This document shows positions 1 through 64,000 of a DNA stretch of 64,000 nt, piece by piece (within the stretch, counting starts at the first letter, position 1; each line of letters begins with the position of its first letter). The position numbers and the translations under genes are program-made. The stretch spans positions 10,916 to 74,915 of the forward strand of contig JBFMEN010000003.1 in the NCBI GenBank assembly GCA_040753435.1, read 5' to 3'. Under the pieces are notes generated by a model. It worked only from the letters and a program-made list of their open reading frames with translations, was not told the origin of the DNA and did not search any database. This stretch comes from Candidatus Omnitrophota bacterium (GTDB lineage: Bacteria > Omnitrophota > Gorgyraeia > Zapsychrales > JANLHA01).

Positions 1-719
1 GTCCGCTCGAGCTCTCTGATGATGGAAGAAATATTTCTTGCGTTCGACTTGACTGGCGCGCAACATGTCTCGCAGCCGATACTTCTGTAACGCATACCGT
101 CTTTCGCAAAGTAAAGATCCGTGATCGGGATGTGTTCACGCTTGATATATTTCCAGATATCGATTTCCCTCCAACCTAAAAGCGGGTGGATGCGGATATG
201 ATGGTGTTCTTCCTGAAGGGCTGCCTGGTACAGGTCCCACATTTCAAGAGGCTGGCGCTGATAATCCCATTGAAGATTTTTATTCCGTGGAGAAAAGAAG
301 CGTTCCTTGGCGCGAATGCCATGCTCGTCCCTGCGGATTCCCAGGAATAAGGCCTCGAGCCGGTATTTTACCACGGCATCCTGGAGGGCCTGGGTCTTTA
401 AAAGATGACAACATTGGAATTTTTCCTGATCGGGATTAATACCCTGGCGCAACGCCGCTTCATTCCTGGCCACAATTAAATCAAGAGCCCATTCTTTTGC
501 ATATCTTTCCCTGAATTCATAGATTTCTCTAAATTTATAACCCGTATCGATGTGAAGGACCGGAAAAGGGAGCTTGCCGAAGAACGCCTTGCGGCACAGC
601 CACAACAGCGTCGATGAATCTTTCCCGATAGACCAGAGCAGGGCAGAATTGCGGAAACGGTTATAAGCTTCGCGGATAATATAGATTGAATTGTTTTCCA
701 GGGAATCAAGATGGTTCAT
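1..719 (-). CDS. cysD: Sulfate adenylyltransferase subunit 2 (CysD, PAPS-reductase-like ATP sulfurylase small subunit); C-terminus cut by window start
   Basis: Minus-strand translation from the ATG at 719 gives MNHLDSLENNSIYIIREAYNRF..LWSIGKDSS..LLWLCRKAF..LPFPVLHIDTGYKFREIYEFRERYAKEW. The SIGKDSS and HIDTG..F.E motifs and overall colinearity are typical of CysD. There is no stop before position 1, so the ORF track does not list it. Confidence 0.8.
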   Translation of the reverse strand, partial: MNHLDSLENNSIYIIREAYNRFRNSALLWSIGKDSSTLLWLCRKAFFGKLPFPVLHIDTGYKFREIYEFRERYAKEWALDLIVARNEAALRQGINPDQEKFQCCHLLKTQALQDAVVKYRLEALFLGIRRDEHGIRAKERFFSPRNKNLQWDYQRQPLEMWDLYQAALQEEHHHIRIHPLLGWREIDIWKYIKREHIPITDLYFAKDGMRYRSIGCETCCAPVKSNARNISSIIRELER

Positions 720-1122
720 AAAGTTATCTGAAGAAAGGGGTTTTAATTATCTTAATTATAGAAAAATAATCCGTCATTCCAATAAAAATTATCAGAATGA
801 CCAACGCCGGACTGGAGAGGAGAGAGTGAGGATTTTTTTATTCTAATGAAAAATTCATTTTGGGTGAGGATGAGATCATCTTTCTTGTGGCTTTTAACAG
901 ATCCTCATATTGAAAGGGCTTGGTGATAAATTCCGAAATGATGCAGTCCATGTGCTGATCCGCAAACATTTGTTCAATGAAAGGACTGCCGCTGATCACA
1001 ACGATTTTTGTTAAATATCGTTTATCGCTTTGTCCTGATCAAGAGCAAGAAAAGAAATAAAAAAAGACTGGTTGTTATTTAAAGAGGGCCAGCAGCTGTC
1101 TGCCAGCCCTTTCAAAAAATCC

Positions 1123-1560
1123 TTACTGACTGGTTGCTCCCGATTCAAACATTCCTCTATCAATAACTCCTTCATACTGCTGAAGATCGTTCAGGCTGGA
1201 TTCCGCCTGATCGCGTATGGACGTCCAATCCCCTTCATTGGCATCCTGAACCTGCCCGATTGTTTCTTCCATGGACTGCTGGGCCTGCTGCAGTTCATTG
1301 ACCCTTTGAGAATCATCCTGCTGCTGAGCCTGATCCATTTGCTGACTGATGTTGTCCTGGGTCTGGTTCAGTTTGTCGACTAGTTGATCTTTTTGATCAA
1401 AGCTATACTGATCAAGGGAAATATCCTGATCCGGAGACTGTTGCATTTGCATGTCCGGAGCTGCGGGAGATGCATCCTGCCCCATTCCTTGAGCAAATAC
1501 CGGGACGACCGCCAGACAGAGAACAGACACAGCCAATGTTAACAATTTAATCCACCTCAT
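1123..1560 (-). CDS. Secreted Q/D-rich low-complexity protein (hypothetical)
   Basis: 145 aa ORF with a Sec-type signal peptide (MRWIKLLTLAVSVLCLAVVPVFAQG). An AAGGAG RBS lies 8 nt upstream on the minus strand. The mature part is Gln/Asp-rich and acidic. The overlapping + ORF 1072..1383 lacks these signals. Confidence 0.5.
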   Translation of the reverse strand: MRWIKLLTLAVSVLCLAVVPVFAQGMGQDASPAAPDMQMQQSPDQDISLDQYSFDQKDQLVDKLNQTQDNISQQMDQAQQQDDSQRVNELQQAQQSMEETIGQVQDANEGDWTSIRDQAESSLNDLQQYEGVIDRGMFESGATSQ

Positions 1561-1796
1561 AAAACTCTCCTTTTTTTCATGTTGAACGGATGTATTGCAC
1601 CATGTGATGTTATAAGGCAGACCCCTGTTTTTTAAAATAGGGCAGTTCTGTGTTTTTTAGACTTTATTCCTTAATGTCTTTATTGAAAAAAGTGGAATCA
1701 GGTTTGTTTTTTATGTGTGCAGCAGATAGACCGGGGTCAGCGTTCATTTAAAATATGCCAGGATAAATAGCCGGAAAAACAAAAAGGAGGAGCATA

Positions 1797-1955
1797 ATGT
1801 TAAGAATATTTATGGCAATGATGCTGGTCAGTATGACGTTGGTGTTGTCTGCCTGTGAAACAACGGAAGGGGTTGGTCAGGATATTGAAAACACGGGCGA
1901 AAATATAGGCGAAGGCGTTGAAGAAATGGGGGACGAAGCGGAGGATGAATATTAA
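1797..1955 (+). CDS. Entericidin EcnA/EcnB-family small lipoprotein
   Basis: 52 aa, MLRIFMAMMLVSMTLVLSACETTEGVGQDIENTGENIGEG... It has a lipobox (LSAC) followed by a TTxGVGxDI..G.NI motif, as in EcnB ([24 protein letters not shown]). An AAAGGAGG RBS lies upstream. It is below the ORF-track size cutoff. Confidence 0.6.
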   Translation: MLRIFMAMMLVSMTLVLSACETTEGVGQDIENTGENIGEGVEEMGDEAEDEY

Positions 1956-2030
1956 TTAACGGAAAGACCGGGCGGGGATTTTGAAAGACAATTGTTTTTA
2001 TTGATCGGGCAAGACGTTTAAGGAGGGAAC

Positions 2031-2129
2031 ATGTCTGTTCTAATGATGATCCTCGCCATTTTTTTACCGCCGCTGGCAGCTCTTCTTCATGCTGGAAGGA
2101 ATTCCAGTCGCATCGACGCGTTGTGTTGA
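2031..2129 (+). CDS. Pmp3/YqaE (UPF0057) family proteolipid, apparently truncated at 32 aa
   Basis: MSVLMMILAIFLPPLAALLHAG... matches the conserved ILAIFLPPLGVFL core of Pmp3/YqaE membrane-potential modulators, but terminates after about 32 aa instead of about 52. A GGAGGG RBS lies upstream. It may be a degraded or frameshifted copy. Confidence 0.35.
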   Translation: MSVLMMILAIFLPPLAALLHAGRNSSRIDALC

Positions 2130-2228
2130 GTAATAAAAGAGAATAAGAAAAGGAGCAGTAAATTTTCTGTTTGCCAATCAGATGTTCAAAGATATAATAT
2201 CTGCGTATTTTAAAGTAAATGTTTCTTT

Positions 2229-3965
2229 TTGAAGAAAAGGCTGCCAGTGCAACATTATCTGAATGAACAAAATATTTTTATTTTTCTGGTTCAGGTTTTT
2301 CTTCTTTTAAGTACGGCCAGGATTTTGGGCGAGTTGTTCAGGATGGGGCGGCAACCCTCCCTGACGGCAGAGATTATCGTCGGTATTATCTTTGGTCCCA
2401 CGATTTTTGGACGCTTCTTGCCGGCCGTCCATCAAATGATTTTCCCCCCCGATATTATTCAGCAAAACATGCTTGAGACATTCTCCTGGCTTGGAGTTCT
2501 GTTCCTTCTGCTGGAGACGGGACTCGAAGTAGATTTCACGAATGCCTGGCGTCAGAAGGGGGATGCCCTTAAGATCGCTGTTGCGGATATTTTTATCCCG
2601 ATGGTCATTACGTTCGTCCCTGTCTTGTTTTTGCCGGATCATTTTCTCGTCAGTCCGGAGAAAAAAATTATTTTTTCCATTTTTATGGCAACGGTGATGA
2701 CGATCAGCGCAATGCCTGTTACGGCGAGGGTCCTGCATGATCTCCGGCTGTCCAAAACGGATCTCGGCTATTTGATCATGTCGGCCTTATCGGTTAACGA
2801 TATTATCGGGTGGCTGATTTTCACGATTGTACTAGGCGTTTTTATGCAGGCGAACTTCACATTTTCCGCGGTGTTTATGATCTTTTCGTTGACAATCCTT
2901 TTTACGATTTTCTGTCTGACCTTTGGTAAACGTTTTACGGAATATATCATTACAAATTTTCAGGAAAGGAAATTCCCTGAGCCGGCCTCGTCGTTCACAT
3001 TCATTTGTCTGCTGGGGTTTCTCTGCGGAGCGGTGACCCAGAAAACAGGGATTCATGCCCTGTTCGGTTTTTTTCTGGCAGGGGTAATGGCCGGCGGAGC
3101 GCGGGCGCTTCAGGAGAGGACTCGTCAGATTATTTCCCAGATGGTTTATGCGTTGTTTGTTCCGATCTTCTTCGTTAACATCGGACTGAAGATCGATTTC
3201 TTAGCCAATTTCAATTTGTTCCTGGCCTTGTCTTTGTCCGTTTTGGGGATCGCCGCCAGGTTTTTCGGGGCGTGGATTGGAGTCGGTTTAAGCAGGCAGG
3301 ATCCGGTCAACAGGCTCGCCATTTCTATTGCCCATATTCCCGGCGGTGTCATGGAAATCGTTATCAGTTTGATCGCCCTGGAATATAATTTGATCACGGA
3401 GCAGGTTTTTGTTGCCATTGTTTTTGGTGCCGTTGTTTCTTCAGTTGTTCTGGGACCGTGGTTGGGATACGCCATCAGGCGGCGCAAGAAAGTCAGCATC
3501 TTTGAGTATTTTTCGAAAAGATCGATCATCGCTGACTTGAGGACGCAATGGAGGGATGAGGCCATCAGGAAGCTGTGTCATGTGGTTTTTGAACAGGAAG
3601 ACGTCCCTGACGAGGACGCTATTTTCAATGCTGTGATGCAGCGCGAACAGGAGATGGGCACGGCAATCGAAGAAGGGATTGCAGTCCCGCATGTGAGACT
3701 GCCGTATATTGAAGAACCTGTAATTGCTTTCGGCCGGTCCCTTTCGGGGATCGAATGGAACTCTCCCGACGGGCAGCCCTCACGGTTTGTGTTCCTGATT
3801 TTGACACCAGTGAAGGACGACGTGCAGGTACAGATTTTATCTTTGATCTCGAAGACGTTAAGCAATAAAGGAGTCCGGGATCAGATTCTTCAGGCTCAAG
3901 ACAGCCAGCATATATGGAATGTGCTTGAACCGGCGTTTTCGCAGCAAGATTTGATTAAACGGTAG
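2229..3965 (+). CDS. CPA2-family cation/proton antiporter fused to a C-terminal PTS EIIA type-2 (EIIA-Ntr-like) regulatory domain
   Basis: 578 aa. The N-terminal region is polytopic with a Kef/NapA-like start (ARILGELFRMGRQPSLTAEIIVGIIFGPTIFGR). The C-terminal ~150 aa (AIEEGIAVPHVRLPYIEEPVIAFGRS...FVFLILTP) resembles the PTS_EIIA_2 fold with a conserved His. The ORF-track start is TTG; the true start is uncertain by a few codons. Confidence 0.75.
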   Translation: MKKRLPVQHYLNEQNIFIFLVQVFLLLSTARILGELFRMGRQPSLTAEIIVGIIFGPTIFGRFLPAVHQMIFPPDIIQQNMLETFSWLGVLFLLLETGLEVDFTNAWRQKGDALKIAVADIFIPMVITFVPVLFLPDHFLVSPEKKIIFSIFMATVMTISAMPVTARVLHDLRLSKTDLGYLIMSALSVNDIIGWLIFTIVLGVFMQANFTFSAVFMIFSLTILFTIFCLTFGKRFTEYIITNFQERKFPEPASSFTFICLLGFLCGAVTQKTGIHALFGFFLAGVMAGGARALQERTRQIISQMVYALFVPIFFVNIGLKIDFLANFNLFLALSLSVLGIAARFFGAWIGVGLSRQDPVNRLAISIAHIPGGVMEIVISLIALEYNLITEQVFVAIVFGAVVSSVVLGPWLGYAIRRRKKVSIFEYFSKRSIIADLRTQWRDEAIRKLCHVVFEQEDVPDEDAIFNAVMQREQEMGTAIEEGIAVPHVRLPYIEEPVIAFGRSLSGIEWNSPDGQPSRFVFLILTPVKDDVQVQILSLISKTLSNKGVRDQILQAQDSQHIWNVLEPAFSQQDLIKR

Positions 3966-3983
3966 ACGGAAAGCAAGAAGGCT

Positions 3984-4883
3984 GTGATGATGAAGGTGCG
4001 TCAGGAAGCGATTGAGGATAAAAATAAGCGGTTATTTGCCTTTGAACGGGAGCTGGACCAGATTTCCCTGTCTTTGCTGAATATGTTTGATGATCGCAGA
4101 CTCAAGCTGTTTTCAATCCCGCCACATAAACGAATTTTTCTTTTCTTTCTGACCCGCGCGTTGAAAACCCATCAAGCAATCAAAATTCTGTGCCGTGAAG
4201 GTTTCGGACAAGATGCAGCCGTTTTGTTGAGAAGTCTTCTCGAAAACCTGATCAGCTTTAGATATGTTCTTCATCATTCGGAAGAAGCCGATGCACTTGC
4301 AGCGCGGTTTGTAGCCTACAAATGGGTCATTTTTCATCGTCATTTATGGGAACAGGAACGCGAGGAAAGGGAGAAAGGAGATCGGGAATACCGGTTGTTT
4401 GTTCAACGAAAAGAATTGATCTTAAAGAACTTTGAAGAGTTTAAAACGAAGTATCATATAAATTCAGGGCGCGGTCTCCTGACCTGGTCCGGTCGTACTG
4501 TTAAAGATATGGCCGGTATTGTCAGTAAAGATTTATTGAAAGAATATGAATCAATGTTCAGGACGTGCTCAAAGTTTACCCATCCAAGCATAATCAGTGA
4601 CAAAGAATACATGGTTATCGACGATGAAGAGATCGTTTTTTCAGTATCGCCTTCATTGATCGGTGTTGAAATAATCCTTTCGAAAAATATAAGTTATACT
4701 TTCGATGTCCTGTCGATCTTTGCCGGACTTTTTCAATTGAAGTGCGATGTCGTACTGAATGCATTTGAACGAAAGTTTAAGGCTTATCAGGCATCATTAT
4801 CGACCTCCACTTCAGGTACAGGTGCCGGAGAAACGGCTGCATCGATTAATCGGGAAAGTATTATTGTGTTTGAGAAGAATTAA
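3984..4883 (+). CDS. Hypothetical all-helical cytoplasmic protein (possibly DUF5677-like)
   Basis: 299 aa ORF starting MMMKVRQ, tightly spaced after the antiporter. No catalytic motif was recognised. Confidence 0.45.
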   Translation: MMMKVRQEAIEDKNKRLFAFERELDQISLSLLNMFDDRRLKLFSIPPHKRIFLFFLTRALKTHQAIKILCREGFGQDAAVLLRSLLENLISFRYVLHHSEEADALAARFVAYKWVIFHRHLWEQEREEREKGDREYRLFVQRKELILKNFEEFKTKYHINSGRGLLTWSGRTVKDMAGIVSKDLLKEYESMFRTCSKFTHPSIISDKEYMVIDDEEIVFSVSPSLIGVEIILSKNISYTFDVLSIFAGLFQLKCDVVLNAFERKFKAYQASLSTSTSGTGAGETAASINRESIIVFEKN

Positions 4884-5227
4884 TCAGCCGGAATCCGCAA
4901 GTTTTTAATAAAACAAATAAACATAAAAAGTTTAATCGTTAAAAATATTTCAGAATGAAAAATTGTCATCAGGTTTCTTTAAACATGATGTCATTCCCGC
5001 TTATGTTGTTGTTTCCAATAAACATCCGGCTGAAGTTTTAAATACCGGCGGAGTTTTCGTTTAATATTAGTATTAAATAAAAGAAAGGCGGAAAGAGGAA
5101 ATTTTGATTGGTATGCTTTTTGCTTAATTTCGATTGATAGTGAGGCGGCATTTTCGGTAAGGGGACCTTTTGATCTAAATGGTGTTACAGAGAACATCGG
5201 AATCAGGAAAAGGGAGTGAAGAATTAA

Positions 5228-5261
5228 CCCGGACAGGAGTGCGCCAGTCCGGGTTTTTTTT
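5228..5261 (+). terminator. Rho-independent terminator-like hairpin plus T8 in the long leader upstream of the amyloid-like operon
   Basis: cccggacaggagtgcgccagtccggg followed by tttttttt. The 7-bp GC-rich stem cccggac/gtccggg has a 12-nt loop. It sits 340 nt after the previous stop and 165 nt before the 5426 start. Confidence 0.5.
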
Positions 5262-5425
5262 GAATTGTTTTTACAGCATAAATTGAGGCGATAAACGGAA
5301 GGGGGGTGGTGTCGATTATTGAACGGATGCAGGGAAAGAATCAAACAGTTTCAGGGATGGGTTAATGATGATTTTTTCATCGCCCATATAACAGTATTAA
5401 TGTGTTTTAACGCGAGGGCAAAACA

Positions 5426-8347
5426 ATGAAGAAACTATTAATTTTGATACTTGTGATGATCTTCTCCACACAATATTCTCCCGTGGTATGGGCTGATGTT
5501 GTCGCTTTGACAGATGCCCAGATGGACGAGATTGCTGCGGGGGATTGGGTTATCATCGCCCAGAATGAGGATGTTGTCGATGTATTTGACAACATCAACA
5601 GGCTTGAAGCGGGTGAATCATCACAGCAAGGGCTTAATGGCCTCAGTAACGTGAATGAGGTCAACAGCGCGACTGCCGTTCAGCAGAACGTTTCTGACTC
5701 CAACGAAGGGGTCATGGACATCACAACTCGCAATGAGGCCAGTGTCACGAATTATCAACCAAGAGATGAACTGACCGTGTCGGAGACGCGAACTATTTCA
5801 GCGAGCAGCGAGAATGAAGTCCAGCAAACACAAAGGGCAATTACTTCCGACTCATTGACCGCTTCTGATCGGACAACAGCAACGAATTCGGAAAGCGCCT
5901 CTTTGGAACAGCGGGCTTCAAGCTCATTGAGCACGCTTTCTGACCAGAGCGCGAATGCTTCAGTGAGTTTTGATCAGGACAGCTCTTTAGCGACTTCAAA
6001 CAATGCTTCGAGTGACGCAAGTTTGAGCGCGGTTGATAATTTTCATTTAGAAGATCATGCGGTGAATAATACTTCGGTATCCGCGGAAACCAGCGACGCT
6101 GCATCAAGCAGTGCGTCGTTGGACAGTAACGCTGCTGCGTCTGAAAGGCATACGACTGACCAAAATGCGAATCAGGCAGCTGATGCTTCTCTGGATACAA
6201 GTGCTGCGGCATCTGAAGATCACGCGACAGATCAGGCTGCGAATCAGTCTGCGTCGGCTTCTTTAGATACTAATGCTGCGGCATCTGAAGATCACACGAC
6301 AGATCAGGCTGCGAATCAGTCTGCGTCGGCTTCTTTAGATACGAATGCTGCGGCATCTGAAGATCACACGACAGATCAGGCAGCGAATCAGTCTGCGTCG
6401 GCTTCTTTAGATACGAATGCTGCGGCATCTGAAGATCACACGACAGATCAGGCTGCGAGTCAGTCCGCGTCGGCCTCTTTAGATACGAGTGCTGCGGCAT
6501 CTGAAGATCACACGACAGATCAGGCTGCGAGCCAGTCCGCGTCGGCCTCTTTAGATACGAGTGCTGCGGCATCTGAAGATCACACGACAGATCAGGCTGC
6601 GAATCAGTCTGCGTCGGCTTCTTTAGATACGAATGCTGCGGCATCTGAAGATCACACGACAGATCAGGCTGCCAGCCAGTCAGCTTCGGCAACTCTGGAC
6701 ACCAGTGCGGCTGCTTCGGAAGATCACACCGCGGATCAGACAGCCAGCCAATCGTCATTAACGGCAGTTGATGCCAGCGCTTCGGCTTCTGAAGACCATA
6801 CAACGGATCAGTCTGCTGACCAAAGCTCTGCCTCGACTGTTGATGCGAATCTTGCGGCTTCTGAATCATTTGCTGCCGAAACGGCATCAGATGCTTTTGA
6901 AGGCGATGGAGAAGTGGCATCAACCGCAGATTCGGTTAGTTTTTCTGGAACATATGAAGAGGATAACGGATCGATTGCCCTTGATGGCGATTATGCCGAA
7001 ACACATGCGACAACATCCGATACAAAAACTTATTCAACATCAAGCAGCAGTTCTACTTCTGATACCGCTGCTCTTGATGGTGCCTTGAGTACTGCAAACG
7101 ACAGTTCATCCTCCGCGGATGCATCGACATCGGATGCCGCTCAAGCTCAGGAATCATTAGCGGCTTCACAGGATCAGAATGCTTCGGCTTCGGCATCGAC
7201 AACTGATTCTGCAGCGGCCCAACAATCTCTGACTGCAGCAAGCGATCAGGATGCAGCTGCCCAGGCATCGACAACTGATTCTGCAGCGGCTCAGCAATCC
7301 TTGACTGCGGCAAGCGATCAGGATGCAGCTGCCCAGGCATCAACAACTGATTCTGCAGCGGCTCAGCAATCCTTGACTGCGGCAAGTGATCAGGATGCGG
7401 CGGCCCAGGCATCAACAACTGATTCTGCAGCGGCTCAGCAATCTTTGACTGCGGCAAGCGATCAGGATGCAGCGGCCCAGGCATCGACAACTGATTCGGC
7501 AGCAGCGGAGCAGGCTTTAAGCGCATCAAGCGATCAGGCGGCATCAGCTTCGGCAGCTACAACGGATTCAGCAGCGGCAGAGCAGGGGTTAAGCGCGTCA
7601 AGTGATCAGGCAGCTTCTGCTTCAGCGTCAACGACTGATTCGGCGGCGGCAGAGCAGGGGTTAAGCGCGTCAAGCGATCAGGCAGCTTCTGCTTCAGCGT
7701 CAACGACGGATTCTGCGGCAGCGGAACAGACGTTAAGCGCATCAAGCAGCAATAGCGCATCGGCTTCAGCTTCGACATTAGATGAAGCTGCAGCAAATCA
7801 GTCGCTGTCGACAACGGCTGATACAGCAGAAGATCATACGGCATCCGCCAATCAAGCCGTTGCCCAGAGCAGCGACCTGATCAATGATCATGATCAATCA
7901 GTGGATCAGGCCAGTGCGGATTCAGCCAGCAGTTCATTAGATGAAACGCTAACGGTATCTTTTGATCAGAACGCTTCACAGAATGACGTGGAAACTGTCG
8001 ATGCTGAGGAAGCAACAGAGGTTATTGCAGATTCAAGCAACGATGAGAGCCTTGACACCCAAAGCGATCTGAACACTGTCAGTGAAAGCACTAACGAAGC
8101 TTCTGTAACAACCACGGTAAGTGTCGTCACTTCTGACACGACAAATACAACCATTAATGAAAGCACCGGAAAGAGTGTCAGAAATGTGCTTGTTTTAAGC
8201 GGCGGGGCGCAAAGCGAGATGAACGTGATGAGTAATGTAAACGCCGTCAGTTCAGCCATTGCGGTTCAAACGAATGTTGCGAATGCTAACGGGATTAGCG
8301 GCAGCATCAGTCACACCAATGTGGCAAATGTTGTTAACGGTTTTTAA
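5426..8347 (+). CDS. Secreted repeat protein with Fap-like amyloid motifs at both ends flanking two 24-aa tandem-repeat arrays (FapC-like candidate)
   Basis: 973 aa with signal peptide MKKLLILILVMIFSTQYSPVVWA. It has an N-terminal LTDAQMDEIAAG motif, then LNGLSNVNEVNSATAVQQNVSDSN. Then come about 10 copies of ASASLDTNAAASEDHTTDQAANQS and about 8 copies of ASTTDSAAAQQSLTAASDQDAAAQ. The C-terminus is LSGGAQSEMNVMSNVNAVSSAIAVQTNVANANG..NGF. An RBS lies upstream. Confidence 0.7.
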   Translation: MKKLLILILVMIFSTQYSPVVWADVVALTDAQMDEIAAGDWVIIAQNEDVVDVFDNINRLEAGESSQQGLNGLSNVNEVNSATAVQQNVSDSNEGVMDITTRNEASVTNYQPRDELTVSETRTISASSENEVQQTQRAITSDSLTASDRTTATNSESASLEQRASSSLSTLSDQSANASVSFDQDSSLATSNNASSDASLSAVDNFHLEDHAVNNTSVSAETSDAASSSASLDSNAAASERHTTDQNANQAADASLDTSAAASEDHATDQAANQSASASLDTNAAASEDHTTDQAANQSASASLDTNAAASEDHTTDQAANQSASASLDTNAAASEDHTTDQAASQSASASLDTSAAASEDHTTDQAASQSASASLDTSAAASEDHTTDQAANQSASASLDTNAAASEDHTTDQAASQSASATLDTSAAASEDHTADQTASQSSLTAVDASASASEDHTTDQSADQSSASTVDANLAASESFAAETASDAFEGDGEVASTADSVSFSGTYEEDNGSIALDGDYAETHATTSDTKTYSTSSSSSTSDTAALDGALSTANDSSSSADASTSDAAQAQESLAASQDQNASASASTTDSAAAQQSLTAASDQDAAAQASTTDSAAAQQSLTAASDQDAAAQASTTDSAAAQQSLTAASDQDAAAQASTTDSAAAQQSLTAASDQDAAAQASTTDSAAAEQALSASSDQAASASAATTDSAAAEQGLSASSDQAASASASTTDSAAAEQGLSASSDQAASASASTTDSAAAEQTLSASSSNSASASASTLDEAAANQSLSTTADTAEDHTASANQAVAQSSDLINDHDQSVDQASADSASSSLDETLTVSFDQNASQNDVETVDAEEATEVIADSSNDESLDTQSDLNTVSESTNEASVTTTVSVVTSDTTNTTINESTGKSVRNVLVLSGGAQSEMNVMSNVNAVSSAIAVQTNVANANGISGSISHTNVANVVNGF
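6130..6870 (+). repeat. 72-bp in-frame tandem repeat array, about 10 copies (24-aa unit ASASLDTNAAASEDHTTDQAANQS)
   Basis: Near-identical 72-nt units (gcgaatcagtctgcgtcggcttctttagatacgaatgctgcggcatctgaagatcacacgacagatcaggct) read directly in the sequence. They show occasional synonymous or conservative variants (N/S, N/T). Confidence 0.85.
7170..7740 (+). repeat. Second 72-bp in-frame tandem repeat array, about 8 copies (24-aa unit ASTTDSAAAQQSLTAASDQDAAAQ)
   Basis: Units such as gcatcgacaactgattctgcagcggctcagcaatccttgactgcggcaagcgatcaggatgcagctgcccag are repeated with minor variation. The period is the same as the first array but the unit is unrelated. Confidence 0.85.
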
Positions 8348-8406
8348 CGAGTGTTTTGGGGGAAGGAGACTTCCCCCAAAACTTTTTAAAGAATGTAAGG
8401 TGAGCT

Positions 8407-9690
8407 ATGTATCGGAAAATTATATCTATGATGATTTCAATCTGTCTTTTGTGTTCTCATGGACCGCTTGCATTTGCCAGTTATGCCGTTGTTCTCACCG
8501 ATTATGAATTGGATCAGATTTATGCCCAGGGAGTGGATGTCAGTCCCGGCGATGTTTTAAGTTCAGCGACAGTTGAGACTGCTGCTCTTGAATCAAATCC
8601 TTTTACGGAAAGTGAAAACAATAGCGTAACGTCGGTTCCTGTGACACCGGATAATCCTGTTGGACCGGCAACCCCGGTCCTGCCGGATGGTCCGACCGGC
8701 CCGGTGTTACCTGATGGGCCTTTTCCACCGGAAAGTCCTGTGTTACCAGATGGACCGGTTTTACCGGGTGGCCCTTTTGGTCCGACATCGCCGAATGGTC
8801 CGGTAGTGCCTGACAGTCCGGCGCTTCCGGACGGTCCGTTTGCACCGGGAAGCCCTGTGTTGCCGGACAGTCCTTTTGGTCCGACATCGCCGAATGGTCC
8901 GGTAGTGCCTGACAGTCCGGCGCTTCCGGACAGTCCGTTTGCACCGGGAAGTCCTGTGTTGCCGGACAGTCCTTTTGGTCCGACATCGCCGAATGGTCCG
9001 GTAGTGCCTGACAGTCCGGCGCTTCCGGACAGTCCGTTTGCACCGGGAAGTCCTGTGTTGCCGGACAGTCCTTTTGGTCCGACATCGCCGAATGGTCCGG
9101 TAGTGCCTGGCAGTCCGACGCTTCCGGACGGTCCGTTTGCACCGGGAAGTCCTAACGGGCCGATCAATCCGGTATTACCAACAGGACCTGTTAGTCCCGA
9201 ATTGCCAAATGGACCGTTTGCTCCGAACAGCCCGACTCTGCCAAATGCGCCGGGGAGTGTAACAGCGCCTCAAGCGCCAGCAGCTCCCGGGGAAGTGGCA
9301 TTAGCGGATCCTGTTGCATTAACTCCGGTCGTTCCTTCGGCACCGGGAACGCCGTCTGCTCCAAACGTCCCGGCGGCTCCAAATCCACCTATTCAGCTTG
9401 ATGTTGTCGCGGGGGGAAATGGCGGCGGTTTTCAGGTGGCGTTAAACAACAGCAGCGGTCAGTCTTTGCTGCCGGAATCTTTTACATCAAATGCGCTGGG
9501 AGCGATCAACTCAGTAGATTTGAGCGGGGCGGCCCAGCAGAATCTTTCCGCCATGGTCAATGTGAATGCGGCGGGAAGCGTTGTTCCGGTGATGATCAAT
9601 CTTACGGTATTGATGAATTCCACAGTTGAGAATCTGAGCAATTTCAATGATTTGAATTTGGCAAATTACTCGACCCTGAGAGTCCAGTGA
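8407..9690 (+). CDS. Secreted proline-rich (collagen-like PDSP/PDGP) repeat protein, paralogous at its N- and C-termini to the 5426..8347 product (FapB/C-like candidate)
   Basis: 427 aa with a signal peptide (..CSHGPLAFA). It has an N-terminal VVLTDYELDQIYAQG motif, then four 33-aa repeats (PDSPFGPTSPNGPVVPDSPALPDSPFAPGSPVL). Its C-terminal LSGAAQQNLSAMVNVNAAGSVVPVMINLTV aligns with LSGGAQSEMNVMSNVNAVSSAIAVQTNV of the upstream protein. Confidence 0.7.
   Translation: MYRKIISMMISICLLCSHGPLAFASYAVVLTDYELDQIYAQGVDVSPGDVLSSATVETAALESNPFTESENNSVTSVPVTPDNPVGPATPVLPDGPTGPVLPDGPFPPESPVLPDGPVLPGGPFGPTSPNGPVVPDSPALPDGPFAPGSPVLPDSPFGPTSPNGPVVPDSPALPDSPFAPGSPVLPDSPFGPTSPNGPVVPDSPALPDSPFAPGSPVLPDSPFGPTSPNGPVVPGSPTLPDGPFAPGSPNGPINPVLPTGPVSPELPNGPFAPNSPTLPNAPGSVTAPQAPAAPGEVALADPVALTPVVPSAPGTPSAPNVPAAPNPPIQLDVVAGGNGGGFQVALNNSSGQSLLPESFTSNALGAINSVDLSGAAQQNLSAMVNVNAAGSVVPVMINLTVLMNSTVENLSNFNDLNLANYSTLRVQ
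8750..9150 (+). repeat. 99-bp in-frame tandem repeat, about 4 copies (33-aa Pro-rich unit)
   Basis: The unit ccggacagtccttttggtccgacatcgccgaatggtccggtagtgcctgacagtccggcgcttccggacagtccgtttgcaccgggaagtcctgtgttg is repeated nearly exactly. Confidence 0.85.
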
Positions 9691-9714
9691 TAGTGAAAGG
9701 CCGGTTCGACAGCA

Positions 9715-10431
9715 ATGTCTGAGAAAAGTTGCAGAAAAACAATAAGGATTGACGTTTTAGTTCTTGTGGCCTTGGCGTTGGTCAGCATGTGTTTGTCCGA
9801 TGCCAGGGCCGCAAGTTTTTCGGTCGGCGGCGTCCGTCTTTATAAAAATGTGAAACCTCTGCGGGAAATCAAGCGGAGCAATCTAACTCCTCAGAGTCTG
9901 GATTTCAGCTGCGGGCCTGCCGGTCTTGCGACGCTGTTTCACTATTATTTAAGCGATCCCGTGTCTGAAGCAGAGATTATTACGGCGTTATTACAGACGA
10001 CGTCTTTGGAAAAGGTCAGGGCCCGTGGAGGATTTTCATTATTGGATTTAAAATCGTTTGCCGAACGGCGTGGGTACGTAGCAACAGGTTTTCAAATGGA
10101 TATCAGCGCCCTTCGCCAGTTGGGTAAACCGGTTCTGGTGCCGATTAAGTTTAAAAATTACCGGCACTTTGTCGTTGTTAAAGATGTGGTGAATGACCGT
10201 GTTTTTATTGCCGATCCTGCTTCGGGAAACATGTCATTGAAGACACATCAGTTTGAACGGATATGGTTACATGGAATTGTGCTGTTAATAGAACCATCAG
10301 GAGGCGGGATCCAGAAAAATAACGATTTAGAATTAAAGGAATCCGATCTTATTTTCGCAGATTATTCCCGATGGAGCGCAATCGTAAGGCCAAGTTTAAT
10401 TCGAACCGCAATTTACCCGACGGAGTATTAA
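9715..10431 (+). CDS. Secreted C39-like cysteine peptidase domain protein (FapD-like)
   Basis: 238 aa with a signal peptide (..CLSDARA). QSLDFSCGPAGLATLFHYY matches the Q..x..CG.A.L catalytic-Cys region of peptidase C39 (bacteriocin-processing, double-glycine peptidase) domains. Its size and periplasmic localisation resemble FapD. Confidence 0.7.
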   Translation: MSEKSCRKTIRIDVLVLVALALVSMCLSDARAASFSVGGVRLYKNVKPLREIKRSNLTPQSLDFSCGPAGLATLFHYYLSDPVSEAEIITALLQTTSLEKVRARGGFSLLDLKSFAERRGYVATGFQMDISALRQLGKPVLVPIKFKNYRHFVVVKDVVNDRVFIADPASGNMSLKTHQFERIWLHGIVLLIEPSGGGIQKNNDLELKESDLIFADYSRWSAIVRPSLIRTAIYPTEY

Positions 10432-11699
10432 TGGAATACTTGCAATATGGAAAAAGGGTGGCATGGGGCCTTGCCTTCACCGCCGCCGTTATGCTGGTAC
10501 ATGGAATTTTAAGTGAGGTAAGAAAAAGGAATGTTGAAGAATCAGTTTTGCGTGAAGAAGTCCGCCTTGAGGTGATTTCAGAGTTTGAGCAGAGGATGCA
10601 GGACATGATCCGTCTGCAGGTGGAAGAAAAAGTTGCGGCAATAAAATTGGTGAATGGCGGCAGGCTTCTCTCAGACTATGAGTTGAAAGAAAGCATTGCC
10701 GGAAATCCGGTTGAGTCACCAATAAACGCGGTTGCCCATTCCGGCGATTCCGCCGTTGTCGATCTTGTCATTAAAAGAGACGATGTTTCAGGGACAGATC
10801 AGAATGGTGAGGCGGAAGGTTTGGCAACGGAGCCGGTCACTGATAGCGAAATCGTCGAATCCATCGAGAAAACTTTGGTGCAACGGGGGAGTATCCTGCT
10901 TCCAAAAGGGACTTTACAGATGGAGCCGAGCCTTGTTTATGCCCATTTTTCCTCTAACCGGATCAATATCCAGGGGTTCAGCATTCTTCCAGTTCTCGTC
11001 ATAGGGGATATTTCAACGGAAACCGTGCGCAGGGATCTTTTTATTCAAACGCTTTCATTTAAATACGGGCTGATGCACAATTTTCAGACTGAACTTAAGA
11101 TTCCTGCGCGATATGAATACGATCGGATCACAGACACGGCCAGCGCTGAAAGCACGCGCAGTGACTTCGGGATCGGCGATGTGGAATTTGGTTTCAGCCG
11201 TCAGATCGGCTGGGAAAACGGAACCATTCCGGATCTTGTTTTTGCCATGGCCGTAAAAACTCCATCAGGAGAAGGCCCTTATAATCGTGACATCGGTTTG
11301 GGAACAGGGCACTGGGCTCTTCGCGGCAGCCTCATCGCGGCAAGGGCGAGTGATCCGGCAGTTATCTTCGGCAGCCTGAGTTATACCTGGAACATCGAAA
11401 GGGACATCGACAATTATGGAACAGTGGACCCCGGTGACTCCATCAGTTACAGCGTCGGGACCGCGATTGCGTTAAGTTATCAGACGGCGATCACATTTTC
11501 ATTCGATCAGAGCATCACCCTTCATATGGAAAGGAACGGGAGCAGCGTGTCGAATTCGTTTGTCAATGCCGCGAATTTAAGGACAGGGTTTAACTGGTCT
11601 TTGAGCGAGCGGTCTTCAGTCGATTTCGGAGTCAGTACGGGGGTCACCGAAGACGCTCCAGACGTGACTGTTGAAATACGTTTTCCCTATATTTTTTAA
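10431..11699 (+). CDS. Outer-membrane secretion channel candidate with an N-terminal coiled-coil and a C-terminal beta-barrel ending in Phe (FapF-like, Phenol_MetA_deg-type barrel)
   Basis: Its ATG overlaps the upstream stop (TAATG), indicating translational coupling. It has an N-terminal hydrophobic segment, a heptad-rich stretch (VLREEVRLEVISEFEQRMQDMIRLQVEEKVAAIK) and then alternating-hydrophobic beta strands ending in the C-terminal motif RFPYIF. The ORF-track start at 10371 was trimmed to the coupled ATG. Confidence 0.65.
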   Translation: MEYLQYGKRVAWGLAFTAAVMLVHGILSEVRKRNVEESVLREEVRLEVISEFEQRMQDMIRLQVEEKVAAIKLVNGGRLLSDYELKESIAGNPVESPINAVAHSGDSAVVDLVIKRDDVSGTDQNGEAEGLATEPVTDSEIVESIEKTLVQRGSILLPKGTLQMEPSLVYAHFSSNRINIQGFSILPVLVIGDISTETVRRDLFIQTLSFKYGLMHNFQTELKIPARYEYDRITDTASAESTRSDFGIGDVEFGFSRQIGWENGTIPDLVFAMAVKTPSGEGPYNRDIGLGTGHWALRGSLIAARASDPAVIFGSLSYTWNIERDIDNYGTVDPGDSISYSVGTAIALSYQTAITFSFDQSITLHMERNGSSVSNSFVNAANLRTGFNWSLSERSSVDFGVSTGVTEDAPDVTVEIRFPYIF

Positions 11700-11795
11700 C
11701 AGAATGCTGTCTATTTTTTCGGGAAACAGCCGGTAGCAATGAGCCATTGATAATTTATGATAAAAAAGGATTGGTAAAATTAAAAAAAGGCGGAG

Positions 11796-12095
11796 ATGAT
11801 GAAAAGAAAGATATTGATAACGTTATTATTGTTGATTTTGGGACTGGGGTTGACCTACCTCGTTTCCATGGGAGTCCAGGCGGAAGATGCGTTGGGCCAA
11901 CAGAAGATTGAGGGAGAGATTGTGGAGATGGATGAGGAGGAGGGGGTCGTTGTGATCCAGGATATGCATCCACCCAATGATGAAAAACAATTATATGCGC
12001 ATCCGCAGAAGCTGGAATCGTTCGAGGAGGGAAACAGGGTACGCGCCTATTATCAGCCAAAAGACAGTGTGATCCGGGATATGAATATGTTTTAA
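11796..12095 (+). CDS. Small secreted acidic protein (hypothetical; possible accessory of the amyloid-like locus)
   Basis: 99 aa with a signal peptide (MMKRKILITLLLLILGLGLTYLVSMGVQA) and an upstream GGCGGAG RBS. An intrinsic terminator follows it. Confidence 0.5.
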   Translation: MMKRKILITLLLLILGLGLTYLVSMGVQAEDALGQQKIEGEIVEMDEEEGVVVIQDMHPPNDEKQLYAHPQKLESFEEGNRVRAYYQPKDSVIRDMNMF

Positions 12096-12124
12096 GTTTT
12101 TTTCAAAAATATTTATGAAAATGA

Positions 12125-12150
12125 GACAGGCACAAGCCTGTCTTTTTTTA
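12125..12150 (+). terminator. Rho-independent terminator ending the amyloid-like operon
   Basis: gacaggcacaagcctgtc hairpin followed by ttttttt. Confidence 0.6.
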
Positions 12151-12247
12151 TTATGCGGCAAGAAATTAACTGAGGGTAGAACTCCCATCTTAAACCCCGG
12201 ACATGAATTTATTAAGATAAAAAGCAATAGAGACAATAAAGGAGGTC

Positions 12248-13453
12248 ATGATGAAGGCAGTTGTTTTTGAAGATATCGGAAAAATTTCTTTTAAAGACGT
12301 TCCGGATCCGTCACTTCAGAGTCCGATGGATGCCCTTGTTAACATCACGGCAAGTTCGATTTGCGGCACCGACCTTCATATGGTGAGAGGAACATTGGGG
12401 GAAATGAAACCAGGGACCATCATGGGACATGAAGGCGTGGGGGTCATCGATGCCGTTGGTTCTGCTGTGCGGAATCTAAAAGAAGGAGAGCGGGTTATTA
12501 TCCCTTCCAGCATTGGATGCGGTTACTGCGCCTATTGCCGGGCGGGATATTTTTCTCAATGCGATAACGCAAACCCCAGCGGCAAACAGGCAGGAACGGC
12601 ATTCTTCGGAGGACCGAAAAGCAGCGGTTCTTTCGACGGACTCCAGGCGGAGAAGGTCCGGGTTCCTTTTGCTAATGTCGGGTTGGTCAAGATTCCGGAA
12701 TGGCTGACGGATGATCATGCATTGATGCTTTCGGATATTTTCCCGACTGGATTTTTCGGAGCCGAGATGGCTGAAATTACGGAAGGCGATGTGGTGGCGG
12801 TTTTGGGCTGCGGGCCCGTTGGCTTGTTCGCTATTGCCAGCGCATTTCATTTAGGGGCCGGAAGGGTTTTTGCGGTCGACAGAGTTCCTTACCGGCTTGA
12901 TCATGCGCGGAACATTGGCGCCGAAACGATTAATTTTGAAGAGGAAGATCCTGTCGCCGTAATTATGGGGCTGACCGGGGGCATCGGGGTGGATCGTTTG
13001 ATCGAGGCAGTCGGAATCGATGCGCAACATCCTCATCAAGGGTTTGCCCAGCCGTCGGAAGACGATCTGCATCGATTTGAGAAAGAAGTCGCTGAGGTGA
13101 CCCGGCATTCCAGGTTACCTGAAAAATGGGAAGTCGGAGATGCTCCTTCCCAGGCCCTGGATTGGGCGGTACAAATGCTTGATAAGGCGGGCACGCTTTC
13201 GATTATCGGAGTTTACCCTGAAACGGCCCAGACCTTTCCAATCGGAAAAGCGATGGGCAAGAACCTGACAATTAACATGGGGAATTGCAGTCATCGGAAA
13301 TATATCCCGATGCTGCTCGACCTAGTCGGGGAAAGTTATTTTGATTTCTCGAATATTTTGACAAAAACTGAACCGTTCTCCCGGGCCATGGATGCTTACC
13401 ACGCCTTTGATCACCATCGGGAGGGATGGATAAAAGTCAAACTCGAGACGTGA
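12248..13453 (+). CDS. Zinc-dependent alcohol dehydrogenase (MDR) family, formaldehyde-dehydrogenase-like
   Basis: GHEGVGVI catalytic-zinc motif, structural-zinc Cys cluster (CGYCAYCRAGYFSQC) and GCGPVGL Rossmann motif. 401 aa with a GGAGG RBS. Confidence 0.85.
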   Translation: MMKAVVFEDIGKISFKDVPDPSLQSPMDALVNITASSICGTDLHMVRGTLGEMKPGTIMGHEGVGVIDAVGSAVRNLKEGERVIIPSSIGCGYCAYCRAGYFSQCDNANPSGKQAGTAFFGGPKSSGSFDGLQAEKVRVPFANVGLVKIPEWLTDDHALMLSDIFPTGFFGAEMAEITEGDVVAVLGCGPVGLFAIASAFHLGAGRVFAVDRVPYRLDHARNIGAETINFEEEDPVAVIMGLTGGIGVDRLIEAVGIDAQHPHQGFAQPSEDDLHRFEKEVAEVTRHSRLPEKWEVGDAPSQALDWAVQMLDKAGTLSIIGVYPETAQTFPIGKAMGKNLTINMGNCSHRKYIPMLLDLVGESYFDFSNILTKTEPFSRAMDAYHAFDHHREGWIKVKLET

Positions 13454-13475
13454 CATCGGAACGACCGGAGGAGAA

Positions 13476-13934
13476 ATGATCAAAATATTGATTGTTACAG
13501 TTTCTCTTTTCTCTTTATTGAATTTGTATGTTTTTCCTGATATTAACGACAATCGGGAATGGTTTGAGTGTGACGACCGAACCATTCCCGCCGAGAAGAC
13601 CCGATTTGATTATTATGGAGTCGAGATCTACCGTTCACTATCCGATGATTTCTTATTTATTGTCGATGAGGATGATGGCAAGTCGGCGTGTATTCCAATC
13701 GGGGAAGATCAGGGGGCGCAGCGATGGATTCTGGCTGGATTTAAAAAGATCAAGGCGGGAAAGTTTACTTCCAGGAAGGTGATAGCTTTTGAGATTCAGA
13801 GATCCTGTGTCAGCAGATATTTTAACATTAAAAATGGAAAAGAGATCTTTGTGGATGAAACTGGAGATGGGCAGCTTTATGTTGACTATGAGCAGGAAAT
13901 TGAAGAAGAACCGTTTAAATATCCGTATGATTGA
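13476..13934 (+). CDS. Hypothetical secreted/exported protein
   Basis: 152 aa ORF with a hydrophobic N-terminus and an upstream GGAGG RBS. Confidence 0.45.
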   Translation: MIKILIVTVSLFSLLNLYVFPDINDNREWFECDDRTIPAEKTRFDYYGVEIYRSLSDDFLFIVDEDDGKSACIPIGEDQGAQRWILAGFKKIKAGKFTSRKVIAFEIQRSCVSRYFNIKNGKEIFVDETGDGQLYVDYEQEIEEEPFKYPYD

Positions 13935-14095
13935 GATTGGGGAATTCGAATAAGGAATCAGGCTCAGGTTTTCTTTGCAGTTCTTTTATCAGGCGGCTTT
14001 GCTTTACAAAAAACAAACGGGCCTGTTTTTTCTGATATTTCAACAGACCCGCCATTTTTTGTTTCAATTAAAAGTTCGTTAATTTTCGACTGTCT

Positions 14096-14776
14096 TTATC
14101 GATAGCGGAATACATTAAATACGCGTGACCACAAAGATAGTCCTGTCAGAAACAGGATGGAGCCGATCGCCAGCATCGAAATAAGTTGCAGGACGAGAGG
14201 CGCGATATTAATGACCGACATGATTCCCAGAGCGACAGCGGCAATTCCGATAAATATTTCCGCATCCGCCGAAGCTGTCACCGCCTGTTCAGCCACTCTC
14301 TTGATTTGAGGAGAGTGGACAGGGTTCATTAAATTCAGTGCGTTCAGCCTGAAATCTATCCCGCTTCCGAAAATCAGTCCGGCCCCGTATACAATCGCCG
14401 CAGATCCGATCATCATTTGGGGCGACATTCCTGCCATGGCGAGAATCCCCAGAGCGATGCCGGTAATCCCGGCGATGGTCTCAGAGGTTATCCCGGTATT
14501 GAGCTGGGATAAAGCCTTTTTGCTCATTTCAGGCTCTCCTGCGACCACGGATTCCATTTTCGACGCTACCGACGATCCTTTAATTAATAAGGCGGCCCCA
14601 ATCAAAATTGTAGATATCGACAGCATGATGACCGGATAAATATCCAATAGGCCCAGAATGGAAAGGATGACTGCCCCCATTCCGATTATGCTTTCAATGA
14701 TTGATCCGCTGCCGACTGCGATTAAAGCTCTTTCTTGCTCACTCATATGCACCTCCATGATTGATGATGAAAACAT
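14096..14776 (-). CDS. Gly/Ala/Ile-rich polytopic membrane protein (hypothetical)
   Basis: 226 aa with multiple predicted TM segments rich in small residues. It is convergent with the upstream + gene. The true start is possibly the internal M (MSEQERAL). Confidence 0.45.
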   Translation of the reverse strand: MFSSSIMEVHMSEQERALIAVGSGSIIESIIGMGAVILSILGLLDIYPVIMLSISTILIGAALLIKGSSVASKMESVVAGEPEMSKKALSQLNTGITSETIAGITGIALGILAMAGMSPQMMIGSAAIVYGAGLIFGSGIDFRLNALNLMNPVHSPQIKRVAEQAVTASADAEIFIGIAAVALGIMSVINIAPLVLQLISMLAIGSILFLTGLSLWSRVFNVFRYR

Positions 14777-15322
14777 TCAAGCTCTTCATATAATGTAAAG
14801 GTTTTTAATGGTAAGGCTATTGGAAGTTTCTGCCTTTTTTAGACTATTTTCATCATCGACGTGAAATATTGATGCGGGTAAAGGGAAAAATGTTGATAAA
14901 AAGGGGAAATTGGACCTTGTCTGACTAAGGGCGGAATATAGAATAAAATCAGAAAGCAAAAAAAGATATCCGTTAGACATGGTCGTGTATGAAATTAATC
15001 AACTGGAAGAAAACAACAAAGGAAAAAACCGGTTTGATACGGAAAAGCTTTTTACCGGTTTTTCCGTTATTTAATTTTATCGATATCTTTGAAGGCTTTC
15101 CTGACGATAATTTCGATATGCCCGGTAATGAATTTTTTTATCATAGCGTCAGGTTGACCGGCCTTAGCCGGAGTATCATTCCCATTGTAATCATTTTCAT
15201 CAATCTTGATTTCACCCATTTTAAAAACGAACGTTGTCTTTTTTGTGAAAGATAGCTGGTTGGCGTTCCGGCAGGAAAGAGGGCTGGTGTTTAATAATTT
15301 CGCGAATAAAATCTGGCAGTTC

Positions 15323-17542
15323 ATGATGAAACGGGTTGCACGCGCTCACGGGATTATTGATCCTGTCGCCTTTTCAGCCAAATTGAACAGATTCGGCCAG
15401 CCTTCGGAAGTGATCGTGCCTGTTGAACTGATCCGTATGTCTGCTGTTCTTCACGCAAGGGGGCTTGTGAACAGCAGGGCCATTCAGCACAATCTTGACT
15501 GGGTTTGGCCTTATTGGGTGGTGAAGCAGTTTGACCCTAAAAATATCTCCTTTATACCGAGGGCGTTTTCATTAACCCATATCAATTTAACTGAACGAAA
15601 CTGGACAGCCATAGGCCTTCCCGGTATCGATGAATTTCCCATTGTTGATCCGCGGGGACTTGTCACCCCATTCTTTGATAGTTGGTCGCTGGACGGATGG
15701 ATTGTGGGCGGGGGTCATGAACTTCTTCCATCTCGCTCAATGGATGCTGTCCAGCAGCTTGTAATGGACGGAAACATTTGTCTTAAAACCAAAACAGCGA
15801 ATACCTTTGGTTATCAGCTTGAGGTTGAGGCGCAGGTGATTTCCACGGAAGCAGGACCGGTCTGCCATGTGAGTTATAAAGCCAAAACTCCCCTGGAAGG
15901 AGCGTCTCTTGTCATTTCCGTCAGACCCTATAACCCTGAAGGGGTGAGCTTTATTAATTCAATCTCCATGACCCATGAAGGGAATGGATGGATCATTAAT
16001 AAAAAACATTCCGTCTTGTTCAGCGCCTTTGCCCATCGGCATGTTTTTTCAGATTATCCTTCCGGAGATGTTTACGAGCGTCTCGATAACAAGGAAAATT
16101 TAACGAATATCAAATGTGATGTTGGTATGGCGACGGCGGCGGCGGTATTTCCCCTGGAGCCGGAACAGATCTTCGAAATTTCAGTCGATGTTCCGTTATT
16201 AAAGAGAAAAGATTATCAGGATTCGAGCCGGAGGACGCCAATTCAACATTGGCATGAAAGTCTTAGGGACGCCGCGCGATTATCTTTATCCGACAAGCAT
16301 TTCGAATTTTTGTACAATGCTGCCGTCAGGACGCTGGTTTTAATGACCGGGGAGGATATTTATCCCGGACCATATACGTACAAACATTTCTGGTTTCGTG
16401 ACGCTGCCTTCATGTTATATGCGTTGACCATGATCGGGTTGACGAAACGGGGCCGATCGGCCGTCAATCTTTTTTTTCAACGTCAGAAATTAAACGGTTA
16501 TTTTCTGTCACAGGACGGCGAATGGGATTCCAACGGGCAGGTTTTATGGAGCATCCGGAAATTTTATGAAATGACCGGAGAAAGAGTCCCTGTTGAACGA
16601 CGCGAAAGGATCAAAAGGGGAGTCCGCTGGATCATGCACAAGCGTCTGGGAGAAAACATGACACCGCATTCAGGACTGATGCCGGCAGGTTTCAGTGCGG
16701 AGCACTTCGGACCGAATGATTATTATTACTGGGATGATTTCTGGTCCGTCGAAGGCTTGCGGTCGGGGGCATTTCTTTTAGAGCAGCTTGGTGAACGCTA
16801 TGTTGCCAGAAAATGTCTCAAAGAGGCGGAAGCCCTGTTAAAGGCGATTGAGAGGAGCCTGGAGAAAACTTCGCAGCGGTTAAAAACAAAAGCCATGCCA
16901 TCGTCGCCTTATCGCCGGTTGGACAGCGCCAGCGTTGGTCTTCTCGCGGCCTCATATCCTTTGAAATTATGGAAAGCGGATGATGAGCGCATCGACAAGA
17001 CGACCGAATTTTTGCTGGAGAACTGTTTCCTGAAAAATTCTTTTTTTCACGATATGAGTCATTCGGGAATAAATCCTTATTTGACGCTGCATGTGGCCGA
17101 GGTCCTCTTGCGTAAGGGCGACGGACGTTACTACGACCTTATGAAAGCGGTTGCAGATTCCGCCAGCCCGGCAGGTCAGTGGCCCGAGGCGATCCATCCA
17201 AATACCGGAGGAGGGTGCATGGGTGATGGGCAGCATGCGTGGGCATCGGCAGAATGGATTATGATGCTGCGCAACTGTTTTGTCCAGGAAGGAGCCGGAG
17301 ACATTCTGGTCCTTTGTCCCGGCGTTCATCCCGGCTGGTATTCCGATAACGAAGCTTCGTTCGGATGGTTATTTACCAGCCGCGGAAAGATTTATATCCG
17401 GGTCCGGAAGGACGGCGGAAAAGTGAAAATATCCTGGGAAGGCCGTTGGCATGATGATGTTCCGCCAAATATTATTGTCAAACTTCCGGGGTTGTCTCCT
17501 GTTCAGGTTCCTTATGGGGAAACTTCGGTTGAGGTAAGTTAA
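15323..17542 (+). CDS. (alpha/alpha)6-barrel glycoside hydrolase (amylo-alpha-1,6-glucosidase / GH15-GH63-like family)
   Basis: The HFWFRDAAFMLYAL motif and the acidic/aromatic-rich C-terminal half are typical of glucoamylase and debranching-type barrels. The start was trimmed from the ORF-track 15206 to the internal ATG (MMKRVARAHG). Family assignment is approximate. Confidence 0.55.
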   Translation: MMKRVARAHGIIDPVAFSAKLNRFGQPSEVIVPVELIRMSAVLHARGLVNSRAIQHNLDWVWPYWVVKQFDPKNISFIPRAFSLTHINLTERNWTAIGLPGIDEFPIVDPRGLVTPFFDSWSLDGWIVGGGHELLPSRSMDAVQQLVMDGNICLKTKTANTFGYQLEVEAQVISTEAGPVCHVSYKAKTPLEGASLVISVRPYNPEGVSFINSISMTHEGNGWIINKKHSVLFSAFAHRHVFSDYPSGDVYERLDNKENLTNIKCDVGMATAAAVFPLEPEQIFEISVDVPLLKRKDYQDSSRRTPIQHWHESLRDAARLSLSDKHFEFLYNAAVRTLVLMTGEDIYPGPYTYKHFWFRDAAFMLYALTMIGLTKRGRSAVNLFFQRQKLNGYFLSQDGEWDSNGQVLWSIRKFYEMTGERVPVERRERIKRGVRWIMHKRLGENMTPHSGLMPAGFSAEHFGPNDYYYWDDFWSVEGLRSGAFLLEQLGERYVARKCLKEAEALLKAIERSLEKTSQRLKTKAMPSSPYRRLDSASVGLLAASYPLKLWKADDERIDKTTEFLLENCFLKNSFFHDMSHSGINPYLTLHVAEVLLRKGDGRYYDLMKAVADSASPAGQWPEAIHPNTGGGCMGDGQHAWASAEWIMMLRNCFVQEGAGDILVLCPGVHPGWYSDNEASFGWLFTSRGKIYIRVRKDGGKVKISWEGRWHDDVPPNIIVKLPGLSPVQVPYGETSVEVS

Positions 17543-17553
17543 GGAGTCATCAG

Positions 17554-18870
17554 ATGAACATTCTCATGATGAGCAATACTTATAAGCCGATCGTCGGAGG
17601 TTTGGAAAGATCGATCGAGATCCTCGTGACAGAGTTTCGCCGGCGGGGGCATCAGGTGATGCTCGTTTCGCCGGAGATGAAGGGGGCCCCGGAGGAAGAA
17701 GGGGTTTTCCGGATCCCGGCCATTCAGCATTTTAACGGGACAGATTTTTCAGTCGAGCTCCCTGTCCCCATGGGTTTGTCTGCAGAGCTGAATAAATTCA
17801 ATCCGGATATCGTGCATTCCCATCACCCGTTTTTGATCGGGGATACCGCCTTGCGGGTTGCTTCCAAGTTCAACGTGCCGATCGTTTTTACATATCACAC
17901 CCTGTATGAAGAATATATCCATTATGTTCCCGGCAATAACGCCTTAATCAAAAAGTTTGTCATCGAGTTGGCGAAAGGGTACTGCGAGTTGTGTGATCAT
18001 GTCATCGCGCCAAGTGACAGCGTTGCGGCCCTGCTTAAATCAAGAGGGGTCAAGACTTCCATCAGCGTGATACCTTCCGGGATTTACTTTTATGATTATA
18101 TGTCTCTTGAGCCACGCAGAAGCCCTCTTTTATCCGGTATCCCCGAAAATGCTTTTATCGTCGGAACGGCAGGAAGAATTGCCCCGGAAAAGAATATAGA
18201 TTTTCTGACGGCAACGATGATCGCGTTTCTTAAAAGACAGCCGCAGGCATATTTTATGGTCATTGGTGACGGACCGTTGTTGAAAGAAGTTGAAAAGCGT
18301 TTTATTAATGCCGGGTTATCAAATCGTTTTATTGCGACTGGAACCCTGACCGGCGGTGAACTTGCAAGCGGATACCGATCCCTTGACGCTTTTGTATTCG
18401 CCTCTCATAGCGAAACCCAGGGTCTGGTGGTGGTTGAAGCCATGTCTTCCGGTGTCCCTGTCGTCGCGATTGACGCCTCCGGAGTTCGCGAAGTCGTGAA
18501 GGACAGGAAAAATGGGCGGCTGATTGCCGGAGATGATGAACGGGAATTCGTTGCCGCGCTTGAGTGGGTGATGGGGCTTTCGGAAGATGAAAAAAACAGG
18601 ATCAAGGCCGGCGCAAGGGAAAAAGGGAGGGAGTTTTCAATTGACTTAAGCGTCGAAAAGATTTTAACCCTTTTTTCAGACATCCTTCTTTGTGAAAAAA
18701 AGATTTGTGACTTAAACGATAATCTGTGGAGGAGATCTGCCCGGCTCATTAAAACTGAAAAGAATATCATGGTGAATCTTTCAAGAGCAACAGGAGGCGC
18801 CCTCCATGAATTTCCAAGAAAGTTATTGGAGAGCGTAAGGGAGAAGGCAAAAGAAAAGACTAAAAATTAG
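17554..18870 (+). CDS. Glycosyltransferase family 4 (GT-B, retaining)
   Basis: The N-terminal GT4 half and a C-terminal EX7E-type motif (FVFASHSETQGLVVVEAMSSGVPVVAIDASGVREVV) are present. An RBS lies upstream. Confidence 0.85.
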   Translation: MNILMMSNTYKPIVGGLERSIEILVTEFRRRGHQVMLVSPEMKGAPEEEGVFRIPAIQHFNGTDFSVELPVPMGLSAELNKFNPDIVHSHHPFLIGDTALRVASKFNVPIVFTYHTLYEEYIHYVPGNNALIKKFVIELAKGYCELCDHVIAPSDSVAALLKSRGVKTSISVIPSGIYFYDYMSLEPRRSPLLSGIPENAFIVGTAGRIAPEKNIDFLTATMIAFLKRQPQAYFMVIGDGPLLKEVEKRFINAGLSNRFIATGTLTGGELASGYRSLDAFVFASHSETQGLVVVEAMSSGVPVVAIDASGVREVVKDRKNGRLIAGDDEREFVAALEWVMGLSEDEKNRIKAGAREKGREFSIDLSVEKILTLFSDILLCEKKICDLNDNLWRRSARLIKTEKNIMVNLSRATGGALHEFPRKLLESVREKAKEKTKN

Positions 18871-18882
18871 AGGAATTTATGT

Positions 18883-19347
18883 ATGCAATCGAAAAAGAAA
18901 AATATCCTTATTGTTCTTTTCCTTTCATTTATCCCAGGTCTGCCACAGTTTTATTTGGGTTTATCAAAGAAAGCTGCAAGCCTTTTTATCATTGATGCCG
19001 CTCTGTTCTTGTCATTTTTCCTGACTCATTCATATGTATCCCGTCTATTGGCGGTTGTTATTTATCTGATAACTTTTTTTCCGGCAGCCATTGAAAGTCA
19101 TCAGATTGCCCGGTATGGCGAAAACAGAATTGATACCAGTGCTAAATGGTACGTTATAGCGCTCTTGTTGACGACGGGGTTTTCAGCGCTGCCTCTTTTG
19201 TGGCAAAGCGAACATTTTTCACGGCAGGCGAAAATGATCTGGACCGCTGCGGTGCCGATTTTGGCGGCTATTTTTTTTACAGGTCTCATCAAATACTGGA
19301 GCCATATTGAACGGATAATCCAGTCAGCCTTGACAGGAAGGACTTGA
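18883..19347 (+). CDS. Hypothetical 4-TM membrane protein
   Basis: 154 aa hydrophobic ORF immediately after the GT4 gene. Confidence 0.45.
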   Translation: MQSKKKNILIVLFLSFIPGLPQFYLGLSKKAASLFIIDAALFLSFFLTHSYVSRLLAVVIYLITFFPAAIESHQIARYGENRIDTSAKWYVIALLLTTGFSALPLLWQSEHFSRQAKMIWTAAVPILAAIFFTGLIKYWSHIERIIQSALTGRT

Positions 19348-19350
19348 GGA

Positions 19351-20772
19351 ATGGGGGAAGATCGCTCAAATTCAGATTTCGGCAACATTAAAGAACAGAT
19401 TATTCAATTTGATTCCTGTACTGCTCTGATGAATGCCCTTGCGCGATTTCTTCATGGGCTGGATTTTCCACTCGTCGGGCTTGGTCATAATGTTCCTTCC
19501 TGGCTTGGGTCGCTCGTTGATGCTATTCCCAGAAAAATACGCTTAAAAATTTACGGCTGGAGCGGATGGATTGATGCCTTGCCTTCGGAAAAGCTTCCAG
19601 AACTTCGCTCTGAAAATATTGACCGGTGGGTTGCATCTGTTTACCCCAAGCGGCAGTATCCCGGTATCATGTTCGGCTCGGCCAATGGGGCGGCGATTCA
19701 TATTGCTGCCGCATTGGGGATCCCCTGGCTCCCGCAGACTTTTTTGACTGCGGCCAGACGTTTTTTGCCGCCGGATGAAATCCGGAAGGATATTGAATGG
19801 GGAAAACAGGTCATTCGTCCTTTTCTTCATTTGAATCCGGATCTGCAGACGACGCAGATGCACGACCCGGTCCAGGACAGGCTGATGATCCAGAAAATGG
19901 GATATTTCCGGATTAAAAAAATGCGGCTGGGAAAGATTTATGAAAAATTTATTTTGGAAAATCTGAAGATGCCTGCTGTGTTTATGACCGTGGAATGCCG
20001 TCTTTTATGGCCTGCACTTGAAGTCGGTGAGCGGCATTATTTTCAAGTTGGCGGATTGGGGTCGGTTAAACCGTATGAATATCTGCACGGCAGTAACCGG
20101 GTGAAGTCTTTCCTCAAACAGATGGGTTCGACTTTGGAACGATGGGAGACATTTCAACCGACGGGAGAGTTCGCAGAGGGAGAATGGGGGTTCGTTGAAC
20201 AATGCCTGCCCGACATACAGCGGTTTGTCGGCAAGCACAATATTCCCTGGGTCAGGATTATTTTTGATCATCCGGAAGATCTTGCCCCGTTCACCGCCGC
20301 ACTTTATGAGTGGTGGTATCGGCGGTTGGGACGCGCTTCCAACATTTTGTTGATTGAAAACTTCGGTTTGATGGCGCCTTTCGATACTGTTGAGGGAAAC
20401 GTCATTCCCTTCTGGCTGGCGTTTAATACAGAAGATTCCCTTAACCGGATTAAAAAATATTTGGAGAGGCATCATTCATTCAGTGAGATTTATTTGATGC
20501 TGATGTCAAACGGAGTCCCTGATGAGATCGGGCTGGTAACGATTGACAAATGGAGAAATATTTTGGCAACGGCTAAGGAGAAGGGTGATTTTATCGGGGT
20601 TAATGAGCGCGAATATCCTTTAGACTTCGGGACGTTCATTAAATATAACCAGGAATTAAAGAAGAAAATCAAAAACAGGATGCCGTTGCCGGAGCCGTTG
20701 TCCCTTGAAGATCTGAGGGAATTTGTTGAGACGCATCAAGGGATGTATCATGTCCAGTGGAAGTCCTCCTGA
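19351..20772 (+). CDS. Hypothetical protein (473 aa), no recognised domain
   Basis: Long ORF tightly packed in the same operon; no diagnostic motif was seen. Confidence 0.5.
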   Translation: MGEDRSNSDFGNIKEQIIQFDSCTALMNALARFLHGLDFPLVGLGHNVPSWLGSLVDAIPRKIRLKIYGWSGWIDALPSEKLPELRSENIDRWVASVYPKRQYPGIMFGSANGAAIHIAAALGIPWLPQTFLTAARRFLPPDEIRKDIEWGKQVIRPFLHLNPDLQTTQMHDPVQDRLMIQKMGYFRIKKMRLGKIYEKFILENLKMPAVFMTVECRLLWPALEVGERHYFQVGGLGSVKPYEYLHGSNRVKSFLKQMGSTLERWETFQPTGEFAEGEWGFVEQCLPDIQRFVGKHNIPWVRIIFDHPEDLAPFTAALYEWWYRRLGRASNILLIENFGLMAPFDTVEGNVIPFWLAFNTEDSLNRIKKYLERHHSFSEIYLMLMSNGVPDEIGLVTIDKWRNILATAKEKGDFIGVNEREYPLDFGTFIKYNQELKKKIKNRMPLPEPLSLEDLREFVETHQGMYHVQWKSS

Positions 20773-20785
20773 AAGGAGGAACAAC

Positions 20786-21427
20786 ATGGAAAAAATCGAA
20801 GAAGTGAAAAGTTTTCTTTTATGGGCGTTCCGCCTGCTTTTGGTCGTTACCGGAATAGTAGCACTGTGGATCGGTGATATCGAAAATTTTCTTTTTGTCA
20901 CCTTAACGCTTTTTCTGACGTTCCTGCCGAGTCTTATTGAGCGCCAGTTACGGATTGAGTATCCCGGCGAACTTGAAATCCTTATTTTATTTTTGATCAT
21001 GTCATCTATGTATCTGGGTGAGATGCATGCGTATTATTACAAATTCAGGTGGTGGGATACTCTGCTTCATGGCGTTTCGGCCATTATTGTAGGCGGAATT
21101 GGCTTCTCGCTGGTCTTTATTTTGAATCGTTCTGAAAGAGTTGCACTGAAACTCAGTCCAAAATTCGTAGCTGTTTTCGCCTTTGGTTTTTCGTTATCCG
21201 TCGGGACTCTGTGGGAAATATTTGAATTTGCCATGGATCAGCTTTTTGGCTTCAACATGCAAAAGAGCGGTCTCATCGATACCATGTGGGATCTGATTAC
21301 AAACGCCATCGGCGCATTTCTTTTTTCACTCGTTGGATATTTTCACATCCGGCATGGCATCACCATCTTTAATTATCTTGAAAAAAAATTTTTCAGAATG
21401 AACCCTGATCTGAAAATAAAAAAATAG
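20786..21427 (+). CDS. Hypothetical polytopic membrane protein
   Basis: The ORF-track start at 20723 (TTG) was trimmed to the internal ATG (MEKIEEVK), which is preceded by GGAGG. It has multiple TM helices. Coordinates here carry about 1 nt of uncertainty from my manual counting. Confidence 0.45.
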   Translation: MEKIEEVKSFLLWAFRLLLVVTGIVALWIGDIENFLFVTLTLFLTFLPSLIERQLRIEYPGELEILILFLIMSSMYLGEMHAYYYKFRWWDTLLHGVSAIIVGGIGFSLVFILNRSERVALKLSPKFVAVFAFGFSLSVGTLWEIFEFAMDQLFGFNMQKSGLIDTMWDLITNAIGAFLFSLVGYFHIRHGITIFNYLEKKFFRMNPDLKIKK

Positions 21428-21553
21428 TTTCCATCCCATGACTGTTATTTCTAAAACAGAAAAAAGTCGATAAATAATGGAAGCAGACCATGGCGTGGAC
21501 GGGACTGTCTTTATAAAATAAAGTGCCTATTTCAGGACAGAGAGGAGGAAGGA

Positions 21554-21940
21554 ATGTTTTTCTGGGATATCATTGCGGCCATGGCCACAGCTGTCCTGTT
21601 AACAGCGATTTTTGAGGGAGGCAGCCACCGGGGAGGACTCGGAGACGGCGCATTATTGTTTTTCTTTATTATATTTTTGACAGCATGGGCCGGAGGGTTA
21701 TGGATTACACCTTTTGGGCCTGCTTTTTTTGGAATTTACTGGTTCCCCTTTTTATTTTTTTCATTAGTGACGGCATTGCTGATGGCGGGGTTATTGGAAT
21801 CAAAGGCGTTGAGAACAAATGCTGGGACCGTGGCAAAGGAAGGGACCGGTCTCGAGTCAGTTAAAGTTAATGTTGTCTTTTACTGGACGCTTATCTTTAT
21901 TCTGGTCTTTTGGATAATTTTTGGATATTTATGGCTTTAG
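21554..21940 (+). CDS. Small hydrophobic membrane protein (hypothetical)
   Basis: 128 aa with a GGAGG RBS; Phe/Trp-rich TM helices. Confidence 0.4.
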   Translation: MFFWDIIAAMATAVLLTAIFEGGSHRGGLGDGALLFFFIIFLTAWAGGLWITPFGPAFFGIYWFPFLFFSLVTALLMAGLLESKALRTNAGTVAKEGTGLESVKVNVVFYWTLIFILVFWIIFGYLWL

Positions 21941-21993
21941 GGATCATTGGCTGAACCGGCCTTTTCAGTGAAGAGAATGAACTTTAGGGGGAA

Positions 21994-22332
21994 TTGATGA
22001 CTGAGCCGTGGTATTTAAAGCAATCCGAGCTGGGGAGAGCCTTCCAGCATTTTTATGTAACTTGCAAAGAGAAGACCTTTCTTGATAAAAAGACGGCAGA
22101 ATTGATGAAACTGGCTTTGGCCTGTGTGTTACGCTGCCCTCATTGCACGGAAAATCATATTAAAGCAAGTATGGTTGCTGGAGCGACGAAACAGGAAGTC
22201 GCGGAAGCCTTGTTGATCGCGGCCGTTGAAGGGGCCGGAAGCCAGCTCTACTGGCAGAAGGAAGTGTTTGAAAAATATTTTAACGAAGCGGATCAGGAGG
22301 GAAAGAATGGCCAAGGTTGCCGTGATCATTGA
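21994..22332 (+). CDS. Carboxymuconolactone decarboxylase (AhpD-like) family protein
   Basis: The LALACVLRCPHCTENH motif (CxxC..H) is typical of the AhpD/CMD core. 112 aa. Confidence 0.7.
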   Translation: MMTEPWYLKQSELGRAFQHFYVTCKEKTFLDKKTAELMKLALACVLRCPHCTENHIKASMVAGATKQEVAEALLIAAVEGAGSQLYWQKEVFEKYFNEADQEGKNGQGCRDH

Positions 22333-22831
22333 TGATCTTTTTGAAGATTCGGAGTATACAGAACCCGTGGATGCGTTTGAAGAAGCCGGCCATGATGTGA
22401 TGAATGTGGGGCTTCATCAGGGAGAACATGTCGAGGGAAAGAGCAAAGGGATATCCGTTGAAATCGATGAGGAAGTCAGCGGCGCGTCAGAGGATGAGTT
22501 CGATGCGCTTTTTATTCCCGGAGGATATTCTCCCGATCGTCTCCGTTCGCATCCTGATGCTGTAAATTTTGTCAAAGGCTTTATGCAGAAGGGGAAACCG
22601 GTTTTTGCGATTTGTCACGGCCCTCAATTATTAATTACTGCGGGGCTGTTATCGGGGAAAAAAGTAACGGGGTGGAAATCAATCAAGCAAGACATTAAAA
22701 ATGCCGGCGCCGAGTTTCTGGATCAGCCGGTTGTTGAAGATGGAAATCTTATCACGAGCCGGAGTCCGGCGGACATCCCGCTATTTAACCAGGCTTGTTT
22801 AAAAGAATTAAACCGGTTAGGCCGTGCTTGA
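22307..22831 (+). CDS. DJ-1/PfpI family protein (class I glutamine amidotransferase-like)
   Basis: MAKVAVIIDDLFEDSEYTEPVDAFEEAGHDV and the nucleophile-elbow AICHGPQLL are present. A GGAGGG RBS lies upstream. The ORF-track start at 22226 is an upstream extension overlapping the AhpD-like gene. Confidence 0.8.
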   Translation: MAKVAVIIDDLFEDSEYTEPVDAFEEAGHDVMNVGLHQGEHVEGKSKGISVEIDEEVSGASEDEFDALFIPGGYSPDRLRSHPDAVNFVKGFMQKGKPVFAICHGPQLLITAGLLSGKKVTGWKSIKQDIKNAGAEFLDQPVVEDGNLITSRSPADIPLFNQACLKELNRLGRA

Positions 22832-22919
22832 TTTGCACGGAAGGCGAGGGAACCTTGATAATACAGGCTTCCTGTGTTAGACTCTCAACAGTTCCTTAAA
22901 CCGCTAATGAAAAGAATCG

Positions 22920-24416
22920 ATGGCCTATCAAATTCTTTTAATCGATGACGATGCCTCCTTCCGTCAGGAATTCCGGGAGTATCTTAATGATGTTAAGGTT
23001 GTTGAAGCGTCATCCGGCCAGGAAGCCCAAAATATTTTATCCACGCCAAATGACATTGATCTTGTTATCCTTGATGAGATGTTGAGCCATGAAAGAGGCA
23101 CGGAAATTCTGCCGCGTCTCAGACAAATCGCACCGCATTTACCTGTCATTCTTCTGACCGGGTACAGTTCCAAAGATATCGCCGTTGATGCTCTGCGCGC
23201 CCAGGCCGCGGATTACCTTGAAAAACCTTTAAACCCGAAAAAGTACGGAATTATCCGTTCTTATTTCACGTCCGTTCCGAGAGATACAGACGGGAGCTTT
23301 ACCAACGGTTTTGAAGGGAAGATCGAATGGGTCAAACGTTATCTTTGCAAGAATTACGATAAAAGGGTGAGGCTCAAGGATGTGGCGGAGGGTGTCTGCT
23401 GGAGCACCAAGTATCTCAGCCGTATTTTTAAAGAGCATATGGGTTCAAGTTTCAGCGAATATAAATTGGGCATTAAAATTGAAAAAGCTAAAGAATGGCT
23501 TCAGAGTGACGGACGGACCATCGATCAGATTTCGCTGAAGCTCGGGTATGAGAATACCGATTCTTTCGTCAAGATATTCAAAAAATTTAACGGCTGCACT
23601 CCCTCCGAATATCGCAAAAAGAATTTACAACAACCGGAGGCATCTCGTATTGCAAGAGCAAGGGATTCCGTTGAGGCTGAACCACAAAAATCCATGAAAA
23701 GGATCCGGAAATCGCAGAAGACAGAAATCGATTCCCAAAGGCTTCAATATTTATCTGATATCAGCCGGTTGGCCTCGATGGTTGCGCACGAATTGCGCAA
23801 TCCTATCGGCGTCATCTCCACGGCACTCTGGAATATCCGAAGGAAGAACAAAAATCCGGATTTAGAAACGAATATTCAGAGCATCGAAAAGAAAGTCGAT
23901 GAAAGCATTTCGATCATAAATAATTTATTGAACTATTCCCGTCTGCGGATTCCGCGTTTTAAACCGGTTAAACTGGATGAAATCCTTATCGATTCCGTTC
24001 AATCGGTTTCTAAAAAATTTCGTCATCGCGCCAATCAAGTGCAAATACACCAGGATTTAAAGACATTAGAAACTGCTATTGTTAACGGTGACCCGAGTCA
24101 ATTAAGGCAGGTTTTCAAAAACATTCTCATCAATGCTTATCAAGCGCTGGAGGGAGTCCCTGACCCCAGGATTGAGATATGGGGAGAAGTCAAGGCCGAG
24201 CAAGCCCGAGTCTTTATCCGTGATAACGGCCCAGGAATTAAAAAACAAAATCTTAAAAAGGTTTTCGATCTTTTTTATTCAGAACGATCGCGTGGGGCCG
24301 GACTGGGTCTGTCGATCGCCAAGCAGCTTGTTGAAATGCACAATGGAACGATAAGCATCAAAAGTGAAATGGGACAGGGCACTCTCGTTTCCATTTTCCT
24401 TCCTGTCACAGCTTGA
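22920..24416 (+). CDS. Hybrid regulator: receiver (REC) domain, then AraC-type HTH, then histidine kinase (HisKA plus HATPase_c)
   Basis: ILLIDDD..LVILDEMLSH (phospho-acceptor Asp region), then KDVAEGVCWSTKYLSRIFKEHMG..GYENTDSFVKIFKKFNGCTPSEYR (AraC HTH), then MVAHELRNPIGVI (H-box) and GAGLGLSIAKQLVEMHNGTISI (G2 box). Confidence 0.8.
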   Translation: MAYQILLIDDDASFRQEFREYLNDVKVVEASSGQEAQNILSTPNDIDLVILDEMLSHERGTEILPRLRQIAPHLPVILLTGYSSKDIAVDALRAQAADYLEKPLNPKKYGIIRSYFTSVPRDTDGSFTNGFEGKIEWVKRYLCKNYDKRVRLKDVAEGVCWSTKYLSRIFKEHMGSSFSEYKLGIKIEKAKEWLQSDGRTIDQISLKLGYENTDSFVKIFKKFNGCTPSEYRKKNLQQPEASRIARARDSVEAEPQKSMKRIRKSQKTEIDSQRLQYLSDISRLASMVAHELRNPIGVISTALWNIRRKNKNPDLETNIQSIEKKVDESISIINNLLNYSRLRIPRFKPVKLDEILIDSVQSVSKKFRHRANQVQIHQDLKTLETAIVNGDPSQLRQVFKNILINAYQALEGVPDPRIEIWGEVKAEQARVFIRDNGPGIKKQNLKKVFDLFYSERSRGAGLGLSIAKQLVEMHNGTISIKSEMGQGTLVSIFLPVTA

Positions 24417-24569
24417 ATCCTTTCCGGTTAAATCTTATAAAATCCAGTAGAATCCGGATGTATAAAAGGGGTAACAGGCCATGTTGCCGTTCCGGCCGTT
24501 TATTATAATGCTCTTACGATTTATTCACTTATGAAAAATAATTGTTAATAACGCGCGGGGGGCAGCATT

Positions 24570-24920
24570 ATGAGAGCATATAATCTGGTCAGTGAGCTTG
24601 GGCATGACTTTTTTTTAACGCTTGATGGCATGGTCTCTCCGAAAATGGAAATCGTCGAGAGGCCGAAGTTTGTCAACGGCAACAAATTATTCGTTCAAAT
24701 CTGGTTTGATCCTGAGAGCGCTGATAAATTCAGAGTGCAGGAATGTGCTTCGCTGATTATTATTGATAGAGAAGATAACCGGCTTTATCTCATTGAAGGT
24801 GTCATTGAAAAGCTTGAACGACAGGAAGAGGAAGAGATGCAGGCCATCCAGGAACGTTTTTATCAAAGTCAATCTCTGTGGGGAGTGACTCTGAAAATCA
24901 GGACCGCGAAATCAATATGA
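24570..24920 (+). CDS. Hypothetical small protein
   Basis: 116 aa ORF; no motif recognised. Confidence 0.35.
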   Translation: MRAYNLVSELGHDFFLTLDGMVSPKMEIVERPKFVNGNKLFVQIWFDPESADKFRVQECASLIIIDREDNRLYLIEGVIEKLERQEEEEMQAIQERFYQSQSLWGVTLKIRTAKSI

Positions 24921-25085
24921 TTTGAAGCCTTTGATTTCGCCGGGCAGAGGCTGGTTAAATAATTTTAAAAGCCGCTTTTTATTTTAGTTTATCGTAAAAA
25001 TTAAAAGATGGCTTTTTTTCTATCCTGATTTAAAATAAATTTATATTTATTCAAATATAAAAAACATATCGAAAGGCGCGCAGAG

Positions 25086-25727
25086 ATGTTTGGTTATATC
25101 GTTAAAGAATTAAGCGAACACTCCCCATTTACTTTATTTGGCGCTTTGACAGGAATTCTTTTAATGATGATTTTTAAAAATATGCCCCATGAAATTGCTC
25201 ATGGGATTTTTTATGTATTCCATCCCGCCCATGTATTTTTGAGTGCAATGGTGACAACTGCTTTGTATTGCCAGTACAGGCCGGATTCCCGTTCTCTAAA
25301 AAAAGTATGGAAGGTCATTTTAATCGGTTTTGTGGGTTCAGTCGGGGTTGGAACCCTTAGTGACTCTTTAATTCCTTTATGGGGGGAGCAATTGCTGGAT
25401 ATGGGAAATCCTGAGCCTCATATCGGATTTATTGAGAAATGGTGGATTGTTAACCCGATTGCCGTCGCCGGTATCTTTGTCGCCTATAATTTTCCGTTCA
25501 CAAAATATCCACATGCGCTGCACGTCCTGGTAAGCACATGGGCATCCCTGTTTCATATGATGATGGCTCAAAACCCGGGAGACGCGATTCCGTATTTTGG
25601 AGTTTTTATTTTTCTGTTCCTGGGGGTTTGGTTTCCGTGTTGTTGCAGCGATATTATTTTCCCTCTTCTTTTTGTAAGGAAGCCCGAGGACATTTTAAAA
25701 AAGGAATGCAGTTTCTGCGGCCATTAA
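25086..25727 (+). CDS. Hypothetical His-rich membrane protein
   Basis: 213 aa with several TM segments (..HEIAHGIFYVFHPAHVFL..). Confidence 0.4.
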   Translation: MFGYIVKELSEHSPFTLFGALTGILLMMIFKNMPHEIAHGIFYVFHPAHVFLSAMVTTALYCQYRPDSRSLKKVWKVILIGFVGSVGVGTLSDSLIPLWGEQLLDMGNPEPHIGFIEKWWIVNPIAVAGIFVAYNFPFTKYPHALHVLVSTWASLFHMMMAQNPGDAIPYFGVFIFLFLGVWFPCCCSDIIFPLLFVRKPEDILKKECSFCGH

Positions 25728-25768
25728 CCAAGCTGGAAAGCATTCACTGCATCTTGAAAAGGGGGCAT

Positions 25769-26665
25769 ATGAACAAGTTTGAAAAACGATGGTTCATTAC
25801 AACTCTTTTTATTCTGGCGATTCTTTTTGATGTTCGTTCTTCGTTTGCTTTTGTCAATTTTTTCGACGTGAAATCTTCTGATCCCTGGGAAGCGACCCTT
25901 AAGACGGAGTACACCTTTGAAACCGGTGTCGACTCCCAGGATGGTGATTTTTCGGTAGGACATTCAGAGCTCGGTTTAAAAAAAGAATTTAAGCTCGAAA
26001 ATGGTCTCCCGGTCGATTTTGGGATTGCCATGGATCATTACACGATTCACGATGATACTCCGGTTGATCTTCCTGCCTCCCTTCAAAGCAAGGGGATAAT
26101 TCTCGGGGCTAAAATGCCGATGCCGTTTACGACGAGTGATTATTTGTTCATGGGCGTAAGTATGGGGGCGTACCTTCAAAGCGCGGGAGACCATGCCTTT
26201 CATTCCAGTGCGTTTCGTTTCAAAAACCGCCTTTACGGGATTTATAAAAAGGATGAGCGGTTTATTTTTGTGATGGGCGTTATGGCGAATCCCGATTATG
26301 AAGAGCGGGCGGTGCGGCCTTTTGCCGGTATGCAGTATCTTATAAATGACCGTTGGAGTATTCATTTCCTATCCGATGATCCTTTTGTTGCTTATCGCCT
26401 TAGTGATAGAACCACGTTAAAATGCCAGTTAAGCATTATCAATGATGAGTTTGAGGTTGTCTCAGGTTCCAGGAGAGGGGAGATTGTTAACATTAATGAA
26501 TATCATATCGGTTTGGGGGTTGAACACGAGATCAAAAAGGACATGAATGTCCAGGGTACTGTTGGCTGGGCCACGGGACGCAAGTATGAATATCTTAAGG
26601 ATGGAGGGAAAGTCGTTCCTGAGGACGGGATATTCTTGGGGCTCAGTCTTAACCTTGGATTCTAA
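25769..26665 (+). CDS. Outer-membrane beta-barrel protein (hypothetical)
   Basis: It has a signal peptide (MNKFEKRWFITTLFILAILFDVRSSFA) and alternating-hydrophobic strands, and ends ..GLSLNLGF with a C-terminal Phe. The start was trimmed from 25538 to an internal ATG preceded by AAAGGGGG. Confidence 0.6.
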   Translation: MNKFEKRWFITTLFILAILFDVRSSFAFVNFFDVKSSDPWEATLKTEYTFETGVDSQDGDFSVGHSELGLKKEFKLENGLPVDFGIAMDHYTIHDDTPVDLPASLQSKGIILGAKMPMPFTTSDYLFMGVSMGAYLQSAGDHAFHSSAFRFKNRLYGIYKKDERFIFVMGVMANPDYEERAVRPFAGMQYLINDRWSIHFLSDDPFVAYRLSDRTTLKCQLSIINDEFEVVSGSRRGEIVNINEYHIGLGVEHEIKKDMNVQGTVGWATGRKYEYLKDGGKVVPEDGIFLGLSLNLGF

Positions 26666-26863
26666 CCATATTCCTGCCGCCATCGTGCGGATAATGTTTA
26701 TATCTGTTTTTTAAAATCGAGTTCGGGCTTGAAATCTGCTTTAATGATTATTCAAAAATATCAAGGGACCCTGAAAGTAGTCAGCAAACCGGGTGAAGGC
26801 TCGGTCTTTACGATCGTTCTGCCGTCCATCCAGCATGCTTCCAAGAAATACTTGTCCTTTTAG
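26666..26863 (+). pseudogene. Remnant of a histidine-kinase C-terminus (HATPase_c G2/G3 region), with no start and no upstream domains
   Basis: The in-frame translation ..SGLKSALMIIQKYQGTLKVVSKPGEGSVFTIVLPS.. closely parallels the true HK tail at 24330..24416 (GLGLSIAKQLVEMHNGTISIKSEMGQGTLVSIFLPV). It sits in the same frame directly after the OMP stop. Confidence 0.4.
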
Positions 26864-26936
26864 TTGTTCTTTAGCGAATCCGTTTTTCAAAGAAAACATT
26901 TAATCAGTAATTTCTTCAAGGGACAAAGGAGTAATC

Positions 26937-28841
26937 ATGTTTCGTGTCCTTTCGAATGCTCTATTCTTGCCAATGCTGTTGATAATGCTTTCTGGAACGG
27001 CGCTTCCTCTTCCGGAAGAGGAAAAATTGGTCTATGGCGAAGCCACATTTGACCGTTCGGGAAAGGTTTTTACGGTCAATCAGAACAGCAGCCAGCTGAT
27101 CGTTAATTACAATCGTTTCTGGATCGGCAAGTCGGAGACAGTGAGGTTCAATCAGCCCGGTATTTCCAGTGTTGTTTTAAACAGGGTGACTGGTTCAAGC
27201 CCTTCAAATATTTTCGGAACACTCTCCGCCAATGGTCAGGTCTTTCTTGTCAATCCGAACGGGATTGTGTTTGGAAGAAACGCCACGGTTGACGTCGGAG
27301 GACTTGTCGCCTCGACTTTGAAGATTTCCAACGATGATTTTAAAAACGGCAATTATGTTTTTACTGGCCGCAGCGGAACGATCGGGAATTTCGGAACGAT
27401 TCAATCCCGTGCGGGAGGATATGTGGCCCTTTTATCGCCGCAAATAAAAAACGGAGGTTCTGTGGTCGCGACCCTGGGAAGGGTAGTTCTGGCGTCAGGA
27501 GAGAGGATTACCCTTGGTCTCGATTCCGGGAATTTGATCGGTGTCGCCGTTAACGAAGAAGTCACTAAAAGCCTGGCTGCTGCAGATGCCGCCATTGAAA
27601 ATTTCGGCAGTGTTAAATCTGACGGTGGCAAGGTTATTCTGACCGCCAAGACACTTAACACGGTTTTTGATCATGCCATTAATAATGACGGGATCATTGA
27701 AGCAAACGGTTTTGGGGATCACGACGGGGAAATTCTGCTGCTGGCCGACAATGATATTACAGTTGGGGGACGCCTTGAAGCGGCGGGAGATATCCGGATC
27801 ATTTCCACCGAAGGGAACGTCGTGCATCAATTAAGTTTTATCGAAGGCGATTTAAACGGAGATGTGATCACCGGATCCGGTTTTTATGGGTCTGCTGGTA
27901 ACGATTATGTCCTGAAGAACGGAATCATGATCAGCAGTCCCTACGAGACTTTTGATATTTCGGCCGGGAACAATGTGATCATCGGCTCGGATGGAGAGGA
28001 TGCCATCAGTGTTCTTCAATGGGGATATGGGTCAGGAGACCGCGGGTTTAAATTACGGGAGGTCGGTTATTATACTACAGAGAGCGGCAGAATTTTTTAT
28101 CATCCCCTTATGATCAGCGATGATATCGGAAAAGACGGGGCCCTCATGGGGGGCGCTCGCTCGGTTTATGGCGAACCGGGATTTGAATTTTATGTCACGT
28201 TTCTTGATTATATGGCGAAGCCGCTAACCTTTTTTAGTGAAATGGCATTGAACAAGAAAGGGTTGGATCATGAGAACAGGATTGGAGATCAGTCTATTTG
28301 GGAGGATGGCGGCGACAACGATTTTAATGATGCCCAACTTGTTTTTGTGACAGAAACTTTCAAGGTGTCTGCTTCGCCGCAAATTCCCAAACCGCCAGCC
28401 CCGCCTGATCCTCCTGAACCGCCTGATCCTCCCGAACCGCCTGATCCTCCTGAACCGCCTGATCCTCCCGAACCGCCTGATCCTCCCGAACCGCCTGATC
28501 CTCCTGAACCGCCTGATCCCCCTGAACCGCCTGATCCTCCTGAACCGCCTGATCCTCCTGAGCCTCCGGATATTCCAGAAATTCCTGCCGCCGGTTCCGT
28601 TGACTCTTTGCTTCGAAAAGGGAAAGAATATTCGGATAACTTTTCTGTTTATTATGAAATTCTTTTTCCAAGTCAATTCCTGAGTTTTGAACCGGTTGCT
28701 GCAGTCGGACTTTACGCGTATCATCCATTGACTTTGGTGGATGAGAGCGCCTTTGACAATATTAGACTTGATATCGATGCCTATGAATTCGTTGAAGATC
28801 AAATTAGAAAGAAAAGGTTTTCTCCTTATTTTGGAGAATAA
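26937..28841 (+). CDS. TPS-domain (hemagglutination-activity domain) secreted protein with a (PEPPDP)n spacer: a short TpsA-like exoprotein
   Basis: Signal peptide, then NYNRFWIGKSETVRFNQPG..SVVLNRVTGSSPSNIFGTLSANGQVFLVNPNGIVFG. These are the classic NxxGI..N.F..F / NPNGI motifs of two-partner-secretion TpsA N-termini. A beta-helix-like G/N-rich body follows, then 12 copies of PEPPDP and a C-terminal ~90-aa domain. Confidence 0.75.
   Translation: MFRVLSNALFLPMLLIMLSGTALPLPEEEKLVYGEATFDRSGKVFTVNQNSSQLIVNYNRFWIGKSETVRFNQPGISSVVLNRVTGSSPSNIFGTLSANGQVFLVNPNGIVFGRNATVDVGGLVASTLKISNDDFKNGNYVFTGRSGTIGNFGTIQSRAGGYVALLSPQIKNGGSVVATLGRVVLASGERITLGLDSGNLIGVAVNEEVTKSLAAADAAIENFGSVKSDGGKVILTAKTLNTVFDHAINNDGIIEANGFGDHDGEILLLADNDITVGGRLEAAGDIRIISTEGNVVHQLSFIEGDLNGDVITGSGFYGSAGNDYVLKNGIMISSPYETFDISAGNNVIIGSDGEDAISVLQWGYGSGDRGFKLREVGYYTTESGRIFYHPLMISDDIGKDGALMGGARSVYGEPGFEFYVTFLDYMAKPLTFFSEMALNKKGLDHENRIGDQSIWEDGGDNDFNDAQLVFVTETFKVSASPQIPKPPAPPDPPEPPDPPEPPDPPEPPDPPEPPDPPEPPDPPEPPDPPEPPDPPEPPDPPEPPDIPEIPAAGSVDSLLRKGKEYSDNFSVYYEILFPSQFLSFEPVAAVGLYAYHPLTLVDESAFDNIRLDIDAYEFVEDQIRKKRFSPYFGE
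28390..28570 (+). repeat. 18-bp in-frame tandem repeat (ccgcctgatcctcctgaa), about 10-12 copies encoding (PEPPDP)n
   Basis: Read directly in the sequence; third-position variants (cct/ccc) occur between copies. Confidence 0.85.
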
Positions 28842-28920
28842 ACTTTGTTCGCAGCTTGACACGGGATTCAATCCGAGTAAGATGAACTAGTTTGGCGAAA
28901 TAAAGATAACTGGAAAGATC

Positions 28921-29541
28921 ATGAAAACACGAAAAGTTCTTTTAACCATTTTGATCATCCTTGCCTGTGTGGCGGCCTTTCAATGGGGATGGTTTTTTTA
29001 TCGGTCTTCCAAGGATGATCCGTTTAAAATTAGTTCGAAAAGGGTGAAAGGAACACCCGATGCGGCCGTTAAGATTATTGAATACACGGATTACCGCTGC
29101 AGTTTTTGCTCGGGCGCTTCTAATTGGCTTAACAAGATTATGAGGAAAAACCCCGGATCAATCTATTTAGAAGTTAGGTACTTTCCCTTGCATTTGAATG
29201 ATGGGGCCTTAACGGCTAGGTTCGCCGAGTGCGCGTTACGTCAAAATAAATTCTGGGCTATTCATGACGATTTGATGACTCAGCAATCGAAATGGATAAG
29301 GCTTCCCAATTCAGAATCCTTTTTTCTTGATTTGGCCGTTAAACATCGTTTGGATGTGGGACAGTTGAAAACATGCTGGTCAGATCCGGAGCTTTATGAT
29401 TCCATTATGGATCTTAAGGACCAAGGAAAGGATTTGGGGGTAACGGCAACGCCGACATTTTTTGTGAATGGGAAAATGGCGGTTGGAGTTAATGATTTGA
29501 AGACGGAACTTAACCGTTTATTGGGAACGGAACTTGAATAA
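28921..29541 (+). CDS. DsbA-like thiol:disulfide oxidoreductase (thioredoxin fold), membrane-anchored or secreted
   Basis: An N-terminal TM/signal segment and a CSFC redox motif in the context YTDYRCSFCSGAS. 206 aa. Confidence 0.65.
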   Translation: MKTRKVLLTILIILACVAAFQWGWFFYRSSKDDPFKISSKRVKGTPDAAVKIIEYTDYRCSFCSGASNWLNKIMRKNPGSIYLEVRYFPLHLNDGALTARFAECALRQNKFWAIHDDLMTQQSKWIRLPNSESFFLDLAVKHRLDVGQLKTCWSDPELYDSIMDLKDQGKDLGVTATPTFFVNGKMAVGVNDLKTELNRLLGTELE

Positions 29542-29670
29542 AATCCTTTTTCATTTCAGTCATTGCGGCTGAATTTATTCTCAGAAAATTTCCCGCTAGG
29601 TGTTTCGGCGCCTCCGTTTATTTTTCAGTTCAATTTCCCCTTGTCTGGAGTCCCCATGATGATTTTCCCC

Positions 29671-29699
29671 TTGCCACATTCGGAGTGGATATATATAAT
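29671..29699 (+). promoter_or_regulatory. Sigma-70-like promoter upstream of trxA (TTGCCA-N17-TATAAT)
   Basis: ttgcca at 29671..29676, a 17-nt spacer, then tataat at 29694..29699, about 88 nt upstream of the trxA ATG, with an AAAGAGGAGG RBS. Confidence 0.45.
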
Positions 29700-29786
29700 A
29701 CGTTGATTTATTATATATATTAAGTTTTGAAATAGTACTCTTTGAAAAGTAACAACTTAGATTTTTAATTTAAAGAGGAGGAATTT

Positions 29787-30107
29787 ATGCCTGCTGATCA
29801 TTTAAAACCCAGTAATTTTCAAAGCCAGGTGTTAAGGTCAGATATCCCTGTGTTAGTTGACTTTTACGCTGACTGGTGCGGACCATGCAAAATGCTTTCC
29901 CCCATTGTTGACCAGCTTTCCGATGAACTTGAGGGCAAGGCCAAGGTTTTTAAGCTGAATGTCGATGAAGGCCAGGAGATTGCAGCCCAGTATAATATTA
30001 TGTCGATTCCCAACCTTTTGCTTTTTAAGAATGGAGAAGTCGCAGTTCAGATGGTGGGGGCGATGCCAAAGGATCAATTACTGGCAAAAATGAAACCCCA
30101 CATATAA
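29787..30107 (+). CDS. trxA: Thioredoxin
   Basis: WCGPCK active site; 106 aa; strong RBS. Confidence 0.9.
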   Translation: MPADHLKPSNFQSQVLRSDIPVLVDFYADWCGPCKMLSPIVDQLSDELEGKAKVFKLNVDEGQEIAAQYNIMSIPNLLLFKNGEVAVQMVGAMPKDQLLAKMKPHI

Positions 30108-30144
30108 TTATTAATTTTTTAGAGGGTCCCGGAGGAATATTCAG

Positions 30145-30513
30145 ATGCTGATCCAATTCTGCAAGTCTAAAATCGCTTATGCTACTATTACCAAGGCAGA
30201 ACTGTATTATGAGGGCAGCCTTACTATTGATGCAGAGTTTCTTGATAAAACAGGAATTATGCCTGGAGAAAAAGTCGAGGTATTGAATGTGAACAATGGC
30301 TCCCGTATTGAGACTTATGCTATTGCGGGGGAACCGGGATCAGGTGTTATTTGTTTGAACGGGCCGGCTGCTCACAGCGGGAGAGTCGGAGACCAGGTCA
30401 TCATTTTGAGTTATGCCTTTATGACGCCTGAAGAAGCAGGCAAGTTTAAGACTAAAATAATACATTTGGATAAAAATAATAAGGTTAAAATGCTTCTTGG
30501 TTCTCAAAACTGA
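30145..30513 (+). CDS. panD: Aspartate 1-decarboxylase (pyruvoyl-dependent)
   Basis: MLIQFCKSKIAYATITKAELYYEGSLTID. The G-S self-cleavage site and overall PanD colinearity are present. Confidence 0.9.
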   Translation: MLIQFCKSKIAYATITKAELYYEGSLTIDAEFLDKTGIMPGEKVEVLNVNNGSRIETYAIAGEPGSGVICLNGPAAHSGRVGDQVIILSYAFMTPEEAGKFKTKIIHLDKNNKVKMLLGSQN

Positions 30514-30527
30514 GGACTAAAGGGTTC

Positions 30528-31025
30528 ATGATGAGAAAAGCAATTTTGGCTATCCGGACTTTGGGAGATTCTTGCCTTCGACAACCAGCAATGAAGCTGG
30601 ACCATGTCGGTCCGTCTGAACGTATTTTAATCCAGGCAATGATTAAAACTTTATATGATGCGGATGGGGTAGGGCTGGCGGCGCCACAGATAGGAATCAA
30701 TAAACAGATTGCCGTAATCGATGTCGGTAACGGTCCGATTGTGCTGGTTAATCCGCAAATTATAAAAACCCGGGGGGAAGAGGAATTTGAAGAAGGGTGT
30801 TTAAGCATACCTGGTGTATCTGCAAGGATAAAGAGGGCGAAAAACGTTTTAGTAAGATTTATCGATGAACAGAACAGGCAACAGGAAATGGAATGCGCTG
30901 GCTTGTTGGCCCGCGCTGTTCAGCACGAGTGTGATCATTTGCAAGGGAAGCTGATTATTGATTACATGAGTGACGACGAAAGACAAAAAGTCGTAAAGCT
31001 TTTCCCAGATGCAAAATTAAATTAA
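30528..31025 (+). CDS. def: Peptide deformylase
   Basis: GVGLAAPQIG, EGCLSIPG and HECDHLQG metal-binding motifs. Confidence 0.9.
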   Translation: MMRKAILAIRTLGDSCLRQPAMKLDHVGPSERILIQAMIKTLYDADGVGLAAPQIGINKQIAVIDVGNGPIVLVNPQIIKTRGEEEFEEGCLSIPGVSARIKRAKNVLVRFIDEQNRQQEMECAGLLARAVQHECDHLQGKLIIDYMSDDERQKVVKLFPDAKLN

Positions 31026-31029
31026 TCTC

Positions 31030-31941
31030 ATGGTTAATGCGCTTCCCGAAAAATTAGCCTCGCAATACGCTCTGCCAGCATGGTTCAGGCAGGAAATCCC
31101 CGATATTCCCAAGATTAAAAAGATGCAGATGCTGTTGCGGGACAGGAGACTTTCGACAGTTTGCGAAGAAGCCCGTTGTCCGAACATGGGGCAGTGCTGG
31201 GGACGCGGGGTGGCAACGTTCATGATTCTGGGCGAGGTTTGTACCCGTTCCTGTTCTTTTTGTAATGTGACCACTGGAAAACCCGCCATTCCCGATCCTT
31301 CAGAACCTGAACATGTTGCCGAAATGGTTAAAAATCTGGGATTAAAATATGCGGTGATTACTTCCGTTACGCGGGATGATCTTGAAGATGAGGGCGCTGA
31401 ACAATTTGCGCGGACGGTCCGCAGGATCAAACAAGCTAATCCGGGTGTTGCGGTTGAGCTTTTGATACCTGATTTTTCAGGACGGGAGTCCCTGATTGAA
31501 CGTGTTATTGCGGCTGCTCCTGAAGTCATTGGCCATAATATTGAAATGGCCGAACATTTGTTTCCTTTCATCAGGCCTCAAGCGGATTATCATCGTTCAT
31601 TAAAAGTTCTTAAAATGATTAAAAAGAAAGCGCCCGGGATTATGGTGAAATCGGGTTTCATGGTGGGGCTGGGGGAAACCGATGCCGATGTTGAAAAGAT
31701 GATGGAAGATATTCGTCAGGCCGGATGTGATATTTTGACCATAGGGCAATATTTGTCGCCGTCCCGTGGATTACGCCATGTCCCGGTTCAACGTTTTGTG
31801 CATCCGGAAGTTTTTGATCAATACCGGCAGCATTCCCTTCGAATGGGATTCAGTCATGTCCTGAGCGGGCCACTGGTCCGGAGTTCTTATATTGCGGAAT
31901 CAGGTTATGAGGCGTGCCGTGAACTATTGGAGAGGCCATGA
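31030..31941 (+). CDS. lipA: Lipoyl synthase
   Basis: The two Fe-S Cys clusters CEEARCPNMGQC and CTRSCSFC (radical SAM). Confidence 0.9.
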   Translation: MVNALPEKLASQYALPAWFRQEIPDIPKIKKMQMLLRDRRLSTVCEEARCPNMGQCWGRGVATFMILGEVCTRSCSFCNVTTGKPAIPDPSEPEHVAEMVKNLGLKYAVITSVTRDDLEDEGAEQFARTVRRIKQANPGVAVELLIPDFSGRESLIERVIAAAPEVIGHNIEMAEHLFPFIRPQADYHRSLKVLKMIKKKAPGIMVKSGFMVGLGETDADVEKMMEDIRQAGCDILTIGQYLSPSRGLRHVPVQRFVHPEVFDQYRQHSLRMGFSHVLSGPLVRSSYIAESGYEACRELLERP

Positions 31942-32915
31942 CTGCAAAAATTAAGGCGTTTATTTCCTTTTTTCTCCGTTTTGGTTTAAGCGCGGGTTTA
32001 TTGGGGTTATTATTTTTACAGATGAAAGATAAAGAGCGTCTTGCAGAACTTTTTCTTGCCGCCGATTTTCAATATCTTGTGTATGCTTTTCTTTTATTCG
32101 CATTGATTCATTATCTTTTGTTGATCCGCTGGCGGATTTTTATCAATGCGCTGGATTTAAATATCCCCTGGATGAACATGTCCCGTTATTTTTTCCTGGG
32201 ATTATTCGGGAATCTTTTTTTACCAAGCGCCATCGGGGGAGATATTATCAAGGCTGTCGGATTGTGTGTTAATGCGGAGAAAAAACCACGCATCGTGGCG
32301 TCTGTTTTACTGGATCGTCTGAGCGGATTTGCTTCCATGGTCATTGTTGCATCGTTCGGGCTACTCGTAGGGTTCGACTATCTGGATAATCCTGCTATCT
32401 GGCTGATGGTTTTCTTCATGGCGTTGGGCCTGATTTTCCTGGCCGCCGTGTTGCTGAACCAAAACCTTTACAATATTTTTTGTCAGATTTTTTGCTTTTT
32501 TCCTAAAATCAGGACCGCGGTGATGCAAATGCATTATGACGTTGTGCTGTTGAAAGACAGAAAGGACGCGATTGTCAAGGCGATTGCGTTGGCGTGTGCC
32601 GGCCAGGTTCTGCTGGCATTGGTATTTTTTCTGCTTGCGTTAGGAATGCATCAATCCGTTTCGATTTTCTTTTTCATTATTTTTACGCCGATCACTTGTG
32701 TTGCGGCATCTCTTCCATCCATCGGAGGTCTTGGTTTCCGGGAAGGGATGCTGGAATATTTGTTGGCAGGAGTTGGACTCGTTTCGGGTGTGGGAGTCGG
32801 CATCGGTCTGCTTGATTTTCTTTTTATGGTGATTGTGGGGATATTTGGATGGTTTTTCTTTTTATTAACAAAAGACAGAGAAAGCGTCGAATCCGCGTCC
32901 GCCCCGGCGAGTTAA
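31938..32915 (+). CDS. UPF0104 / lysylphosphatidylglycerol-synthase-TM-like (flippase-like) membrane protein
   Basis: Polytopic, with the characteristic GNLFLPSAIGGDIIKA motif; overlaps the lipA stop by 4 nt. Confidence 0.65.
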   Translation: MTAKIKAFISFFLRFGLSAGLLGLLFLQMKDKERLAELFLAADFQYLVYAFLLFALIHYLLLIRWRIFINALDLNIPWMNMSRYFFLGLFGNLFLPSAIGGDIIKAVGLCVNAEKKPRIVASVLLDRLSGFASMVIVASFGLLVGFDYLDNPAIWLMVFFMALGLIFLAAVLLNQNLYNIFCQIFCFFPKIRTAVMQMHYDVVLLKDRKDAIVKAIALACAGQVLLALVFFLLALGMHQSVSIFFFIIFTPITCVAASLPSIGGLGFREGMLEYLLAGVGLVSGVGVGIGLLDFLFMVIVGIFGWFFFLLTKDRESVESASAPAS

Positions 32916-32930
32916 TGGGGCAAGTCTTTC

Positions 32931-33422
32931 ATGGCTTTACATTATATTCTGGATGGCTACAATATTATTAAGTCGACTGACGGTCTGGCGGATTGCAAGC
33001 TGGAAGAAGGGCGCAAAAATCTGGTTGATATGATCCGGCGGGAGAGGCTTTGTGGAAGTTCCCGTAACAAGGTAACCGTCATATTTGATGGACGTAACGA
33101 TGTTTGGGGTTCTTTGAGGCAGGATGCGGTCAAAACCGTGTTTACGAATGGCGGAAGCGCAGACGACCTGATCAGGAGAATCGTTGAGGATGAACCCAAT
33201 GCCAAAAACCTTGTCATTGTTACTGATGATAAGGAACTGGCAAGTTATATTGGAAAATTAAACGCAAGAGTGATGGGCGTTAACGATTTTTTGTATCCTT
33301 CATTAAGAAGAAATGAGTCCGCAAGGAAAAAAGGACAGGAATCATCAAAAATGATTTCTTATCAAAGCCAGAAAAAAATTACAGAAGAGCTTGAGAAAAT
33401 CTGGCTTAAACGCGAGCCTTAA
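32931..33422 (+). CDS. NYN-domain (YacP/Rae1-like) ribonuclease-fold protein
   Basis: ILDGYNII...VIFDG...IVTDDKEL is the YacP-type PIN-like motif pattern. Confidence 0.7.
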   Translation: MALHYILDGYNIIKSTDGLADCKLEEGRKNLVDMIRRERLCGSSRNKVTVIFDGRNDVWGSLRQDAVKTVFTNGGSADDLIRRIVEDEPNAKNLVIVTDDKELASYIGKLNARVMGVNDFLYPSLRRNESARKKGQESSKMISYQSQKKITEELEKIWLKREP

Positions 33423-33429
33423 CGTCACT

Positions 33430-34194
33430 ATGATCATTCGTACTGTCATTAACTTTTTCTCGGGATTGGGCAATGCTCTTATTTTTTTTAAAGACGTGCT
33501 GGGCTGTATTTTAAGGGGCAGGATCCGATGGGGAGAAATTTTAAAACAGGTTTATGAGCAGGGCATTGAATCAACCATGATTATTGCGATGACGTCCGTT
33601 GCGACAGGAGCGGTTCTGGCCTTACAGGGACATGTCATGCTTTCACGGTTCGGGGCAAAGGAGTTTGTGGCGCATTTGGTAGCCTTGTCGCTTGTCAGGG
33701 AACTGTCTCCGGTTTTTGCCTCGTTTATTTTCTCGGGAAAAGCAGGCGCGCGCATTGCCGCGGAGCTGGGAACGATGAATGTGAATGATCAGATCGTGGC
33801 CACCAGGACTTTAGGTGTCGATCCTATCGAATATCTTGTTGTCCCGCGGATGCTGGCCTGCATACTTGTCCTTCCGGGACTGGTGGTGCTTTCAGAGGTC
33901 TTCGGGATCATCGGCGGTTATGTGATTTCGGTTTTCGATGCCGGTATTCCCGGAGTTGGCTATATTCAACAGACGATGAAAGCCATTAACTTTGTCGATT
34001 TTTTCAGCGGGTTTATTAAAACCATATTCTTCGCAGTTTTTATTTCATGGATTTGTTGTTATCAGGGGTTTGTGACGAGAGGGGGTTCTCTCGGAGTCGG
34101 TCAATTCACAACAAAAGCAGTGGCTTTGTCGTATATCGTCGTCATTATATCAAATACCGTTTTAACCAAGGTTATTCTTAATTTTTGGGGATAG
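33430..34194 (+). CDS. mlaE: ABC transporter permease MlaE (phospholipid transport)
   Basis: Conserved MlaE/Ttg2B core (EQGIESTMIIAMTSVATGAVLALQG..REL.PV..S...GKAGARIAAELGTM). The start was trimmed from the ORF-track 33391 to the internal ATG. Confidence 0.85.
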   Translation: MIIRTVINFFSGLGNALIFFKDVLGCILRGRIRWGEILKQVYEQGIESTMIIAMTSVATGAVLALQGHVMLSRFGAKEFVAHLVALSLVRELSPVFASFIFSGKAGARIAAELGTMNVNDQIVATRTLGVDPIEYLVVPRMLACILVLPGLVVLSEVFGIIGGYVISVFDAGIPGVGYIQQTMKAINFVDFFSGFIKTIFFAVFISWICCYQGFVTRGGSLGVGQFTTKAVALSYIVVIISNTVLTKVILNFWG

Positions 34195-34209
34195 GATAAA
34201 GGGGGGGCC

Positions 34210-34548
34210 ATGAAGAAGTTTCTCTTATTAGCCGTTTGTTTGGTGTTGTCCGGATGTTCCTCGGTTGAAAGAAATCAGGGGACGATGGCCAAGTATTCCG
34301 TCCCCGATGAGGAGGCCCGGTGGATACAGAATGGGAATCCCATAGACTTTGAAGACAGGTTGTGGTATCCGCAGGACCGATTCGATGTTCTTCTTGACTC
34401 TGAAGTTTATTACAAAGGGGAGTATCGGGGAGTTCCTTTTTTCGTTGAAAAGGTTGATATAAAGCCATATAACAAAATTTTTACAAAATTCGGTCGCAAC
34501 AAGTTTCGCGTTTACCGACCCGTTAATAAAAATGATCAAAGTCTCTGA
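34210..34548 (+). CDS. Small lipoprotein (hypothetical) embedded in the mla operon
   Basis: MKKFLLLAVCLVLSGCSS lipobox; 112 aa; lies between mlaE and mlaF and overlaps the mlaF start. Confidence 0.5.
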   Translation: MKKFLLLAVCLVLSGCSSVERNQGTMAKYSVPDEEARWIQNGNPIDFEDRLWYPQDRFDVLLDSEVYYKGEYRGVPFFVEKVDIKPYNKIFTKFGRNKFRVYRPVNKNDQSL

Positions 34549-35260
34549 TTTATACAAAAGTTATGAAGGGCAGACGGTCCTTGAGGGAATCAACCTTGAG
34601 ATCGCCGAAGGAGAGTTTTGCGCGATTCTGGGCGGCAGCGGGTCGGGGAAAAGTGTTTTGCTGCGTCATCTGATCGGCCTTGAGAAGCCCGATCACGGAC
34701 ATGTGTTTATTAACGGCACGGATATCACCCTTTTGTCTGAAGGGGATTTGCTGACCGTGCGTAAAAACATCGGATATTTGTTTCAGGCCGGGGCGCTTTA
34801 TGATTCGTTTACCGTCCGCGAGAATGTAGCCTTTCCGCTTTCTGAACATACGAAGATGAGCTGGGAAGAAATCTGGAGAAAGGTTGATGAACTGCTTGAA
34901 CAAGTTGGGCTTGAGGCGGCGAAAGATAAACTTCCTTCGGAATTAAGCGGGGGGATGAACAAGAGGGCGGCATTGGCGCGGGCGGTTGTGATGGATTCAA
35001 AGATATTGTTATGTGATGAACCGACATCGGGTCTGGATCCGATCCTGAGTAGGGAAATTTCCGACCTGATTAAGAATGTTTCACGTCAGCTTAAGAGTAC
35101 AACGGTTGTCACTTCCCACGATGTCAATAACGCGCTCCGGATAGCGGATCGGATTGTTCTGATTAAAGACAAGCGGATCCTTATGCAAGGAACACCTGCG
35201 GAGTTTCGTCATACGAAGGATTTCTTTATCAGAGATTTTTTGGATGTTTGCAGAGTATAG
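34532..35260 (+). CDS. mlaF: ABC transporter ATP-binding protein MlaF
   Basis: Walker A GGSGSGKS, signature LSGGMNKR and Walker B LLCDEP. Confidence 0.9.
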   Translation: MIKVSDLYKSYEGQTVLEGINLEIAEGEFCAILGGSGSGKSVLLRHLIGLEKPDHGHVFINGTDITLLSEGDLLTVRKNIGYLFQAGALYDSFTVRENVAFPLSEHTKMSWEEIWRKVDELLEQVGLEAAKDKLPSELSGGMNKRAALARAVVMDSKILLCDEPTSGLDPILSREISDLIKNVSRQLKSTTVVTSHDVNNALRIADRIVLIKDKRILMQGTPAEFRHTKDFFIRDFLDVCRV

Positions 35261-35296
35261 GTTTGTTGATAGCCAAACAAGTACCTGGAGGAGGCA

Positions 35297-35890
35297 ATGC
35301 AGCATAAAGATCAGTTTCAAAAAGTTACGGCTGGCGCTTTCCTGTTTTTTTGTATTGTATTGATTGTCATCGTTATTTTTACGATTGGTCTTGGTAAGGG
35401 GTTTACTGAGCCGAAAATAAAAATGACGGTCATTTTCGGAAAAGTGGGCGGTCTTTCCATCGGCGCGCCTGTCCGTCTGTCAGGTGTGACCGTCGGAACA
35501 GTGGCTGAAATCGATTTTTTGGAAACAGAAGTTGACGGCCGCGGGGTCAGGGTTGTCCTGAATGTGTATAAAAAATATATCGGTCAGCTTAGGAAGATCA
35601 GTCAGGTCGCCATTGTGACAGAAGGGGTTTTAGGTGAAAAAATGGTCGAAATTTCCGCGGAACCGTCCATGCATATCGAAGATCTGGATTTGCCGTTGAT
35701 TGGGGAAGATCCGATTGAAGTCAGGGACCTGGCCGAGACATTTGACAGCACTGCCGCCGCCTTGCTGCAAACATCGGAGCGAATTGCGGTCATTCTTGAA
35801 GAGGTGGAAGATTTATCTGGCATCGCCCGCCGGTTGCTTAACCGTATCGAACAAAGGGTTATCGATGGTAATCTGTTTAAGGTCTTTTAA
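35297..35890 (+). CDS. mlaD: MCE-domain periplasmic substrate-binding component MlaD
   Basis: An N-terminal TM anchor, then an MCE fold (GAPVRLSGVTVGTVAEI). Confidence 0.8.
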   Translation: MQHKDQFQKVTAGAFLFFCIVLIVIVIFTIGLGKGFTEPKIKMTVIFGKVGGLSIGAPVRLSGVTVGTVAEIDFLETEVDGRGVRVVLNVYKKYIGQLRKISQVAIVTEGVLGEKMVEISAEPSMHIEDLDLPLIGEDPIEVRDLAETFDSTAAALLQTSERIAVILEEVEDLSGIARRLLNRIEQRVIDGNLFKVF

Positions 35891-35911
35891 TTTGAAAGGA
35901 ATGGAAACGGT

Positions 35912-36982
35912 ATGACAGGTACTGAAATTTTCGGGTTTTCAATGCAGCCCTGGCTCGTTATTCCCATAACCTATTTCTTGTGGGTCAGCGTGTTGCTCAT
36001 GATGAAGCGGGTTATCTTCAAGATCATTCATGGTTTTTCGGTGAAGACGTTGACCAGAATCGATGACATCATCGTCGGGTCTATGGATTTTCCGCTGACA
36101 CTCCTGATCTTTGTTAGCGGCGGCCTTGTGATCGAACGAATGATCCCTTTTGTCAATGGGGACCTTATGAATTATTTCATTATCGCGTTTAAGGTGACGG
36201 CTATCCTTGCCGTTGTCTTGTTTGCCGACCGCCTTTCTAATTCATTATTGAAAGTGTATTCGGATAAGGTTGATTTCCTCAGGGCTTCCGGAGGGATTAC
36301 ACGGGGAATTGTTCGCGCAATCGTTCTTGGTCTCGGATTGCTGATTCTTTTGGACAGTTTCGGAGTTTCGATCACGCCCGTTTTGGCTTCCCTGGGTGTT
36401 GGTTCGCTGGCGATCGCCCTTGCGTTACAGCCAACTTTGGAGAATTTTTTTGCCGGCGTACAGATCGTGATCGATAAACCGATCCAGGTCGGTCAATTCG
36501 TGAAACTCGAATCGGGGGAAGAAGGATATGTTTACAAGATCGGATGGCGTTCCACCTGGATCCGAATGCTTCCTAATAATATGGTGATTATGCCCAATAA
36601 GAATCTGGTGAATTCAAAAATCACCAACTTTTATTACCCTGAAAAAGAGCTTGCCGTTCTTGTGGAAGTCGGCGTTCATTATCAATCCGATCTGGAAAAA
36701 GTCGAAAGGGTCACGGTTGAGGTGGCCAGGCAGACGCTCAGGGAAGTTCCTGGAGGAGTTTCCGGCTTCGATCCGTTTATCCGTTACCATACTTTTGATG
36801 CCTCAAGTATTAATTTTTCCGTTATTCTTCGTGCCAAGGAATTTGTCGACGGCTTTTTGTTGAAGCATGAGTTTATTAAACGGCTGCAGAAACGTTATGC
36901 GCAGGAGGGGATTACCATTCCGTTCCCCATCGTTGCCGTCAATTACTCTCAGGAAAATGCGGAGAACAAAACGGAGATTTAG
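35912..36982 (+). CDS. Mechanosensitive ion channel (MscS family)
   Basis: TM domain plus a conserved beta-domain (PIQVGQFVKLESGEEGYVYKIGWRSTWIRMLPNNMVIMPNKNL). Confidence 0.85.
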   Translation: MTGTEIFGFSMQPWLVIPITYFLWVSVLLMMKRVIFKIIHGFSVKTLTRIDDIIVGSMDFPLTLLIFVSGGLVIERMIPFVNGDLMNYFIIAFKVTAILAVVLFADRLSNSLLKVYSDKVDFLRASGGITRGIVRAIVLGLGLLILLDSFGVSITPVLASLGVGSLAIALALQPTLENFFAGVQIVIDKPIQVGQFVKLESGEEGYVYKIGWRSTWIRMLPNNMVIMPNKNLVNSKITNFYYPEKELAVLVEVGVHYQSDLEKVERVTVEVARQTLREVPGGVSGFDPFIRYHTFDASSINFSVILRAKEFVDGFLLKHEFIKRLQKRYAQEGITIPFPIVAVNYSQENAENKTEI

Positions 36983-37027
36983 GTCAGTGTTAATAGGATG
37001 ATTAAGGTTATGGGGAGGGAATGAGAT

Positions 37028-37324
37028 ATGTTCGTGATTGCAAATTTTTTGGTGGCCCTGGCTCAAATATTAAGCGCCATATTCACCATCTTCTGGTGGC
37101 TTTTATTGATTCGCGTCCTGATTAGTTGGGTTAATCCTGATCCGTTCAATGTTTTTGTGCAGTTCCTGTATCGGATCACTGAGCCGGTTCTGGTTCCAAT
37201 CCGGCGTTTTCTGCCAATGATGGGGCCAGTCGATCTTTCACCGCTGGTTGCGTTCTTTTTGATCATTTTTTTAAGGACGTTTCTTATCCAGACGATTCTT
37301 GATCTCGCGTACAGTCTCCGGTAG
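37028..37324 (+). CDS. yggT: YggT family membrane protein
   Basis: LLLIRVLISWVNPDP...YRITEPVLVPIRRFLP. Confidence 0.8.
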   Translation: MFVIANFLVALAQILSAIFTIFWWLLLIRVLISWVNPDPFNVFVQFLYRITEPVLVPIRRFLPMMGPVDLSPLVAFFLIIFLRTFLIQTILDLAYSLR

Positions 37325-37404
37325 AAAAATAAATCCCTTGCAAAGTATTTATATTTAGTATATATAGTACTAATATTATTATTTTAATTAGAAAGGAAAG
37401 CGGG

Positions 37405-37701
37405 ATGCTTGACAAGATGAAACAATTGATGGAGATGAAGAAGCAGGCTGACAGGATCAAAAAAGAGCTGGATAATGTTATCGTTGATGTGAAAGAAGTA
37501 GAAGGTATTTCCCTTCAGATTACAGGTTCTCAAACGTTTCGTTCTATCGAAATCAGTCAGGATATGCTCGTTCCTGAGAATAAAGCGCGTTTGGAAAAAG
37601 ATTTACTGCGTAGTCTGAATTCAGCCATAAAGAAATCGCAAAAGACAGCTGCCGAAAAAATGGCGGCATCAATGCCGAAGATTCCAGGGTTTAATTTTTA
37701 A
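37405..37701 (+). CDS. ybaB: Nucleoid-associated protein YbaB/EbfC
   Basis: MLDKMKQLMEMKKQADRIKKEL..VEGISLQITG.. pattern; 98 aa. Confidence 0.85.
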   Translation: MLDKMKQLMEMKKQADRIKKELDNVIVDVKEVEGISLQITGSQTFRSIEISQDMLVPENKARLEKDLLRSLNSAIKKSQKTAAEKMAASMPKIPGFNF

Positions 37702-37820
37702 TCCGAAGCTAGGACAGGGGTTTTAGTTTCGTTGGCCGCCGAAGATGTATCGGTGGTTGAGGCTGATAGTGAGATTTAATCATTGTCGGCATGTAACAGA
37801 AAAACATTAAGGAGGACCAG

Positions 37821-38054
37821 ATGCCTTACGATCAATCGTTAGATAAAGAACTTTTCAAGGAATGCAAAGAATTTGACGGGACACGAATCACTGTTGGAGT
37901 TTTCCAATATAATGAAGGCGAGAAAAAGCTTCAGGTGGTCCGTGAAAATCGCACCCAGACTGATGAATGGCGTTTTGCCAAACTCGGCCGTATGACGAAA
38001 GAGGAAGTGGAAACGATTATTCCGGTCATGACCAAGGCCGTGGGATCCATGTAA
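37821..38054 (+). CDS. Hypothetical small protein
   Basis: 77 aa ORF with a GGAGG RBS. Confidence 0.4.
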   Translation: MPYDQSLDKELFKECKEFDGTRITVGVFQYNEGEKKLQVVRENRTQTDEWRFAKLGRMTKEEVETIIPVMTKAVGSM

Positions 38055-38085
38055 TTTTCTGAAGCGTTGAGAGGGAGGGGATTTT

Positions 38086-38559
38086 ATGCCTGAAGTATAC
38101 CTAAGCAGAGAAGGATATGAAAAGCTGCGGGAAGAGCTGGAATATATGAAGAATACAAAACGGCGTGAAATCGCGAAAGCGATCGCCGAAGCCCGGTCTC
38201 AGGGAGATCTTTCCGAAAATGCAGAATATGATGCGGCCAAAGATGCCCAGGCGCATTGTGAGGCGCGGATTGCTGAACTCGAATCCAGGTTGAGCAATGT
38301 TCGCATTATCGAAGATATGAATATCCCTGCCGATAAAGTTTATATCGGCGCCATCGTGACTCTTCTTGATTTTGAAAATGGGGAGGAGATTAAATATTCG
38401 ATGGTTTCACCTGAGGAGGCCGACTATGACCAAAACAAAATTTCTATTCTTTCTCCAATCGGAAAGGGATTGATGGGGAAGGCGCAGAATGAAGAGGTTG
38501 AGGTCAAAGTACCCGCCGGAATATTAAGATACAAGATTATGAAAATCGAACGACCATAA
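38086..38559 (+). CDS. greA: Transcription elongation factor GreA
   Basis: An N-terminal coiled coil with the DLSENAEYDAAKD acidic tip and a C-terminal FKBP-like domain. Confidence 0.9.
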   Translation: MPEVYLSREGYEKLREELEYMKNTKRREIAKAIAEARSQGDLSENAEYDAAKDAQAHCEARIAELESRLSNVRIIEDMNIPADKVYIGAIVTLLDFENGEEIKYSMVSPEEADYDQNKISILSPIGKGLMGKAQNEEVEVKVPAGILRYKIMKIERP

Positions 38560-38693
38560 ATATAATAAAAAATTCTGAACGCCAAAGACAAAATTTTAAT
38601 AATACGAAATACCGGAAGCTTAATTATGGTATTTGAGTCTTTGGTTCCTGAACTTGTTTAGAACTTTCGATTTCAGGACTTAGAATTTAAGTT

Positions 38694-38726
38694 CAGCTCC
38701 AGCCTAAAGGCTGGAGCTTTTTTTTG
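38694..38726. terminator. Bidirectional intrinsic terminator between greA (+) and the convergent membrane-protein gene (-)
   Basis: agctccagcctaaaggctggagct perfect hairpin followed by tttttttt, with an A-rich tract on the other side. Confidence 0.6.
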
Positions 38727-40020
38727 GAATGACGGAGAGGGAAATCCAGAGGATGAGAGCTGGGGCAAGGGCCATCAGGATTCTGTTGAGCGAAACAGCC
38801 AGCCACCATTCAATTTCAAAATAAGTGTTGACCCAATAATAAAAGATAACGATAAGCATATAGGCAATAACGGGTAAAACGAAAACATATTCTTTGAATA
38901 CTTTTTTAAAATTCAGCAGGGCTGCGGCTAACAGCAGAAACCACAGGAATCCCCATTTTAACCGGGTTATTTCAATAATAAAAAAACCCAGAATGATTTT
39001 GAGCCTTAACAGCGTTGATGGGTTCGATGATGAGGCCAGTCCGTTTATGAAGGTTTGGTTGCCCGGCGACAAAAATAACTGGAACAAAATGGATGGAAGA
39101 CCGGCGATCAGGGCGGCCGGCAGGAATAAAAATGCTTTTTCCTTCCAATCTTTATTTTTAAAAATAAAAGTCATGGCGACGGTGAAGGTTAGGCCGGCGA
39201 GGATTGTTCCTTCTGGTTTTATGAAGCTTAATATGCCGGTAAAGATGCCGGAAAAAATCAGAAATACATTTAATGATGTAAACGCCAGATAAAGGCTTCC
39301 CAAAGCAGCGAGCAGATACAGCCCAAGGAAAATATCCGCGTACTGACTGACGGCCAGGGTCATGAAGAAAGGAATGGTAAACAAGAACAGCGCTGGTATC
39401 CAGGAGAGTAAAGCCTGCATTCGCTTTCGTTGAAGAAAACCGAAAATAAAAAGCGATGTCAATGAACAGGAAAGAATGCTGTTCCAAAAAGGAATAAACC
39501 AGGGGGTATCCTTTGAAAAGGACCATGTCCAGACGTTCCACAAAGGAATGGCCAGCGGATAATGGGGACTGGAGCGCCACAGTTCCGGAGCGAAGAGTTC
39601 TTTCCATCGAGAACCTGAGAGCAGCAAAAATTTTGCTTTAAAATTCCATACCTGCCAGGCATCCCAGCCTCCGTCAGGATGATTCTTGGCAAAGATGAAT
39701 GATATAGTCCCTGTAATCAAAAGGATGAGCAGCGCGGGCACTAATTCTGAGAGAAAATAAGTTTTTTCGGGAAGCCCGGAGGTTTTGAGCGTTTTTGGGA
39801 CCAGAAGTCCGATGATCAGACCATGGGACATCAGGGTAAATAAAAGATTAAATGTATTGAAGAAGACAAAGCTGAAAAAACAGATAAAAATACTGATGCT
39901 GATTCCTGAAAGCAGAGAGAGCCCCAGAAAAAGTGAAAATGGTAACGCGGTATCCTTTAAAAATTTTTTAACGATTAGCGTTCCGGCGCAGAGAGATAAG
40001 AGATAAGGGATGATTTGCAT
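38704..40020 (-). CDS. Large polytopic membrane protein (hypothetical; possibly glycosyltransferase-39/DUF2079-like)
   Basis: 438 aa with more than 10 predicted TM helices. Confidence 0.5.
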   Translation of the reverse strand: MQIIPYLLSLCAGTLIVKKFLKDTALPFSLFLGLSLLSGISISIFICFFSFVFFNTFNLLFTLMSHGLIIGLLVPKTLKTSGLPEKTYFLSELVPALLILLITGTISFIFAKNHPDGGWDAWQVWNFKAKFLLLSGSRWKELFAPELWRSSPHYPLAIPLWNVWTWSFSKDTPWFIPFWNSILSCSLTSLFIFGFLQRKRMQALLSWIPALFLFTIPFFMTLAVSQYADIFLGLYLLAALGSLYLAFTSLNVFLIFSGIFTGILSFIKPEGTILAGLTFTVAMTFIFKNKDWKEKAFLFLPAALIAGLPSILFQLFLSPGNQTFINGLASSSNPSTLLRLKIILGFFIIEITRLKWGFLWFLLLAAALLNFKKVFKEYVFVLPVIAYMLIVIFYYWVNTYFEIEWWLAVSLNRILMALAPALILWISLSVIPKKSSSL

Positions 40021-40445
40021 TAGAGCCGATCAGGGTTGCTGGCCAGGACGAACCCGTTTTGGGTAGCGCCTATCATGACCATGCCTTCTTGTTTAATTTC
40101 ATTAAGGGCCTTAAGCGGGGATGAATAATTGTAAATGACAAAAGGCAAGTCTGTTTCATTTAACTCAAGTATTACCGGCGCCAAGGTGTACTGGGCAACA
40201 GCGAATTTGGCCGCAACTGATAGATCGTCCATGGAGCCGTCAGTTACATAACCGACTTTAGAAACATTGCCTAAAATATCGCGAAGAACTATAAAAGGTC
40301 TTCCAATAAAAACGTAAGGCTGGGAAGATATCTTTTTTAGACTCGAAGAAATGGCGGGGACTGTCATTGTCAGGTTGAATATTAAAGCGGCCAGAATGGC
40401 CAAAAGAAGAATATACGGATGCTTTCCCCAGATTTTTTTAAACAT
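40020..40445 (-). CDS. Hypothetical exported protein
   Basis: 141 aa with an N-terminal hydrophobic segment; its stop overlaps the downstream minus-strand gene start. Confidence 0.45.
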   Translation of the reverse strand: MFKKIWGKHPYILLLAILAALIFNLTMTVPAISSSLKKISSQPYVFIGRPFIVLRDILGNVSKVGYVTDGSMDDLSVAAKFAVAQYTLAPVILELNETDLPFVIYNYSSPLKALNEIKQEGMVMIGATQNGFVLASNPDRL

Positions 40446-40616
40446 CCCTGATCCTTAATCTAAATAAATGCACGGAAACGTTTCCATTTTACATAGATTT
40501 ACTTATAAATTCAAATAAAGATATTTTTTTATAAAACAAAAATTAATCTTTCGAAAAGATTAGCTAACAAGTATAATAATTTTTATTCTTATTAATATAA
40601 TAAAGAAAGAGACCAC

Positions 40617-41639
40617 GTGATAAAAGTCGGTATCATCGGATGCGGCCATTGGGGACCCAATCACATTCGTGTTTTTGAACAACTCCCTGATTCCCAGGCC
40701 TTTATTTGTGTGGACACAGATGCGTCCCGTTTGGAAGCCATCCGGCGTTCATTCCCTGATATTATTACCAAAACTGATTATCGGGAGGTTCTGAGTTCCA
40801 AAGAAGTCGATGCCGTTTGTGTTGCTTCGCCAACCAATACCCATTATGAAATCACAAAAGAAGCGTTATTGGCCGGCAAGCATGTATTATGTGAAAAACC
40901 GCTTTCGCTCAATGTGTCTCAATGCAGTGAACTGGCGTTGCTGGCGACGAAAGTCAAAAAAGTTTTGATGGTGGGACATGTTTTTGTTTTTAACGCCGGG
41001 ATTATTAAATTAAAAGAACTGATTGATTCCGGGGAGTTGGGCAAGGTTCAATACGCCCATGCCATTCGAACGAATCTGGGGCCGTTTCGTTATGATGTCA
41101 ATGCCTTGTGGGATCTGGCGCCGCATGATCTTTCCATTTTCAATTATCTTTTTGACAGTTGCCCCGTCAATGTGTCGGCGAGAGGACAACGTTATTTGGG
41201 CGACAAGTTGGAGGACGTGGCGTTCACTACGATGGAATATCCCGGCCGTGTTATCGCCAACGTCCATGTCAGCTGGCTTGATCCGAAAAAAGTCAGGCAG
41301 ATCACCATTGTCGGGGATAAAAAAATGGCGGTCTGGGATGATCTCGACAGCCTGGGCCCTGTTAAAATTTATGACAAGCATGTGGAACGGACTTCACGAT
41401 ATTATGAATCTTACGGAGAGTTTCAGCTTCTTTCCAGGGAAGGGAGCATTACGATTCCGAACATCGGTTTCAGCGAGCCCTTGAAAGTCCAGGATCAATA
41501 TTTTATCGAGTGTTTGACCAGTGGCTGTTCTCCGGTTAAGGCCGACGCACTCAAAGGCCTCGATGTCGTCAAGACACTGGTCGCCATTCAGCAGTCTATG
41601 GATCAAAGCGGTGCATCCGTGGAAATCGGAGGAGATTGA
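40617..41639 (+). CDS. Gfo/Idh/MocA family NAD(P)-dependent oxidoreductase (sugar dehydrogenase)
   Basis: MIKVGIIGCGHWG Rossmann start and EKP motif. Confidence 0.85.
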   Translation: MIKVGIIGCGHWGPNHIRVFEQLPDSQAFICVDTDASRLEAIRRSFPDIITKTDYREVLSSKEVDAVCVASPTNTHYEITKEALLAGKHVLCEKPLSLNVSQCSELALLATKVKKVLMVGHVFVFNAGIIKLKELIDSGELGKVQYAHAIRTNLGPFRYDVNALWDLAPHDLSIFNYLFDSCPVNVSARGQRYLGDKLEDVAFTTMEYPGRVIANVHVSWLDPKKVRQITIVGDKKMAVWDDLDSLGPVKIYDKHVERTSRYYESYGEFQLLSREGSITIPNIGFSEPLKVQDQYFIECLTSGCSPVKADALKGLDVVKTLVAIQQSMDQSGASVEIGGD

Positions 41640-42202
41640 TGGCGGATTATTTTCAGCATGAAAAAGCCCTTGTCAGCCCCGAAGCGAAGATTGGGAAAGG
41701 ATGCCGAATCTGGGCATTCACGAATATTCAGGACGGGGCGGTTGTGGGCGAAGGATGCAATGTCTGCGACGGGTGCTTCATCGAAGGAGGCGCTGTGATC
41801 GGCAATAATGTGACTTTAAAGAATGGCGTTTCGGTCTTTAACGGAATCACCATTGAAGATGACGTTTTTTGCGGCGCAAACGTCGCTTTTATCAATGACC
41901 GGTTTCCCCGAAGTCACAGGTCCATTCCCTGGACTCTCGAAAAGACAGTCGTTAAAAAGGGAGCGACGATAGGCGCGAATGTAACTCTTCTCTGCGGGAT
42001 CATGGTTGGTGAATACGCGTTTATCGGAGCGGGAAGCGTGGTGACAAAAGATGTTGTACCCCATGGTCTTGTTTATGGAAATCCCGCCGCTCTCCACGGC
42101 TATGCCTGTCATTGCGGGAAAAAGCTGGATGATTATTTGACATGTGCTTGCGGAGCTGTTTATGAAAAAGGCCCCGATGGAGTCGTCAGAAAGAAAGGTT
42201 GA
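41636..42202 (+). CDS. Left-handed beta-helix (hexapeptide-repeat) sugar N-acetyltransferase
   Basis: Repeated [LIV]G..[ST]...[LIV] hexapeptides (GKGCRIWAFTNIQDGAVVGEGCNVCDGCFIEGGAVIGNNV). Confidence 0.8.
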   Translation: MMADYFQHEKALVSPEAKIGKGCRIWAFTNIQDGAVVGEGCNVCDGCFIEGGAVIGNNVTLKNGVSVFNGITIEDDVFCGANVAFINDRFPRSHRSIPWTLEKTVVKKGATIGANVTLLCGIMVGEYAFIGAGSVVTKDVVPHGLVYGNPAALHGYACHCGKKLDDYLTCACGAVYEKGPDGVVRKKG

Positions 42203-42936
42203 TATTGGCTAGAGTCCTGGTTTGCCCGATTGCTTATAACGAGAATGTTAAACTTGAAAGTGCCATCAAGCGCTTTTCAACATGTTCATTAAGCCGTTCC
42301 GTCGATTATGTAGTTATGGATGACGGCTCAAATGATGGCACGACTGAGATGATCCGTTCTTTCACAGACAAGGGAGTCCGCACGATCAAACATCCTGAAT
42401 CACGCGGGGTAGGCGCCGCTATTCGTACGGCGATTGGTTATGCCAGGGAAAATGGTTATGAGATCATTGTGATCATGGCCGGCAATGATAAGGATGATCC
42501 AGAACAGATCGACCGGTTACTGCGGCCAATCATTAACGACGGATACGATTTGGTCCAGGGTTCGCGTTATCTTGAAGGAGGAGGCATTGGAGGTGATATG
42601 CCTTTGTATCGGAAGGTGGCGACCAGGATTCATCCGATGCTGATGTCATTCTTTTTAAAAAAGAAAGTGACCGACAGCACCAACGGTTTCAGGGCGATCC
42701 GGCTCGATATATTTAATGACAGCCGGATTAATTTAGACCAGGATTGGCTCAACCGGTATGAGCTTGAACCATACATACTTTTTCAGGCGATTCGCTGCGG
42801 CTATCGTTTTTGTGAGGTCCCTGTCACGAAAATCTATCCTCTAAAAAAACTTGGCTATACAAAAATGAAACCGGTCATCGGATGGTGGAGTATTTTGCGC
42901 CCGGTTTTTTTATTAGGGTTAGGAATGCGAAAATAG
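42199..42936 (+). CDS. Glycosyltransferase family 2
   Basis: VVMDDGSNDGT motif and DxD region; 245 aa. Confidence 0.85.
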   Translation: MILARVLVCPIAYNENVKLESAIKRFSTCSLSRSVDYVVMDDGSNDGTTEMIRSFTDKGVRTIKHPESRGVGAAIRTAIGYARENGYEIIVIMAGNDKDDPEQIDRLLRPIINDGYDLVQGSRYLEGGGIGGDMPLYRKVATRIHPMLMSFFLKKKVTDSTNGFRAIRLDIFNDSRINLDQDWLNRYELEPYILFQAIRCGYRFCEVPVTKIYPLKKLGYTKMKPVIGWWSILRPVFLLGLGMRK

Positions 42937-43682
42937 GAGAAGATGTGAAAGAATGCCCCCGCTGTCAAATCACTTTTCACATGGATGATCGCGAACGATG
43001 TCTTTACTGCAACACCATTCTGCAATCGTCCGATGAAGATAAAACTGATTTGACAAAACCCGTGAATTCGGGATTTCTGGGTATAGCCGCGGCTCAATCC
43101 GTTATTCAGAAGGTTGTTGATGATCATGGCATCAAGAATCTTACCCGGCTTCAATTCATCGTTTCCAGTTATTTCAGGACCCGGACCCTTCATTTTACCT
43201 ACGCGTTTTGCAGGAATGATTTTTTGATGGGGCCAGTGTTCAGACGCCGGATGATTCAACCTTTTAATATTACCTCGGCCTTGATGTTGCCATGGGTAGT
43301 ATTTAATCTTTTTGATTCCGTCTTCTGCCGGTTCCTTTATACAAGATATTGTCATAAATGCGGATGGAAATTCTATAAGGTTCAGAATAACAATGAACAT
43401 CATCATGAAGAATGCGAGTATAATCGGGAATACAAGAACTTGATCGAGGCGATCTTGAGGGGCAGTATTATGTGGGAAGAGGCGACATTCAAGCGCCTGG
43501 GTTTGATGAAAAAAAATGCGGGGCGCAGGAGCGCTTATTGGGAGCTTTGTGAAAAAAAAGTTTTTTTCTCGGGAGCTCTGGATATCGCGTGTATCTGGTT
43601 TTCGATTTGCCTCTGGACACTGCTGATTATTGGAATCTCGTTCCCGTATATTATTAAAGCCGTTTATATGCTGGAAGTTTAG
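42882..43682 (+). CDS. Hypothetical protein with an N-terminal C4 zinc ribbon and hydrophobic segments
   Basis: CPRCQ...CLYCNT near the N-terminus. The real start is probably downstream of the ORF-track start (GTG around 42945). Confidence 0.4.
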   Translation: MVEYFAPGFFIRVRNAKIGEDVKECPRCQITFHMDDRERCLYCNTILQSSDEDKTDLTKPVNSGFLGIAAAQSVIQKVVDDHGIKNLTRLQFIVSSYFRTRTLHFTYAFCRNDFLMGPVFRRRMIQPFNITSALMLPWVVFNLFDSVFCRFLYTRYCHKCGWKFYKVQNNNEHHHEECEYNREYKNLIEAILRGSIMWEEATFKRLGLMKKNAGRRSAYWELCEKKVFFSGALDIACIWFSICLWTLLIIGISFPYIIKAVYMLEV

Positions 43683-43702
43683 CATTTATTTAAAAAAGAA
43701 AA

Positions 43703-43990
43703 TTGATGATAAAGGGGAGGGGTATGAAAAAGCTGCTGATTTTGTTAATATTATCAGGACTTTTGGGATGCAGTTATGGCAAAGAGCATGTCGAGCTGAT
43801 ATTTGATAATCCGGGAGTCCTGGAAGATTCCCTCTACGCCGGTTATCAAAAGAAACTTGATGAAATCGAGAGACAATATCTCCGCAAAGAGATTTCCTAC
43901 GCGGACTATATAAGGCTTAAACAGGAGCTGGATGATCAGTATTCGGCTGAACAAGAAAAAAGAACCAGAATTATCGAAGGGAATAATTAA
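43703..43990 (+). CDS. Small lipoprotein (hypothetical)
   Basis: MKKLLILLILSGLLGCSYG lipobox. Confidence 0.45.
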   Translation: MMIKGRGMKKLLILLILSGLLGCSYGKEHVELIFDNPGVLEDSLYAGYQKKLDEIERQYLRKEISYADYIRLKQELDDQYSAEQEKRTRIIEGNN

Positions 43991-43998
43991 CGAATCCT

Positions 43999-44718
43999 AT
44001 GCGTATTTACGGTAAAAATCCGGTCCTGGAACGTCTGAAGAGCGAACCTAAAAGCATTCTGAAACTGTATTTGGAAACAGGACATGCTGAGTCGGGCTAT
44101 ATTAATAAGAAAGCCAGGAAATGGGGTATTCCTGTTCAGACAGTCACCAGGCAAAAGATGGACAAGATTGGACGGAATGTCAATACCCAGGGGATCATGG
44201 CCGAGATCGGGGAATTTGCTTATGTGGAGTTCGACGATTTGCTCACGAAGGCGGCGGAAAAAAAATTATGTTTGGTGTTTCTCGACGGCTTGACAGACCC
44301 GCAGAATCTGGGTGTCATTATCAGGAGCCTGGGGTGTTTGGGCGGGTTTGCGATTATACTTCCTGTCCATGATTCAGTATCGGTGACTGAAACGACATTG
44401 CGTATTTCCTGTGGCGGCGAAAATTATGTGTCGATTTCCCGTGTCGCCAATTTATCCAAAGCTATCCGTGAGGCGAAAGACAGGGATTTCTTGATTATGG
44501 GAGCAGTTGTTGACGAAGGCGAAGATATCAGGAAGGCGGATTTCCAATTTCCCGTCGCACTGGTGATCGGTTCGGAACAGAAAGGGATACGGCCGGTCAT
44601 TAGGAGCCTGCTGGACCGCAAAATTACCTTGCCCATGTCTCAAAACCGTTTGTCCCTGAATGCGGCCCAGGCAACGACTCTTTTTTGCTATGAGATCAGC
44701 CGGCGGCGCATTTCGTAA
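43999..44718 (+). CDS. SpoU/TrmH-family RNA 2'-O-methyltransferase (RlmB-like)
   Basis: N-terminal substrate-binding domain and SPOUT motifs (LVFLDGLTDPQNLG, VALVIGSEQKGI). Confidence 0.85.
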   Translation: MRIYGKNPVLERLKSEPKSILKLYLETGHAESGYINKKARKWGIPVQTVTRQKMDKIGRNVNTQGIMAEIGEFAYVEFDDLLTKAAEKKLCLVFLDGLTDPQNLGVIIRSLGCLGGFAIILPVHDSVSVTETTLRISCGGENYVSISRVANLSKAIREAKDRDFLIMGAVVDEGEDIRKADFQFPVALVIGSEQKGIRPVIRSLLDRKITLPMSQNRLSLNAAQATTLFCYEISRRRIS

Positions 44719-44734
44719 TGATGAAGGGAAGGGC

Positions 44735-45337
44735 ATGACGAAAAAGAAAAAGAAAACAAATAGTTCATATCAGGTTGCCCTGGATTTTTTTGCTGAAGCG
44801 GGCCTTTTGAAAAGGGTGCGACGAAGCGGATGGTGGGTTGCCGGTATAGACGATCCCGAGACCGTAGCGGATCATTCTTTTCGAACCGCTGTTATCGGTT
44901 TTTACATGGCTCATCTTGAGAAGGCAGATCCGTATAAAGTTGTTTCGATGTGTTTGTTTAATGACATTCATGAAGCCAGGATCAATGATCTCCACAAAAT
45001 GGGCCATTCCTATATTGATTTTAAAGATGCCGAAAAACGGGTGTTTGTTGACCAGGTGAAGAGACTCGACCAGGAGGTGCGTGAGCCGTTGTCCGCGTTA
45101 AGAAATGAATATGATGGGCAGTCGACCAGGGAGAGCCAAATTGCCCGTGATGCGGATATTCTTGAATGCTTGATCCAGGCCAAAGAGTATCTGGACAGCG
45201 GTTACCTGGAGGCGGAACATTTTTTCGGGTGCGCGCCGATGCATCTTAAATGCCAAACAGCCCAAAAAATATGGCTTAAAATTGCGGATTGGGATAGCAG
45301 CGACTGGTGGCAAAATGTGGTAAAATTTGAACGTTAA
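44735..45337 (+). CDS. HD-domain phosphohydrolase (YfbR-like 5'-nucleotidase family)
   Basis: ETVADHSFR..HD motif. The start was trimmed from 44660 to the ATG (MTKKKKK). Confidence 0.7.
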   Translation: MTKKKKKTNSSYQVALDFFAEAGLLKRVRRSGWWVAGIDDPETVADHSFRTAVIGFYMAHLEKADPYKVVSMCLFNDIHEARINDLHKMGHSYIDFKDAEKRVFVDQVKRLDQEVREPLSALRNEYDGQSTRESQIARDADILECLIQAKEYLDSGYLEAEHFFGCAPMHLKCQTAQKIWLKIADWDSSDWWQNVVKFER

Positions 45338-45427
45338 CTTAATAACAGGTGACGAACAAAGAGTGGTGAGATGTCATGGTTCAGGTTGTTTGTAAACCGT
45401 CGCCTGTTATTTTAAAAAGGAAAAAAG

Positions 45428-45727
45428 ATGAATCGAATCGGGATTGCGGCGAGCAAGATTGCCAAGGGAAATATTTTTGTTTTTAACGTCTGCGTCGTCT
45501 TCTTCGTATTTTTATTGTCATTTCTCGTTTTCATTGTTGCCGGACTCGTCATTATGCTGGCGTTGATCGTTTTAGGGTATGTCGTGAATGGTTTTCTACC
45601 CCAGGATCTTTTGACAGAATGGAAAAGTATTGTTGCCGTATGCATGGCGACCCTGACCGCGGTTGTCTGTTTTTTTGCTATTGTCGCCTTGATTCAAAAC
45701 ATCAAATTCAAATTGCCAGGGGAATAA
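45428..45727 (+). CDS. Small 2-3 TM membrane protein (hypothetical)
   Basis: 99 aa hydrophobic ORF upstream of the sensor kinase. Confidence 0.4.
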   Translation: MNRIGIAASKIAKGNIFVFNVCVVFFVFLLSFLVFIVAGLVIMLALIVLGYVVNGFLPQDLLTEWKSIVAVCMATLTAVVCFFAIVALIQNIKFKLPGE

Positions 45728-45734
45728 TCAATAT

Positions 45735-47726
45735 ATGCCAAAAAAAACTGCACCTTTCTATTCCGATCTTTTAGTAAACGATCTCGACTGCGGATTTTTT
45801 CGTCATAATTTGGATGAAAAAAGGCTTCTCAATTTCGCGAATCAATCATTTTGTGAATTGCTGGGATATTCGCCCAAAGAGATGTCCCAGGTCTCGTTTT
45901 CCAATATTTTTAAAAACAAACGCATCTGTGAGAAACTCATCAATCAGGTGATTGGCGGCGAAAGCGTGAGACGAAAGAAAGTTGTTTTTAAGGCCAAGAA
46001 CGGGAATGAAATTCCCGCTGAATGCTGTCTGGCTGCGGTTTATGGGCGTGACGGCAACCCCAGATATATCGAAGGGTTGGCCAAGCCGATTATGCCATCC
46101 AGTATTCAAAAAGACCTTGCAGATTCAAAAGAACTCTTTAAAACTGTTTTTCACAACTCACCCGTCGCCATTATTGTTGCGGACAAAGACGAGCGGATTA
46201 TTGCATGGAACCCTTTTACCGAAAAGCTTTTGGGGTTTGGCAGGGGAGATCTTTTTAACCGTCCTGTCAGCGAGCTTTATCCGAAGAAGGAGTGGAAACG
46301 TATCCGGACCCTCAATATCCGCAAGCACAAATTGGTTTCCGATCTGGAAACCAGGATCACCAAAAAAGATCAAAGTGCCCTTGATATCCGGCTTTCACTT
46401 TCGGTTGTTCGTGATCAAAACGGAGAGGTGCTCGGCTCAATCGGTATCATGCACGATACTTCGATCCAGAAACGGACTGAGAAAATGTTGATGGAAGCCA
46501 AAAAGGCGGCGGAATCCGCGAGTGAGGCCAAGACCATGTTTTTGGCCAACATGTCGCACGAGGTCCGCACTCCGATGAATACAATCATGGGCATGGTCGA
46601 CTTGACCCTGGATACCGAGTTGACGCCGGAACAGCGCGACTATCTTCAGACCGTAAAAAATGCCGCTGATATTTTGCTGAGTTTGCTGAATGATATCCTG
46701 GATCTATCGCGGGTCGAGGCCGGGAAGATCCAGCTTGAAGATATTGAAATTAGTATCGACCGGACTATCCGCAGTGTTTGTAAAACAATGGATATTCTCG
46801 CAAAAAATAAAGGATTGTCGCTCCAGTGGTTGACTGATGAGAAGGTCCCCGACCTCGTTAAAGGCGATCCTGTGCGTCTGCGCCAGGTCCTGGTGAACCT
46901 GATCAATAATGCGATCAAATTTACTTCGAAGGGGAAAATAGAGGTTGAGGTTAAAGTGACCTCTATATCTGAAGAGAAGTGCCTCCTTTTATTTTCAGTG
47001 AAAGATGAAGGGATCGGGATCGAGAAAGATAAACAGGAAAAGATCTTTGAGGTCTTTACACAGGAAGATGTGTCGACGACAAGGCAGTTCGGTGGAACAG
47101 GGCTCGGTCTGGCTATTTGCAAGAAGCTGTTGGAGTTGATGGGAGGCAGCATATGGGTTGAGAGCGAGAAAGGCAGGGGGAGCAAGTTTTATTTTAATAT
47201 CCCGTTTCAGATCGTCCGGAAAGATGAAGTTCCCGAGGCGCTGCAGGAGGATAGTATTGAGTTGCAGTTGATGGAACAGATTTCCATAAAGAAGAGCCAC
47301 GAAGCTGTAGTTAAAAAAGAGAACATCCATATTTTGCTTGCAGAAGATAATATGGTTAACCAGCGGATGACACAGCGCATGCTTGAGAAGAAGGGCTGGC
47401 AGGTTACGGTTGCCAATCAGGGGCAGGAAGTTTTGGACCTGCTAATGAAGCAGTCGTTTGATTTGATTTTGATGGACGCGCAAATGCCGGTGATAGACGG
47501 GTGGGAAGCAACAAAACAAATTCGGGAAAGTGAAAAGACAACAGGGGGACATATACCGATTATTGCTTTGACGGCAAGAGTTATGGCTGGGGATCGCAAG
47601 AAATGTCTTGACGCGGGTATGGATGGGTATGTGTCGAAACCAATCGATCGTTCTCAATTATTTGAGGTGGTCGAATCGTTTTTCTTCATTGAGAAAGGTG
47701 GATCGGATGGACATGAAAGTCATTGA
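45735..47726 (+). CDS. PAS-PAS hybrid sensor histidine kinase with a C-terminal receiver domain
   Basis: Two PAS regions, HisKA (SHEVRTPMNTIMGM), HATPase_c (GTGLGLAICKKL) and REC (ILLAEDN..DLILMDAQMP). Confidence 0.85.
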   Translation: MPKKTAPFYSDLLVNDLDCGFFRHNLDEKRLLNFANQSFCELLGYSPKEMSQVSFSNIFKNKRICEKLINQVIGGESVRRKKVVFKAKNGNEIPAECCLAAVYGRDGNPRYIEGLAKPIMPSSIQKDLADSKELFKTVFHNSPVAIIVADKDERIIAWNPFTEKLLGFGRGDLFNRPVSELYPKKEWKRIRTLNIRKHKLVSDLETRITKKDQSALDIRLSLSVVRDQNGEVLGSIGIMHDTSIQKRTEKMLMEAKKAAESASEAKTMFLANMSHEVRTPMNTIMGMVDLTLDTELTPEQRDYLQTVKNAADILLSLLNDILDLSRVEAGKIQLEDIEISIDRTIRSVCKTMDILAKNKGLSLQWLTDEKVPDLVKGDPVRLRQVLVNLINNAIKFTSKGKIEVEVKVTSISEEKCLLLFSVKDEGIGIEKDKQEKIFEVFTQEDVSTTRQFGGTGLGLAICKKLLELMGGSIWVESEKGRGSKFYFNIPFQIVRKDEVPEALQEDSIELQLMEQISIKKSHEAVVKKENIHILLAEDNMVNQRMTQRMLEKKGWQVTVANQGQEVLDLLMKQSFDLILMDAQMPVIDGWEATKQIRESEKTTGGHIPIIALTARVMAGDRKKCLDAGMDGYVSKPIDRSQLFEVVESFFFIEKGGSDGHESH

Positions 47727-48063
47727 TATGAAAGAAGCTCTGGACAGGGTGCAGGATGACCGCGAATTGTTATTTGAACTGTTTGATATTTTTCAGGACG
47801 ATTTTAAGGTAAAGCGTAAGGAGATCCAAAAGGCGCTGGATCAAGGGGATTGCGAAACGGTTCGCAATCTTGCCCATTCCTTAAAGGGCGCCGCAGGGAA
47901 TATTTCCGCCAAAAGACTCCAGGCACTTTTTCTGTTTGTTGAAGAAAAGTCTGCCGCAGGCACTCTTTCCGAGATAGGAGGAAGGTTGACAGAGTTAGAC
48001 AGGGAATTTGAAGAATATAAAGTAGAGGCCCAAAAGCTGAGAAGTGAACGGGGTCTTCTGTAA
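47707..48063 (+). CDS. Hpt (histidine phosphotransfer) domain protein
   Basis: AHSLKGAAGNISA phospho-His motif. It overlaps the HK stop. The start was trimmed from 47608. Confidence 0.7.
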   Translation: MDMKVIDMKEALDRVQDDRELLFELFDIFQDDFKVKRKEIQKALDQGDCETVRNLAHSLKGAAGNISAKRLQALFLFVEEKSAAGTLSEIGGRLTELDREFEEYKVEAQKLRSERGLL

Positions 48064-48078
48064 ACGGATTCGCAAAGA

Positions 48079-49101
48079 ATGAGAAACTTTGTTTTCACAA
48101 TTGTGGTAATTTCCGGCTTGCTTCTTGGAATAGTGCTCGTATTGTTGAATACGACGATTCTAGTCAACGCTTTGCTGCCTGAAATTATTAATGAGCACGT
48201 GAAAGCATTTTCCATTGAGGAGTTCAGGTGCGGGAGCCAGACCAGCCGCTTGCCGGATTTGTTGTTCCTGTACAATGTGAAGTTCAAAGTCAGGAAAGGC
48301 GACCGGCTTGTCGACGTCAGTGTGAAGGAAATCGCTATCCACGAGTTCATGGATTTCGTTAAGCATTTTGAAACGCTGGGGATGTCCGCCAAGGGAATTA
48401 ACGTTGAGACAAAAGGATTTTCAGCGAAAAACGGTCAGTTGCAGGTCGTCATCGGATTGAAAGACCGTGTGGCCAGATATGCGGAAGGAGCAGGTTATAT
48501 CAAGAATTTCGAGGCCGGCGCATATTCATTTAATAAAGTGGTAGGGCATTTCAAGATTAATCCTGTTAAAGTTGAAGTCTTTAACGTTGAAGGCAAGATG
48601 TATGATGGCGATTTTACAGGACAGTTAACGCTTGATTATAAACCGCATTTCAATTTCGCTCTCTGGTCGGAGTTTAAAGGGATCCAGACGGCTTCAGTCC
48701 AAAAGATACATCCCGGGTTTTTTAAAACCATCAGGGGTTCCCTTGACGGATCCCTTCGTGTGGTTGGAGGGGAAGAGGTCGATATTTTTACCGTTATCTT
48801 TTTGGCCAGGAAAGGCTTGGCGATTACGCCGCATGTTTTTCTTTCGATGCGGGGCGCTTTTGATGAAGAGGAGGAGGCTGAACTCAAACGTCTCGCCGAG
48901 AATAATGCTGCCCTGACCGTCGAAAAGGGGGTTCTTCATATTCAGAACAGCCGCGATGAGAACGTGATGATGATTTTCGACATCGAGGAGGAAATCAATC
49001 ATTTTCTGCTAAAAGGGCGCTTCCCTTTGAAATGGGAAAAAGGGTTTAAGGAATTTTTGTTTCCCGTCATCGAAGACCAGGAGCCTGCCGGTGCCAGTTA
49101 A
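48079..49101 (+). CDS. Hypothetical N-terminally membrane-anchored beta-rich protein (AsmA-like?)
   Basis: 340 aa with an N-terminal TM segment and no catalytic motif. Confidence 0.45.
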   Translation: MRNFVFTIVVISGLLLGIVLVLLNTTILVNALLPEIINEHVKAFSIEEFRCGSQTSRLPDLLFLYNVKFKVRKGDRLVDVSVKEIAIHEFMDFVKHFETLGMSAKGINVETKGFSAKNGQLQVVIGLKDRVARYAEGAGYIKNFEAGAYSFNKVVGHFKINPVKVEVFNVEGKMYDGDFTGQLTLDYKPHFNFALWSEFKGIQTASVQKIHPGFFKTIRGSLDGSLRVVGGEEVDIFTVIFLARKGLAITPHVFLSMRGAFDEEEEAELKRLAENNAALTVEKGVLHIQNSRDENVMMIFDIEEEINHFLLKGRFPLKWEKGFKEFLFPVIEDQEPAGAS

Positions 49102-49777
49102 TATTGAGTTATGGATCGTTGTTGGTTTTCTTTTCGGTTTATTTGTTCTCGGGCTGGTTTTTTTAATGTCTCTGGAGCGAAAAAAGGCCCGTTCTCCGCG
49201 CCGAGTCAAACCATTGAAGGAAAAAGAACAGAAAGACTGGAGGGATGCGGCGCTGCGTTTGGAAAAACATGTTATTGAACTTCGCAAAGAAAGTGCCGAT
49301 TGGCATAAACAGGTCAAAGGCCTGCAGAAGGATTTGGAGATTTACCAGAAAAAATATGAAGATCTCTCAATCAAGCTCGATCGGGAAAAGACCTGGGAAC
49401 AGAAAGAATCCGCAGAACGGGAGAAAAAGAACCTGAGGATAAGAGAGCTGGAAAACGAAGTCAAGCGCGCGGAATCCCAGCTGGAAAAAGAGCATATGGA
49501 GTTCGTCTTGATCAGGCGGCAGAATGACGATTTCAGACAGGAGACCGAGAGGCAGACGGAGATGATCCGGCAGTTGAACGGTGATCTGGAGAAGGCCAAG
49601 GCCCAGACGGATGTTTACCGGAAAGAGATCCTGGAACTGCGGGCGGAAAATAAAAAGTTGTCCAAGCGCCACGATGACGTTCAGTGGATCGCTAAAAGCG
49701 TCCATATGCAAGTGAAAGATGAGCTCCGGCGGAAAACAGAGGAGCTTGAAAAGCTCCGGTCAAATAACAGCAACTAA
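49091..49777 (+). CDS. Membrane-anchored coiled-coil protein (hypothetical)
   Basis: N-terminal TM segment followed by about 190 aa of K/E-rich heptad repeats. Confidence 0.5.
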   Translation: MPVNIELWIVVGFLFGLFVLGLVFLMSLERKKARSPRRVKPLKEKEQKDWRDAALRLEKHVIELRKESADWHKQVKGLQKDLEIYQKKYEDLSIKLDREKTWEQKESAEREKKNLRIRELENEVKRAESQLEKEHMEFVLIRRQNDDFRQETERQTEMIRQLNGDLEKAKAQTDVYRKEILELRAENKKLSKRHDDVQWIAKSVHMQVKDELRRKTEELEKLRSNNSN

Positions 49778-49812
49778 ATTCGAAATACGAATATCGAAAT
49801 CCGAAGGAAGGA

Positions 49813-51021
49813 TTGCGTGCTTGGCATTTCGGACTTTTAATCCATGCAATGATTCATTTTTCCAAACGTACTGACTGGGATCTCAGTCAGAATGAATTAA
49901 CAAATATTCAGAACGCTCATAAATCCTCCGGAAGGAGGATTTATGATCTTACGGTTTCCAATCCGACCGTTTGCGGAATCGATTTTCCTCAGGCAAAAAT
50001 CGATCAGGCATTTCATCATCAGGAAAATTCAGTCTATCATCCTCATCCCCGGGGGCTTGCAGTTGCCCGGGATGCCGTTCGGGAATATTACGCTCAAAAG
50101 GGAGTCAAACTTTCTGCCGATCAGATCTTTTTGACCTCCAGCACGTCGGAAGCCTATAGTTTTCTGTTCCGTCTTCTTGCAGATCCTTACGATGGTGTTA
50201 TTTTTCCGAAACCCAGTTATCCTTTGTTTGAATTTCTTTCTGATCTCCATGATTTGAACTGGGCGACGTATCAACTTGTTTATGAAAACGGCTGGCGTCT
50301 TGACGAGGTTCTTTTCAGATCGGCGATGGAAAACAATCCGAAGGCGATTGTCCTGGTCAATCCCAATAATCCAACCGGTTCCTGCCTGAATAAGGGCGAG
50401 CTGGATCTGATTTATTCCGCGGCTGCTCTAAGCGACGCGCCGATCATTTGCGATGAAGTGTTTTTGGACTACAGTTTTGATGAAACCAAGGAAATCCGGA
50501 CATTGGCCGGGCGGAAAGATCACCTGACTTTTGTTCTGGGAGGCGTTTCGAAAGCCCTCGCCTTACCCCAGATGAAGTGTTCATGGATCGCTGTGTCAGG
50601 TCCGCAGAAGGATGTCAGCGATGCGCTTTCCCGTTTAGAAGTGATTGCCGATACGTATCTTTCCGTTAACACACCGGTCCAGAATGCCTTACCGGTGCTC
50701 ATGAATCTTCAGCCAGAAATCCGGTCAAAAATCATGGAACGGGTATCTTTGAACAGAAATTTTCTGTCTGAAGCCGTGAAGAGTTTTAAAGGAGATTCTG
50801 AGTTGCTGAGGGCCGATGGTGGATGGACCGCAGTCTTGCGCTCTTCAGGAGCCGATGAAGAGCAGCTTGTGGTGCGTTTGTTAAGAGAGAAGGACGTTCT
50901 TGTTCACCCGGGATACTTTTTTAATTTTCAGGAAAGCGGGTTCTTTGTGATCAGTCTCCTTCTTCAGGAAGAAATTTTTCAGGAAGGGATCCGGCGGCTT
51001 TTAACCATGCTTCGCAGATGA
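49813..51021 (+). CDS. PLP-dependent aminotransferase class I/II
   Basis: YDLTVSNPT substrate loop and SKALALPQMKCSW (Lys-PLP region). The start is uncertain: the ORF-track start is TTG, and an internal ATG lies at about 49849. Confidence 0.75.
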   Translation: MRAWHFGLLIHAMIHFSKRTDWDLSQNELTNIQNAHKSSGRRIYDLTVSNPTVCGIDFPQAKIDQAFHHQENSVYHPHPRGLAVARDAVREYYAQKGVKLSADQIFLTSSTSEAYSFLFRLLADPYDGVIFPKPSYPLFEFLSDLHDLNWATYQLVYENGWRLDEVLFRSAMENNPKAIVLVNPNNPTGSCLNKGELDLIYSAAALSDAPIICDEVFLDYSFDETKEIRTLAGRKDHLTFVLGGVSKALALPQMKCSWIAVSGPQKDVSDALSRLEVIADTYLSVNTPVQNALPVLMNLQPEIRSKIMERVSLNRNFLSEAVKSFKGDSELLRADGGWTAVLRSSGADEEQLVVRLLREKDVLVHPGYFFNFQESGFFVISLLLQEEIFQEGIRRLLTMLRR

Positions 51022-52925
51022 ATACCACTGATCTGAAAAAATTGTTGGACAATGTCTGGGTCAGGGGAGCTTTCCTTGCGCTCGTCGTGCTCTTGTGTTA
51101 TTCCCAGGCAATGAAGGCGGGTTACATCTGGGACGATGATTACCTGGTGACCCGGAATCCGTATTTAAAGAGCGCGAACGGTTTAAAAGAGCTATGGTTT
51201 AACTTCCGGTCGCGCTCCCAGTATTATCCTGTGGTGTTCAGCGTCTTCTGGGTTTTTTATCACTTGTGGGAACTGGATCCGTTCGGATATCATTTAGCGA
51301 ATATCATTCTCCACATCGGGAACGCCCTTCTCATTTGGGCGATTTTCAAGAAACTGGATATCCCCTGGGCATACTGGATTGGCTTTGTTTTTGCCGTCCA
51401 TCCCGTTCACGTCGAATCCGTCGCGTGGGTCTCGGAGTTGAAAAATACCCTTTCAGCATTTTTCTTCTTGCTGACGGTCCTTGTTTACCTTGGGATTTAT
51501 CTCCCCGACTGGAAGAGATGCTCTCGTCCGTTTATTTATGCTTCTGCCCTTGGCCTGCATTTACTGGCCTTATTCAGTAAAACCGTCACGTGCGTTTTCC
51601 CCGTCATTATGCTCATCGTTTTATGGTGGAAGAAAAAAAGCCTTCAATGGAAAGATGTGTTAATGCTGGTCCCGTTCTTTCTGCTGGGGTTAATGATGGG
51701 CCTCGTGACCGTTTGGATGGAGGTTCATCAGGTAGGAGCCGATGGAGCGGAATGGCAGCAAACGCCGGTAGAGAGGTTTTTGATTGCGGGGCGGGCGCTT
51801 TGGTTTTATCTGGCAAAACTTGCTCTTCCAGCGAATCTGATCTTTACATATACCCGCTGGCGGATTGATGCCGGCGCATTTTGGCAATATTTATATCCTG
51901 TTTCGTTCGGCCTGTTGATGCTGACACTCTTTATTAAATCTTCCAAATGGGGAAGAGGCTGGCTTGCGGGATTGTTATATTTCACGATGGCGCTGTTTCC
52001 GGCGTTAGGGTTCTTTGATTTATTTCCGATGCGTTTTTCCTATGTCGCCGATCATTTTCAATACCTGGCCAGCATCGGGCCAATCGCGCTCGCGATCTTT
52101 TTATGTTATTTGCTTTGGCGGAAAAATTTTTATGAAACCCGTCTTGCCCTGGGCGTTGTTTTTTCTGCCGTCGTTATTCTTTTCGGCTGGCTGACATTCA
52201 AACAGACGTTTATTTATAAAGACAAACTGACCCTGTTTAATGACGTCATTGAAAAAAATCCGGACAGCTGGATGGCGTACAATAACCGCGGAGACATTTA
52301 TTTTTCTCAGGGGCGGCTGGATCTGGCGGAAAATGACTTTGCCAAAGCCTTATCGCTATTTCCCAATAATTCCGATGCCTTGAATAACAACGCGCTGATT
52401 TTTTATTTTAAAGGCGAGTTTGAAAAGGCGTTCCATTTTTTCAGCCTGGCGATCAAGGCGCGTCCGGAATTTTATGAGGCGTACGGGAACAGGGGTATGG
52501 TGTATCGCCAGAATGGGGAATTCGAAAAGGCGCTGGACGATTTTAACCGGGCCCTGAAGATCAACCCGTATTATCAGGAGGGATATAACCGTCGCGCGAT
52601 CCTGTTTTCCATGATGGGCAATCACGACGCCGCTCTGAAAGATCTGAGCGCTGTTATAAAAATCGATCCGGCTTTTGTCGGCGCTTACGCGAACCGTGGT
52701 GTTATCTATTTAAAAAAAGAAGATTACCCGCGCGCATTGGAGGAGTTCAATCTTGCCCTGCGGGTTGACCCTTCGCTGGGGACGGCCTATCTGAATCGGG
52801 CCGCGGTTTGGAAACATTTGGGGCGGGTGGATTTGGCTCTGGCGGACCTTTTGAAGGCCCGGACGATGGGTCTCAATGTAGATCCACAGGAAATCAAAGA
52901 TCTTCAGGAAAAGGCACGACGGTAA
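51018..52925 (+). CDS. Membrane glycosyltransferase-like (DUF1736/PMT-type) N-terminal domain fused to TPR repeats
   Basis: A polytopic N-terminal half, then 6-7 TPR units (AYNNRGDIYFSQGRLDLAENDFAKAL...). Confidence 0.8.
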   Translation: MNTTDLKKLLDNVWVRGAFLALVVLLCYSQAMKAGYIWDDDYLVTRNPYLKSANGLKELWFNFRSRSQYYPVVFSVFWVFYHLWELDPFGYHLANIILHIGNALLIWAIFKKLDIPWAYWIGFVFAVHPVHVESVAWVSELKNTLSAFFFLLTVLVYLGIYLPDWKRCSRPFIYASALGLHLLALFSKTVTCVFPVIMLIVLWWKKKSLQWKDVLMLVPFFLLGLMMGLVTVWMEVHQVGADGAEWQQTPVERFLIAGRALWFYLAKLALPANLIFTYTRWRIDAGAFWQYLYPVSFGLLMLTLFIKSSKWGRGWLAGLLYFTMALFPALGFFDLFPMRFSYVADHFQYLASIGPIALAIFLCYLLWRKNFYETRLALGVVFSAVVILFGWLTFKQTFIYKDKLTLFNDVIEKNPDSWMAYNNRGDIYFSQGRLDLAENDFAKALSLFPNNSDALNNNALIFYFKGEFEKAFHFFSLAIKARPEFYEAYGNRGMVYRQNGEFEKALDDFNRALKINPYYQEGYNRRAILFSMMGNHDAALKDLSAVIKIDPAFVGAYANRGVIYLKKEDYPRALEEFNLALRVDPSLGTAYLNRAAVWKHLGRVDLALADLLKARTMGLNVDPQEIKDLQEKARR

Positions 52926-52930
52926 ACTCC

Positions 52931-53650
52931 ATGAACCTTGTTTTATTTGAGAAAAAGGATTTTGTTGATGATCGGCACGTGTTGCTTAAAGGACGCCAGT
53001 TTCTTCATGCCAGAGATATTCTTCATATCAAAACAAATGACGTGATCCGGGTCGGCGCGCTGGGAGGTCTTCTGGGCAAAGGCGCGGTTGTTGAATTGGG
53101 AAAGGATTCCCTGAAACTGAGAGTCAGTCTCGATGAGGAGCCCCCGCAAAAGTTGGGAATAATTCTGATCCTTTCTCTGCCGCGTCCGCTTGTTTTCCGA
53201 AGACTTTTATCCGCTGTCGCTGCCATGGGTGTCAGGCAAATTGTTTTTATCCAGAGCGTTCGTGTTGAAAAAAGTTACTGGAACAGCCCAGCCTTAAATG
53301 AAGAAAATGTCCGGCAGGCGTTGATTTCGGGATTGGAGCAAAGCAGGGACACGCTTTTACCCGATGTCAGTTTTGAAAAAAGATTTAAGCCCTTCATGGA
53401 TAAGCGTTTGCCTTTGCTTCGCGAGGGGAAGAAATGTTTCCTGGCTCATCCGGAGAAGGCGAAACCATGCCCATCGAATGTGAAGGGACAGATGGTTCTT
53501 GCGGTTGGTCCGGAAGGCGGATTTGTCCCATCTGAAGTTGAGGCCTTCGAGAAGGCCGCTTTTTTGTCTGTTCATCTCGGTCCGCGTATTCTGCGGGTTG
53601 AAACTGCCGTCCAGGCGCTGCTCGGCCGCACAATGTCTTTGACCCGGTAA
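52931..53650 (+). CDS. rsmE: 16S rRNA (uracil1498-N3)-methyltransferase RsmE
   Basis: PUA-like N-terminus, then the SPOUT C-terminus (VAVGPEGGFVPSEVEAF...LGPRILRVETA). The start was trimmed from 52808. Confidence 0.85.
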   Translation: MNLVLFEKKDFVDDRHVLLKGRQFLHARDILHIKTNDVIRVGALGGLLGKGAVVELGKDSLKLRVSLDEEPPQKLGIILILSLPRPLVFRRLLSAVAAMGVRQIVFIQSVRVEKSYWNSPALNEENVRQALISGLEQSRDTLLPDVSFEKRFKPFMDKRLPLLREGKKCFLAHPEKAKPCPSNVKGQMVLAVGPEGGFVPSEVEAFEKAAFLSVHLGPRILRVETAVQALLGRTMSLTR

Positions 53651-53680
53651 CATAATTTTCTGCTTTCGACCTCCCCAACC

Positions 53681-53710
53681 TTGATATTTTACTAATTTAT
53701 ATATTATATT
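53681..53710 (+). promoter_or_regulatory. Candidate sigma-70-like promoter in the AT-rich region upstream of the giant gene (TTGATA-N17/18-TATATT)
   Basis: ttgata at 53681, then a 17-18 nt spacer and ttatat/tatatt, in a 155-bp region of about 80% AT. Confidence 0.3.
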
Positions 53711-53805
53711 TGGTTATAAATTATAAAAGCCGAAAAGATTGAGATCAGGGCGAAAAATATATATAACTATTTTATTTATAACAAGATAAGTCGTTTTTCA
53801 TAAAA

Positions 53806-56800
53806 TTGAGAAAAATTAACTGTTTAAAATTTCATGCTGCGGGAAAGGCCCTGACCTGTTTTTTGGCTTTTTCCTTTGTGTTTAATCCTGTTATTGGGTA
53901 TGCCCAGATTGGATTAAACCCGTCATCTTCCCCAGTTCTTCCTGTTCCAGGAGCCATGGTTCCTTTGAGCGGCGCTTTTGACCCGGCCATCATCAATGGG
54001 ATAAAGATATTTCCCGATAATCCTTTTCGATTAGAGTTTCTTATTGGTTCAGGACAATCGGAATTGGAAGGGGATGACTTCAGGGAAGAGTCTAAAAAGC
54101 TTGTTCGGTATTTTTTGGCTTCATTGACTGTTCCCGACAAGGAACTCTGGGTCAACTTATCGCCCTATGAAAGAGATCGTATTATACCCGAAGCCTTTGG
54201 TATTACTGAAATGGGCCGGGATTTGCTGGCCCAGGATTATTTATTGAAACAGGTAACGGCTTCGCTGATGTATCCGGACGGGTCTCCAGGCAAAGAATTC
54301 TGGCTCCGGGTTTCCGCGAAGGCTTATGAACAATATGGGGTCACCGATGTTCCCGTTGACCTGTTTAACAGAGTATGGGTCTTGCCCGACAGGGCGGTTG
54401 TTTATGAGCAGGGAGATACTGCTTTTGTGATTGAGAGCCGTTTAAAGGTGATGCTGGATTCGGATTACGAAGCCATGCAGGGTTCCCAAGAGCCCAAGAG
54501 CCCAAGTTCCAAAGAAAAAGATTTTACATGGGCACATGGGCACATGGGCACATGGGAACTTGACTCCGGAGAGCTTTCGAAACAAATCGTTCGCGAGGTC
54601 ATCCTTCCCGAAATCGAACGAGAAGTCAACGAAGGAAAAAATTTCGCCCCGTTGCGCCAGATTTACAATTCAATGATACTCGCCACATGGTTTAAACGAA
54701 GTCTGCGGGAAGGTTTGTTGAACAAAATTTATGTCGGAAAGAACAAGATTGAAGGGGTTGATATTAGTGACAAACAGGCCAAAGAGAAGATCTACCAGCG
54801 GTACCTGGAGGCATTCCAGGAAGGGGTTTATAACCTGGTTAAAGAAGAGTATGATCCTGTTCTAAAAGAGATTGTTCCAAAGAGATACACATCCGGAGGA
54901 ATGGAATTCGGGTTGCGGCTGGATCAAACGGTCAAGAATGTCACCAGTCTGTCTTCAGCGCAGTCCAAAGATTTCGCAATGCTGGTTAAAGACAAGGGGA
55001 TCAGGAAGGTTTCCGTTGATCTGGAAAGGTCCGCAAAGACAATCCCTGCTCTAAGTTATGCTATTTATCAAGATGCGGAATATATCAACGGAAGGATTGA
55101 GGGGGGAAGATTATTTCGTCCGGGAGGGGCAAAAGATATTTTTGAATTACGCGTGCACTTGGACGAAACGCCTTTGGATTTCTCTGGGGTTGTTAAAATG
55201 ATCCTTCCGAAAGACGGAACGTTAACTATGTTCGGAAAGGGATATTGGCAGGGTTGGGAGGAATACCGCGGCGAGCCGGTAATTATTGTTATAAACAACA
55301 GAAACGTGGTTGAAGTTTATAATTCACAAAATCAAAAGATTTTCCCATTCGGAAAAAATATTATTTATCCCGGAGGAACGTACCGGAATGGAAAAGTCAA
55401 TGGAACTCCGTTTAACCCGCATGGAGCAAGGACAAAAGTTACGATTAAAGACTATATCGGTGAAAACCCGGAATTCACCGGTGTTATCCACAGAGTTCAG
55501 CTCAATAATCATGGCGGGTTGCCTTCCATGGAATATCTGGGGGTCAAATGGGCTAATATGAGCGGCTATGAAAACGCCTTTGTTACGATCGTAGTCGAAA
55601 AAGGCCGGGCTACGGCGATCTATGATGCGAGCGGGAAACAGATCTTCCCTTTCCCCCATAATTATGTCCATTTTGGGGCTCAATACAAAGACGGAAAAAT
55701 TACCGGCGGCGTTTTGGCAACCCCGCACGGGATTTCCAGCCGTTACGAATTGAACAAGTTGTTATCAGCCGCGAGAAAAAAAGATCCCGGCATGTCCTGT
55801 GTCGTCGAAAAGGTGCCGCTGAATGATAAAGGAGGGCTGACGTATTTCCTGGGGGTCGGCAAGTATTGGGCAGATAAGGCGGGATACGAAAAGGCCCTTG
55901 TTACGATTGTCGTTACTAACGGAGATGAGATTACGGTTTATGATGAGAGAGGAAAGAAGATTTTCGAAAGACTGCGGAAGGAAGAAAATTTCGTTTACTT
56001 AAATGCTCGATATGAGGAGGGGAAAATCGTCGGAGGCACGCTTCTCAATGAACGGGGAACTTTTGACCGGCGGGAGTTAAATAAAATCGTGGCGCCGCAT
56101 CCCGGGTTTACCGGGGTCATTGACAAGGTCCGCTTGTCGTTTAATGGCGGGTTGGTGAAATTTCTTGGAAAAAATGTTTGGATGGGGATGACGGAATATG
56201 CCTATCAGATGGTCACAGTTGTTATGGCCGATGGGGAAGTGACGGAAGTTTATGACAGGAGCAACGAGCCAATATATCCGTTTAAAGAGAATTTTATATA
56301 CAAAGGCGCCCGTTTGGAGAAAGGGAAAATTATCGGGGGAGAACTTGTCAATCCCCAGGGGTTTCTGGACAAAACGTTTATTGGGAAGTATCTGAATGAA
56401 CCGGAAAATGAGGATTTTACGGGAGTTATTGAGACAAGGCTGCTGTTTGATGGAGGACTTCCCGTGGGTTTAGAGGAACCCGGATGGTCGTTACAGACGG
56501 AATATAAGCATAAATTTGTTTTTATAGTGAAAGAAAAAGGGAAGACAGTCGGAATTTATGATGAGGAAGGAACTAGATTATTTCCTTATGACGCAAATTT
56601 TGTTTATTGGAACGCTGATTTTATTGATCGGGAGATTAAGGGAGGAAAGCTCCTGACCCCGGCAGGGGTGAGAACCCGTAAGAATTTAAATGAACTGCTT
56701 GCTGAATATCCGGATTTTACAGGGATTATTACGAAGCTGCCGTTTCACGATTCAGGACGGCTCGGTCAAGTGAAAGATGGAATCTATCTTGACTATGTTT

Positions 56801-59800
56801 CGGCTATTCGTGGGAAGAAAGTGACGGTTAAGCTTGTCAAGGGAGCGGTTGTCGCGATTTACGATGAACGCGGATTTATGGTGTGGTCGGAAAACCGGGA
56901 GAGCGTCGGATTTGATATTTTGAATAGTCTATGGAAGTCGGGGGACCTTCAAAAGTTACTGGAACTTTTCGGTGAAGAGGGAACAAATCGTCTCTTGTTC
57001 TCTTTTTTTGATGATTTGACGCCGAAAAGTTTGATAGACTTTTTTCGGGATTACAGGAGTTTTGGGGTCCGGAAGAAGTTTCGGAAAAAGAAGTATGAAG
57101 AAACATTGAAGCCTTCGGAAATTGTTAAAAAGCTGGGCGCGATCGGCCTGCTTCAGAAACAATCCTCAAAGGCCGACTTTCAGGAAGTTTTACGGCAGCA
57201 GTTATTTTCGCTTGTCTATAGTTCTATTGTACGGGACTATAAATTCATCGATGCGATCGAAAAGGAGGTTAAGAGGAATTCGTTTGATCCGGTTATTAAA
57301 AATGCTTTTGAAGAGGTTATCCGCACTTACAGAGATCTGGGAAATTTTCATGTTGAAGGGATTCGATCCCCTACTCAATTAAGATTTTATCAAAAGCGCG
57401 GAGTCAAGTTTATTCTGGACGCTAAACGAGTTCTCCTGTCTGATCAATCGGGGTTGGGAAAAACTTTACAGGCCTTGACGGCGGCGGTTAATGCTTATGA
57501 TGGAAAAGGCGGGAAAAAGATTCTTATTATCTGTCCGGACGTATCCATCCGTAATACGTGGATTAAGGATATTCAACGTCATTTAAAAGGTGAACAGAAA
57601 ATTTATGTTGTCGGCAGCAAAGCAGACTTTAATTCGATTAAAAAACGGAACGATGCCAGGGACGCAAGGTTTATTATTGCCAATTATGAGGTTTTAAGAG
57701 GGGAAGATGCCGCCGGTCTCAGGCAGAATATAAAGGATTTGGGGATTGATTTTATTATTGCTGATGAGGGGCACAGGATTAAGAACAATTCCCAGCTGAC
57801 TGAGGCGGTCCAGGAGTTCCACGCTCCGTACCAGGTCCTGATCAGCGCTTCCGCCCAGCAGGGAAGGACGATTGCCAAAATTTTTAACCTGCTGAATTGG
57901 CTTTATCCGGAAAGGTATCCGGACAGAAAGGAATTCTTGCGGAAGTACGGTAATGCTGAGGGATACTGGCAGTTGAAGTCTGAAATGAGAGGCTTTATGC
58001 TGCGGAGACATAAATCAGACGTCCTGGCGGACATGCCGGAAATTAACGTGGAGTTTCTTCCCGTGCAGCTTAAAGGCGAACAACTGCGTTTATATCAAGA
58101 GATTGAGAAGGAGTTTGATGAGATTACTGAATCGGGTGATTATCTGCGAATGGGGGGAGTGATCCTGAATTTGATTCGAGTGGCGCTGGATACAGCCTTG
58201 ATCAGAGATATCTTTTTAAAAGATTTAGACGCTCAGGAAATTATTCCGGTTAAAGTGGGAGGGTATTACGGAAGAGTCGGAGACGTGGAATACAGGTTCT
58301 CCTTTTCATTTAAAGATCCGGTTTTTTCTTATACTGATTCATCAGGGAAGAAATATTCTATGAAGGTGAGGGATGGGGACATTGTTCAGATGGGTGGACG
58401 AACGTATGAAATAGGAATTAAGGAAAGAAAATCGGTTTCAGCGAAGTATGAGGCCCTTGACCGTATGGTCGATGACATTGTCGGTGAAAAAAAAGAAAGC
58501 ATGGTGGTTTTTACCGGCGCGCGAAAGGCTGTTTCTTATTTAAAGCAACGATATGAAAAAGAAGGATACGAAGTGGTCGGCATTGATGGAGATGTCAGCG
58601 CGAAAGCAAGGGAAGATATTCTGAAAAAGTTTAATACGGCCGGGAGACCGATTATCCTTGTTTGTACCTATCAAACATTGGGTGAATCCATTGATATTAC
58701 CGGAGCGCATTACGGGGTCTTGCTGGACAGCCCATGGCTTGACCGCGAACAGATCATGGACCGGCTGCATCGATTGGGGCAGCTGCATGATGTCTTGTTT
58801 ACGATTATTGTTGCAAAAGACACCGTCGATGAACATGTAGAGCAGGTCAATATGGAAAGCGATATGATCAAGAGCATTGTTCTTGATAACCTTAATGTTT
58901 ATAACAGGCAAAAGGAATTGAGCAAAAGATTAATTTTGGAGAAAGTCAGAAATAAAGAACTTTATTCCCAACTTAGAAGATTTCAAGAGAAGGTCCGGTT
59001 AATTGGAAGCGACGTGGAGAAAAAGGCCCGATCGGCAAGACTTTTGACTGAATATAAAAAAGGCAATCTGAGCGTTCTTTACGGAAACCATCGTTTCGCT
59101 GCAGAACTTGAAAATATAAACGGGGAGACCGTTTATCTTGACGGCCTTTTGGAGCTTGTGAATATGGTGAAGGATCTAAGTGCCGATTCAAAGAATGCGT
59201 TAAAAGAATTTTTCATTCAACGTTTTAAAGACGAGAGGCAGAAAGATGTCAGGGTTAAAGATATGATCCTGTGGGATATTTGCAATCAAATTATCCCCGG
59301 TTTTATTAATATCGATTATGACGGAAAATTGGAGTTTATGATTGAATGGGGAACTTATATATTAAGAAGGCTGATCGTTAACCCTGACCTCAGTAAGGAA
59401 GAGTTGATGACAGGATTGGGGGATGAAGCCGGAGACCTTTTTAATGACACCATGCATCTTCTCGACACATCGAATATCCTGAAGTTATTTTCTCTGATGA
59501 CGGTCATCCCTCAATCCTATTATTATGAGGGAGAGCTTCTCAGGTATGAACCGGCGATCTCTGTTTATTACGCGAATGGAAGAATCAGGTACTGGGATCA
59601 ACAGATCGTCGATAACATTGCGCCGGGATGGCAGATCAGCGACGGTGAGATTTATTCGGGAATAGAGGGGATTGAGCGGGAAGGCCGGCGGGTCCGGGCT
59701 CTGGAAGAATCAGAGGAGAAGCGTCTGGCCAATCAGATACGGCTGGGGAACAAGGCGGCGGAAAATCTTCTGGTGCGGGCGTATTTCCGAAATTTGAAAC

Positions 59801-60558
59801 CGATCGCGAAACGGGTCATCGAGAGCGGAAAGCTGGAGAAGGCATTCGGTTTAAAAGTCGCCGGTGTTGTGGATTTGGAAAGCCTGGTTTCCGCCGGGGA
59901 AGAGGCATTGGTAGATTTGATTAATGTCTACTCAGAGCACGAGATCTATTACAATACGCCGCTTAAAGATTTTCTCCGGAAACGGTTGAATCCGAGAATG
60001 TATTCGCTCGGGTTTCAGATAGCGGAAGAGATGTCCAGGTCGGTCGACCCTGAAGAATATTATCGAAGCGAATTGCTGAGCGAAGATCCTGTCGACCCAG
60101 GTAATTTGGAAGTGGGTGAACAAAAGAAAATTTTTGCCGGTCTGCTTGAACGGGAAGGTTTTAGCGATATAGAAGCTGAGATGATCATGCTTTTTGTTTT
60201 TGAAGGTTATTCGGAGAAGGAGTTGCTGGAAGAATACTTTCAAAACGGTTTAAGGGATCCGAGCGAACAGGACATACGGTATGTGGAGAATCTTATTGCC
60301 AGCTTTCAACATAAAATGAATGTTTTGGGCAAGGAAAACCTCCTTAATATTCTTGATGAAGGGCTTCCTGTTGATGAGGATGTGGGAGGTATCAATCTTG
60401 ATCCGGCGATCTTGAATATCGAGACCCGTGGCAGCGGTTTGGAGAAAGGCTTTTCCGATATTGATATGACACTGTTTGACGACTCTTCTTTCGCGGGATT
60501 TATTCCTGTGATTATCGACATTGCTCCTGCGAATTTATCAGGGTTTATAGCAAATTAG
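53806..60558 (+). CDS. Giant (2250 aa) multi-domain protein. It has a signal peptide, a conserved about 370-aa N-terminal domain shared with the downstream paralog, 6-7 novel ~90-aa tandem repeats, an SNF2-family helicase (DEXH ATPase plus helicase-C) and a C-terminal sigma-70/ECF-like region 2 plus region 4 module
   Basis: TTG start. Signal-like ..CFLAFSFVFNPVIGYA. N-terminal domain LVRYFLASLTVPDKELWVNLSPYERDRIIP...TWELDSGELSKQIVREVILPEIEREVNEGKNFAPLRQIYNSMILATWFK. Repeats carry V.V.D..G..I(F/Y)PF..N.VY..A.Y..GKI.GG.L..P.G...R.ELNK.....P.FTGVI.K. SNF2 motifs SDQSGLGKTLQAL (motif I), IIADEGHRIKN (motif II), LLDSPW..EQIMDRLHRLGQ (motif VI). C-terminal LGNKAAENLLVRAYFRNLKPIAKRV (sigma region 2.1-2.2-like) and AEMIMLFVFEGYSEKELLEEYF (region 4-like). 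Confidence 0.85.
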   Translation: MRKINCLKFHAAGKALTCFLAFSFVFNPVIGYAQIGLNPSSSPVLPVPGAMVPLSGAFDPAIINGIKIFPDNPFRLEFLIGSGQSELEGDDFREESKKLVRYFLASLTVPDKELWVNLSPYERDRIIPEAFGITEMGRDLLAQDYLLKQVTASLMYPDGSPGKEFWLRVSAKAYEQYGVTDVPVDLFNRVWVLPDRAVVYEQGDTAFVIESRLKVMLDSDYEAMQGSQEPKSPSSKEKDFTWAHGHMGTWELDSGELSKQIVREVILPEIEREVNEGKNFAPLRQIYNSMILATWFKRSLREGLLNKIYVGKNKIEGVDISDKQAKEKIYQRYLEAFQEGVYNLVKEEYDPVLKEIVPKRYTSGGMEFGLRLDQTVKNVTSLSSAQSKDFAMLVKDKGIRKVSVDLERSAKTIPALSYAIYQDAEYINGRIEGGRLFRPGGAKDIFELRVHLDETPLDFSGVVKMILPKDGTLTMFGKGYWQGWEEYRGEPVIIVINNRNVVEVYNSQNQKIFPFGKNIIYPGGTYRNGKVNGTPFNPHGARTKVTIKDYIGENPEFTGVIHRVQLNNHGGLPSMEYLGVKWANMSGYENAFVTIVVEKGRATAIYDASGKQIFPFPHNYVHFGAQYKDGKITGGVLATPHGISSRYELNKLLSAARKKDPGMSCVVEKVPLNDKGGLTYFLGVGKYWADKAGYEKALVTIVVTNGDEITVYDERGKKIFERLRKEENFVYLNARYEEGKIVGGTLLNERGTFDRRELNKIVAPHPGFTGVIDKVRLSFNGGLVKFLGKNVWMGMTEYAYQMVTVVMADGEVTEVYDRSNEPIYPFKENFIYKGARLEKGKIIGGELVNPQGFLDKTFIGKYLNEPENEDFTGVIETRLLFDGGLPVGLEEPGWSLQTEYKHKFVFIVKEKGKTVGIYDEEGTRLFPYDANFVYWNADFIDREIKGGKLLTPAGVRTRKNLNELLAEYPDFTGIITKLPFHDSGRLGQVKDGIYLDYVSAIRGKKVTVKLVKGAVVAIYDERGFMVWSENRESVGFDILNSLWKSGDLQKLLELFGEEGTNRLLFSFFDDLTPKSLIDFFRDYRSFGVRKKFRKKKYEETLKPSEIVKKLGAIGLLQKQSSKADFQEVLRQQLFSLVYSSIVRDYKFIDAIEKEVKRNSFDPVIKNAFEEVIRTYRDLGNFHVEGIRSPTQLRFYQKRGVKFILDAKRVLLSDQSGLGKTLQALTAAVNAYDGKGGKKILIICPDVSIRNTWIKDIQRHLKGEQKIYVVGSKADFNSIKKRNDARDARFIIANYEVLRGEDAAGLRQNIKDLGIDFIIADEGHRIKNNSQLTEAVQEFHAPYQVLISASAQQGRTIAKIFNLLNWLYPERYPDRKEFLRKYGNAEGYWQLKSEMRGFMLRRHKSDVLADMPEINVEFLPVQLKGEQLRLYQEIEKEFDEITESGDYLRMGGVILNLIRVALDTALIRDIFLKDLDAQEIIPVKVGGYYGRVGDVEYRFSFSFKDPVFSYTDSSGKKYSMKVRDGDIVQMGGRTYEIGIKERKSVSAKYEALDRMVDDIVGEKKESMVVFTGARKAVSYLKQRYEKEGYEVVGIDGDVSAKAREDILKKFNTAGRPIILVCTYQTLGESIDITGAHYGVLLDSPWLDREQIMDRLHRLGQLHDVLFTIIVAKDTVDEHVEQVNMESDMIKSIVLDNLNVYNRQKELSKRLILEKVRNKELYSQLRRFQEKVRLIGSDVEKKARSARLLTEYKKGNLSVLYGNHRFAAELENINGETVYLDGLLELVNMVKDLSADSKNALKEFFIQRFKDERQKDVRVKDMILWDICNQIIPGFINIDYDGKLEFMIEWGTYILRRLIVNPDLSKEELMTGLGDEAGDLFNDTMHLLDTSNILKLFSLMTVIPQSYYYEGELLRYEPAISVYYANGRIRYWDQQIVDNIAPGWQISDGEIYSGIEGIEREGRRVRALEESEEKRLANQIRLGNKAAENLLVRAYFRNLKPIAKRVIESGKLEKAFGLKVAGVVDLESLVSAGEEALVDLINVYSEHEIYYNTPLKDFLRKRLNPRMYSLGFQIAEEMSRSVDPEEYYRSELLSEDPVDPGNLEVGEQKKIFAGLLEREGFSDIEAEMIMLFVFEGYSEKELLEEYFQNGLRDPSEQDIRYVENLIASFQHKMNVLGKENLLNILDEGLPVDEDVGGINLDPAILNIETRGSGLEKGFSDIDMTLFDDSSFAGFIPVIIDIAPANLSGFIAN
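55270..56900 (+). repeat. Six to seven diverged tandem repeats of about 270 bp (~90 aa each) inside the giant gene
   Basis: The recurrent protein pattern (..T.VYD..G..IFPF..NFVY..A.Y..GKI.GG.L..P.G...R.ELNK.....P.FTGVI.KV.L...GGL..) was read from the translation. DNA identity between units is low, so the repeats are ancient. Confidence 0.6.
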
Positions 60559-60639
60559 CATTTTGGATGATTGTTTTGGTAACTGTGATTTATTAAAACA
60601 TATAAAATAAAGAAATTAATATTAAAAAAGAGGGCCAGC

Positions 60640-63600
60640 ATGAACCAAACGATTACAAAGAACCATTTCAGTACCTGCATCCGTGTCATTTCCAGCTTTC
60701 TTGTTGTCACATTTCTCACAACGACAGTCTTGCCTCCGGGATACGCCCAGACCATCGGCTTGAGTCTTCCGGTTCCCGGCGCCATGGTCGGTCAGAGCCA
60801 GGCGTTTGTTCCGGCGCTTTTAAAAGGCATGACCGTTTATCCCGATAATCCTTTGCAGTTTGATTTCATTATTGATTCAGGACACGAAAAGCTTAAAGAG
60901 CCGGAGCTTAAAAAAGAATCCGGGCGGCTGGTGAAATATTTTCTGGCTTCGATGACAGTTCCGCAAAATGACCTGTGGGTCAATTTATCGCCGAATGAAA
61001 AAGACCGGATTATTCCGGATGAACTGGGCAAAACCGAACTCGGGCGTGATTTGCTGGCGCAGGATTATATTTTGAAGCAATTGACCGCGACCATGATGTA
61101 TCCGGAGGAAGAGCTGGGCAAAAAATTCTGGGAGCGCGTGCGAAAAATCGCGAAGGAGAAATACGGCATTACTGAAATCCCGACGGATACGTTTAACAAG
61201 GTCTGGATCCTTCCCGAAACAGCCATGGTTTATGAATATGAGAATACAGTTTACATTACTGATGCGCATTTGAAGGTGATGCTCGATAGCGATTACGAAG
61301 CGATGCAGCAGAAGGGTGCCCAGGAGCCCAAGAGCCCAGGTTCCCAAGTAAAAGATTTTACTTGGGCACATGGGAACGTGGGCACATGGGAACTTGATTC
61401 CGGTGAACTTTCGAAACAAGTTATTCGAGAAGTCATCCTTCCCCAAATCGAAAAAGAAGTCAATGAAGGAAAGAACTTCGCCACTCTGCGCCAGATCTAC
61501 CATTCGCTCATTCTCGCCAAGTGGTACAAACAAACCGTAAAGAACAGCATCATGTCGCAGGTCTACATCGATCAGAACAAGACCGCCGGCATCGAGATCA
61601 ATGATCCTGCGATGAAGGAGACGATTTACGACCGCTACATGCAGGCCTACAAAAAAGGTGTGTTCAACTATATCAAGGAAGACTACGACGAGCTGAGCCA
61701 GACGGTTATTCCGCGTCAGTATTTTTCGGGTGGTTTCAAAGACTCGGCCATGGTCGTTGAAAAGTCCGACAACACCTTTAAGGTTGCGAAGAGTGAAGTG
61801 GGGGCGGAATACCGCTCTCGCGTCATTGTCAGGCCGACAGCGGCAGCAATTGTTTTCGATGATGATAAATTTTTTCCTGCTCTTTCCAGGCGTTTTGTTC
61901 ATCTGGTTCTGGCGCCCGTTTCTTTGGCAATTTTAGGGGCGGTTCTTTTTATTGCCGTCCCGGGAGAGAACCTGTCGTTTGCCCAACCCGCATCAAGCCC
62001 GACGGTGGAAGCTGTTTCAGAGATTTCAAAATCACTGGATACAGTTCGCCAGGCGAAGATCGACGTCGCGCAGGATGATTATGGATATGAATATTTAATC
62101 ATTAACTTGTCATTTGCGGCTCCGGAAATAGGCGTTAGAAGGCCGGGCTGGAACGTCATCCCGCTGCAAGACAATAAAGTTTTTAAGACTGATCAGGCGG
62201 TGGATCAGTTGTTGCTCCACAAGAACGATCCCCGGGCCGCGTCAGGAATTCTTGAAGCGGCCGGGTTTAACACCCATGCCATGATGGCAGCGGCAAAACT
62301 TGACGAAAAAGACAGGGCCGGCCTTATTCCGATTCTTCATCAAAATTTAAAAAACAGCAGCGATATTATCGTTGAAGGCGCGCTTAAGGCATTGTCTGAA
62401 TTCGATAGCGCGAGTTTGCGATCAGTGGTGCCGGAGTTGCTTAACTTGCTGAACCGGCATAATCCCGGAATAAGGTTAGAAGTCATGAGTTTGATTTTTT
62501 CCAAGGATCTTCAAACATCCGATCCTGATAAATTTGCTTTGGAACTGGCCAAACTGATGAATACGGAACAAGATCATACTGTTTTAGCGGCCGATTGGCT
62601 CGGAGTCGAAAATTATTCCCGGGCCGAACGTCAGGGGAAAATTCCCCAGGTCATGGAGATTGTCGATTCGCTGGAAAGAGAGACGCGCATCATTGCCGCT
62701 TATATCGCCGGAAAGTTGGGGACGAAAGCAAATGGATCTGTTGACGGCTTGATCAGGAATCTTTCGAGTAAAGATGCCGGTCTTCAGCTGATCTCTGCTC
62801 AAAGTCTCGGGAAAATCGGCCCACTTGCCGAGAAGGCCCTTCCCAAACTTGAGGAGATCATGAATACGGCGGGTTATGAAGCGGAACCAAAAAGGGCGGC
62901 CGGGACGGCTTATAAAAGAATTAAGAATATCCCGCTTGATCCGGGAGAGGATAAGGAGACTTCGCCCAGGACGCTTTCCTTTTTCAAAGAAGACGATCAG
63001 GCGATGCTGGCTGCCGATACGGTTGATCTTAAAGAAGTGCTGGCAATGCTTCCCCGGGAACTCAGGGTTGGCAGAAATTCCCGGCGATCAATAGATTTGC
63101 GTTTAATAAGTCCGGATGAGTGGAATGATTTATATCCGCAAGCGACAAACGGTATTTTGTTTCAGGATTTTCAGTCTTCTAGAGGCGGACAGCCGCAGGG
63201 CGACGGGGTTATGAAAATTTCTATCCGGGACGATGTTACCGCGAAGGCCTTTCTTCAGGAGTTTGCCGGACAGGGGCTGCACCGGCGTCTGGGTCTTGAG
63301 GATGAGGGGCTCTTGAAATTAATTGATGAGGTCAGGACCGAGCCGGATCATATCGCGGATACGTTATTTGTTCTCGATGAGGAAATTCAGGGCGTACGCG
63401 CGGAATTAAAAGGCCATGACCGAAAAAAGAGAGAGACGTACTTGCAGTCCCTGCTTCAACGAAGAGAAGATTTGCGTTTGTCTTTGAAGCGGGCCGTTGA
63501 GAAAGCAACGACCGATCCTCAGATTGTCGTGGCGGTGGATGGATCGGGTTTTGACGATGATCATGACAAAAATGGAGGGGCTGAAAGAATTTATGGAATC

Positions 63601-64000
63601 GGGGGAATGATGAAAATTTTTTCCGCCGCGGCGGCTTCGGCCCTGGCGTCTTTTTTCTTTTCTTTTGAGACCGGGGTTATTACCGGGGTTGTCTCCCCGG
63701 GGGCGGGTATTCAATCAATCGCAAAAGGAATGGGGCCAGCTGTTGTAAGTGTTACATATAACGATATTATCAATCAGACACCGGAAGCTGTCGCAGTTTT
63801 TCATGAGCTTGCCGGGAAAGGGGAAATATCAGGACTGGGGCTGATGCTTCAGGACGGATTTGATGTTAATGCGACGAACGATGACGGAGAAACAGCGCTG
63901 ATAACGGCCATTAACCGGCGGCAGGTTGAAACCGTAAAATTTCTTCTTGAGCAAGGCGGTAGTCCTGAGCCCGCCGCGATTAAGTTGGCGGTCGCAAATA
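60640..64000 (+). CDS. Second giant-gene paralog, with more than 1120 aa inside the window and its 3' end beyond it. It has a signal peptide, the same conserved N-terminal domain, a transmembrane helix, HEAT/ARM-like repeats and a C-terminal ankyrin repeat
   Basis: ATG at 60640 with an AAAAGAGGG RBS. The N-terminal about 370 aa are roughly 60-65% identical to the 53806 product (..KYFLASMTVPQNDLWVNLSPNEKDRIIPDELG.. / ..TWELDSGELSKQVIREVILPQIEKEVNEGKNFATLRQIY..). The TM helix is FVHLVLAPVSLAILGAVLFIAVPG (61885..61965). HEAT-like units read LIPILHQNLKNSSDIIVEGALKAL, VPELLNLLNRHNPGIRLEVMSL, GLIRNLSSKDAGLQLISAQSLGKIG. The ankyrin unit is DGETALITAINRRQVETVKFLLEQGG. There is no in-frame stop to the window end. 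Confidence 0.8.
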   Translation, partial: MNQTITKNHFSTCIRVISSFLVVTFLTTTVLPPGYAQTIGLSLPVPGAMVGQSQAFVPALLKGMTVYPDNPLQFDFIIDSGHEKLKEPELKKESGRLVKYFLASMTVPQNDLWVNLSPNEKDRIIPDELGKTELGRDLLAQDYILKQLTATMMYPEEELGKKFWERVRKIAKEKYGITEIPTDTFNKVWILPETAMVYEYENTVYITDAHLKVMLDSDYEAMQQKGAQEPKSPGSQVKDFTWAHGNVGTWELDSGELSKQVIREVILPQIEKEVNEGKNFATLRQIYHSLILAKWYKQTVKNSIMSQVYIDQNKTAGIEINDPAMKETIYDRYMQAYKKGVFNYIKEDYDELSQTVIPRQYFSGGFKDSAMVVEKSDNTFKVAKSEVGAEYRSRVIVRPTAAAIVFDDDKFFPALSRRFVHLVLAPVSLAILGAVLFIAVPGENLSFAQPASSPTVEAVSEISKSLDTVRQAKIDVAQDDYGYEYLIINLSFAAPEIGVRRPGWNVIPLQDNKVFKTDQAVDQLLLHKNDPRAASGILEAAGFNTHAMMAAAKLDEKDRAGLIPILHQNLKNSSDIIVEGALKALSEFDSASLRSVVPELLNLLNRHNPGIRLEVMSLIFSKDLQTSDPDKFALELAKLMNTEQDHTVLAADWLGVENYSRAERQGKIPQVMEIVDSLERETRIIAAYIAGKLGTKANGSVDGLIRNLSSKDAGLQLISAQSLGKIGPLAEKALPKLEEIMNTAGYEAEPKRAAGTAYKRIKNIPLDPGEDKETSPRTLSFFKEDDQAMLAADTVDLKEVLAMLPRELRVGRNSRRSIDLRLISPDEWNDLYPQATNGILFQDFQSSRGGQPQGDGVMKISIRDDVTAKAFLQEFAGQGLHRRLGLEDEGLLKLIDEVRTEPDHIADTLFVLDEEIQGVRAELKGHDRKKRETYLQSLLQRREDLRLSLKRAVEKATTDPQIVVAVDGSGFDDDHDKNGGAERIYGIGGMMKIFSAAAASALASFFFSFETGVITGVVSPGAGIQSIAKGMGPAVVSVTYNDIINQTPEAVAVFHELAGKGEISGLGLMLQDGFDVNATNDDGETALITAINRRQVETVKFLLEQGGSPEPAAIKLAVAN

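What the first reader, a model, noticed from the sequence alone, without database searches (positions are those of the whole stretch)
59700..60300. Sigma-70/ECF-like region 2 and region 4 segments at the C-terminus of the giant protein
LGNKAAENLLVRAYFRNLKPIAKRV mimics the sigma region 2.1-2.2 core-binding segment (consensus like GDxxAxxxLVxxxLRLVxxIAxRY). Further on, EQKKIFAGLLEREGFSDIEAEMIMLFVFEGYSEKELLEEYF resembles region 4 (..VFxLRxxEGLSYxEIAxxL..). A sigma-like module fused to an SNF2 motor suggests promoter- or RNAP-directed activity. That activity could act on the cell's own transcription or, if delivered, on a host or prey.
Basis: inference. Interest (0 to 1): 0.6.

Follow-up and report, generated by a model that had tools for sequence, protein, structure and literature searches.

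The report
Sigma-factor module fused to SNF2 motor
The last ~225 residues before the tail of a 2,250-residue Omnitrophota protein are a real but highly diverged copy of a bacterial sigma factor, fused behind an SNF2 DNA motor in a protein that carries an export signal, an arrangement I did not find described and whose function is untested.

Summary
Both quoted peptides lie in the 2,250-aa ORF 53806-60558(+), at aa 1980-2004 and 2105-2145.

Single-sequence Pfam and NCBIfam searches give only sub-threshold sigma hints. A 25-member family profile of aa 1958-2182 is clearly homologous to sigma-70 factors:
- hhalign against seven bona fide sigmas gives probability 98.1%, E 7e-14, over 200 columns. 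Shuffled controls reach E 0.13 at best.
- In a 5.8-billion-protein search, all 7 hits listed were canonical sigmas (best E 3.7e-8).
- The AlphaFold model (pLDDT 86.9) has sigma factors as its top 50 PDB neighbours.

The module is colinear with regions 1.2, 2.1-2.4, a 3.2-like acidic linker and 4.1-4.2. It has no sigma-3 domain. The -10 and -35 recognition residues are not conserved. The window's clade has an 8-13 aa insertion in the region 4.2 helix-turn-helix turn.

The module always follows an intact SNF2 ATPase plus an unknown "middle" domain, in about 35 cluster representatives that are almost all Omnitrophota.

Best reading (inferred): an RNA-polymerase-core docking adaptor for the motor, not a promoter-specificity factor. 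The host protein belongs to a large Omnitrophota superfamily with a Sec-type signal peptide, a conserved N-domain and a conserved C-tail. Action on another cell's polymerase therefore stays open.

The parts
53806..60558 (+). Giant ORF, 2,250 aa including the TTG start. The NCBI record for the identical protein (P0001, 2,200 aa, 'DEAD/DEAH box helicase', Candidatus Omnitrophota) starts at M51 (ATG 53956).
   Evidence: Orthologues P0002-P0008 (27-47% identity) align from about aa 6-16 to the last residues.
53806..53907 (+). Sec-type signal peptide: basic n-region, hydrophobic core at aa 15-33, and a GYA|Q signal-peptidase-I-like site.
   Evidence: It is the only hydrophobic 19-mer in the protein. 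Of 104 paralogues with the downstream motif, 100 have an equivalent segment and 93 an AxA-like site. Cleavage and export are inferred, not shown.
53935..54975 (+). Superfamily N-domain (aa ~44-390), shared at 50-60% identity by more than 2,500 proteins with otherwise unrelated cargo domains. The few that carry a source name are called Omnitrophota.
   Evidence: No relative in Pfam, NCBIfam or PDB sequences.
55003..56895 (+). Region of tandem repeats of about 100 aa (aa ~400-1030).
   Evidence: Self-similar BLAST and phmmer segments in the query and orthologues. Read directly from the translation.
57373..58905 (+). SNF2-family ATPase (aa ~1190-1700) with intact motifs I (GLGKT), II (DEGH) and VI (QIMDRLHRLGQ). 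A beta-rich-looking insertion lies between the two lobes (aa ~1445-1545).
   Evidence: Pfam SNF2-rel_dom 3.4e-35 and Helicase_C 1e-13. Closest solved relatives are ISWI/CHD/Snf2, about 1e-28; RapA is not among the 60 shown.
59023..59670 (+). Family-specific 'middle' domain (aa ~1740-1955) that always lies between the SNF2 ATPase and the sigma-like module.
   Evidence: The 13-sequence profile A3 has no PDB-sequence relative (best E 0.043).
59677..60030 (+). Sigma-2-like domain (aa 1958-2075). It holds region 1.2 plus 2.1 (LEESEEKRLANQIRLGNKAAENLLVRAYFRNLKPIAKRV), a 13-16 aa family-specific insertion, then regions 2.2 and 2.3/2.4.
   Evidence: PDB profile hits are all sigma factors over regions 1.2-2.4. 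hhalign results. pLDDT is 84-98 across these blocks.
60031..60117 (+). Acidic linker (aa 2076-2104) that aligns with sigma region 3.2 (the 'sLD.Pvg.d' motif). Predicted disordered.
   Evidence: Merged alignment. The column aligned to sigma-70 E508 is D in 21 of 25 members. pLDDT below 50 for model residues 131-141.
60118..60351 (+). Sigma-4-like domain (aa 2105-2182): region 4.1 plus a region 4.2 helix-turn-helix that carries an 8-13 aa insertion in the turn in the window's clade.
   Evidence: hhalign of this part alone against region 4 of seven sigmas: probability 72%, P 3.3e-5. Pfam Sigma70_r4 E 1.1e-3 and r4_2 E 0.017, each in one member. PDB hits 8x6g_H and 8jzt_A. Fold hits span both domains. 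The insertion is visible.
60373..60555 (+). Superfamily C-tail (aa ~2190-2250): the motif GGI[DN]LxP...GFxPVIxxIxP.
   Evidence: Present in 128 of 151 fetched proteins whatever the cargo. No NCBIfam hit.

Best explanation
Residues 1958-2182 are a genuine, strongly diverged member of the sigma-70 fold and sequence family. The module has region 1.2, sigma-2 (regions 2.1-2.4), a region-3.2-like acidic linker and sigma-4, with no sigma-3 domain. It is permanently fused behind an intact SNF2 DNA-translocase and a family-specific middle domain. Most likely it no longer chooses promoters. Instead it serves as a docking adaptor that holds the SNF2 motor on bacterial RNA polymerase core, using the two classical sigma footholds: sigma-2 on the beta-prime clamp helices and sigma-4 on the beta flap, with the acidic linker between them. 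ATP-driven DNA translocation would then act on polymerase-DNA complexes, displacing, stalling or remodelling them. This follows the logic of RapA, Mfd, CSB or Mot1, but with a different docking device. Shown here: the homology, the colinearity, the fold, the fixed SNF2-middle-sigma cassette, and the loss of promoter-recognition residues. Inferred: RNAP binding, the effect of the motor, and whose polymerase is targeted. The conserved Sec-type signal peptide of the whole superfamily makes a polymerase outside the producer's own cytoplasm a serious possibility.
For: Homology:
- All 24 best PDB-sequence hits of the 8-sequence profile, and 25 of the 26 best of the 25-sequence profile, are sigma-70-family chains. 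Best are SigA 8x6f_E at 1.5e-6 and 3.7e-6.
- The 25-sequence profile searched against 5.8 billion proteins returns only 7 proteins. All are canonical sigmas with Pfam r1_2, r2 and r4; the best is P0152 at E 3.7e-8.
- hhalign against P0152: probability 97.1%, E 5e-11, 177 columns.
- hhalign against seven sigmas: probability 98.1%, E 7.3e-14, 200 columns covering the whole module. Shuffled controls reach at most score 17.2.
- Sigma-4 part alone: P 3.3e-5 against region 4.
- Pfam Sigma70_r1_2 hits 10 of 25 members.

Fold: the AF2 model has pLDDT 86.9. The top 50 Foldseek PDB hits are all sigma factors, aligned over 200-300 columns, with probability up to 1.00. The earlier, weaker model gave the same picture.

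Colinearity, including a 3.2-like 'LD.P' linker, is shown.

Adaptor rather than specificity factor: scaffold positions and G408, L412 and D403 (E/D) are kept, but Q437, T440, R441, R584, E585, R586, R588 and Q589 are not, and the W433/W434 pair becomes Y/L. The window's clade also has an insertion in the HTH turn.

Coupling to the motor: the order SNF2-middle-sigma is invariant in every sufficiently long member. Other SNF2-bearing paralogues (P0020, P0023, P0033) lack the module. The SNF2 motifs are intact.
Against: - No experiment or complex model shows contact with RNA polymerase.
- Polar region 2.2 residues implicated in beta-prime binding in E. coli sigma-70 (Q406, E407, N409; from my knowledge of the literature) are only partly kept in the family. 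They are replaced in the window protein (S, A, E).
- A 13-16 aa insertion sits between regions 2.1 and 2.2.
- Pfam Sigma70_r2 hits no member.
- Foldseek E-values are modest (0.01 or weaker) because the two domains are oriented differently from the solved holoenzymes.
- If the protein is exported, as its signal peptide suggests, it cannot meet the producer's own polymerase.
- No conserved neighbouring gene gives functional context.
Confidence: 0.55

Rival explanations
1. It is a working sigma factor or pro-sigma. The module, in cis or after proteolytic release from the giant scaffold, binds core RNAP and directs promoter-specific initiation of a regulon. The SNF2 part would assist DNA opening or act as a regulatory tether.
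For: All sigma regions needed by a minimal sigma (1.2, 2.1-2.4, a 3.2 linker, 4.1-4.2) are present and colinear. An aromatic residue is kept at the W433-aligned column (Y in 22, F in 3 of 25) and Y at the Y425-aligned column in 20 of 25. Deep-branching members (P0007, P0008, P0135, P0145) have canonical HTH spacing and sigma-like recognition helices such as 'ISIRQIRSIVDDAKIILQ'.
Against: Residues that read the -10 element (Q437, T440, R441) and the -35 element (R584, E585, R586, R588, Q589) are not conserved even within the family. The window's clade has an 8-13 aa insertion in the HTH turn. The module is never found free of the SNF2-middle cassette except in short, probably truncated proteins. 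There is no conserved anti-sigma-like neighbour. The protein carries an export signal.
Confidence: 0.12
2. It is a sigma-derived relic that no longer touches RNA polymerase. The sigma-2 and sigma-4 folds are reused as nucleic-acid-binding or intramolecular regulatory domains that position or gate the SNF2 motor on DNA. Sigma-type HTH domains serve as accessory DNA-binding modules in other large ATPases.
For: Sigma-HTH-like domains have been annotated as accessory DNA binders in BREX BrxL (PMC12839542). Polar core-binding positions of region 2.2 are poorly kept in the window protein. An extra insertion lies between regions 2.1 and 2.2. The module is always next to an unknown middle domain with which it could pack.
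Against: The best-conserved block is region 1.2 plus 2.1, the sigma hallmark, not the HTH. The 3.2-like acidic linker is conserved (D in 21 of 25) and has no obvious role outside the polymerase. The sigma-4 recognition helix is not basic, and the sigma-4 part carries net charge -8 in the window protein, which fits poorly with a DNA-binding role.
Confidence: 0.2
3. There is no real relationship: a helical, charged segment resembles sigma motifs by chance.
For: Single-sequence Pfam and NCBIfam hits are all below threshold. A word-indexed search with the C-terminal 320 aa alone found nothing.
Against: Profile, profile-profile, whole-database and fold searches all converge on sigma factors, and shuffled controls are clean.
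Confidence: 0.02

Closest known systems
Sigma-70 family factors, especially compact forms without a sigma-3 domain (e.g. P0152, 246 aa: regions 1.2, 2, 3.2, 4)
   Same: The order of regions 1.2, 2.1, 2.2, 2.3/2.4, 3.2 linker, 4.1 and 4.2 is colinear. The two-domain helical fold is shared. The hallmark 'LT.EEE..LA....GN.AA...LV.ANLR' block is conserved.
   Different: It is not a free subunit; it is the C-terminal part of a 2,250-aa protein. It has an insertion between regions 2.1 and 2.2. The W-W dyad and the -10/-35 reading residues are lost. The window's clade has an insertion in the HTH turn. Pfam Sigma70_r2 does not recognise any member.
RapA (HepA), the bacterial RNAP-associated Swi2/Snf2 ATPase
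   Same: On the proposed reading, an SNF2-family ATPase is brought to RNA polymerase to remodel or recycle polymerase-DNA complexes. This is functional analogy only.
   Different: It is not an orthologue. NCBIfam RapA scores 37 bits against a cut-off of 576, and RapA is absent from the 60 PDB relatives shown. RapA docks through its own N-terminal domains, not through a sigma module (PMC8501970, abstract).
Mot1 and CSB/Rad26, eukaryotic SNF2 ATPases dedicated to transcription-machinery targets
   Same: An SNF2 motor is covalently joined to a module that recognises a component of the transcription apparatus. The motors are related at the sequence level (ERCC6 at 1.5e-15; Mot1-like 'helicase-like protein' at 1e-18).
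   Different: The recognition module is different: HEAT repeats binding TBP in Mot1, compared with an initiation-factor-derived sigma module here. The domain of life is also different. The comparison rests on my knowledge of those systems.
Polymorphic-toxin or effector-type architectures (N-terminal trafficking region, repeats, variable C-terminal cargo)
   Same: The host superfamily has a signal peptide, a highly conserved N-domain, repeats and then a variable cargo, with several paralogues per contig.
   Different: The cargo domains are kinases, glycolytic enzymes, methyltransferases and an SNF2-sigma cassette rather than known toxins. A conserved C-tail follows the cargo. No secretion system or immunity gene is linked. 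Delivery is not shown.

Membership tests
Sigma-70 family (RNA polymerase sigma factors) | Region 2 (sigma-2 domain: 2.1-2.4) recognisable by sequence | tested here: met
   Met at profile level: hhalign probability 94.8-98.1%, and PDB profile hits cover regions 1.2-2.4 of Taq and Thermus thermophilus SigA. Not met at the Pfam Sigma70_r2 threshold: no member is hit.
Sigma-70 family (RNA polymerase sigma factors) | Region 4 (sigma-4 domain with HTH) recognisable by sequence | tested here: met
   The evidence is weaker than for region 2. hhalign of the sigma-4 part alone gives probability 72%, P 3.3e-5. Pfam Sigma70_r4 E 1.1e-3 and r4_2 E 0.017, each in one member. The full-module alignment runs through region 4.
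Sigma-70 family (RNA polymerase sigma factors) | Two-domain sigma fold | tested here: met
Sigma-70 family (RNA polymerase sigma factors) | Conserved determinants of promoter recognition and melting (region 2.3 aromatic cluster, region 2.4, region 4.2 recognition helix) | tested here: not met
   W433/W434 become Y/L. Q437, T440, R441, R584, E585, R586, R588 and Q589 are not conserved. The window's clade has an insertion in the HTH turn.
Sigma-70 family (RNA polymerase sigma factors) | Dissociable free subunit that binds core RNAP | tested here: not met
   The module is always the C-terminal part of multi-domain proteins after the SNF2 and middle domains. Short hits look like contig fragments. 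Core binding itself cannot be tested with these tools.
ECF (group 4) sigma factors | Only sigma-2 and sigma-4, with no region 1.2; recognised by ECF models | tested here: not met
   Region 1.2 is present (Sigma70_r1_2 in 10 of 25 members). Sigma70_ECF hits only 3 of 25 members, best E 0.02. The best full-length match is a sigma that has region 1.2.
RapA/HepA | Orthology of the SNF2 ATPase and RapA-specific N-terminal domains | tested here: not met
   NCBIfam RapA scores 37.4 bits against a cut-off of 576. RapA is not among the 60 PDB relatives shown.
SNF2 (Swi2/Snf2) ATPases | SNF2_N plus Helicase_C domains with intact motifs I, II and VI | tested here: met
   Pfam SNF2-rel_dom 122 bits (cut-off 24.9) and Helicase_C 51.9 bits (cut-off 23.5). 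GLGKT, DEGH and QIMDRLHRLGQ are read in the translation.

The most novel reading that the evidence does not exclude
The protein is an exported effector of a predatory or parasitic Omnitrophota cell. After Sec export and delivery through the superfamily's conserved N-domain and C-tail, the sigma-derived module would dock onto the prey or host bacterium's RNA polymerase core, using a sigma-binding surface that is nearly universal among bacteria. The SNF2 motor would then strip, stall or misdirect that polymerase. By extension, the more than 2,500 paralogues with kinase, glycolytic, methyltransferase and other cargo would be a large, undescribed effector arsenal.
Probability: 0.3. Interest if true: 0.9.

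Novelty: new variant of a known kind. Interest (0 to 1): 0.62.

Why it matters
Sigma factors are known as free, exchangeable subunits. In my limited literature search I found no description of a sigma-derived module hard-wired to a Swi2/Snf2 motor. If the module docks on RNA polymerase, this is a new way of coupling an ATP-driven DNA translocase to the bacterial transcription machine, distinct from RapA and Mfd. It would also be a natural example of a sigma scaffold kept for core binding while promoter reading decays. The carrier protein has a conserved export signal and belongs to a very large, unannotated Omnitrophota superfamily with cytoplasmic-type cargo enzymes. The case therefore also bears on how these ultra-small, probably host-dependent bacteria interact with other cells. 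For annotation, the record's 'DEAD/DEAH box helicase' label misses the sigma module, and the annotated start probably misses the signal peptide.

Tried and rejected
- Single-sequence Pfam on the whole protein, the C-terminal 450 aa and three sub-segments gave no sigma family above threshold. NCBIfam gave only RpoD at E 0.036.
- A word-indexed homologue search with the C-terminal 320 aa alone found nothing. Orthologues were recovered through the full-length query and the exhaustive representative search.
- The first hhalign of the sigma-4 part used a mis-parsed alignment with duplicate record names. I discarded it and redid it.
- The net-charge comparison of sigma-4 domains against E. coli sigmas was not discriminating.
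- Profiles of the middle domain and the N-domain against PDB sequences found no relatives. NCBIfam on the N-domain and C-tail found nothing.
- Gene neighbourhoods of the window gene and of orthologues P0003 and P0008 are housekeeping genes and are not conserved. No anti-sigma, secretion or immunity partner appears.
With a closer alignment it returned only 4 loci.
- Three Omnitrophota giant-gene papers do not mention sigma, SNF2 or this superfamily. Literature searches for SNF2-sigma fusions found none.
- I considered and rejected an ECF-type sigma, a RapA orthologue and a chance resemblance (see the membership tests and rivals).
Full report
**1. Observation**

The window holds one very long ORF, 53806-60558 on the + strand, of 2,250 codons.
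- aa 1980-2004, nt 59743-59817
- aa 2105-2145, nt 60118-60240

An identical protein is in NCBI as 'DEAD/DEAH box helicase [Candidatus Omnitrophota bacterium]'. It is P0001, 2,200 aa, starting at M51, on a 139,678-bp contig. Pfam finds an SNF2 ATPase (SNF2-rel_dom at aa 1195-1442, E 3.4e-35; Helicase_C at aa 1547-1658) and nothing else above threshold.

**2.

Single-sequence HMM scans of the C-terminus give only sub-threshold hints:
- Pfam Sigma70_ECF, E 0.15
- NCBIfam RpoD, E 0.036, matching RpoD positions 110-156, which is region 1.2/2.1

A word-indexed search with the C-terminal 320 aa found no homologues.

**3. Building the family**

The full-length query recovers seven orthologues (P0002-P0008, 27-47% identity) that align to the very last residues. 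An exhaustive phmmer search of 1.84 billion representatives with aa 1781-2250 found 37 proteins and no canonical sigma. From these I built two alignments: A1 (8 sequences) and A2 (25 sequences, aa 1958-2182).

**4. Homology to sigma-70 factors**

- Profile against PDB sequences. For A1, the 24 best hits are all sigma-70-family chains (SigA, RpoS, SigK). The best is S. aureus SigA 8x6f_E at E 1.5e-6. Taq SigA aligns over profile positions 17-118, which is regions 1.2-2.4.
- A2 gives the same picture (best E 3.7e-6). It also gives colinear region 3/4 matches: sigma chain 8x6g_H (profile 109-209 against chain 152-250, E 5e-3) and SigF sigma-4 8jzt_A (E 0.25).
- Pfam on each A2 member: Sigma70_r1_2 in 10 of 25 (best E 8.8e-5), Sigma70_ECF in 3, Sigma70_r4 in 1 (E 1.1e-3), r4_2 in 1 (E 0.017). 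Sigma70_r2 hits none.
- The A2 profile against the 5.8-billion-protein collection returned only seven proteins. All are canonical sigmas carrying Pfam r1_2, r2 and r4. The best is P0152, a 246-aa compact sigma, at E 3.7e-8 for that database size.
- hhalign of A2 against P0152: probability 97.1%, E 5e-11, 177 columns, running from region 1.2 into region 4.
- hhalign of A2 against an alignment of seven true sigmas (P0152, P0154, P0155, and E. coli RpoS, RpoD, FliA and RpoE fetched): probability 98.1%, E 7.3e-14, 200 aligned columns covering A2 positions 3-223.
- Controls: thirty column shuffles gave at most score 17.2 (min E 0.13), and the reversed alignment scored 13.1.
- The sigma-4 part alone aligns to region 4 with probability 72%, P 3.3e-5.

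**5. Fold**

**6. Anatomy**

A merged alignment is colinear with sigma factors through five segments:
- Region 1.2 plus 2.1: 'L(T)xxEExRLAxQxxxGNKAAExVLVxAxLR..IAkR', compared with 'LLTxEEEvxLAkrxxxGDxxAxxxLixANLRLVvsIAkrY' in sigmas.
- A family-specific insertion of 13-16 aa.
- Region 2.2: 'dLYxEGQexL' compared with 'DLIQEGNiGL'. One member, P0123, reads 'LYGEGNLAL'.
- Region 2.3/2.4.
- An acidic, disordered linker that aligns with region 3.2 ('LtLDxxvyxD...D' compared with 'iSmDtPiGdDedS.l.D'), then regions 4.1 and 4.2.

There is no sigma-3.0/3.1 domain, as in P0152.

Position by position, the family keeps:
- the scaffold hydrophobics aligned to L111, L384, V387, A391, L412, V416, V558/L559, V576 and I590
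- G408 (G in 19, A in 6 of 25) and E/D at D403 (17 of 25)
- D at the 3.2 position aligned to E508 (21 of 25), and E at E555 (22 of 25)

It loses or changes:
- the W433/W434 dyad, which becomes Y/L
- the -10-reading residues Q437, T440 and R441
- the -35-reading residues R584, E585, R586, R588 and Q589, which are not conserved even within the family

The roles I assign to these sigma-70 residues come from my own knowledge of the literature, not from a tool.

The window's clade carries an 8-13 aa insertion in the turn of the region 4.2 helix-turn-helix. Deep-branching members (P0007, P0008, P0135, P0145, P0133, P0136) have canonical spacing.

**7. Context within the protein and the family**

phmmer with six segments of the protein against all fetched sequences shows that SNF2, the 'middle' domain (aa ~1740-1955) and the sigma-like module form a fixed cassette in every sufficiently long member. 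Hits lacking SNF2 are short and look truncated. Three other SNF2-bearing paralogues of the superfamily (P0020, P0023, P0033) lack the middle and sigma parts.

The SNF2 motifs are intact (GLGKT, DEGH, QIMDRLHRLGQ). Its closest solved relatives are generic Snf2-family remodellers: ISWI at about 1e-28, the Sulfolobus Rad54-like enzyme at 2e-20, and ERCC6 at 1.5e-15. RapA is not among the 60 shown, and the NCBIfam RapA score is far below its cut-off. The middle domain has no detectable relative.

A scan of GTDB species representatives with a close alignment found four loci. Three are labelled Omnitrophota. One is labelled Candidatus Elulimicrobium and is P0004 itself.

**8. The frame around the cassette**

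The full-length search shows more than 2,500 proteins that share only the first ~350 residues at 50-60% identity. Those few among the 120 listed that carry a source name are called Omnitrophota. Downstream they carry unrelated cargo: histidine-kinase-type ATPases, Ser/Thr kinase plus PP2C, UbiB plus M48 peptidase, PGK, PGI, PGM, methyltransferases, ankyrin, WD40, GGDEF and DnaJ.

Of 151 fetched proteins, 128 also end with the same motif of about 60 aa, 'GGI[DN]LxP...GFxPVIxxIxP'.

The N-termini are classical Sec-type signal peptides: a basic n-region, a hydrophobic core and an 'xYA|Q' site. Of 104 members with the downstream 'LP.PG.MV' motif, 100 have the hydrophobic segment and 93 an AxA-like site. 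In the window protein this is the only hydrophobic segment, aa 15-33.

The NCBI start at M51 lies inside the conserved 'LPVPGAMVPLS' motif, so it is probably too far downstream. Only the TTG at 53806 includes the signal peptide.

The N-domain has no relative in Pfam, NCBIfam or PDB sequences. The three Omnitrophota giant-gene papers I checked do not describe this superfamily, sigma or SNF2. Neighbouring genes are housekeeping and are not conserved between orthologues.

**9. Interpretation**

The homology and the fold are shown; I put them at about 0.95. The function is inferred.

The pattern is as follows. The sigma scaffold, the 1.2/2.1 hallmark, part of region 2.2, the 3.2-like linker and region 4.1 are retained. 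The promoter-reading residues have decayed. The module is obligately fused to an intact DNA translocase.

This pattern fits best a module that keeps the core-RNAP-docking role of sigma and has dropped promoter specificity. It would tether the SNF2 motor to RNA polymerase. That is analogous in logic to RapA, Mfd, CSB or Mot1, but with a sigma-derived docking device. My confidence is about 0.55.

The rivals are:
- a true or pro-sigma factor (0.12)
- a sigma-derived relic reused for DNA binding or intramolecular regulation (0.2)
- chance resemblance (0.02, effectively refuted)

Whose polymerase is targeted is open. The conserved signal peptide and the cytoplasmic-type, nucleotide-dependent cargo across the superfamily are hard to reconcile with a periplasmic function. 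They make delivery into another cell a serious possibility, which I put at about 0.3 as a full scenario. No secretion apparatus, immunity gene or experimental localisation supports it. If the superfamily's glycolytic paralogues turn out to be the only copies in their genomes, export would be unlikely.

**10. Novelty**

Sigma-type HTH domains as accessory modules are known, for example in BrxL (PMC12839542). RNAP-associated SNF2 ATPases are also known, for example RapA (PMC8501970). I found no description of a complete sigma 1.2-2-3.2-4 module fused to an SNF2 ATPase. I rate it a new variant of a known kind, with moderately high interest, because the function is still inferred.

Noticed in passing
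window 53806-54975 (aa 1-390), and paralogues P0009-P0120: A Sec-type signal peptide plus a ~350-aa N-domain is shared at 50-60% identity by more than 2,500 proteins; the named ones are Omnitrophota. Cargo is very diverse: kinases, PGK, PGI, PGM, methyltransferases, ankyrin, WD40, GGDEF, DnaJ. There are several paralogues per contig. No Pfam, NCBIfam or PDB-sequence relative, and it is not mentioned in the Omnitrophota giant-gene papers I checked.
   Followed up: partly
window 60373-60555 (aa ~2190-2250): The conserved C-terminal motif GGI[DN]LxP...GFxPVIxxIxP(v)xNLP.LLG is present in 128 of 151 fetched superfamily proteins regardless of cargo. It may be a sorting or assembly signal. No NCBIfam hit.
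   Followed up: partly
window 53806-53956: The NCBI protein (P0001) starts at M51 (ATG 53956), inside the conserved 'LPVPGAMVPLS' motif. Orthologues align from aa ~6-16. The true start is probably the TTG at 53806, which adds the signal peptide.
   Followed up: partly
window 55003-56895 (aa ~400-1030): About six tandem repeats of roughly 100 aa, with recurring '...GG.L..P.G...F.G.I......GGL......W......Y....VTIVV..G....IYD..G..IFP'. Copy number varies among orthologues. Only a weak NCBIfam LIC_11904 hint (E 8.6e-4).
   Followed up: no
window 59023-59670 (aa ~1740-1955): A conserved 'middle' domain lies between the SNF2 ATPase and the sigma-like module. Invariant W123, D137, Y138, D231 and P240 (numbered from the first residue of the A3 alignment's window sequence, aa 1701); motifs 'PGF..IDYDG.LE' and 'NIFKLFSL.GVIPQ.YYY.G.LL.Y'. 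No detectable relative in PDB sequences.
   Followed up: partly
window 58138-58440 (aa ~1445-1545): An insertion of about 100 aa lies between the two RecA-like lobes of the SNF2 ATPase ('...VKVGGYYGRVGDVEYRFSFSFKDPVFSYTDSSGKKYSMKVRDGDIVQMGGRTYEIGIK...'). Its sequence looks beta-rich. Not characterised.
   Followed up: no
L009 (DYOU01000027.1), equal to P0004: One orthologue with the full SNF2-middle-sigma-C-tail architecture sits in a MAG labelled Candidatus Elulimicrobium sp. NCBI taxonomy places that genus in the Patescibacteria group, not in Omnitrophota. This could be mislabelling or mis-binning, a taxonomy difference, or real spread beyond the phylum.
   Followed up: partly
window 42855-43685 (-) and 42882-43682 (+): Two long ORFs (276 and 266 aa) overlap almost perfectly on opposite strands. 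The + strand product has no Pfam hit. It is not resolved which one is real.
   Followed up: no

Follow-up and report, generated by a model that had tools for sequence, protein, structure and literature searches.

The Locus and Its Two Genes

The window, the whole stretch of 64,000 nucleotides that was analysed, ends inside a protein-coding gene, here called gene B. The gene opens with an ATG at 60640 on the + strand, with AGAGGG sitting 7 nt 5' of it, and runs to the window end for 1,120 codons without interruption. Its full-length product is GenBank MEW5894247.1 (P0001 below), which is 100% identical across all 1,120 window residues and is recorded on a 139,678-bp contig as [quoted passage not shown]. 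Because this identical database protein comprises 1,412 aa, gene B ends 292 codons past the window; as an earlier note on this DNA had it, the frame leaves the window intact, and a break just beyond is excluded. The adjoining gene A occupies 53806-60558 and encodes a product of 2,250 aa. The features of both genes are as follows.

53905-54900, + strand: paralogous N-domain of gene A (aa 34-365)
60385-60555, + strand: C-terminal family module of gene A (aa 2194-2249, GGINLD...GFIPVIIDIAP...)
60640-60747, + strand: Sec-type signal peptide of gene B (aa 1-36, predicted cleavage ...PPGYA↓QT)
60748-61734, + strand: N-domain of gene B (aa 37-365, ending ...IPRQYFSGG)
61316-61393, no strand: imperfect DNA palindrome of gene B, in frame, in a variable surface loop of the N-domain; encodes AQEPKSPGSQVKDFTWAHGNVGTWE
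61741-61752, + strand: first junction motif of gene B, D-S-A-M (aa 368-371), immediately past the N-domain
61891-61974, + strand: strongly hydrophobic helix of gene B (aa 418-445, RFVHLVLAPVSLAILGAVLFIAVPGE), with SRR before and SFA↓QP after
62644-62871, + strand: HEAT repeats of gene B (aa 669-744), inside a helical cargo region (aa ~450-785)
62995-63006, + strand: second junction motif of gene B, D-Q-A-M (aa 786-789)
63589-63699, + strand: moderately hydrophobic segment of gene B (aa 984-1020, ...GGMMKIFSAAAASALASFFFSFETGVITGVV), directly ahead of the ankyrin module
63802-63999, + strand: ankyrin repeats of gene B (aa 1055 to the window end; reaching aa 1151 in the full protein)
Past the window: C-terminal family module of gene B (aa 1332-1392 of P0001)

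The earlier note described two adjacent giant genes with a common, exported-looking head and different bodies. The epithet does not hold for gene B, which at 4.2 kb and 1,412 aa lies well under the thresholds applied here to Omnitrophota genes, an ORF of more than 20 kb (Seymour et al., 2023, PMC10066038) or a protein of at least 10,000 aa (2026 preprint, 10.64898/2026.06.07.730766). The rest of that description does: the first ~365 residues of gene B are 55% identical to the head of gene A (B aa 10-367, E = 1e-133, BLASTP), and the two bodies differ. A tblastn search found no third copy of this N-domain in the window, and the gene B head is nearer to proteins of other genomes (88% and 78% identity) than to that of its neighbor. 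The repeat families named in the note are likewise present, all above the Pfam gathering cut-offs. These comprise HEAT_2 (PF13646) on aa 669-744 (E = 3.5e-9, 37.2 bits versus a cut-off of 27.7), with three matching stretches when the full-length protein is scanned; Ank_4 (PF13637) from aa 1055 in the window part (26.6 versus 22.7 bits); and Ank_2 (PF12796) on aa 1061-1151 of the full-length protein (28.1 versus 27.3 bits).

The N-Terminal Head

The gene B product begins with a K/R-bearing n-region, a 16-residue h-region and a c-region reading PPGYA↓Q. Across 146 family N-termini the h-region has a median KD12 of 2.6 and the n-region a median of 4 K/R, with A[QE] following the h-region in 128; signal peptides and helices were assessed by simple rules rather than by a trained predictor. 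Behind this signal-peptide-like N-terminus each family member carries a single, highly conserved copy of the N-domain (~330 aa, closing with ...YFSGG), that of gene B being 50-88% identical to those of family members. The N-domain has no match in Pfam, NCBIfam, PHROGs, PADLOC or PDB sequences, a fold search returned none either, and invariant His or Cys residues are absent. An AF2 model of moderate confidence (pLDDT 73.9, pTM 0.77) predicts a mixed alpha/beta, helix-rich domain with long helices.

The palindrome within the gene B N-domain consists of 38-nt arms, 79% complementary, separated by a 2-nt gap; its RNA fold z-score is -3.8, and a twin lies in gene A at 54482-54559. The loop encoded by the palindrome coincides with a low-pLDDT stretch of the N-domain model.

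The C-Terminal Module and Its Coupling to the Head

Nearly every complete family member ends in a second conserved module of ~55 aa (C-module), with the consensus GGIDxN...GFxPVIINxTPxxSxLPLLGL and then an acidic tail. The stretch behind LPLLGL has a median length of 15 residues, of which 5 are acidic and 2 basic, and contains no TM helix. The module can be aligned across 91 family proteins plus gene A, 92 sequences in all, and a BLASTP comparison places the copy of P0001 at the C-terminus of more than 100 among 188 family proteins; searches of Pfam, NCBIfam, PHROGs, PADLOC and PDB found no match to it. Two familiar motifs were rejected on the sequence pattern alone: GGIDxN does not fit RTX nonapeptides, and LPLLG, having neither TM helix nor basic tail, is not an LPXTG signal. 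The C-module, which also closes gene A, was overlooked in the earlier note.

Head and tail are tightly coupled. Both modules occur in 50 ORFs and the N-domain alone in 7 complete ORFs, while an HMM scan of stop-to-stop ORFs of the family loci yielded no genuine ORF with the C-module only. A word-indexed protein search, queried first with a single tail and afterwards with a profile built from 35 sequences, matched only uninformative gene fragments of 60-136 aa.

Family Distribution and Exchange of Cargo

The modular family proposed from these two genes is borne out at far larger scale. Matches to the N-domain number at least 8,041 cluster representatives, 6,180 of them at E <= 1e-30; in each the domain is N-terminal, spanning residues ~1-70 to ~400, and the proteins are 376-4,647 aa long. 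Species-representative genomes contain at least 583 N-domain loci; among the best 80 of these, nearly all are labelled Omnitrophota or Omnitrophica, or are unlabelled or "Planctomycetales" TPA bins, and one genome supplies up to 5. Genomes carry several copies, frequently in tandem: of 81 loci, 79 of which come from the genome scan, at least 15 contain a tandem pair on the same strand. The neighbors of family genes are housekeeping genes, with no secretion or sorting genes beside them. The proposal that these proteins are effectors or are injected stays conjectural; no secretion machinery adjoins the genes.

The cargo between head and tail is diverse, including HEAT, ANK, TPR, REC, NDK, NUDIX, methyltransferase, LpxC, Maf and SNF2 domains, among others. 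Cargo of a cytoplasmic type is common, for example radical SAM/B12 proteins, response regulators, sigma/HTH domains, SNF2 helicase and nucleotide kinases. Two relatives of gene B illustrate how cargo varies: P0002 has an N-domain 88% identical to that of gene B and shares the ankyrin module (44% identity) and the tail, with a different middle, and P0122, a complete member of 585 aa (N-domain 78%, tail 67%), has a short and unrelated cargo. At the level of such alignments, cargo is shown to be exchanged between otherwise closely related head-tail brackets. The literature searched, Omnitrophota papers included, held no description of the bracket. Judged from the database matches, the family is apparently Omnitrophota-only, modular and undescribed, with a conserved head and tail around interchangeable cargo.

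Comparison with Known Systems

Several export systems resemble the bracket in part. Cargo of the Type IX secretion system (T9SS) of Bacteroidota is likewise restricted to a single phylum, comprises many unlike proteins per genome that combine a Sec signal with a conserved C-terminal module, and is encoded by genes dispersed in the genome, away from the machinery. The bracket differs in its tail of ~55 aa with an acidic extension and in the 330-aa N-domain, which is also obligatory; neither Pfam (E <= 10) nor NCBIfam (E <= 0.1) models place a T9SS sorting domain on P0001, and T9SS-like machinery is neither known nor was any seen. As in two-partner secretion (TPS), CdiA-type and other polymorphic toxin systems, a conserved domain directly follows the signal peptide, variable cassettes are exchanged, short conserved peptides (VENN or DPxGL in those systems) set off the modules, and genes are commonly multi-copy and in tandem. 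Polymorphic toxins carry their variable toxin domain at the very C-terminus, with a cognate immunity gene downstream; the variable part of the bracket is internal, the C-terminus is conserved, and the cargo consists of housekeeping, signalling and repeat domains rather than toxin-like ones. A Pfam scan found no match to TPS (Haemagg_act), Rhs, PAAR or LXG domains, and the N-domain departs from TpsA/CdiA both in lacking a TPS domain match and in its model, which is helix-rich and not a beta-helix. Classical autotransporters end in a C-terminal beta-barrel of at least ~250 aa, whereas the bracket tail is ~55 aa long and has no Pfam match. Sortase and exosortase signals (LPXTG, PEP-CTERM) combine a motif, a TM helix and a basic tail; the bracket tail, by contrast, is acidic and without a TM helix.

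With the ankyrin/HEAT effectors of intracellular bacteria, such as the Dot/Icm effector AnkX of Legionella, gene B has in common ankyrin plus HEAT repeats in a host-dependent bacterium. However, the NCBIfam model T4SS_AnkX scores 15 bits on gene B against a cut-off of 1,400, the repeats alone matching. Effectors of this group travel through a type IV system and have no Sec signal. Omnitrophota giant proteins (West-Roberts et al., 2023, bioRxiv 10.1101/2023.11.21.568195) come from the same phylum, and in them too Pfam domains of a cytoplasmic type stand beside a signal peptide, TM helices or both. The domains that the giants have in common with the bracket family, whose longest members reach 4,647 aa, are methyltransferase, HATPase, HAD, NUDIX, radical SAM, REC, starch synthase, HEAT and TPR. 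A term search of these giant-protein papers, including those that supplied the thresholds above, came up empty for N-domain, C-module and junction motifs alike.

Head and Tail as Possible Export Handles

We tentatively favor, at somewhat short of even confidence, the view that gene B belongs to an Omnitrophota-specific, modular, Sec-exported family in which head and tail are handles for a cargo route. The signal peptide would carry the N-domain over the inner membrane, after which head and tail would jointly act as family-specific handles for a post-Sec step. This step may be retention in the envelope or at the surface, crossing of the outer membrane, or transfer into the hands of a host cell's own compartments or surface. 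With head and tail as common handles, dozens of different cargoes per genome would use one route. The cargo of gene B itself, a helix, a HEAT solenoid and ankyrin repeats, would form a membrane-associating, protein-binding scaffold rather than an enzyme, and the junction motifs described below are candidate processing sites. The cytoplasmic-type cargo counts against Sec export, because Sec exports unfolded chains, from which active Fe-S enzymes are not normally obtained. Also against the handle view, secretion and sorting genes are absent from the flanks of these genes, and 26 of 129 complete members have exactly one strongly hydrophobic segment, which would put head and tail on opposite sides of the membrane and leave the tail without a fixed compartment unless such helices are not stop-transfer anchors.

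Membrane Topology of Gene B

The hydrophobic helix at aa 418-445 was correctly recognized in the earlier note; its 19-residue Kyte-Doolittle mean (KD19) peaks at 2.74, the maximum of the whole protein. The note further proposed that N-domain and solenoid lie on opposite sides of the membrane, and for gene B taken alone this is the textbook topology. On the plain reading of a signal peptide followed by a single very hydrophobic helix of 24-28 residues, the N-domain would be periplasmic, the helix a stop-transfer segment, and the HEAT and ankyrin repeats together with the tail cytoplasmic, forming an inner-membrane scaffold that recruits partners to the membrane. At least 11 family members have a single strong helix no more than ~150 aa past the N-domain, and a basic cluster behind the final helix of P0002 would put the ankyrin module and tail of that protein in the cytoplasm. 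We nevertheless regard this arrangement as rather unlikely. Between head and tail, 97 of 129 complete members (~75%) have no TM segment, so that a head and body parted by the membrane are not the family rule, and the tail of these proteins would lie on the opposite side of the membrane from that of gene B. The flanks of the gene B helix, with 3 K/R upstream and 0 downstream, are the reverse of a stop-transfer segment under the positive-inside rule; with SRR before and SFA↓Q after, they look more like an internal signal peptide, to judge by residue pattern. The strict coupling of head and tail is also left unexplained. A parity rule, under which the number of TM segments between head and tail would be even if the two must share a compartment, was rejected, single helices being the commonest non-zero class. 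The earlier interpretation as a whole is partly supported.

Junction Motifs and Possible Processing

Family cargo contains 273 instances of the motif D.[AS]M[LVMAIT], versus 14.1 expected. This D-x-A-M motif and a second one, SSSP-V, are enriched 19- and 21-fold, respectively, are lineage-specific and are mutually exclusive between proteins (57, 39 and 1). Conservation lies in the peptide and not in the DNA. A DNA recombination site, or an internal ribosome-binding site with start codon, was rejected as an explanation because the sequence upstream shows no conservation and synonymous sites change without constraint. A match to the O-glycosylation motif of Bacteroidota, D-[ST]-[AILMTV], was also rejected, on the sequence pattern alone, since position 2 of the junction accepts any residue.

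The junction motifs are central to another account, which we consider unlikely, though not negligibly so. Once-separate proteins would have been chained into a polyprotein that is cut at D-x-A-M or SSSP-V into head, cargo modules and tail, the modules with their own signal peptide being exported and the rest staying cytoplasmic. The roughly 20-fold enrichment of lineage-specific, peptide-level motifs is in keeping with this, as is their position at module boundaries, for example ahead of each of five receiver domains in P0023. Some modules open directly past a junction with Tat-like (RRxFLK), Sec-like or lipobox-like segments. The segment at aa 984-1020 of gene B reaches a KD19 peak of 1.47, and at the corresponding place in two relatives, P0002 and P0017, the sequence is again hydrophobic or resembles a signal peptide. 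P0017 moreover repeats the module order of gene B: head, signal-like segment, HEAT, signal-like segment, ANK and tail. Processing would also square cytoplasmic-type cargo with an exported head. However, a hydrophobic segment follows just 3.8% of junctions (1.7% at random positions), the Met of the motif gives way to Q, A or V ahead of many tails, and gene A has a single motif of this kind in its 2,250 aa. No protease has been identified for the cutting, the N-domain having no invariant His or Cys, and the upkeep of dozens of head and tail copies per genome would go unexplained.

That gene B is an ordinary HEAT/ankyrin protein whose common head reflects recent local duplication or an assembly artefact, as its bare GenBank title and the modest repeat matches might suggest, is extremely improbable given a head common to thousands of proteins in hundreds of genomes, its closer identity to proteins of other genomes (88% and 78%) than to gene A (55%), and the identical full-length protein in an independent NCBI protein record.

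Implications for Omnitrophota

Omnitrophota are widespread, ultra-small and uncultured bacteria thought to live on other microbes. One conserved head, one tail and two short junction motifs appear to organize thousands of their long, multi-domain proteins. The head, tail and junction signature allows the repertoire to be catalogued in any genome, and it defines targets for metaproteomes, namely signal-peptide cleavage at A↓Q and cleavage at D-x-A-M or SSSP. The head-tail domain pair likewise offers a defined object for structural and localisation work. A more far-reaching and distinctly improbable reading is that the bracket marks an unrecognised, phylum-specific export or delivery route to hosts, with junctions cut there, working modules freed and some of them re-targeted by signal peptides of their own. 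Were this so, dozens of chained, cytoplasmic-type enzymes, regulators and repeat scaffolds per genome, possibly giant proteins among them, would leave the cell and end up on or inside host cells. If head and tail are indeed handles for export or delivery, the list of cargoes would approximate the host-interaction toolkit of the phylum.

Gene B and its full-length product

Gene B starts with an ATG at 60640 on the + strand, preceded by AGAGGG 7 nt upstream, and lies 81 nt downstream of the stop codon of its paralogue gene A (53806-60558, 2,250 aa), with no terminator-like site in the A-B intergenic stretch. Its reading frame has 1,120 codons within the window and no stop codon up to the last full one. 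An earlier note had described a duplicated N-terminal domain, a strongly hydrophobic helix and HEAT and ankyrin repeats, and these observations are real and well above chance. The two genes share 55% identity over B aa 10-367 (BLASTP, E = 1e-133) and nothing significant outside it, and this N-domain, the head, occurs only twice in the whole window, in A and B (tblastn). Hydrophobicity in gene B peaks at aa 418-445 (Kyte-Doolittle 19-residue mean 2.74), the second-most hydrophobic stretch being the N-terminus (aa 8-35), and Pfam models place HEAT_2 at aa 669-744 (E = 3.5e-9) and ankyrin repeats from aa 1055 on. A 305-aa antisense ORF lying wholly within the N-domain coding region (60985-61902, minus strand) is probably spurious, because gene A has no comparably long ORF at the matching place (longest 107 aa, 53832-54155).

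The gene is not the giant that the note took it for. A database search recovered its full product, MEW5894247.1 (P0001; 'MAG: ankyrin repeat domain-containing protein [Candidatus Omnitrophota bacterium]', contig of 139,678 bp), which is 1,412 aa long and 100% identical to gene B across all 1,120 window residues. Its C-terminal part comprises the following features, the first extending past the window and the others lying past it.

aa 1061-1151: ankyrin module (Pfam Ank_2)
aa 1178: third D-Q-A-M junction, a short peptide motif between modules
after the third junction: segment of about 150 aa preceding the C-terminal module
aa 1332-1392: conserved C-terminal module (GGIDMNEINLN...IQGFSPVIIDMVPINSVLPLLGL), then a short acidic tail

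The full-length protein establishes gene B as a complete, intact member of a family in which a variable cargo is bracketed by a conserved head and a conserved C-terminal tail.

Family size and distribution

With a head query (window 60739-61869, B aa 34-410) against 1.84 billion cluster representatives, 8,041 proteins matched at E <= 1e-3, 7,408 at <= 1e-10 and 6,180 at <= 1e-30. Matching proteins range from 376 to 4,647 aa, and the match begins in the first ~70 residues in all 150 of the 150 matches listed. A word-indexed protein search returned more than 4,622 matches, named, where names are present, almost throughout as Omnitrophota or Omnitrophica. Scanning one genome per GTDB species confirmed at least 583 loci, in nearly all cases in Omnitrophota-labelled MAGs, with up to 5 loci per genome among the best 80. 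Same-strand pairs within about 6 kb, as in the window, occur at no fewer than 15 of 81 fetched loci (79 from the species scan). Because the B head is closer to proteins of other genomes (88% and 78% identity) than to that of its neighbor A (55%), the sequences indicate that A and B represent old lineages and did not arise by recent duplication at this locus. Labels from outside the phylum include 'Candidatus Bathyarchaeia archaeon' (P0004 and P0041), 'Candidatus Elulimicrobium sp.' (locus L036, a 2,278-bp contig) and many TPA bins named 'uncultured Planctomycetales'; since the contigs are short and the labels automated, the likeliest explanation is Omnitrophota sequence that was mis-binned or mis-labelled, and not genuine extra-phylum members.

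The conserved head and tail

The motif GGI[DN]xN lies 50-105 residues before the C-terminus in about 80 of the best 120 head matches, those without it coming mostly from short contigs. Alignment of 92 tails (91 family proteins plus gene A, whose C-terminus is the same module) gives the consensus vGGIDxNxIxxxRxGxGxxIxFDP(x11)IxGFxPVIINxTPxxSxLPLLGL followed by an E-rich end (median 15 residues, 5 acidic, 2 basic). When head and tail HMMs were run against all stop-to-stop ORFs of the 81 loci and the window, 50 ORFs carried both, 7 complete head-bearing ORFs had no detectable tail, and 3 appeared as tail-only. Since each of the latter is the 3' half of a broken head-bearing gene, the tail is not a general sorting tag, and in this sample it is restricted to proteins beginning with the head. 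The breaks all fall between head and tail, as one in-frame stop in L003 (JBBRHV010000048.1) and as a frameshift in L062 and L039, and may reflect pseudogene formation, misassembly or recoding.

Neither head nor tail is matched by any model in Pfam, NCBIfam, PHROGs or PADLOC, and the head has no PDB sequence match. An AF2 model of the B head (pLDDT 73.9, pTM 0.77) predicts two beta-hairpins, long helices and a disordered variable loop; in the head alignment 46 positions are invariant, four of them Trp and none His or Cys. In a full-length model of the 623-aa family protein P0031 the tail reaches pLDDT 75-84, as against 35-57 for the cargo. Long proteins carrying cargo of this kind are reported in the Omnitrophota papers searched, which make no mention of the head, tail or junction motif, and the domain pair appears to be undescribed.

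The N-domain loop that is variable and of low model confidence contains an in-frame imperfect palindrome in both genes (B 61316-61393, A 54482-54559), with 38-nt arms, 76-79% complementary, built of ~8-nt units (GNNCCCAAG x4 and CATGGGNAC x4) and without further occurrence in the 64-kb window. RNA fold z-scores fall below -3 in 21 of 65 homologous loops (other genomes plus window), and several loop peptides resemble translated REP/MITE-type palindromes (e.g., LSGDP..DSRLRGND and GLIHQTQDKGMI.HAPT). It seems that the loop acts as a hot-spot where hairpin-forming insertions are tolerated, or mRNA structure may be selected there.

Cargo and junction motifs

Family cargo is highly diverse, including repeats (HEAT, ANK, TPR), receiver-domain arrays, kinases (NDK; adenylate, guanylate and dephospho-CoA kinases), NUDIX, Maf, dCMP deaminase, methyltransferases, LpxC, UDP-glucose pyrophosphorylase, aldose epimerase, radical SAM/B12, GGDEF, PP2C, DnaJ, sigma/HTH and DprA. 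Among close relatives the bracket is retained while the cargo is exchanged: P0002 matches B in its head (88%), its ankyrin module (44%) and its tail around a different middle, and P0122 in head (78%) and tail (67%) around a short, unrelated cargo. The B HEAT region has no relative among 188 family proteins. P0017, from a distant lineage, has the same order as B: head, signal-like segment, HEAT, signal-like segment, ankyrin, tail.

Two junction motifs are strongly enriched over shuffled sequences, D-x-[AS]-M-[LVMAIT] (273 found, 14.1 expected) and S-S-P-[IVL] (168 found, 8.0 expected); 57 proteins have the first alone, 39 the second alone, and a single protein has both. Gene B has three junctions (aa 368, 786 and 1178) and gene A one. 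The DNA varies freely at synonymous positions and shows no conservation upstream, so the motif is under selection at the peptide level and neither as a recombination site nor as a ribosome-binding site. A few modules starting directly after a junction have an apparent Tat (RRxFLK), Sec (M-K, h-region, AxA) or lipobox signal (P0022 aa 748, P0024 aa 397, P0026 aa 390, P0120 aa 383, P0017 aa ~935, P0171 aa ~389, P0129 and P0058), as though the N-domain had been joined in frame to entire precursor genes; such a segment follows 3.8% of junctions versus 1.7% of random positions.

Proposed export and possible functions

Judged by rules, the 146 family N-termini look like cleavable Sec signals (median n-region K/R 4, median h-region KD12 2.6), with Pro-Pro and then A|Q after the h-region in 128, and the positive-inside rule points to export of the head. 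Of 129 complete members, 26 have a single strongly hydrophobic segment separating head from tail and 6 have several; the other 97 lack one, so that in most members the entire chain would be carried out behind the head. The earlier note had placed the B head and solenoid on opposite sides of the membrane. Such an inner-membrane scaffold is possible for B alone and somewhat unlikely: the B tail would then not share a compartment with the tails of most relatives, and the topology clashes with the charges around the helix, which has SRR before it and PGENLSFA|QP after it, the latter similar to the N-terminal PPGYA|QT. In 27 members the first hydrophobic segment is found <=160 residues from the head; K/R excess is upstream in 15 of these (signal-peptide-like) and downstream in 9 (stop-transfer-like).

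The main difficulty for export is that much of the cargo is cytoplasmic in character. In gene A, a Sec-type signal peptide and exported-looking head precede a series of ~110-aa repeats, an SNF2-family helicase (SNF2-rel_dom aa 1195-1442, Helicase_C aa 1547-1658) and the family tail, and it is difficult to see how an ATP-dependent DNA/RNA motor following a signal peptide would function in the producer's periplasm. Cytoplasmic-type cargo functions only in a cytoplasm, which favors either cleavage at the junctions or delivery into another cell. A polyprotein cut at its junctions, with cargo retained in the producer, is unlikely, and delivery into another cell quite improbable. The A-B pair is preceded (40617-53650) by ordinary housekeeping and regulatory genes, encoding a GFO/IDH/MocA oxidoreductase, GT2 glycosyltransferase, SpoU and RsmE-type RNA methyltransferases, HD hydrolase, PAS-histidine kinase-receiver hybrid, aminotransferase and TPR protein, with no adjoining secretion-system gene in that interval.

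The family resembles T9SS cargo, in which many unrelated proteins carry a Sec signal and a conserved C-terminal module, and it recalls TpsA and polymorphic-toxin systems in its conserved N-terminal trafficking domain, junction motifs and cassette exchange. It lacks the defining sequence features of each, however, and unlike them conserves both ends around an internal variable part. The best reading, held tentatively, is that the head crosses via Sec, that head and tail would then serve as common handles for a post-export step (envelope or surface attachment, outer-membrane passage or host transfer), that interchangeable cargoes would all take this one route, and that the B cargo may be a membrane-associating HEAT/ankyrin binding scaffold. 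Gene B is itself an ordinary-sized member, and its interest lies in the family that it reveals.
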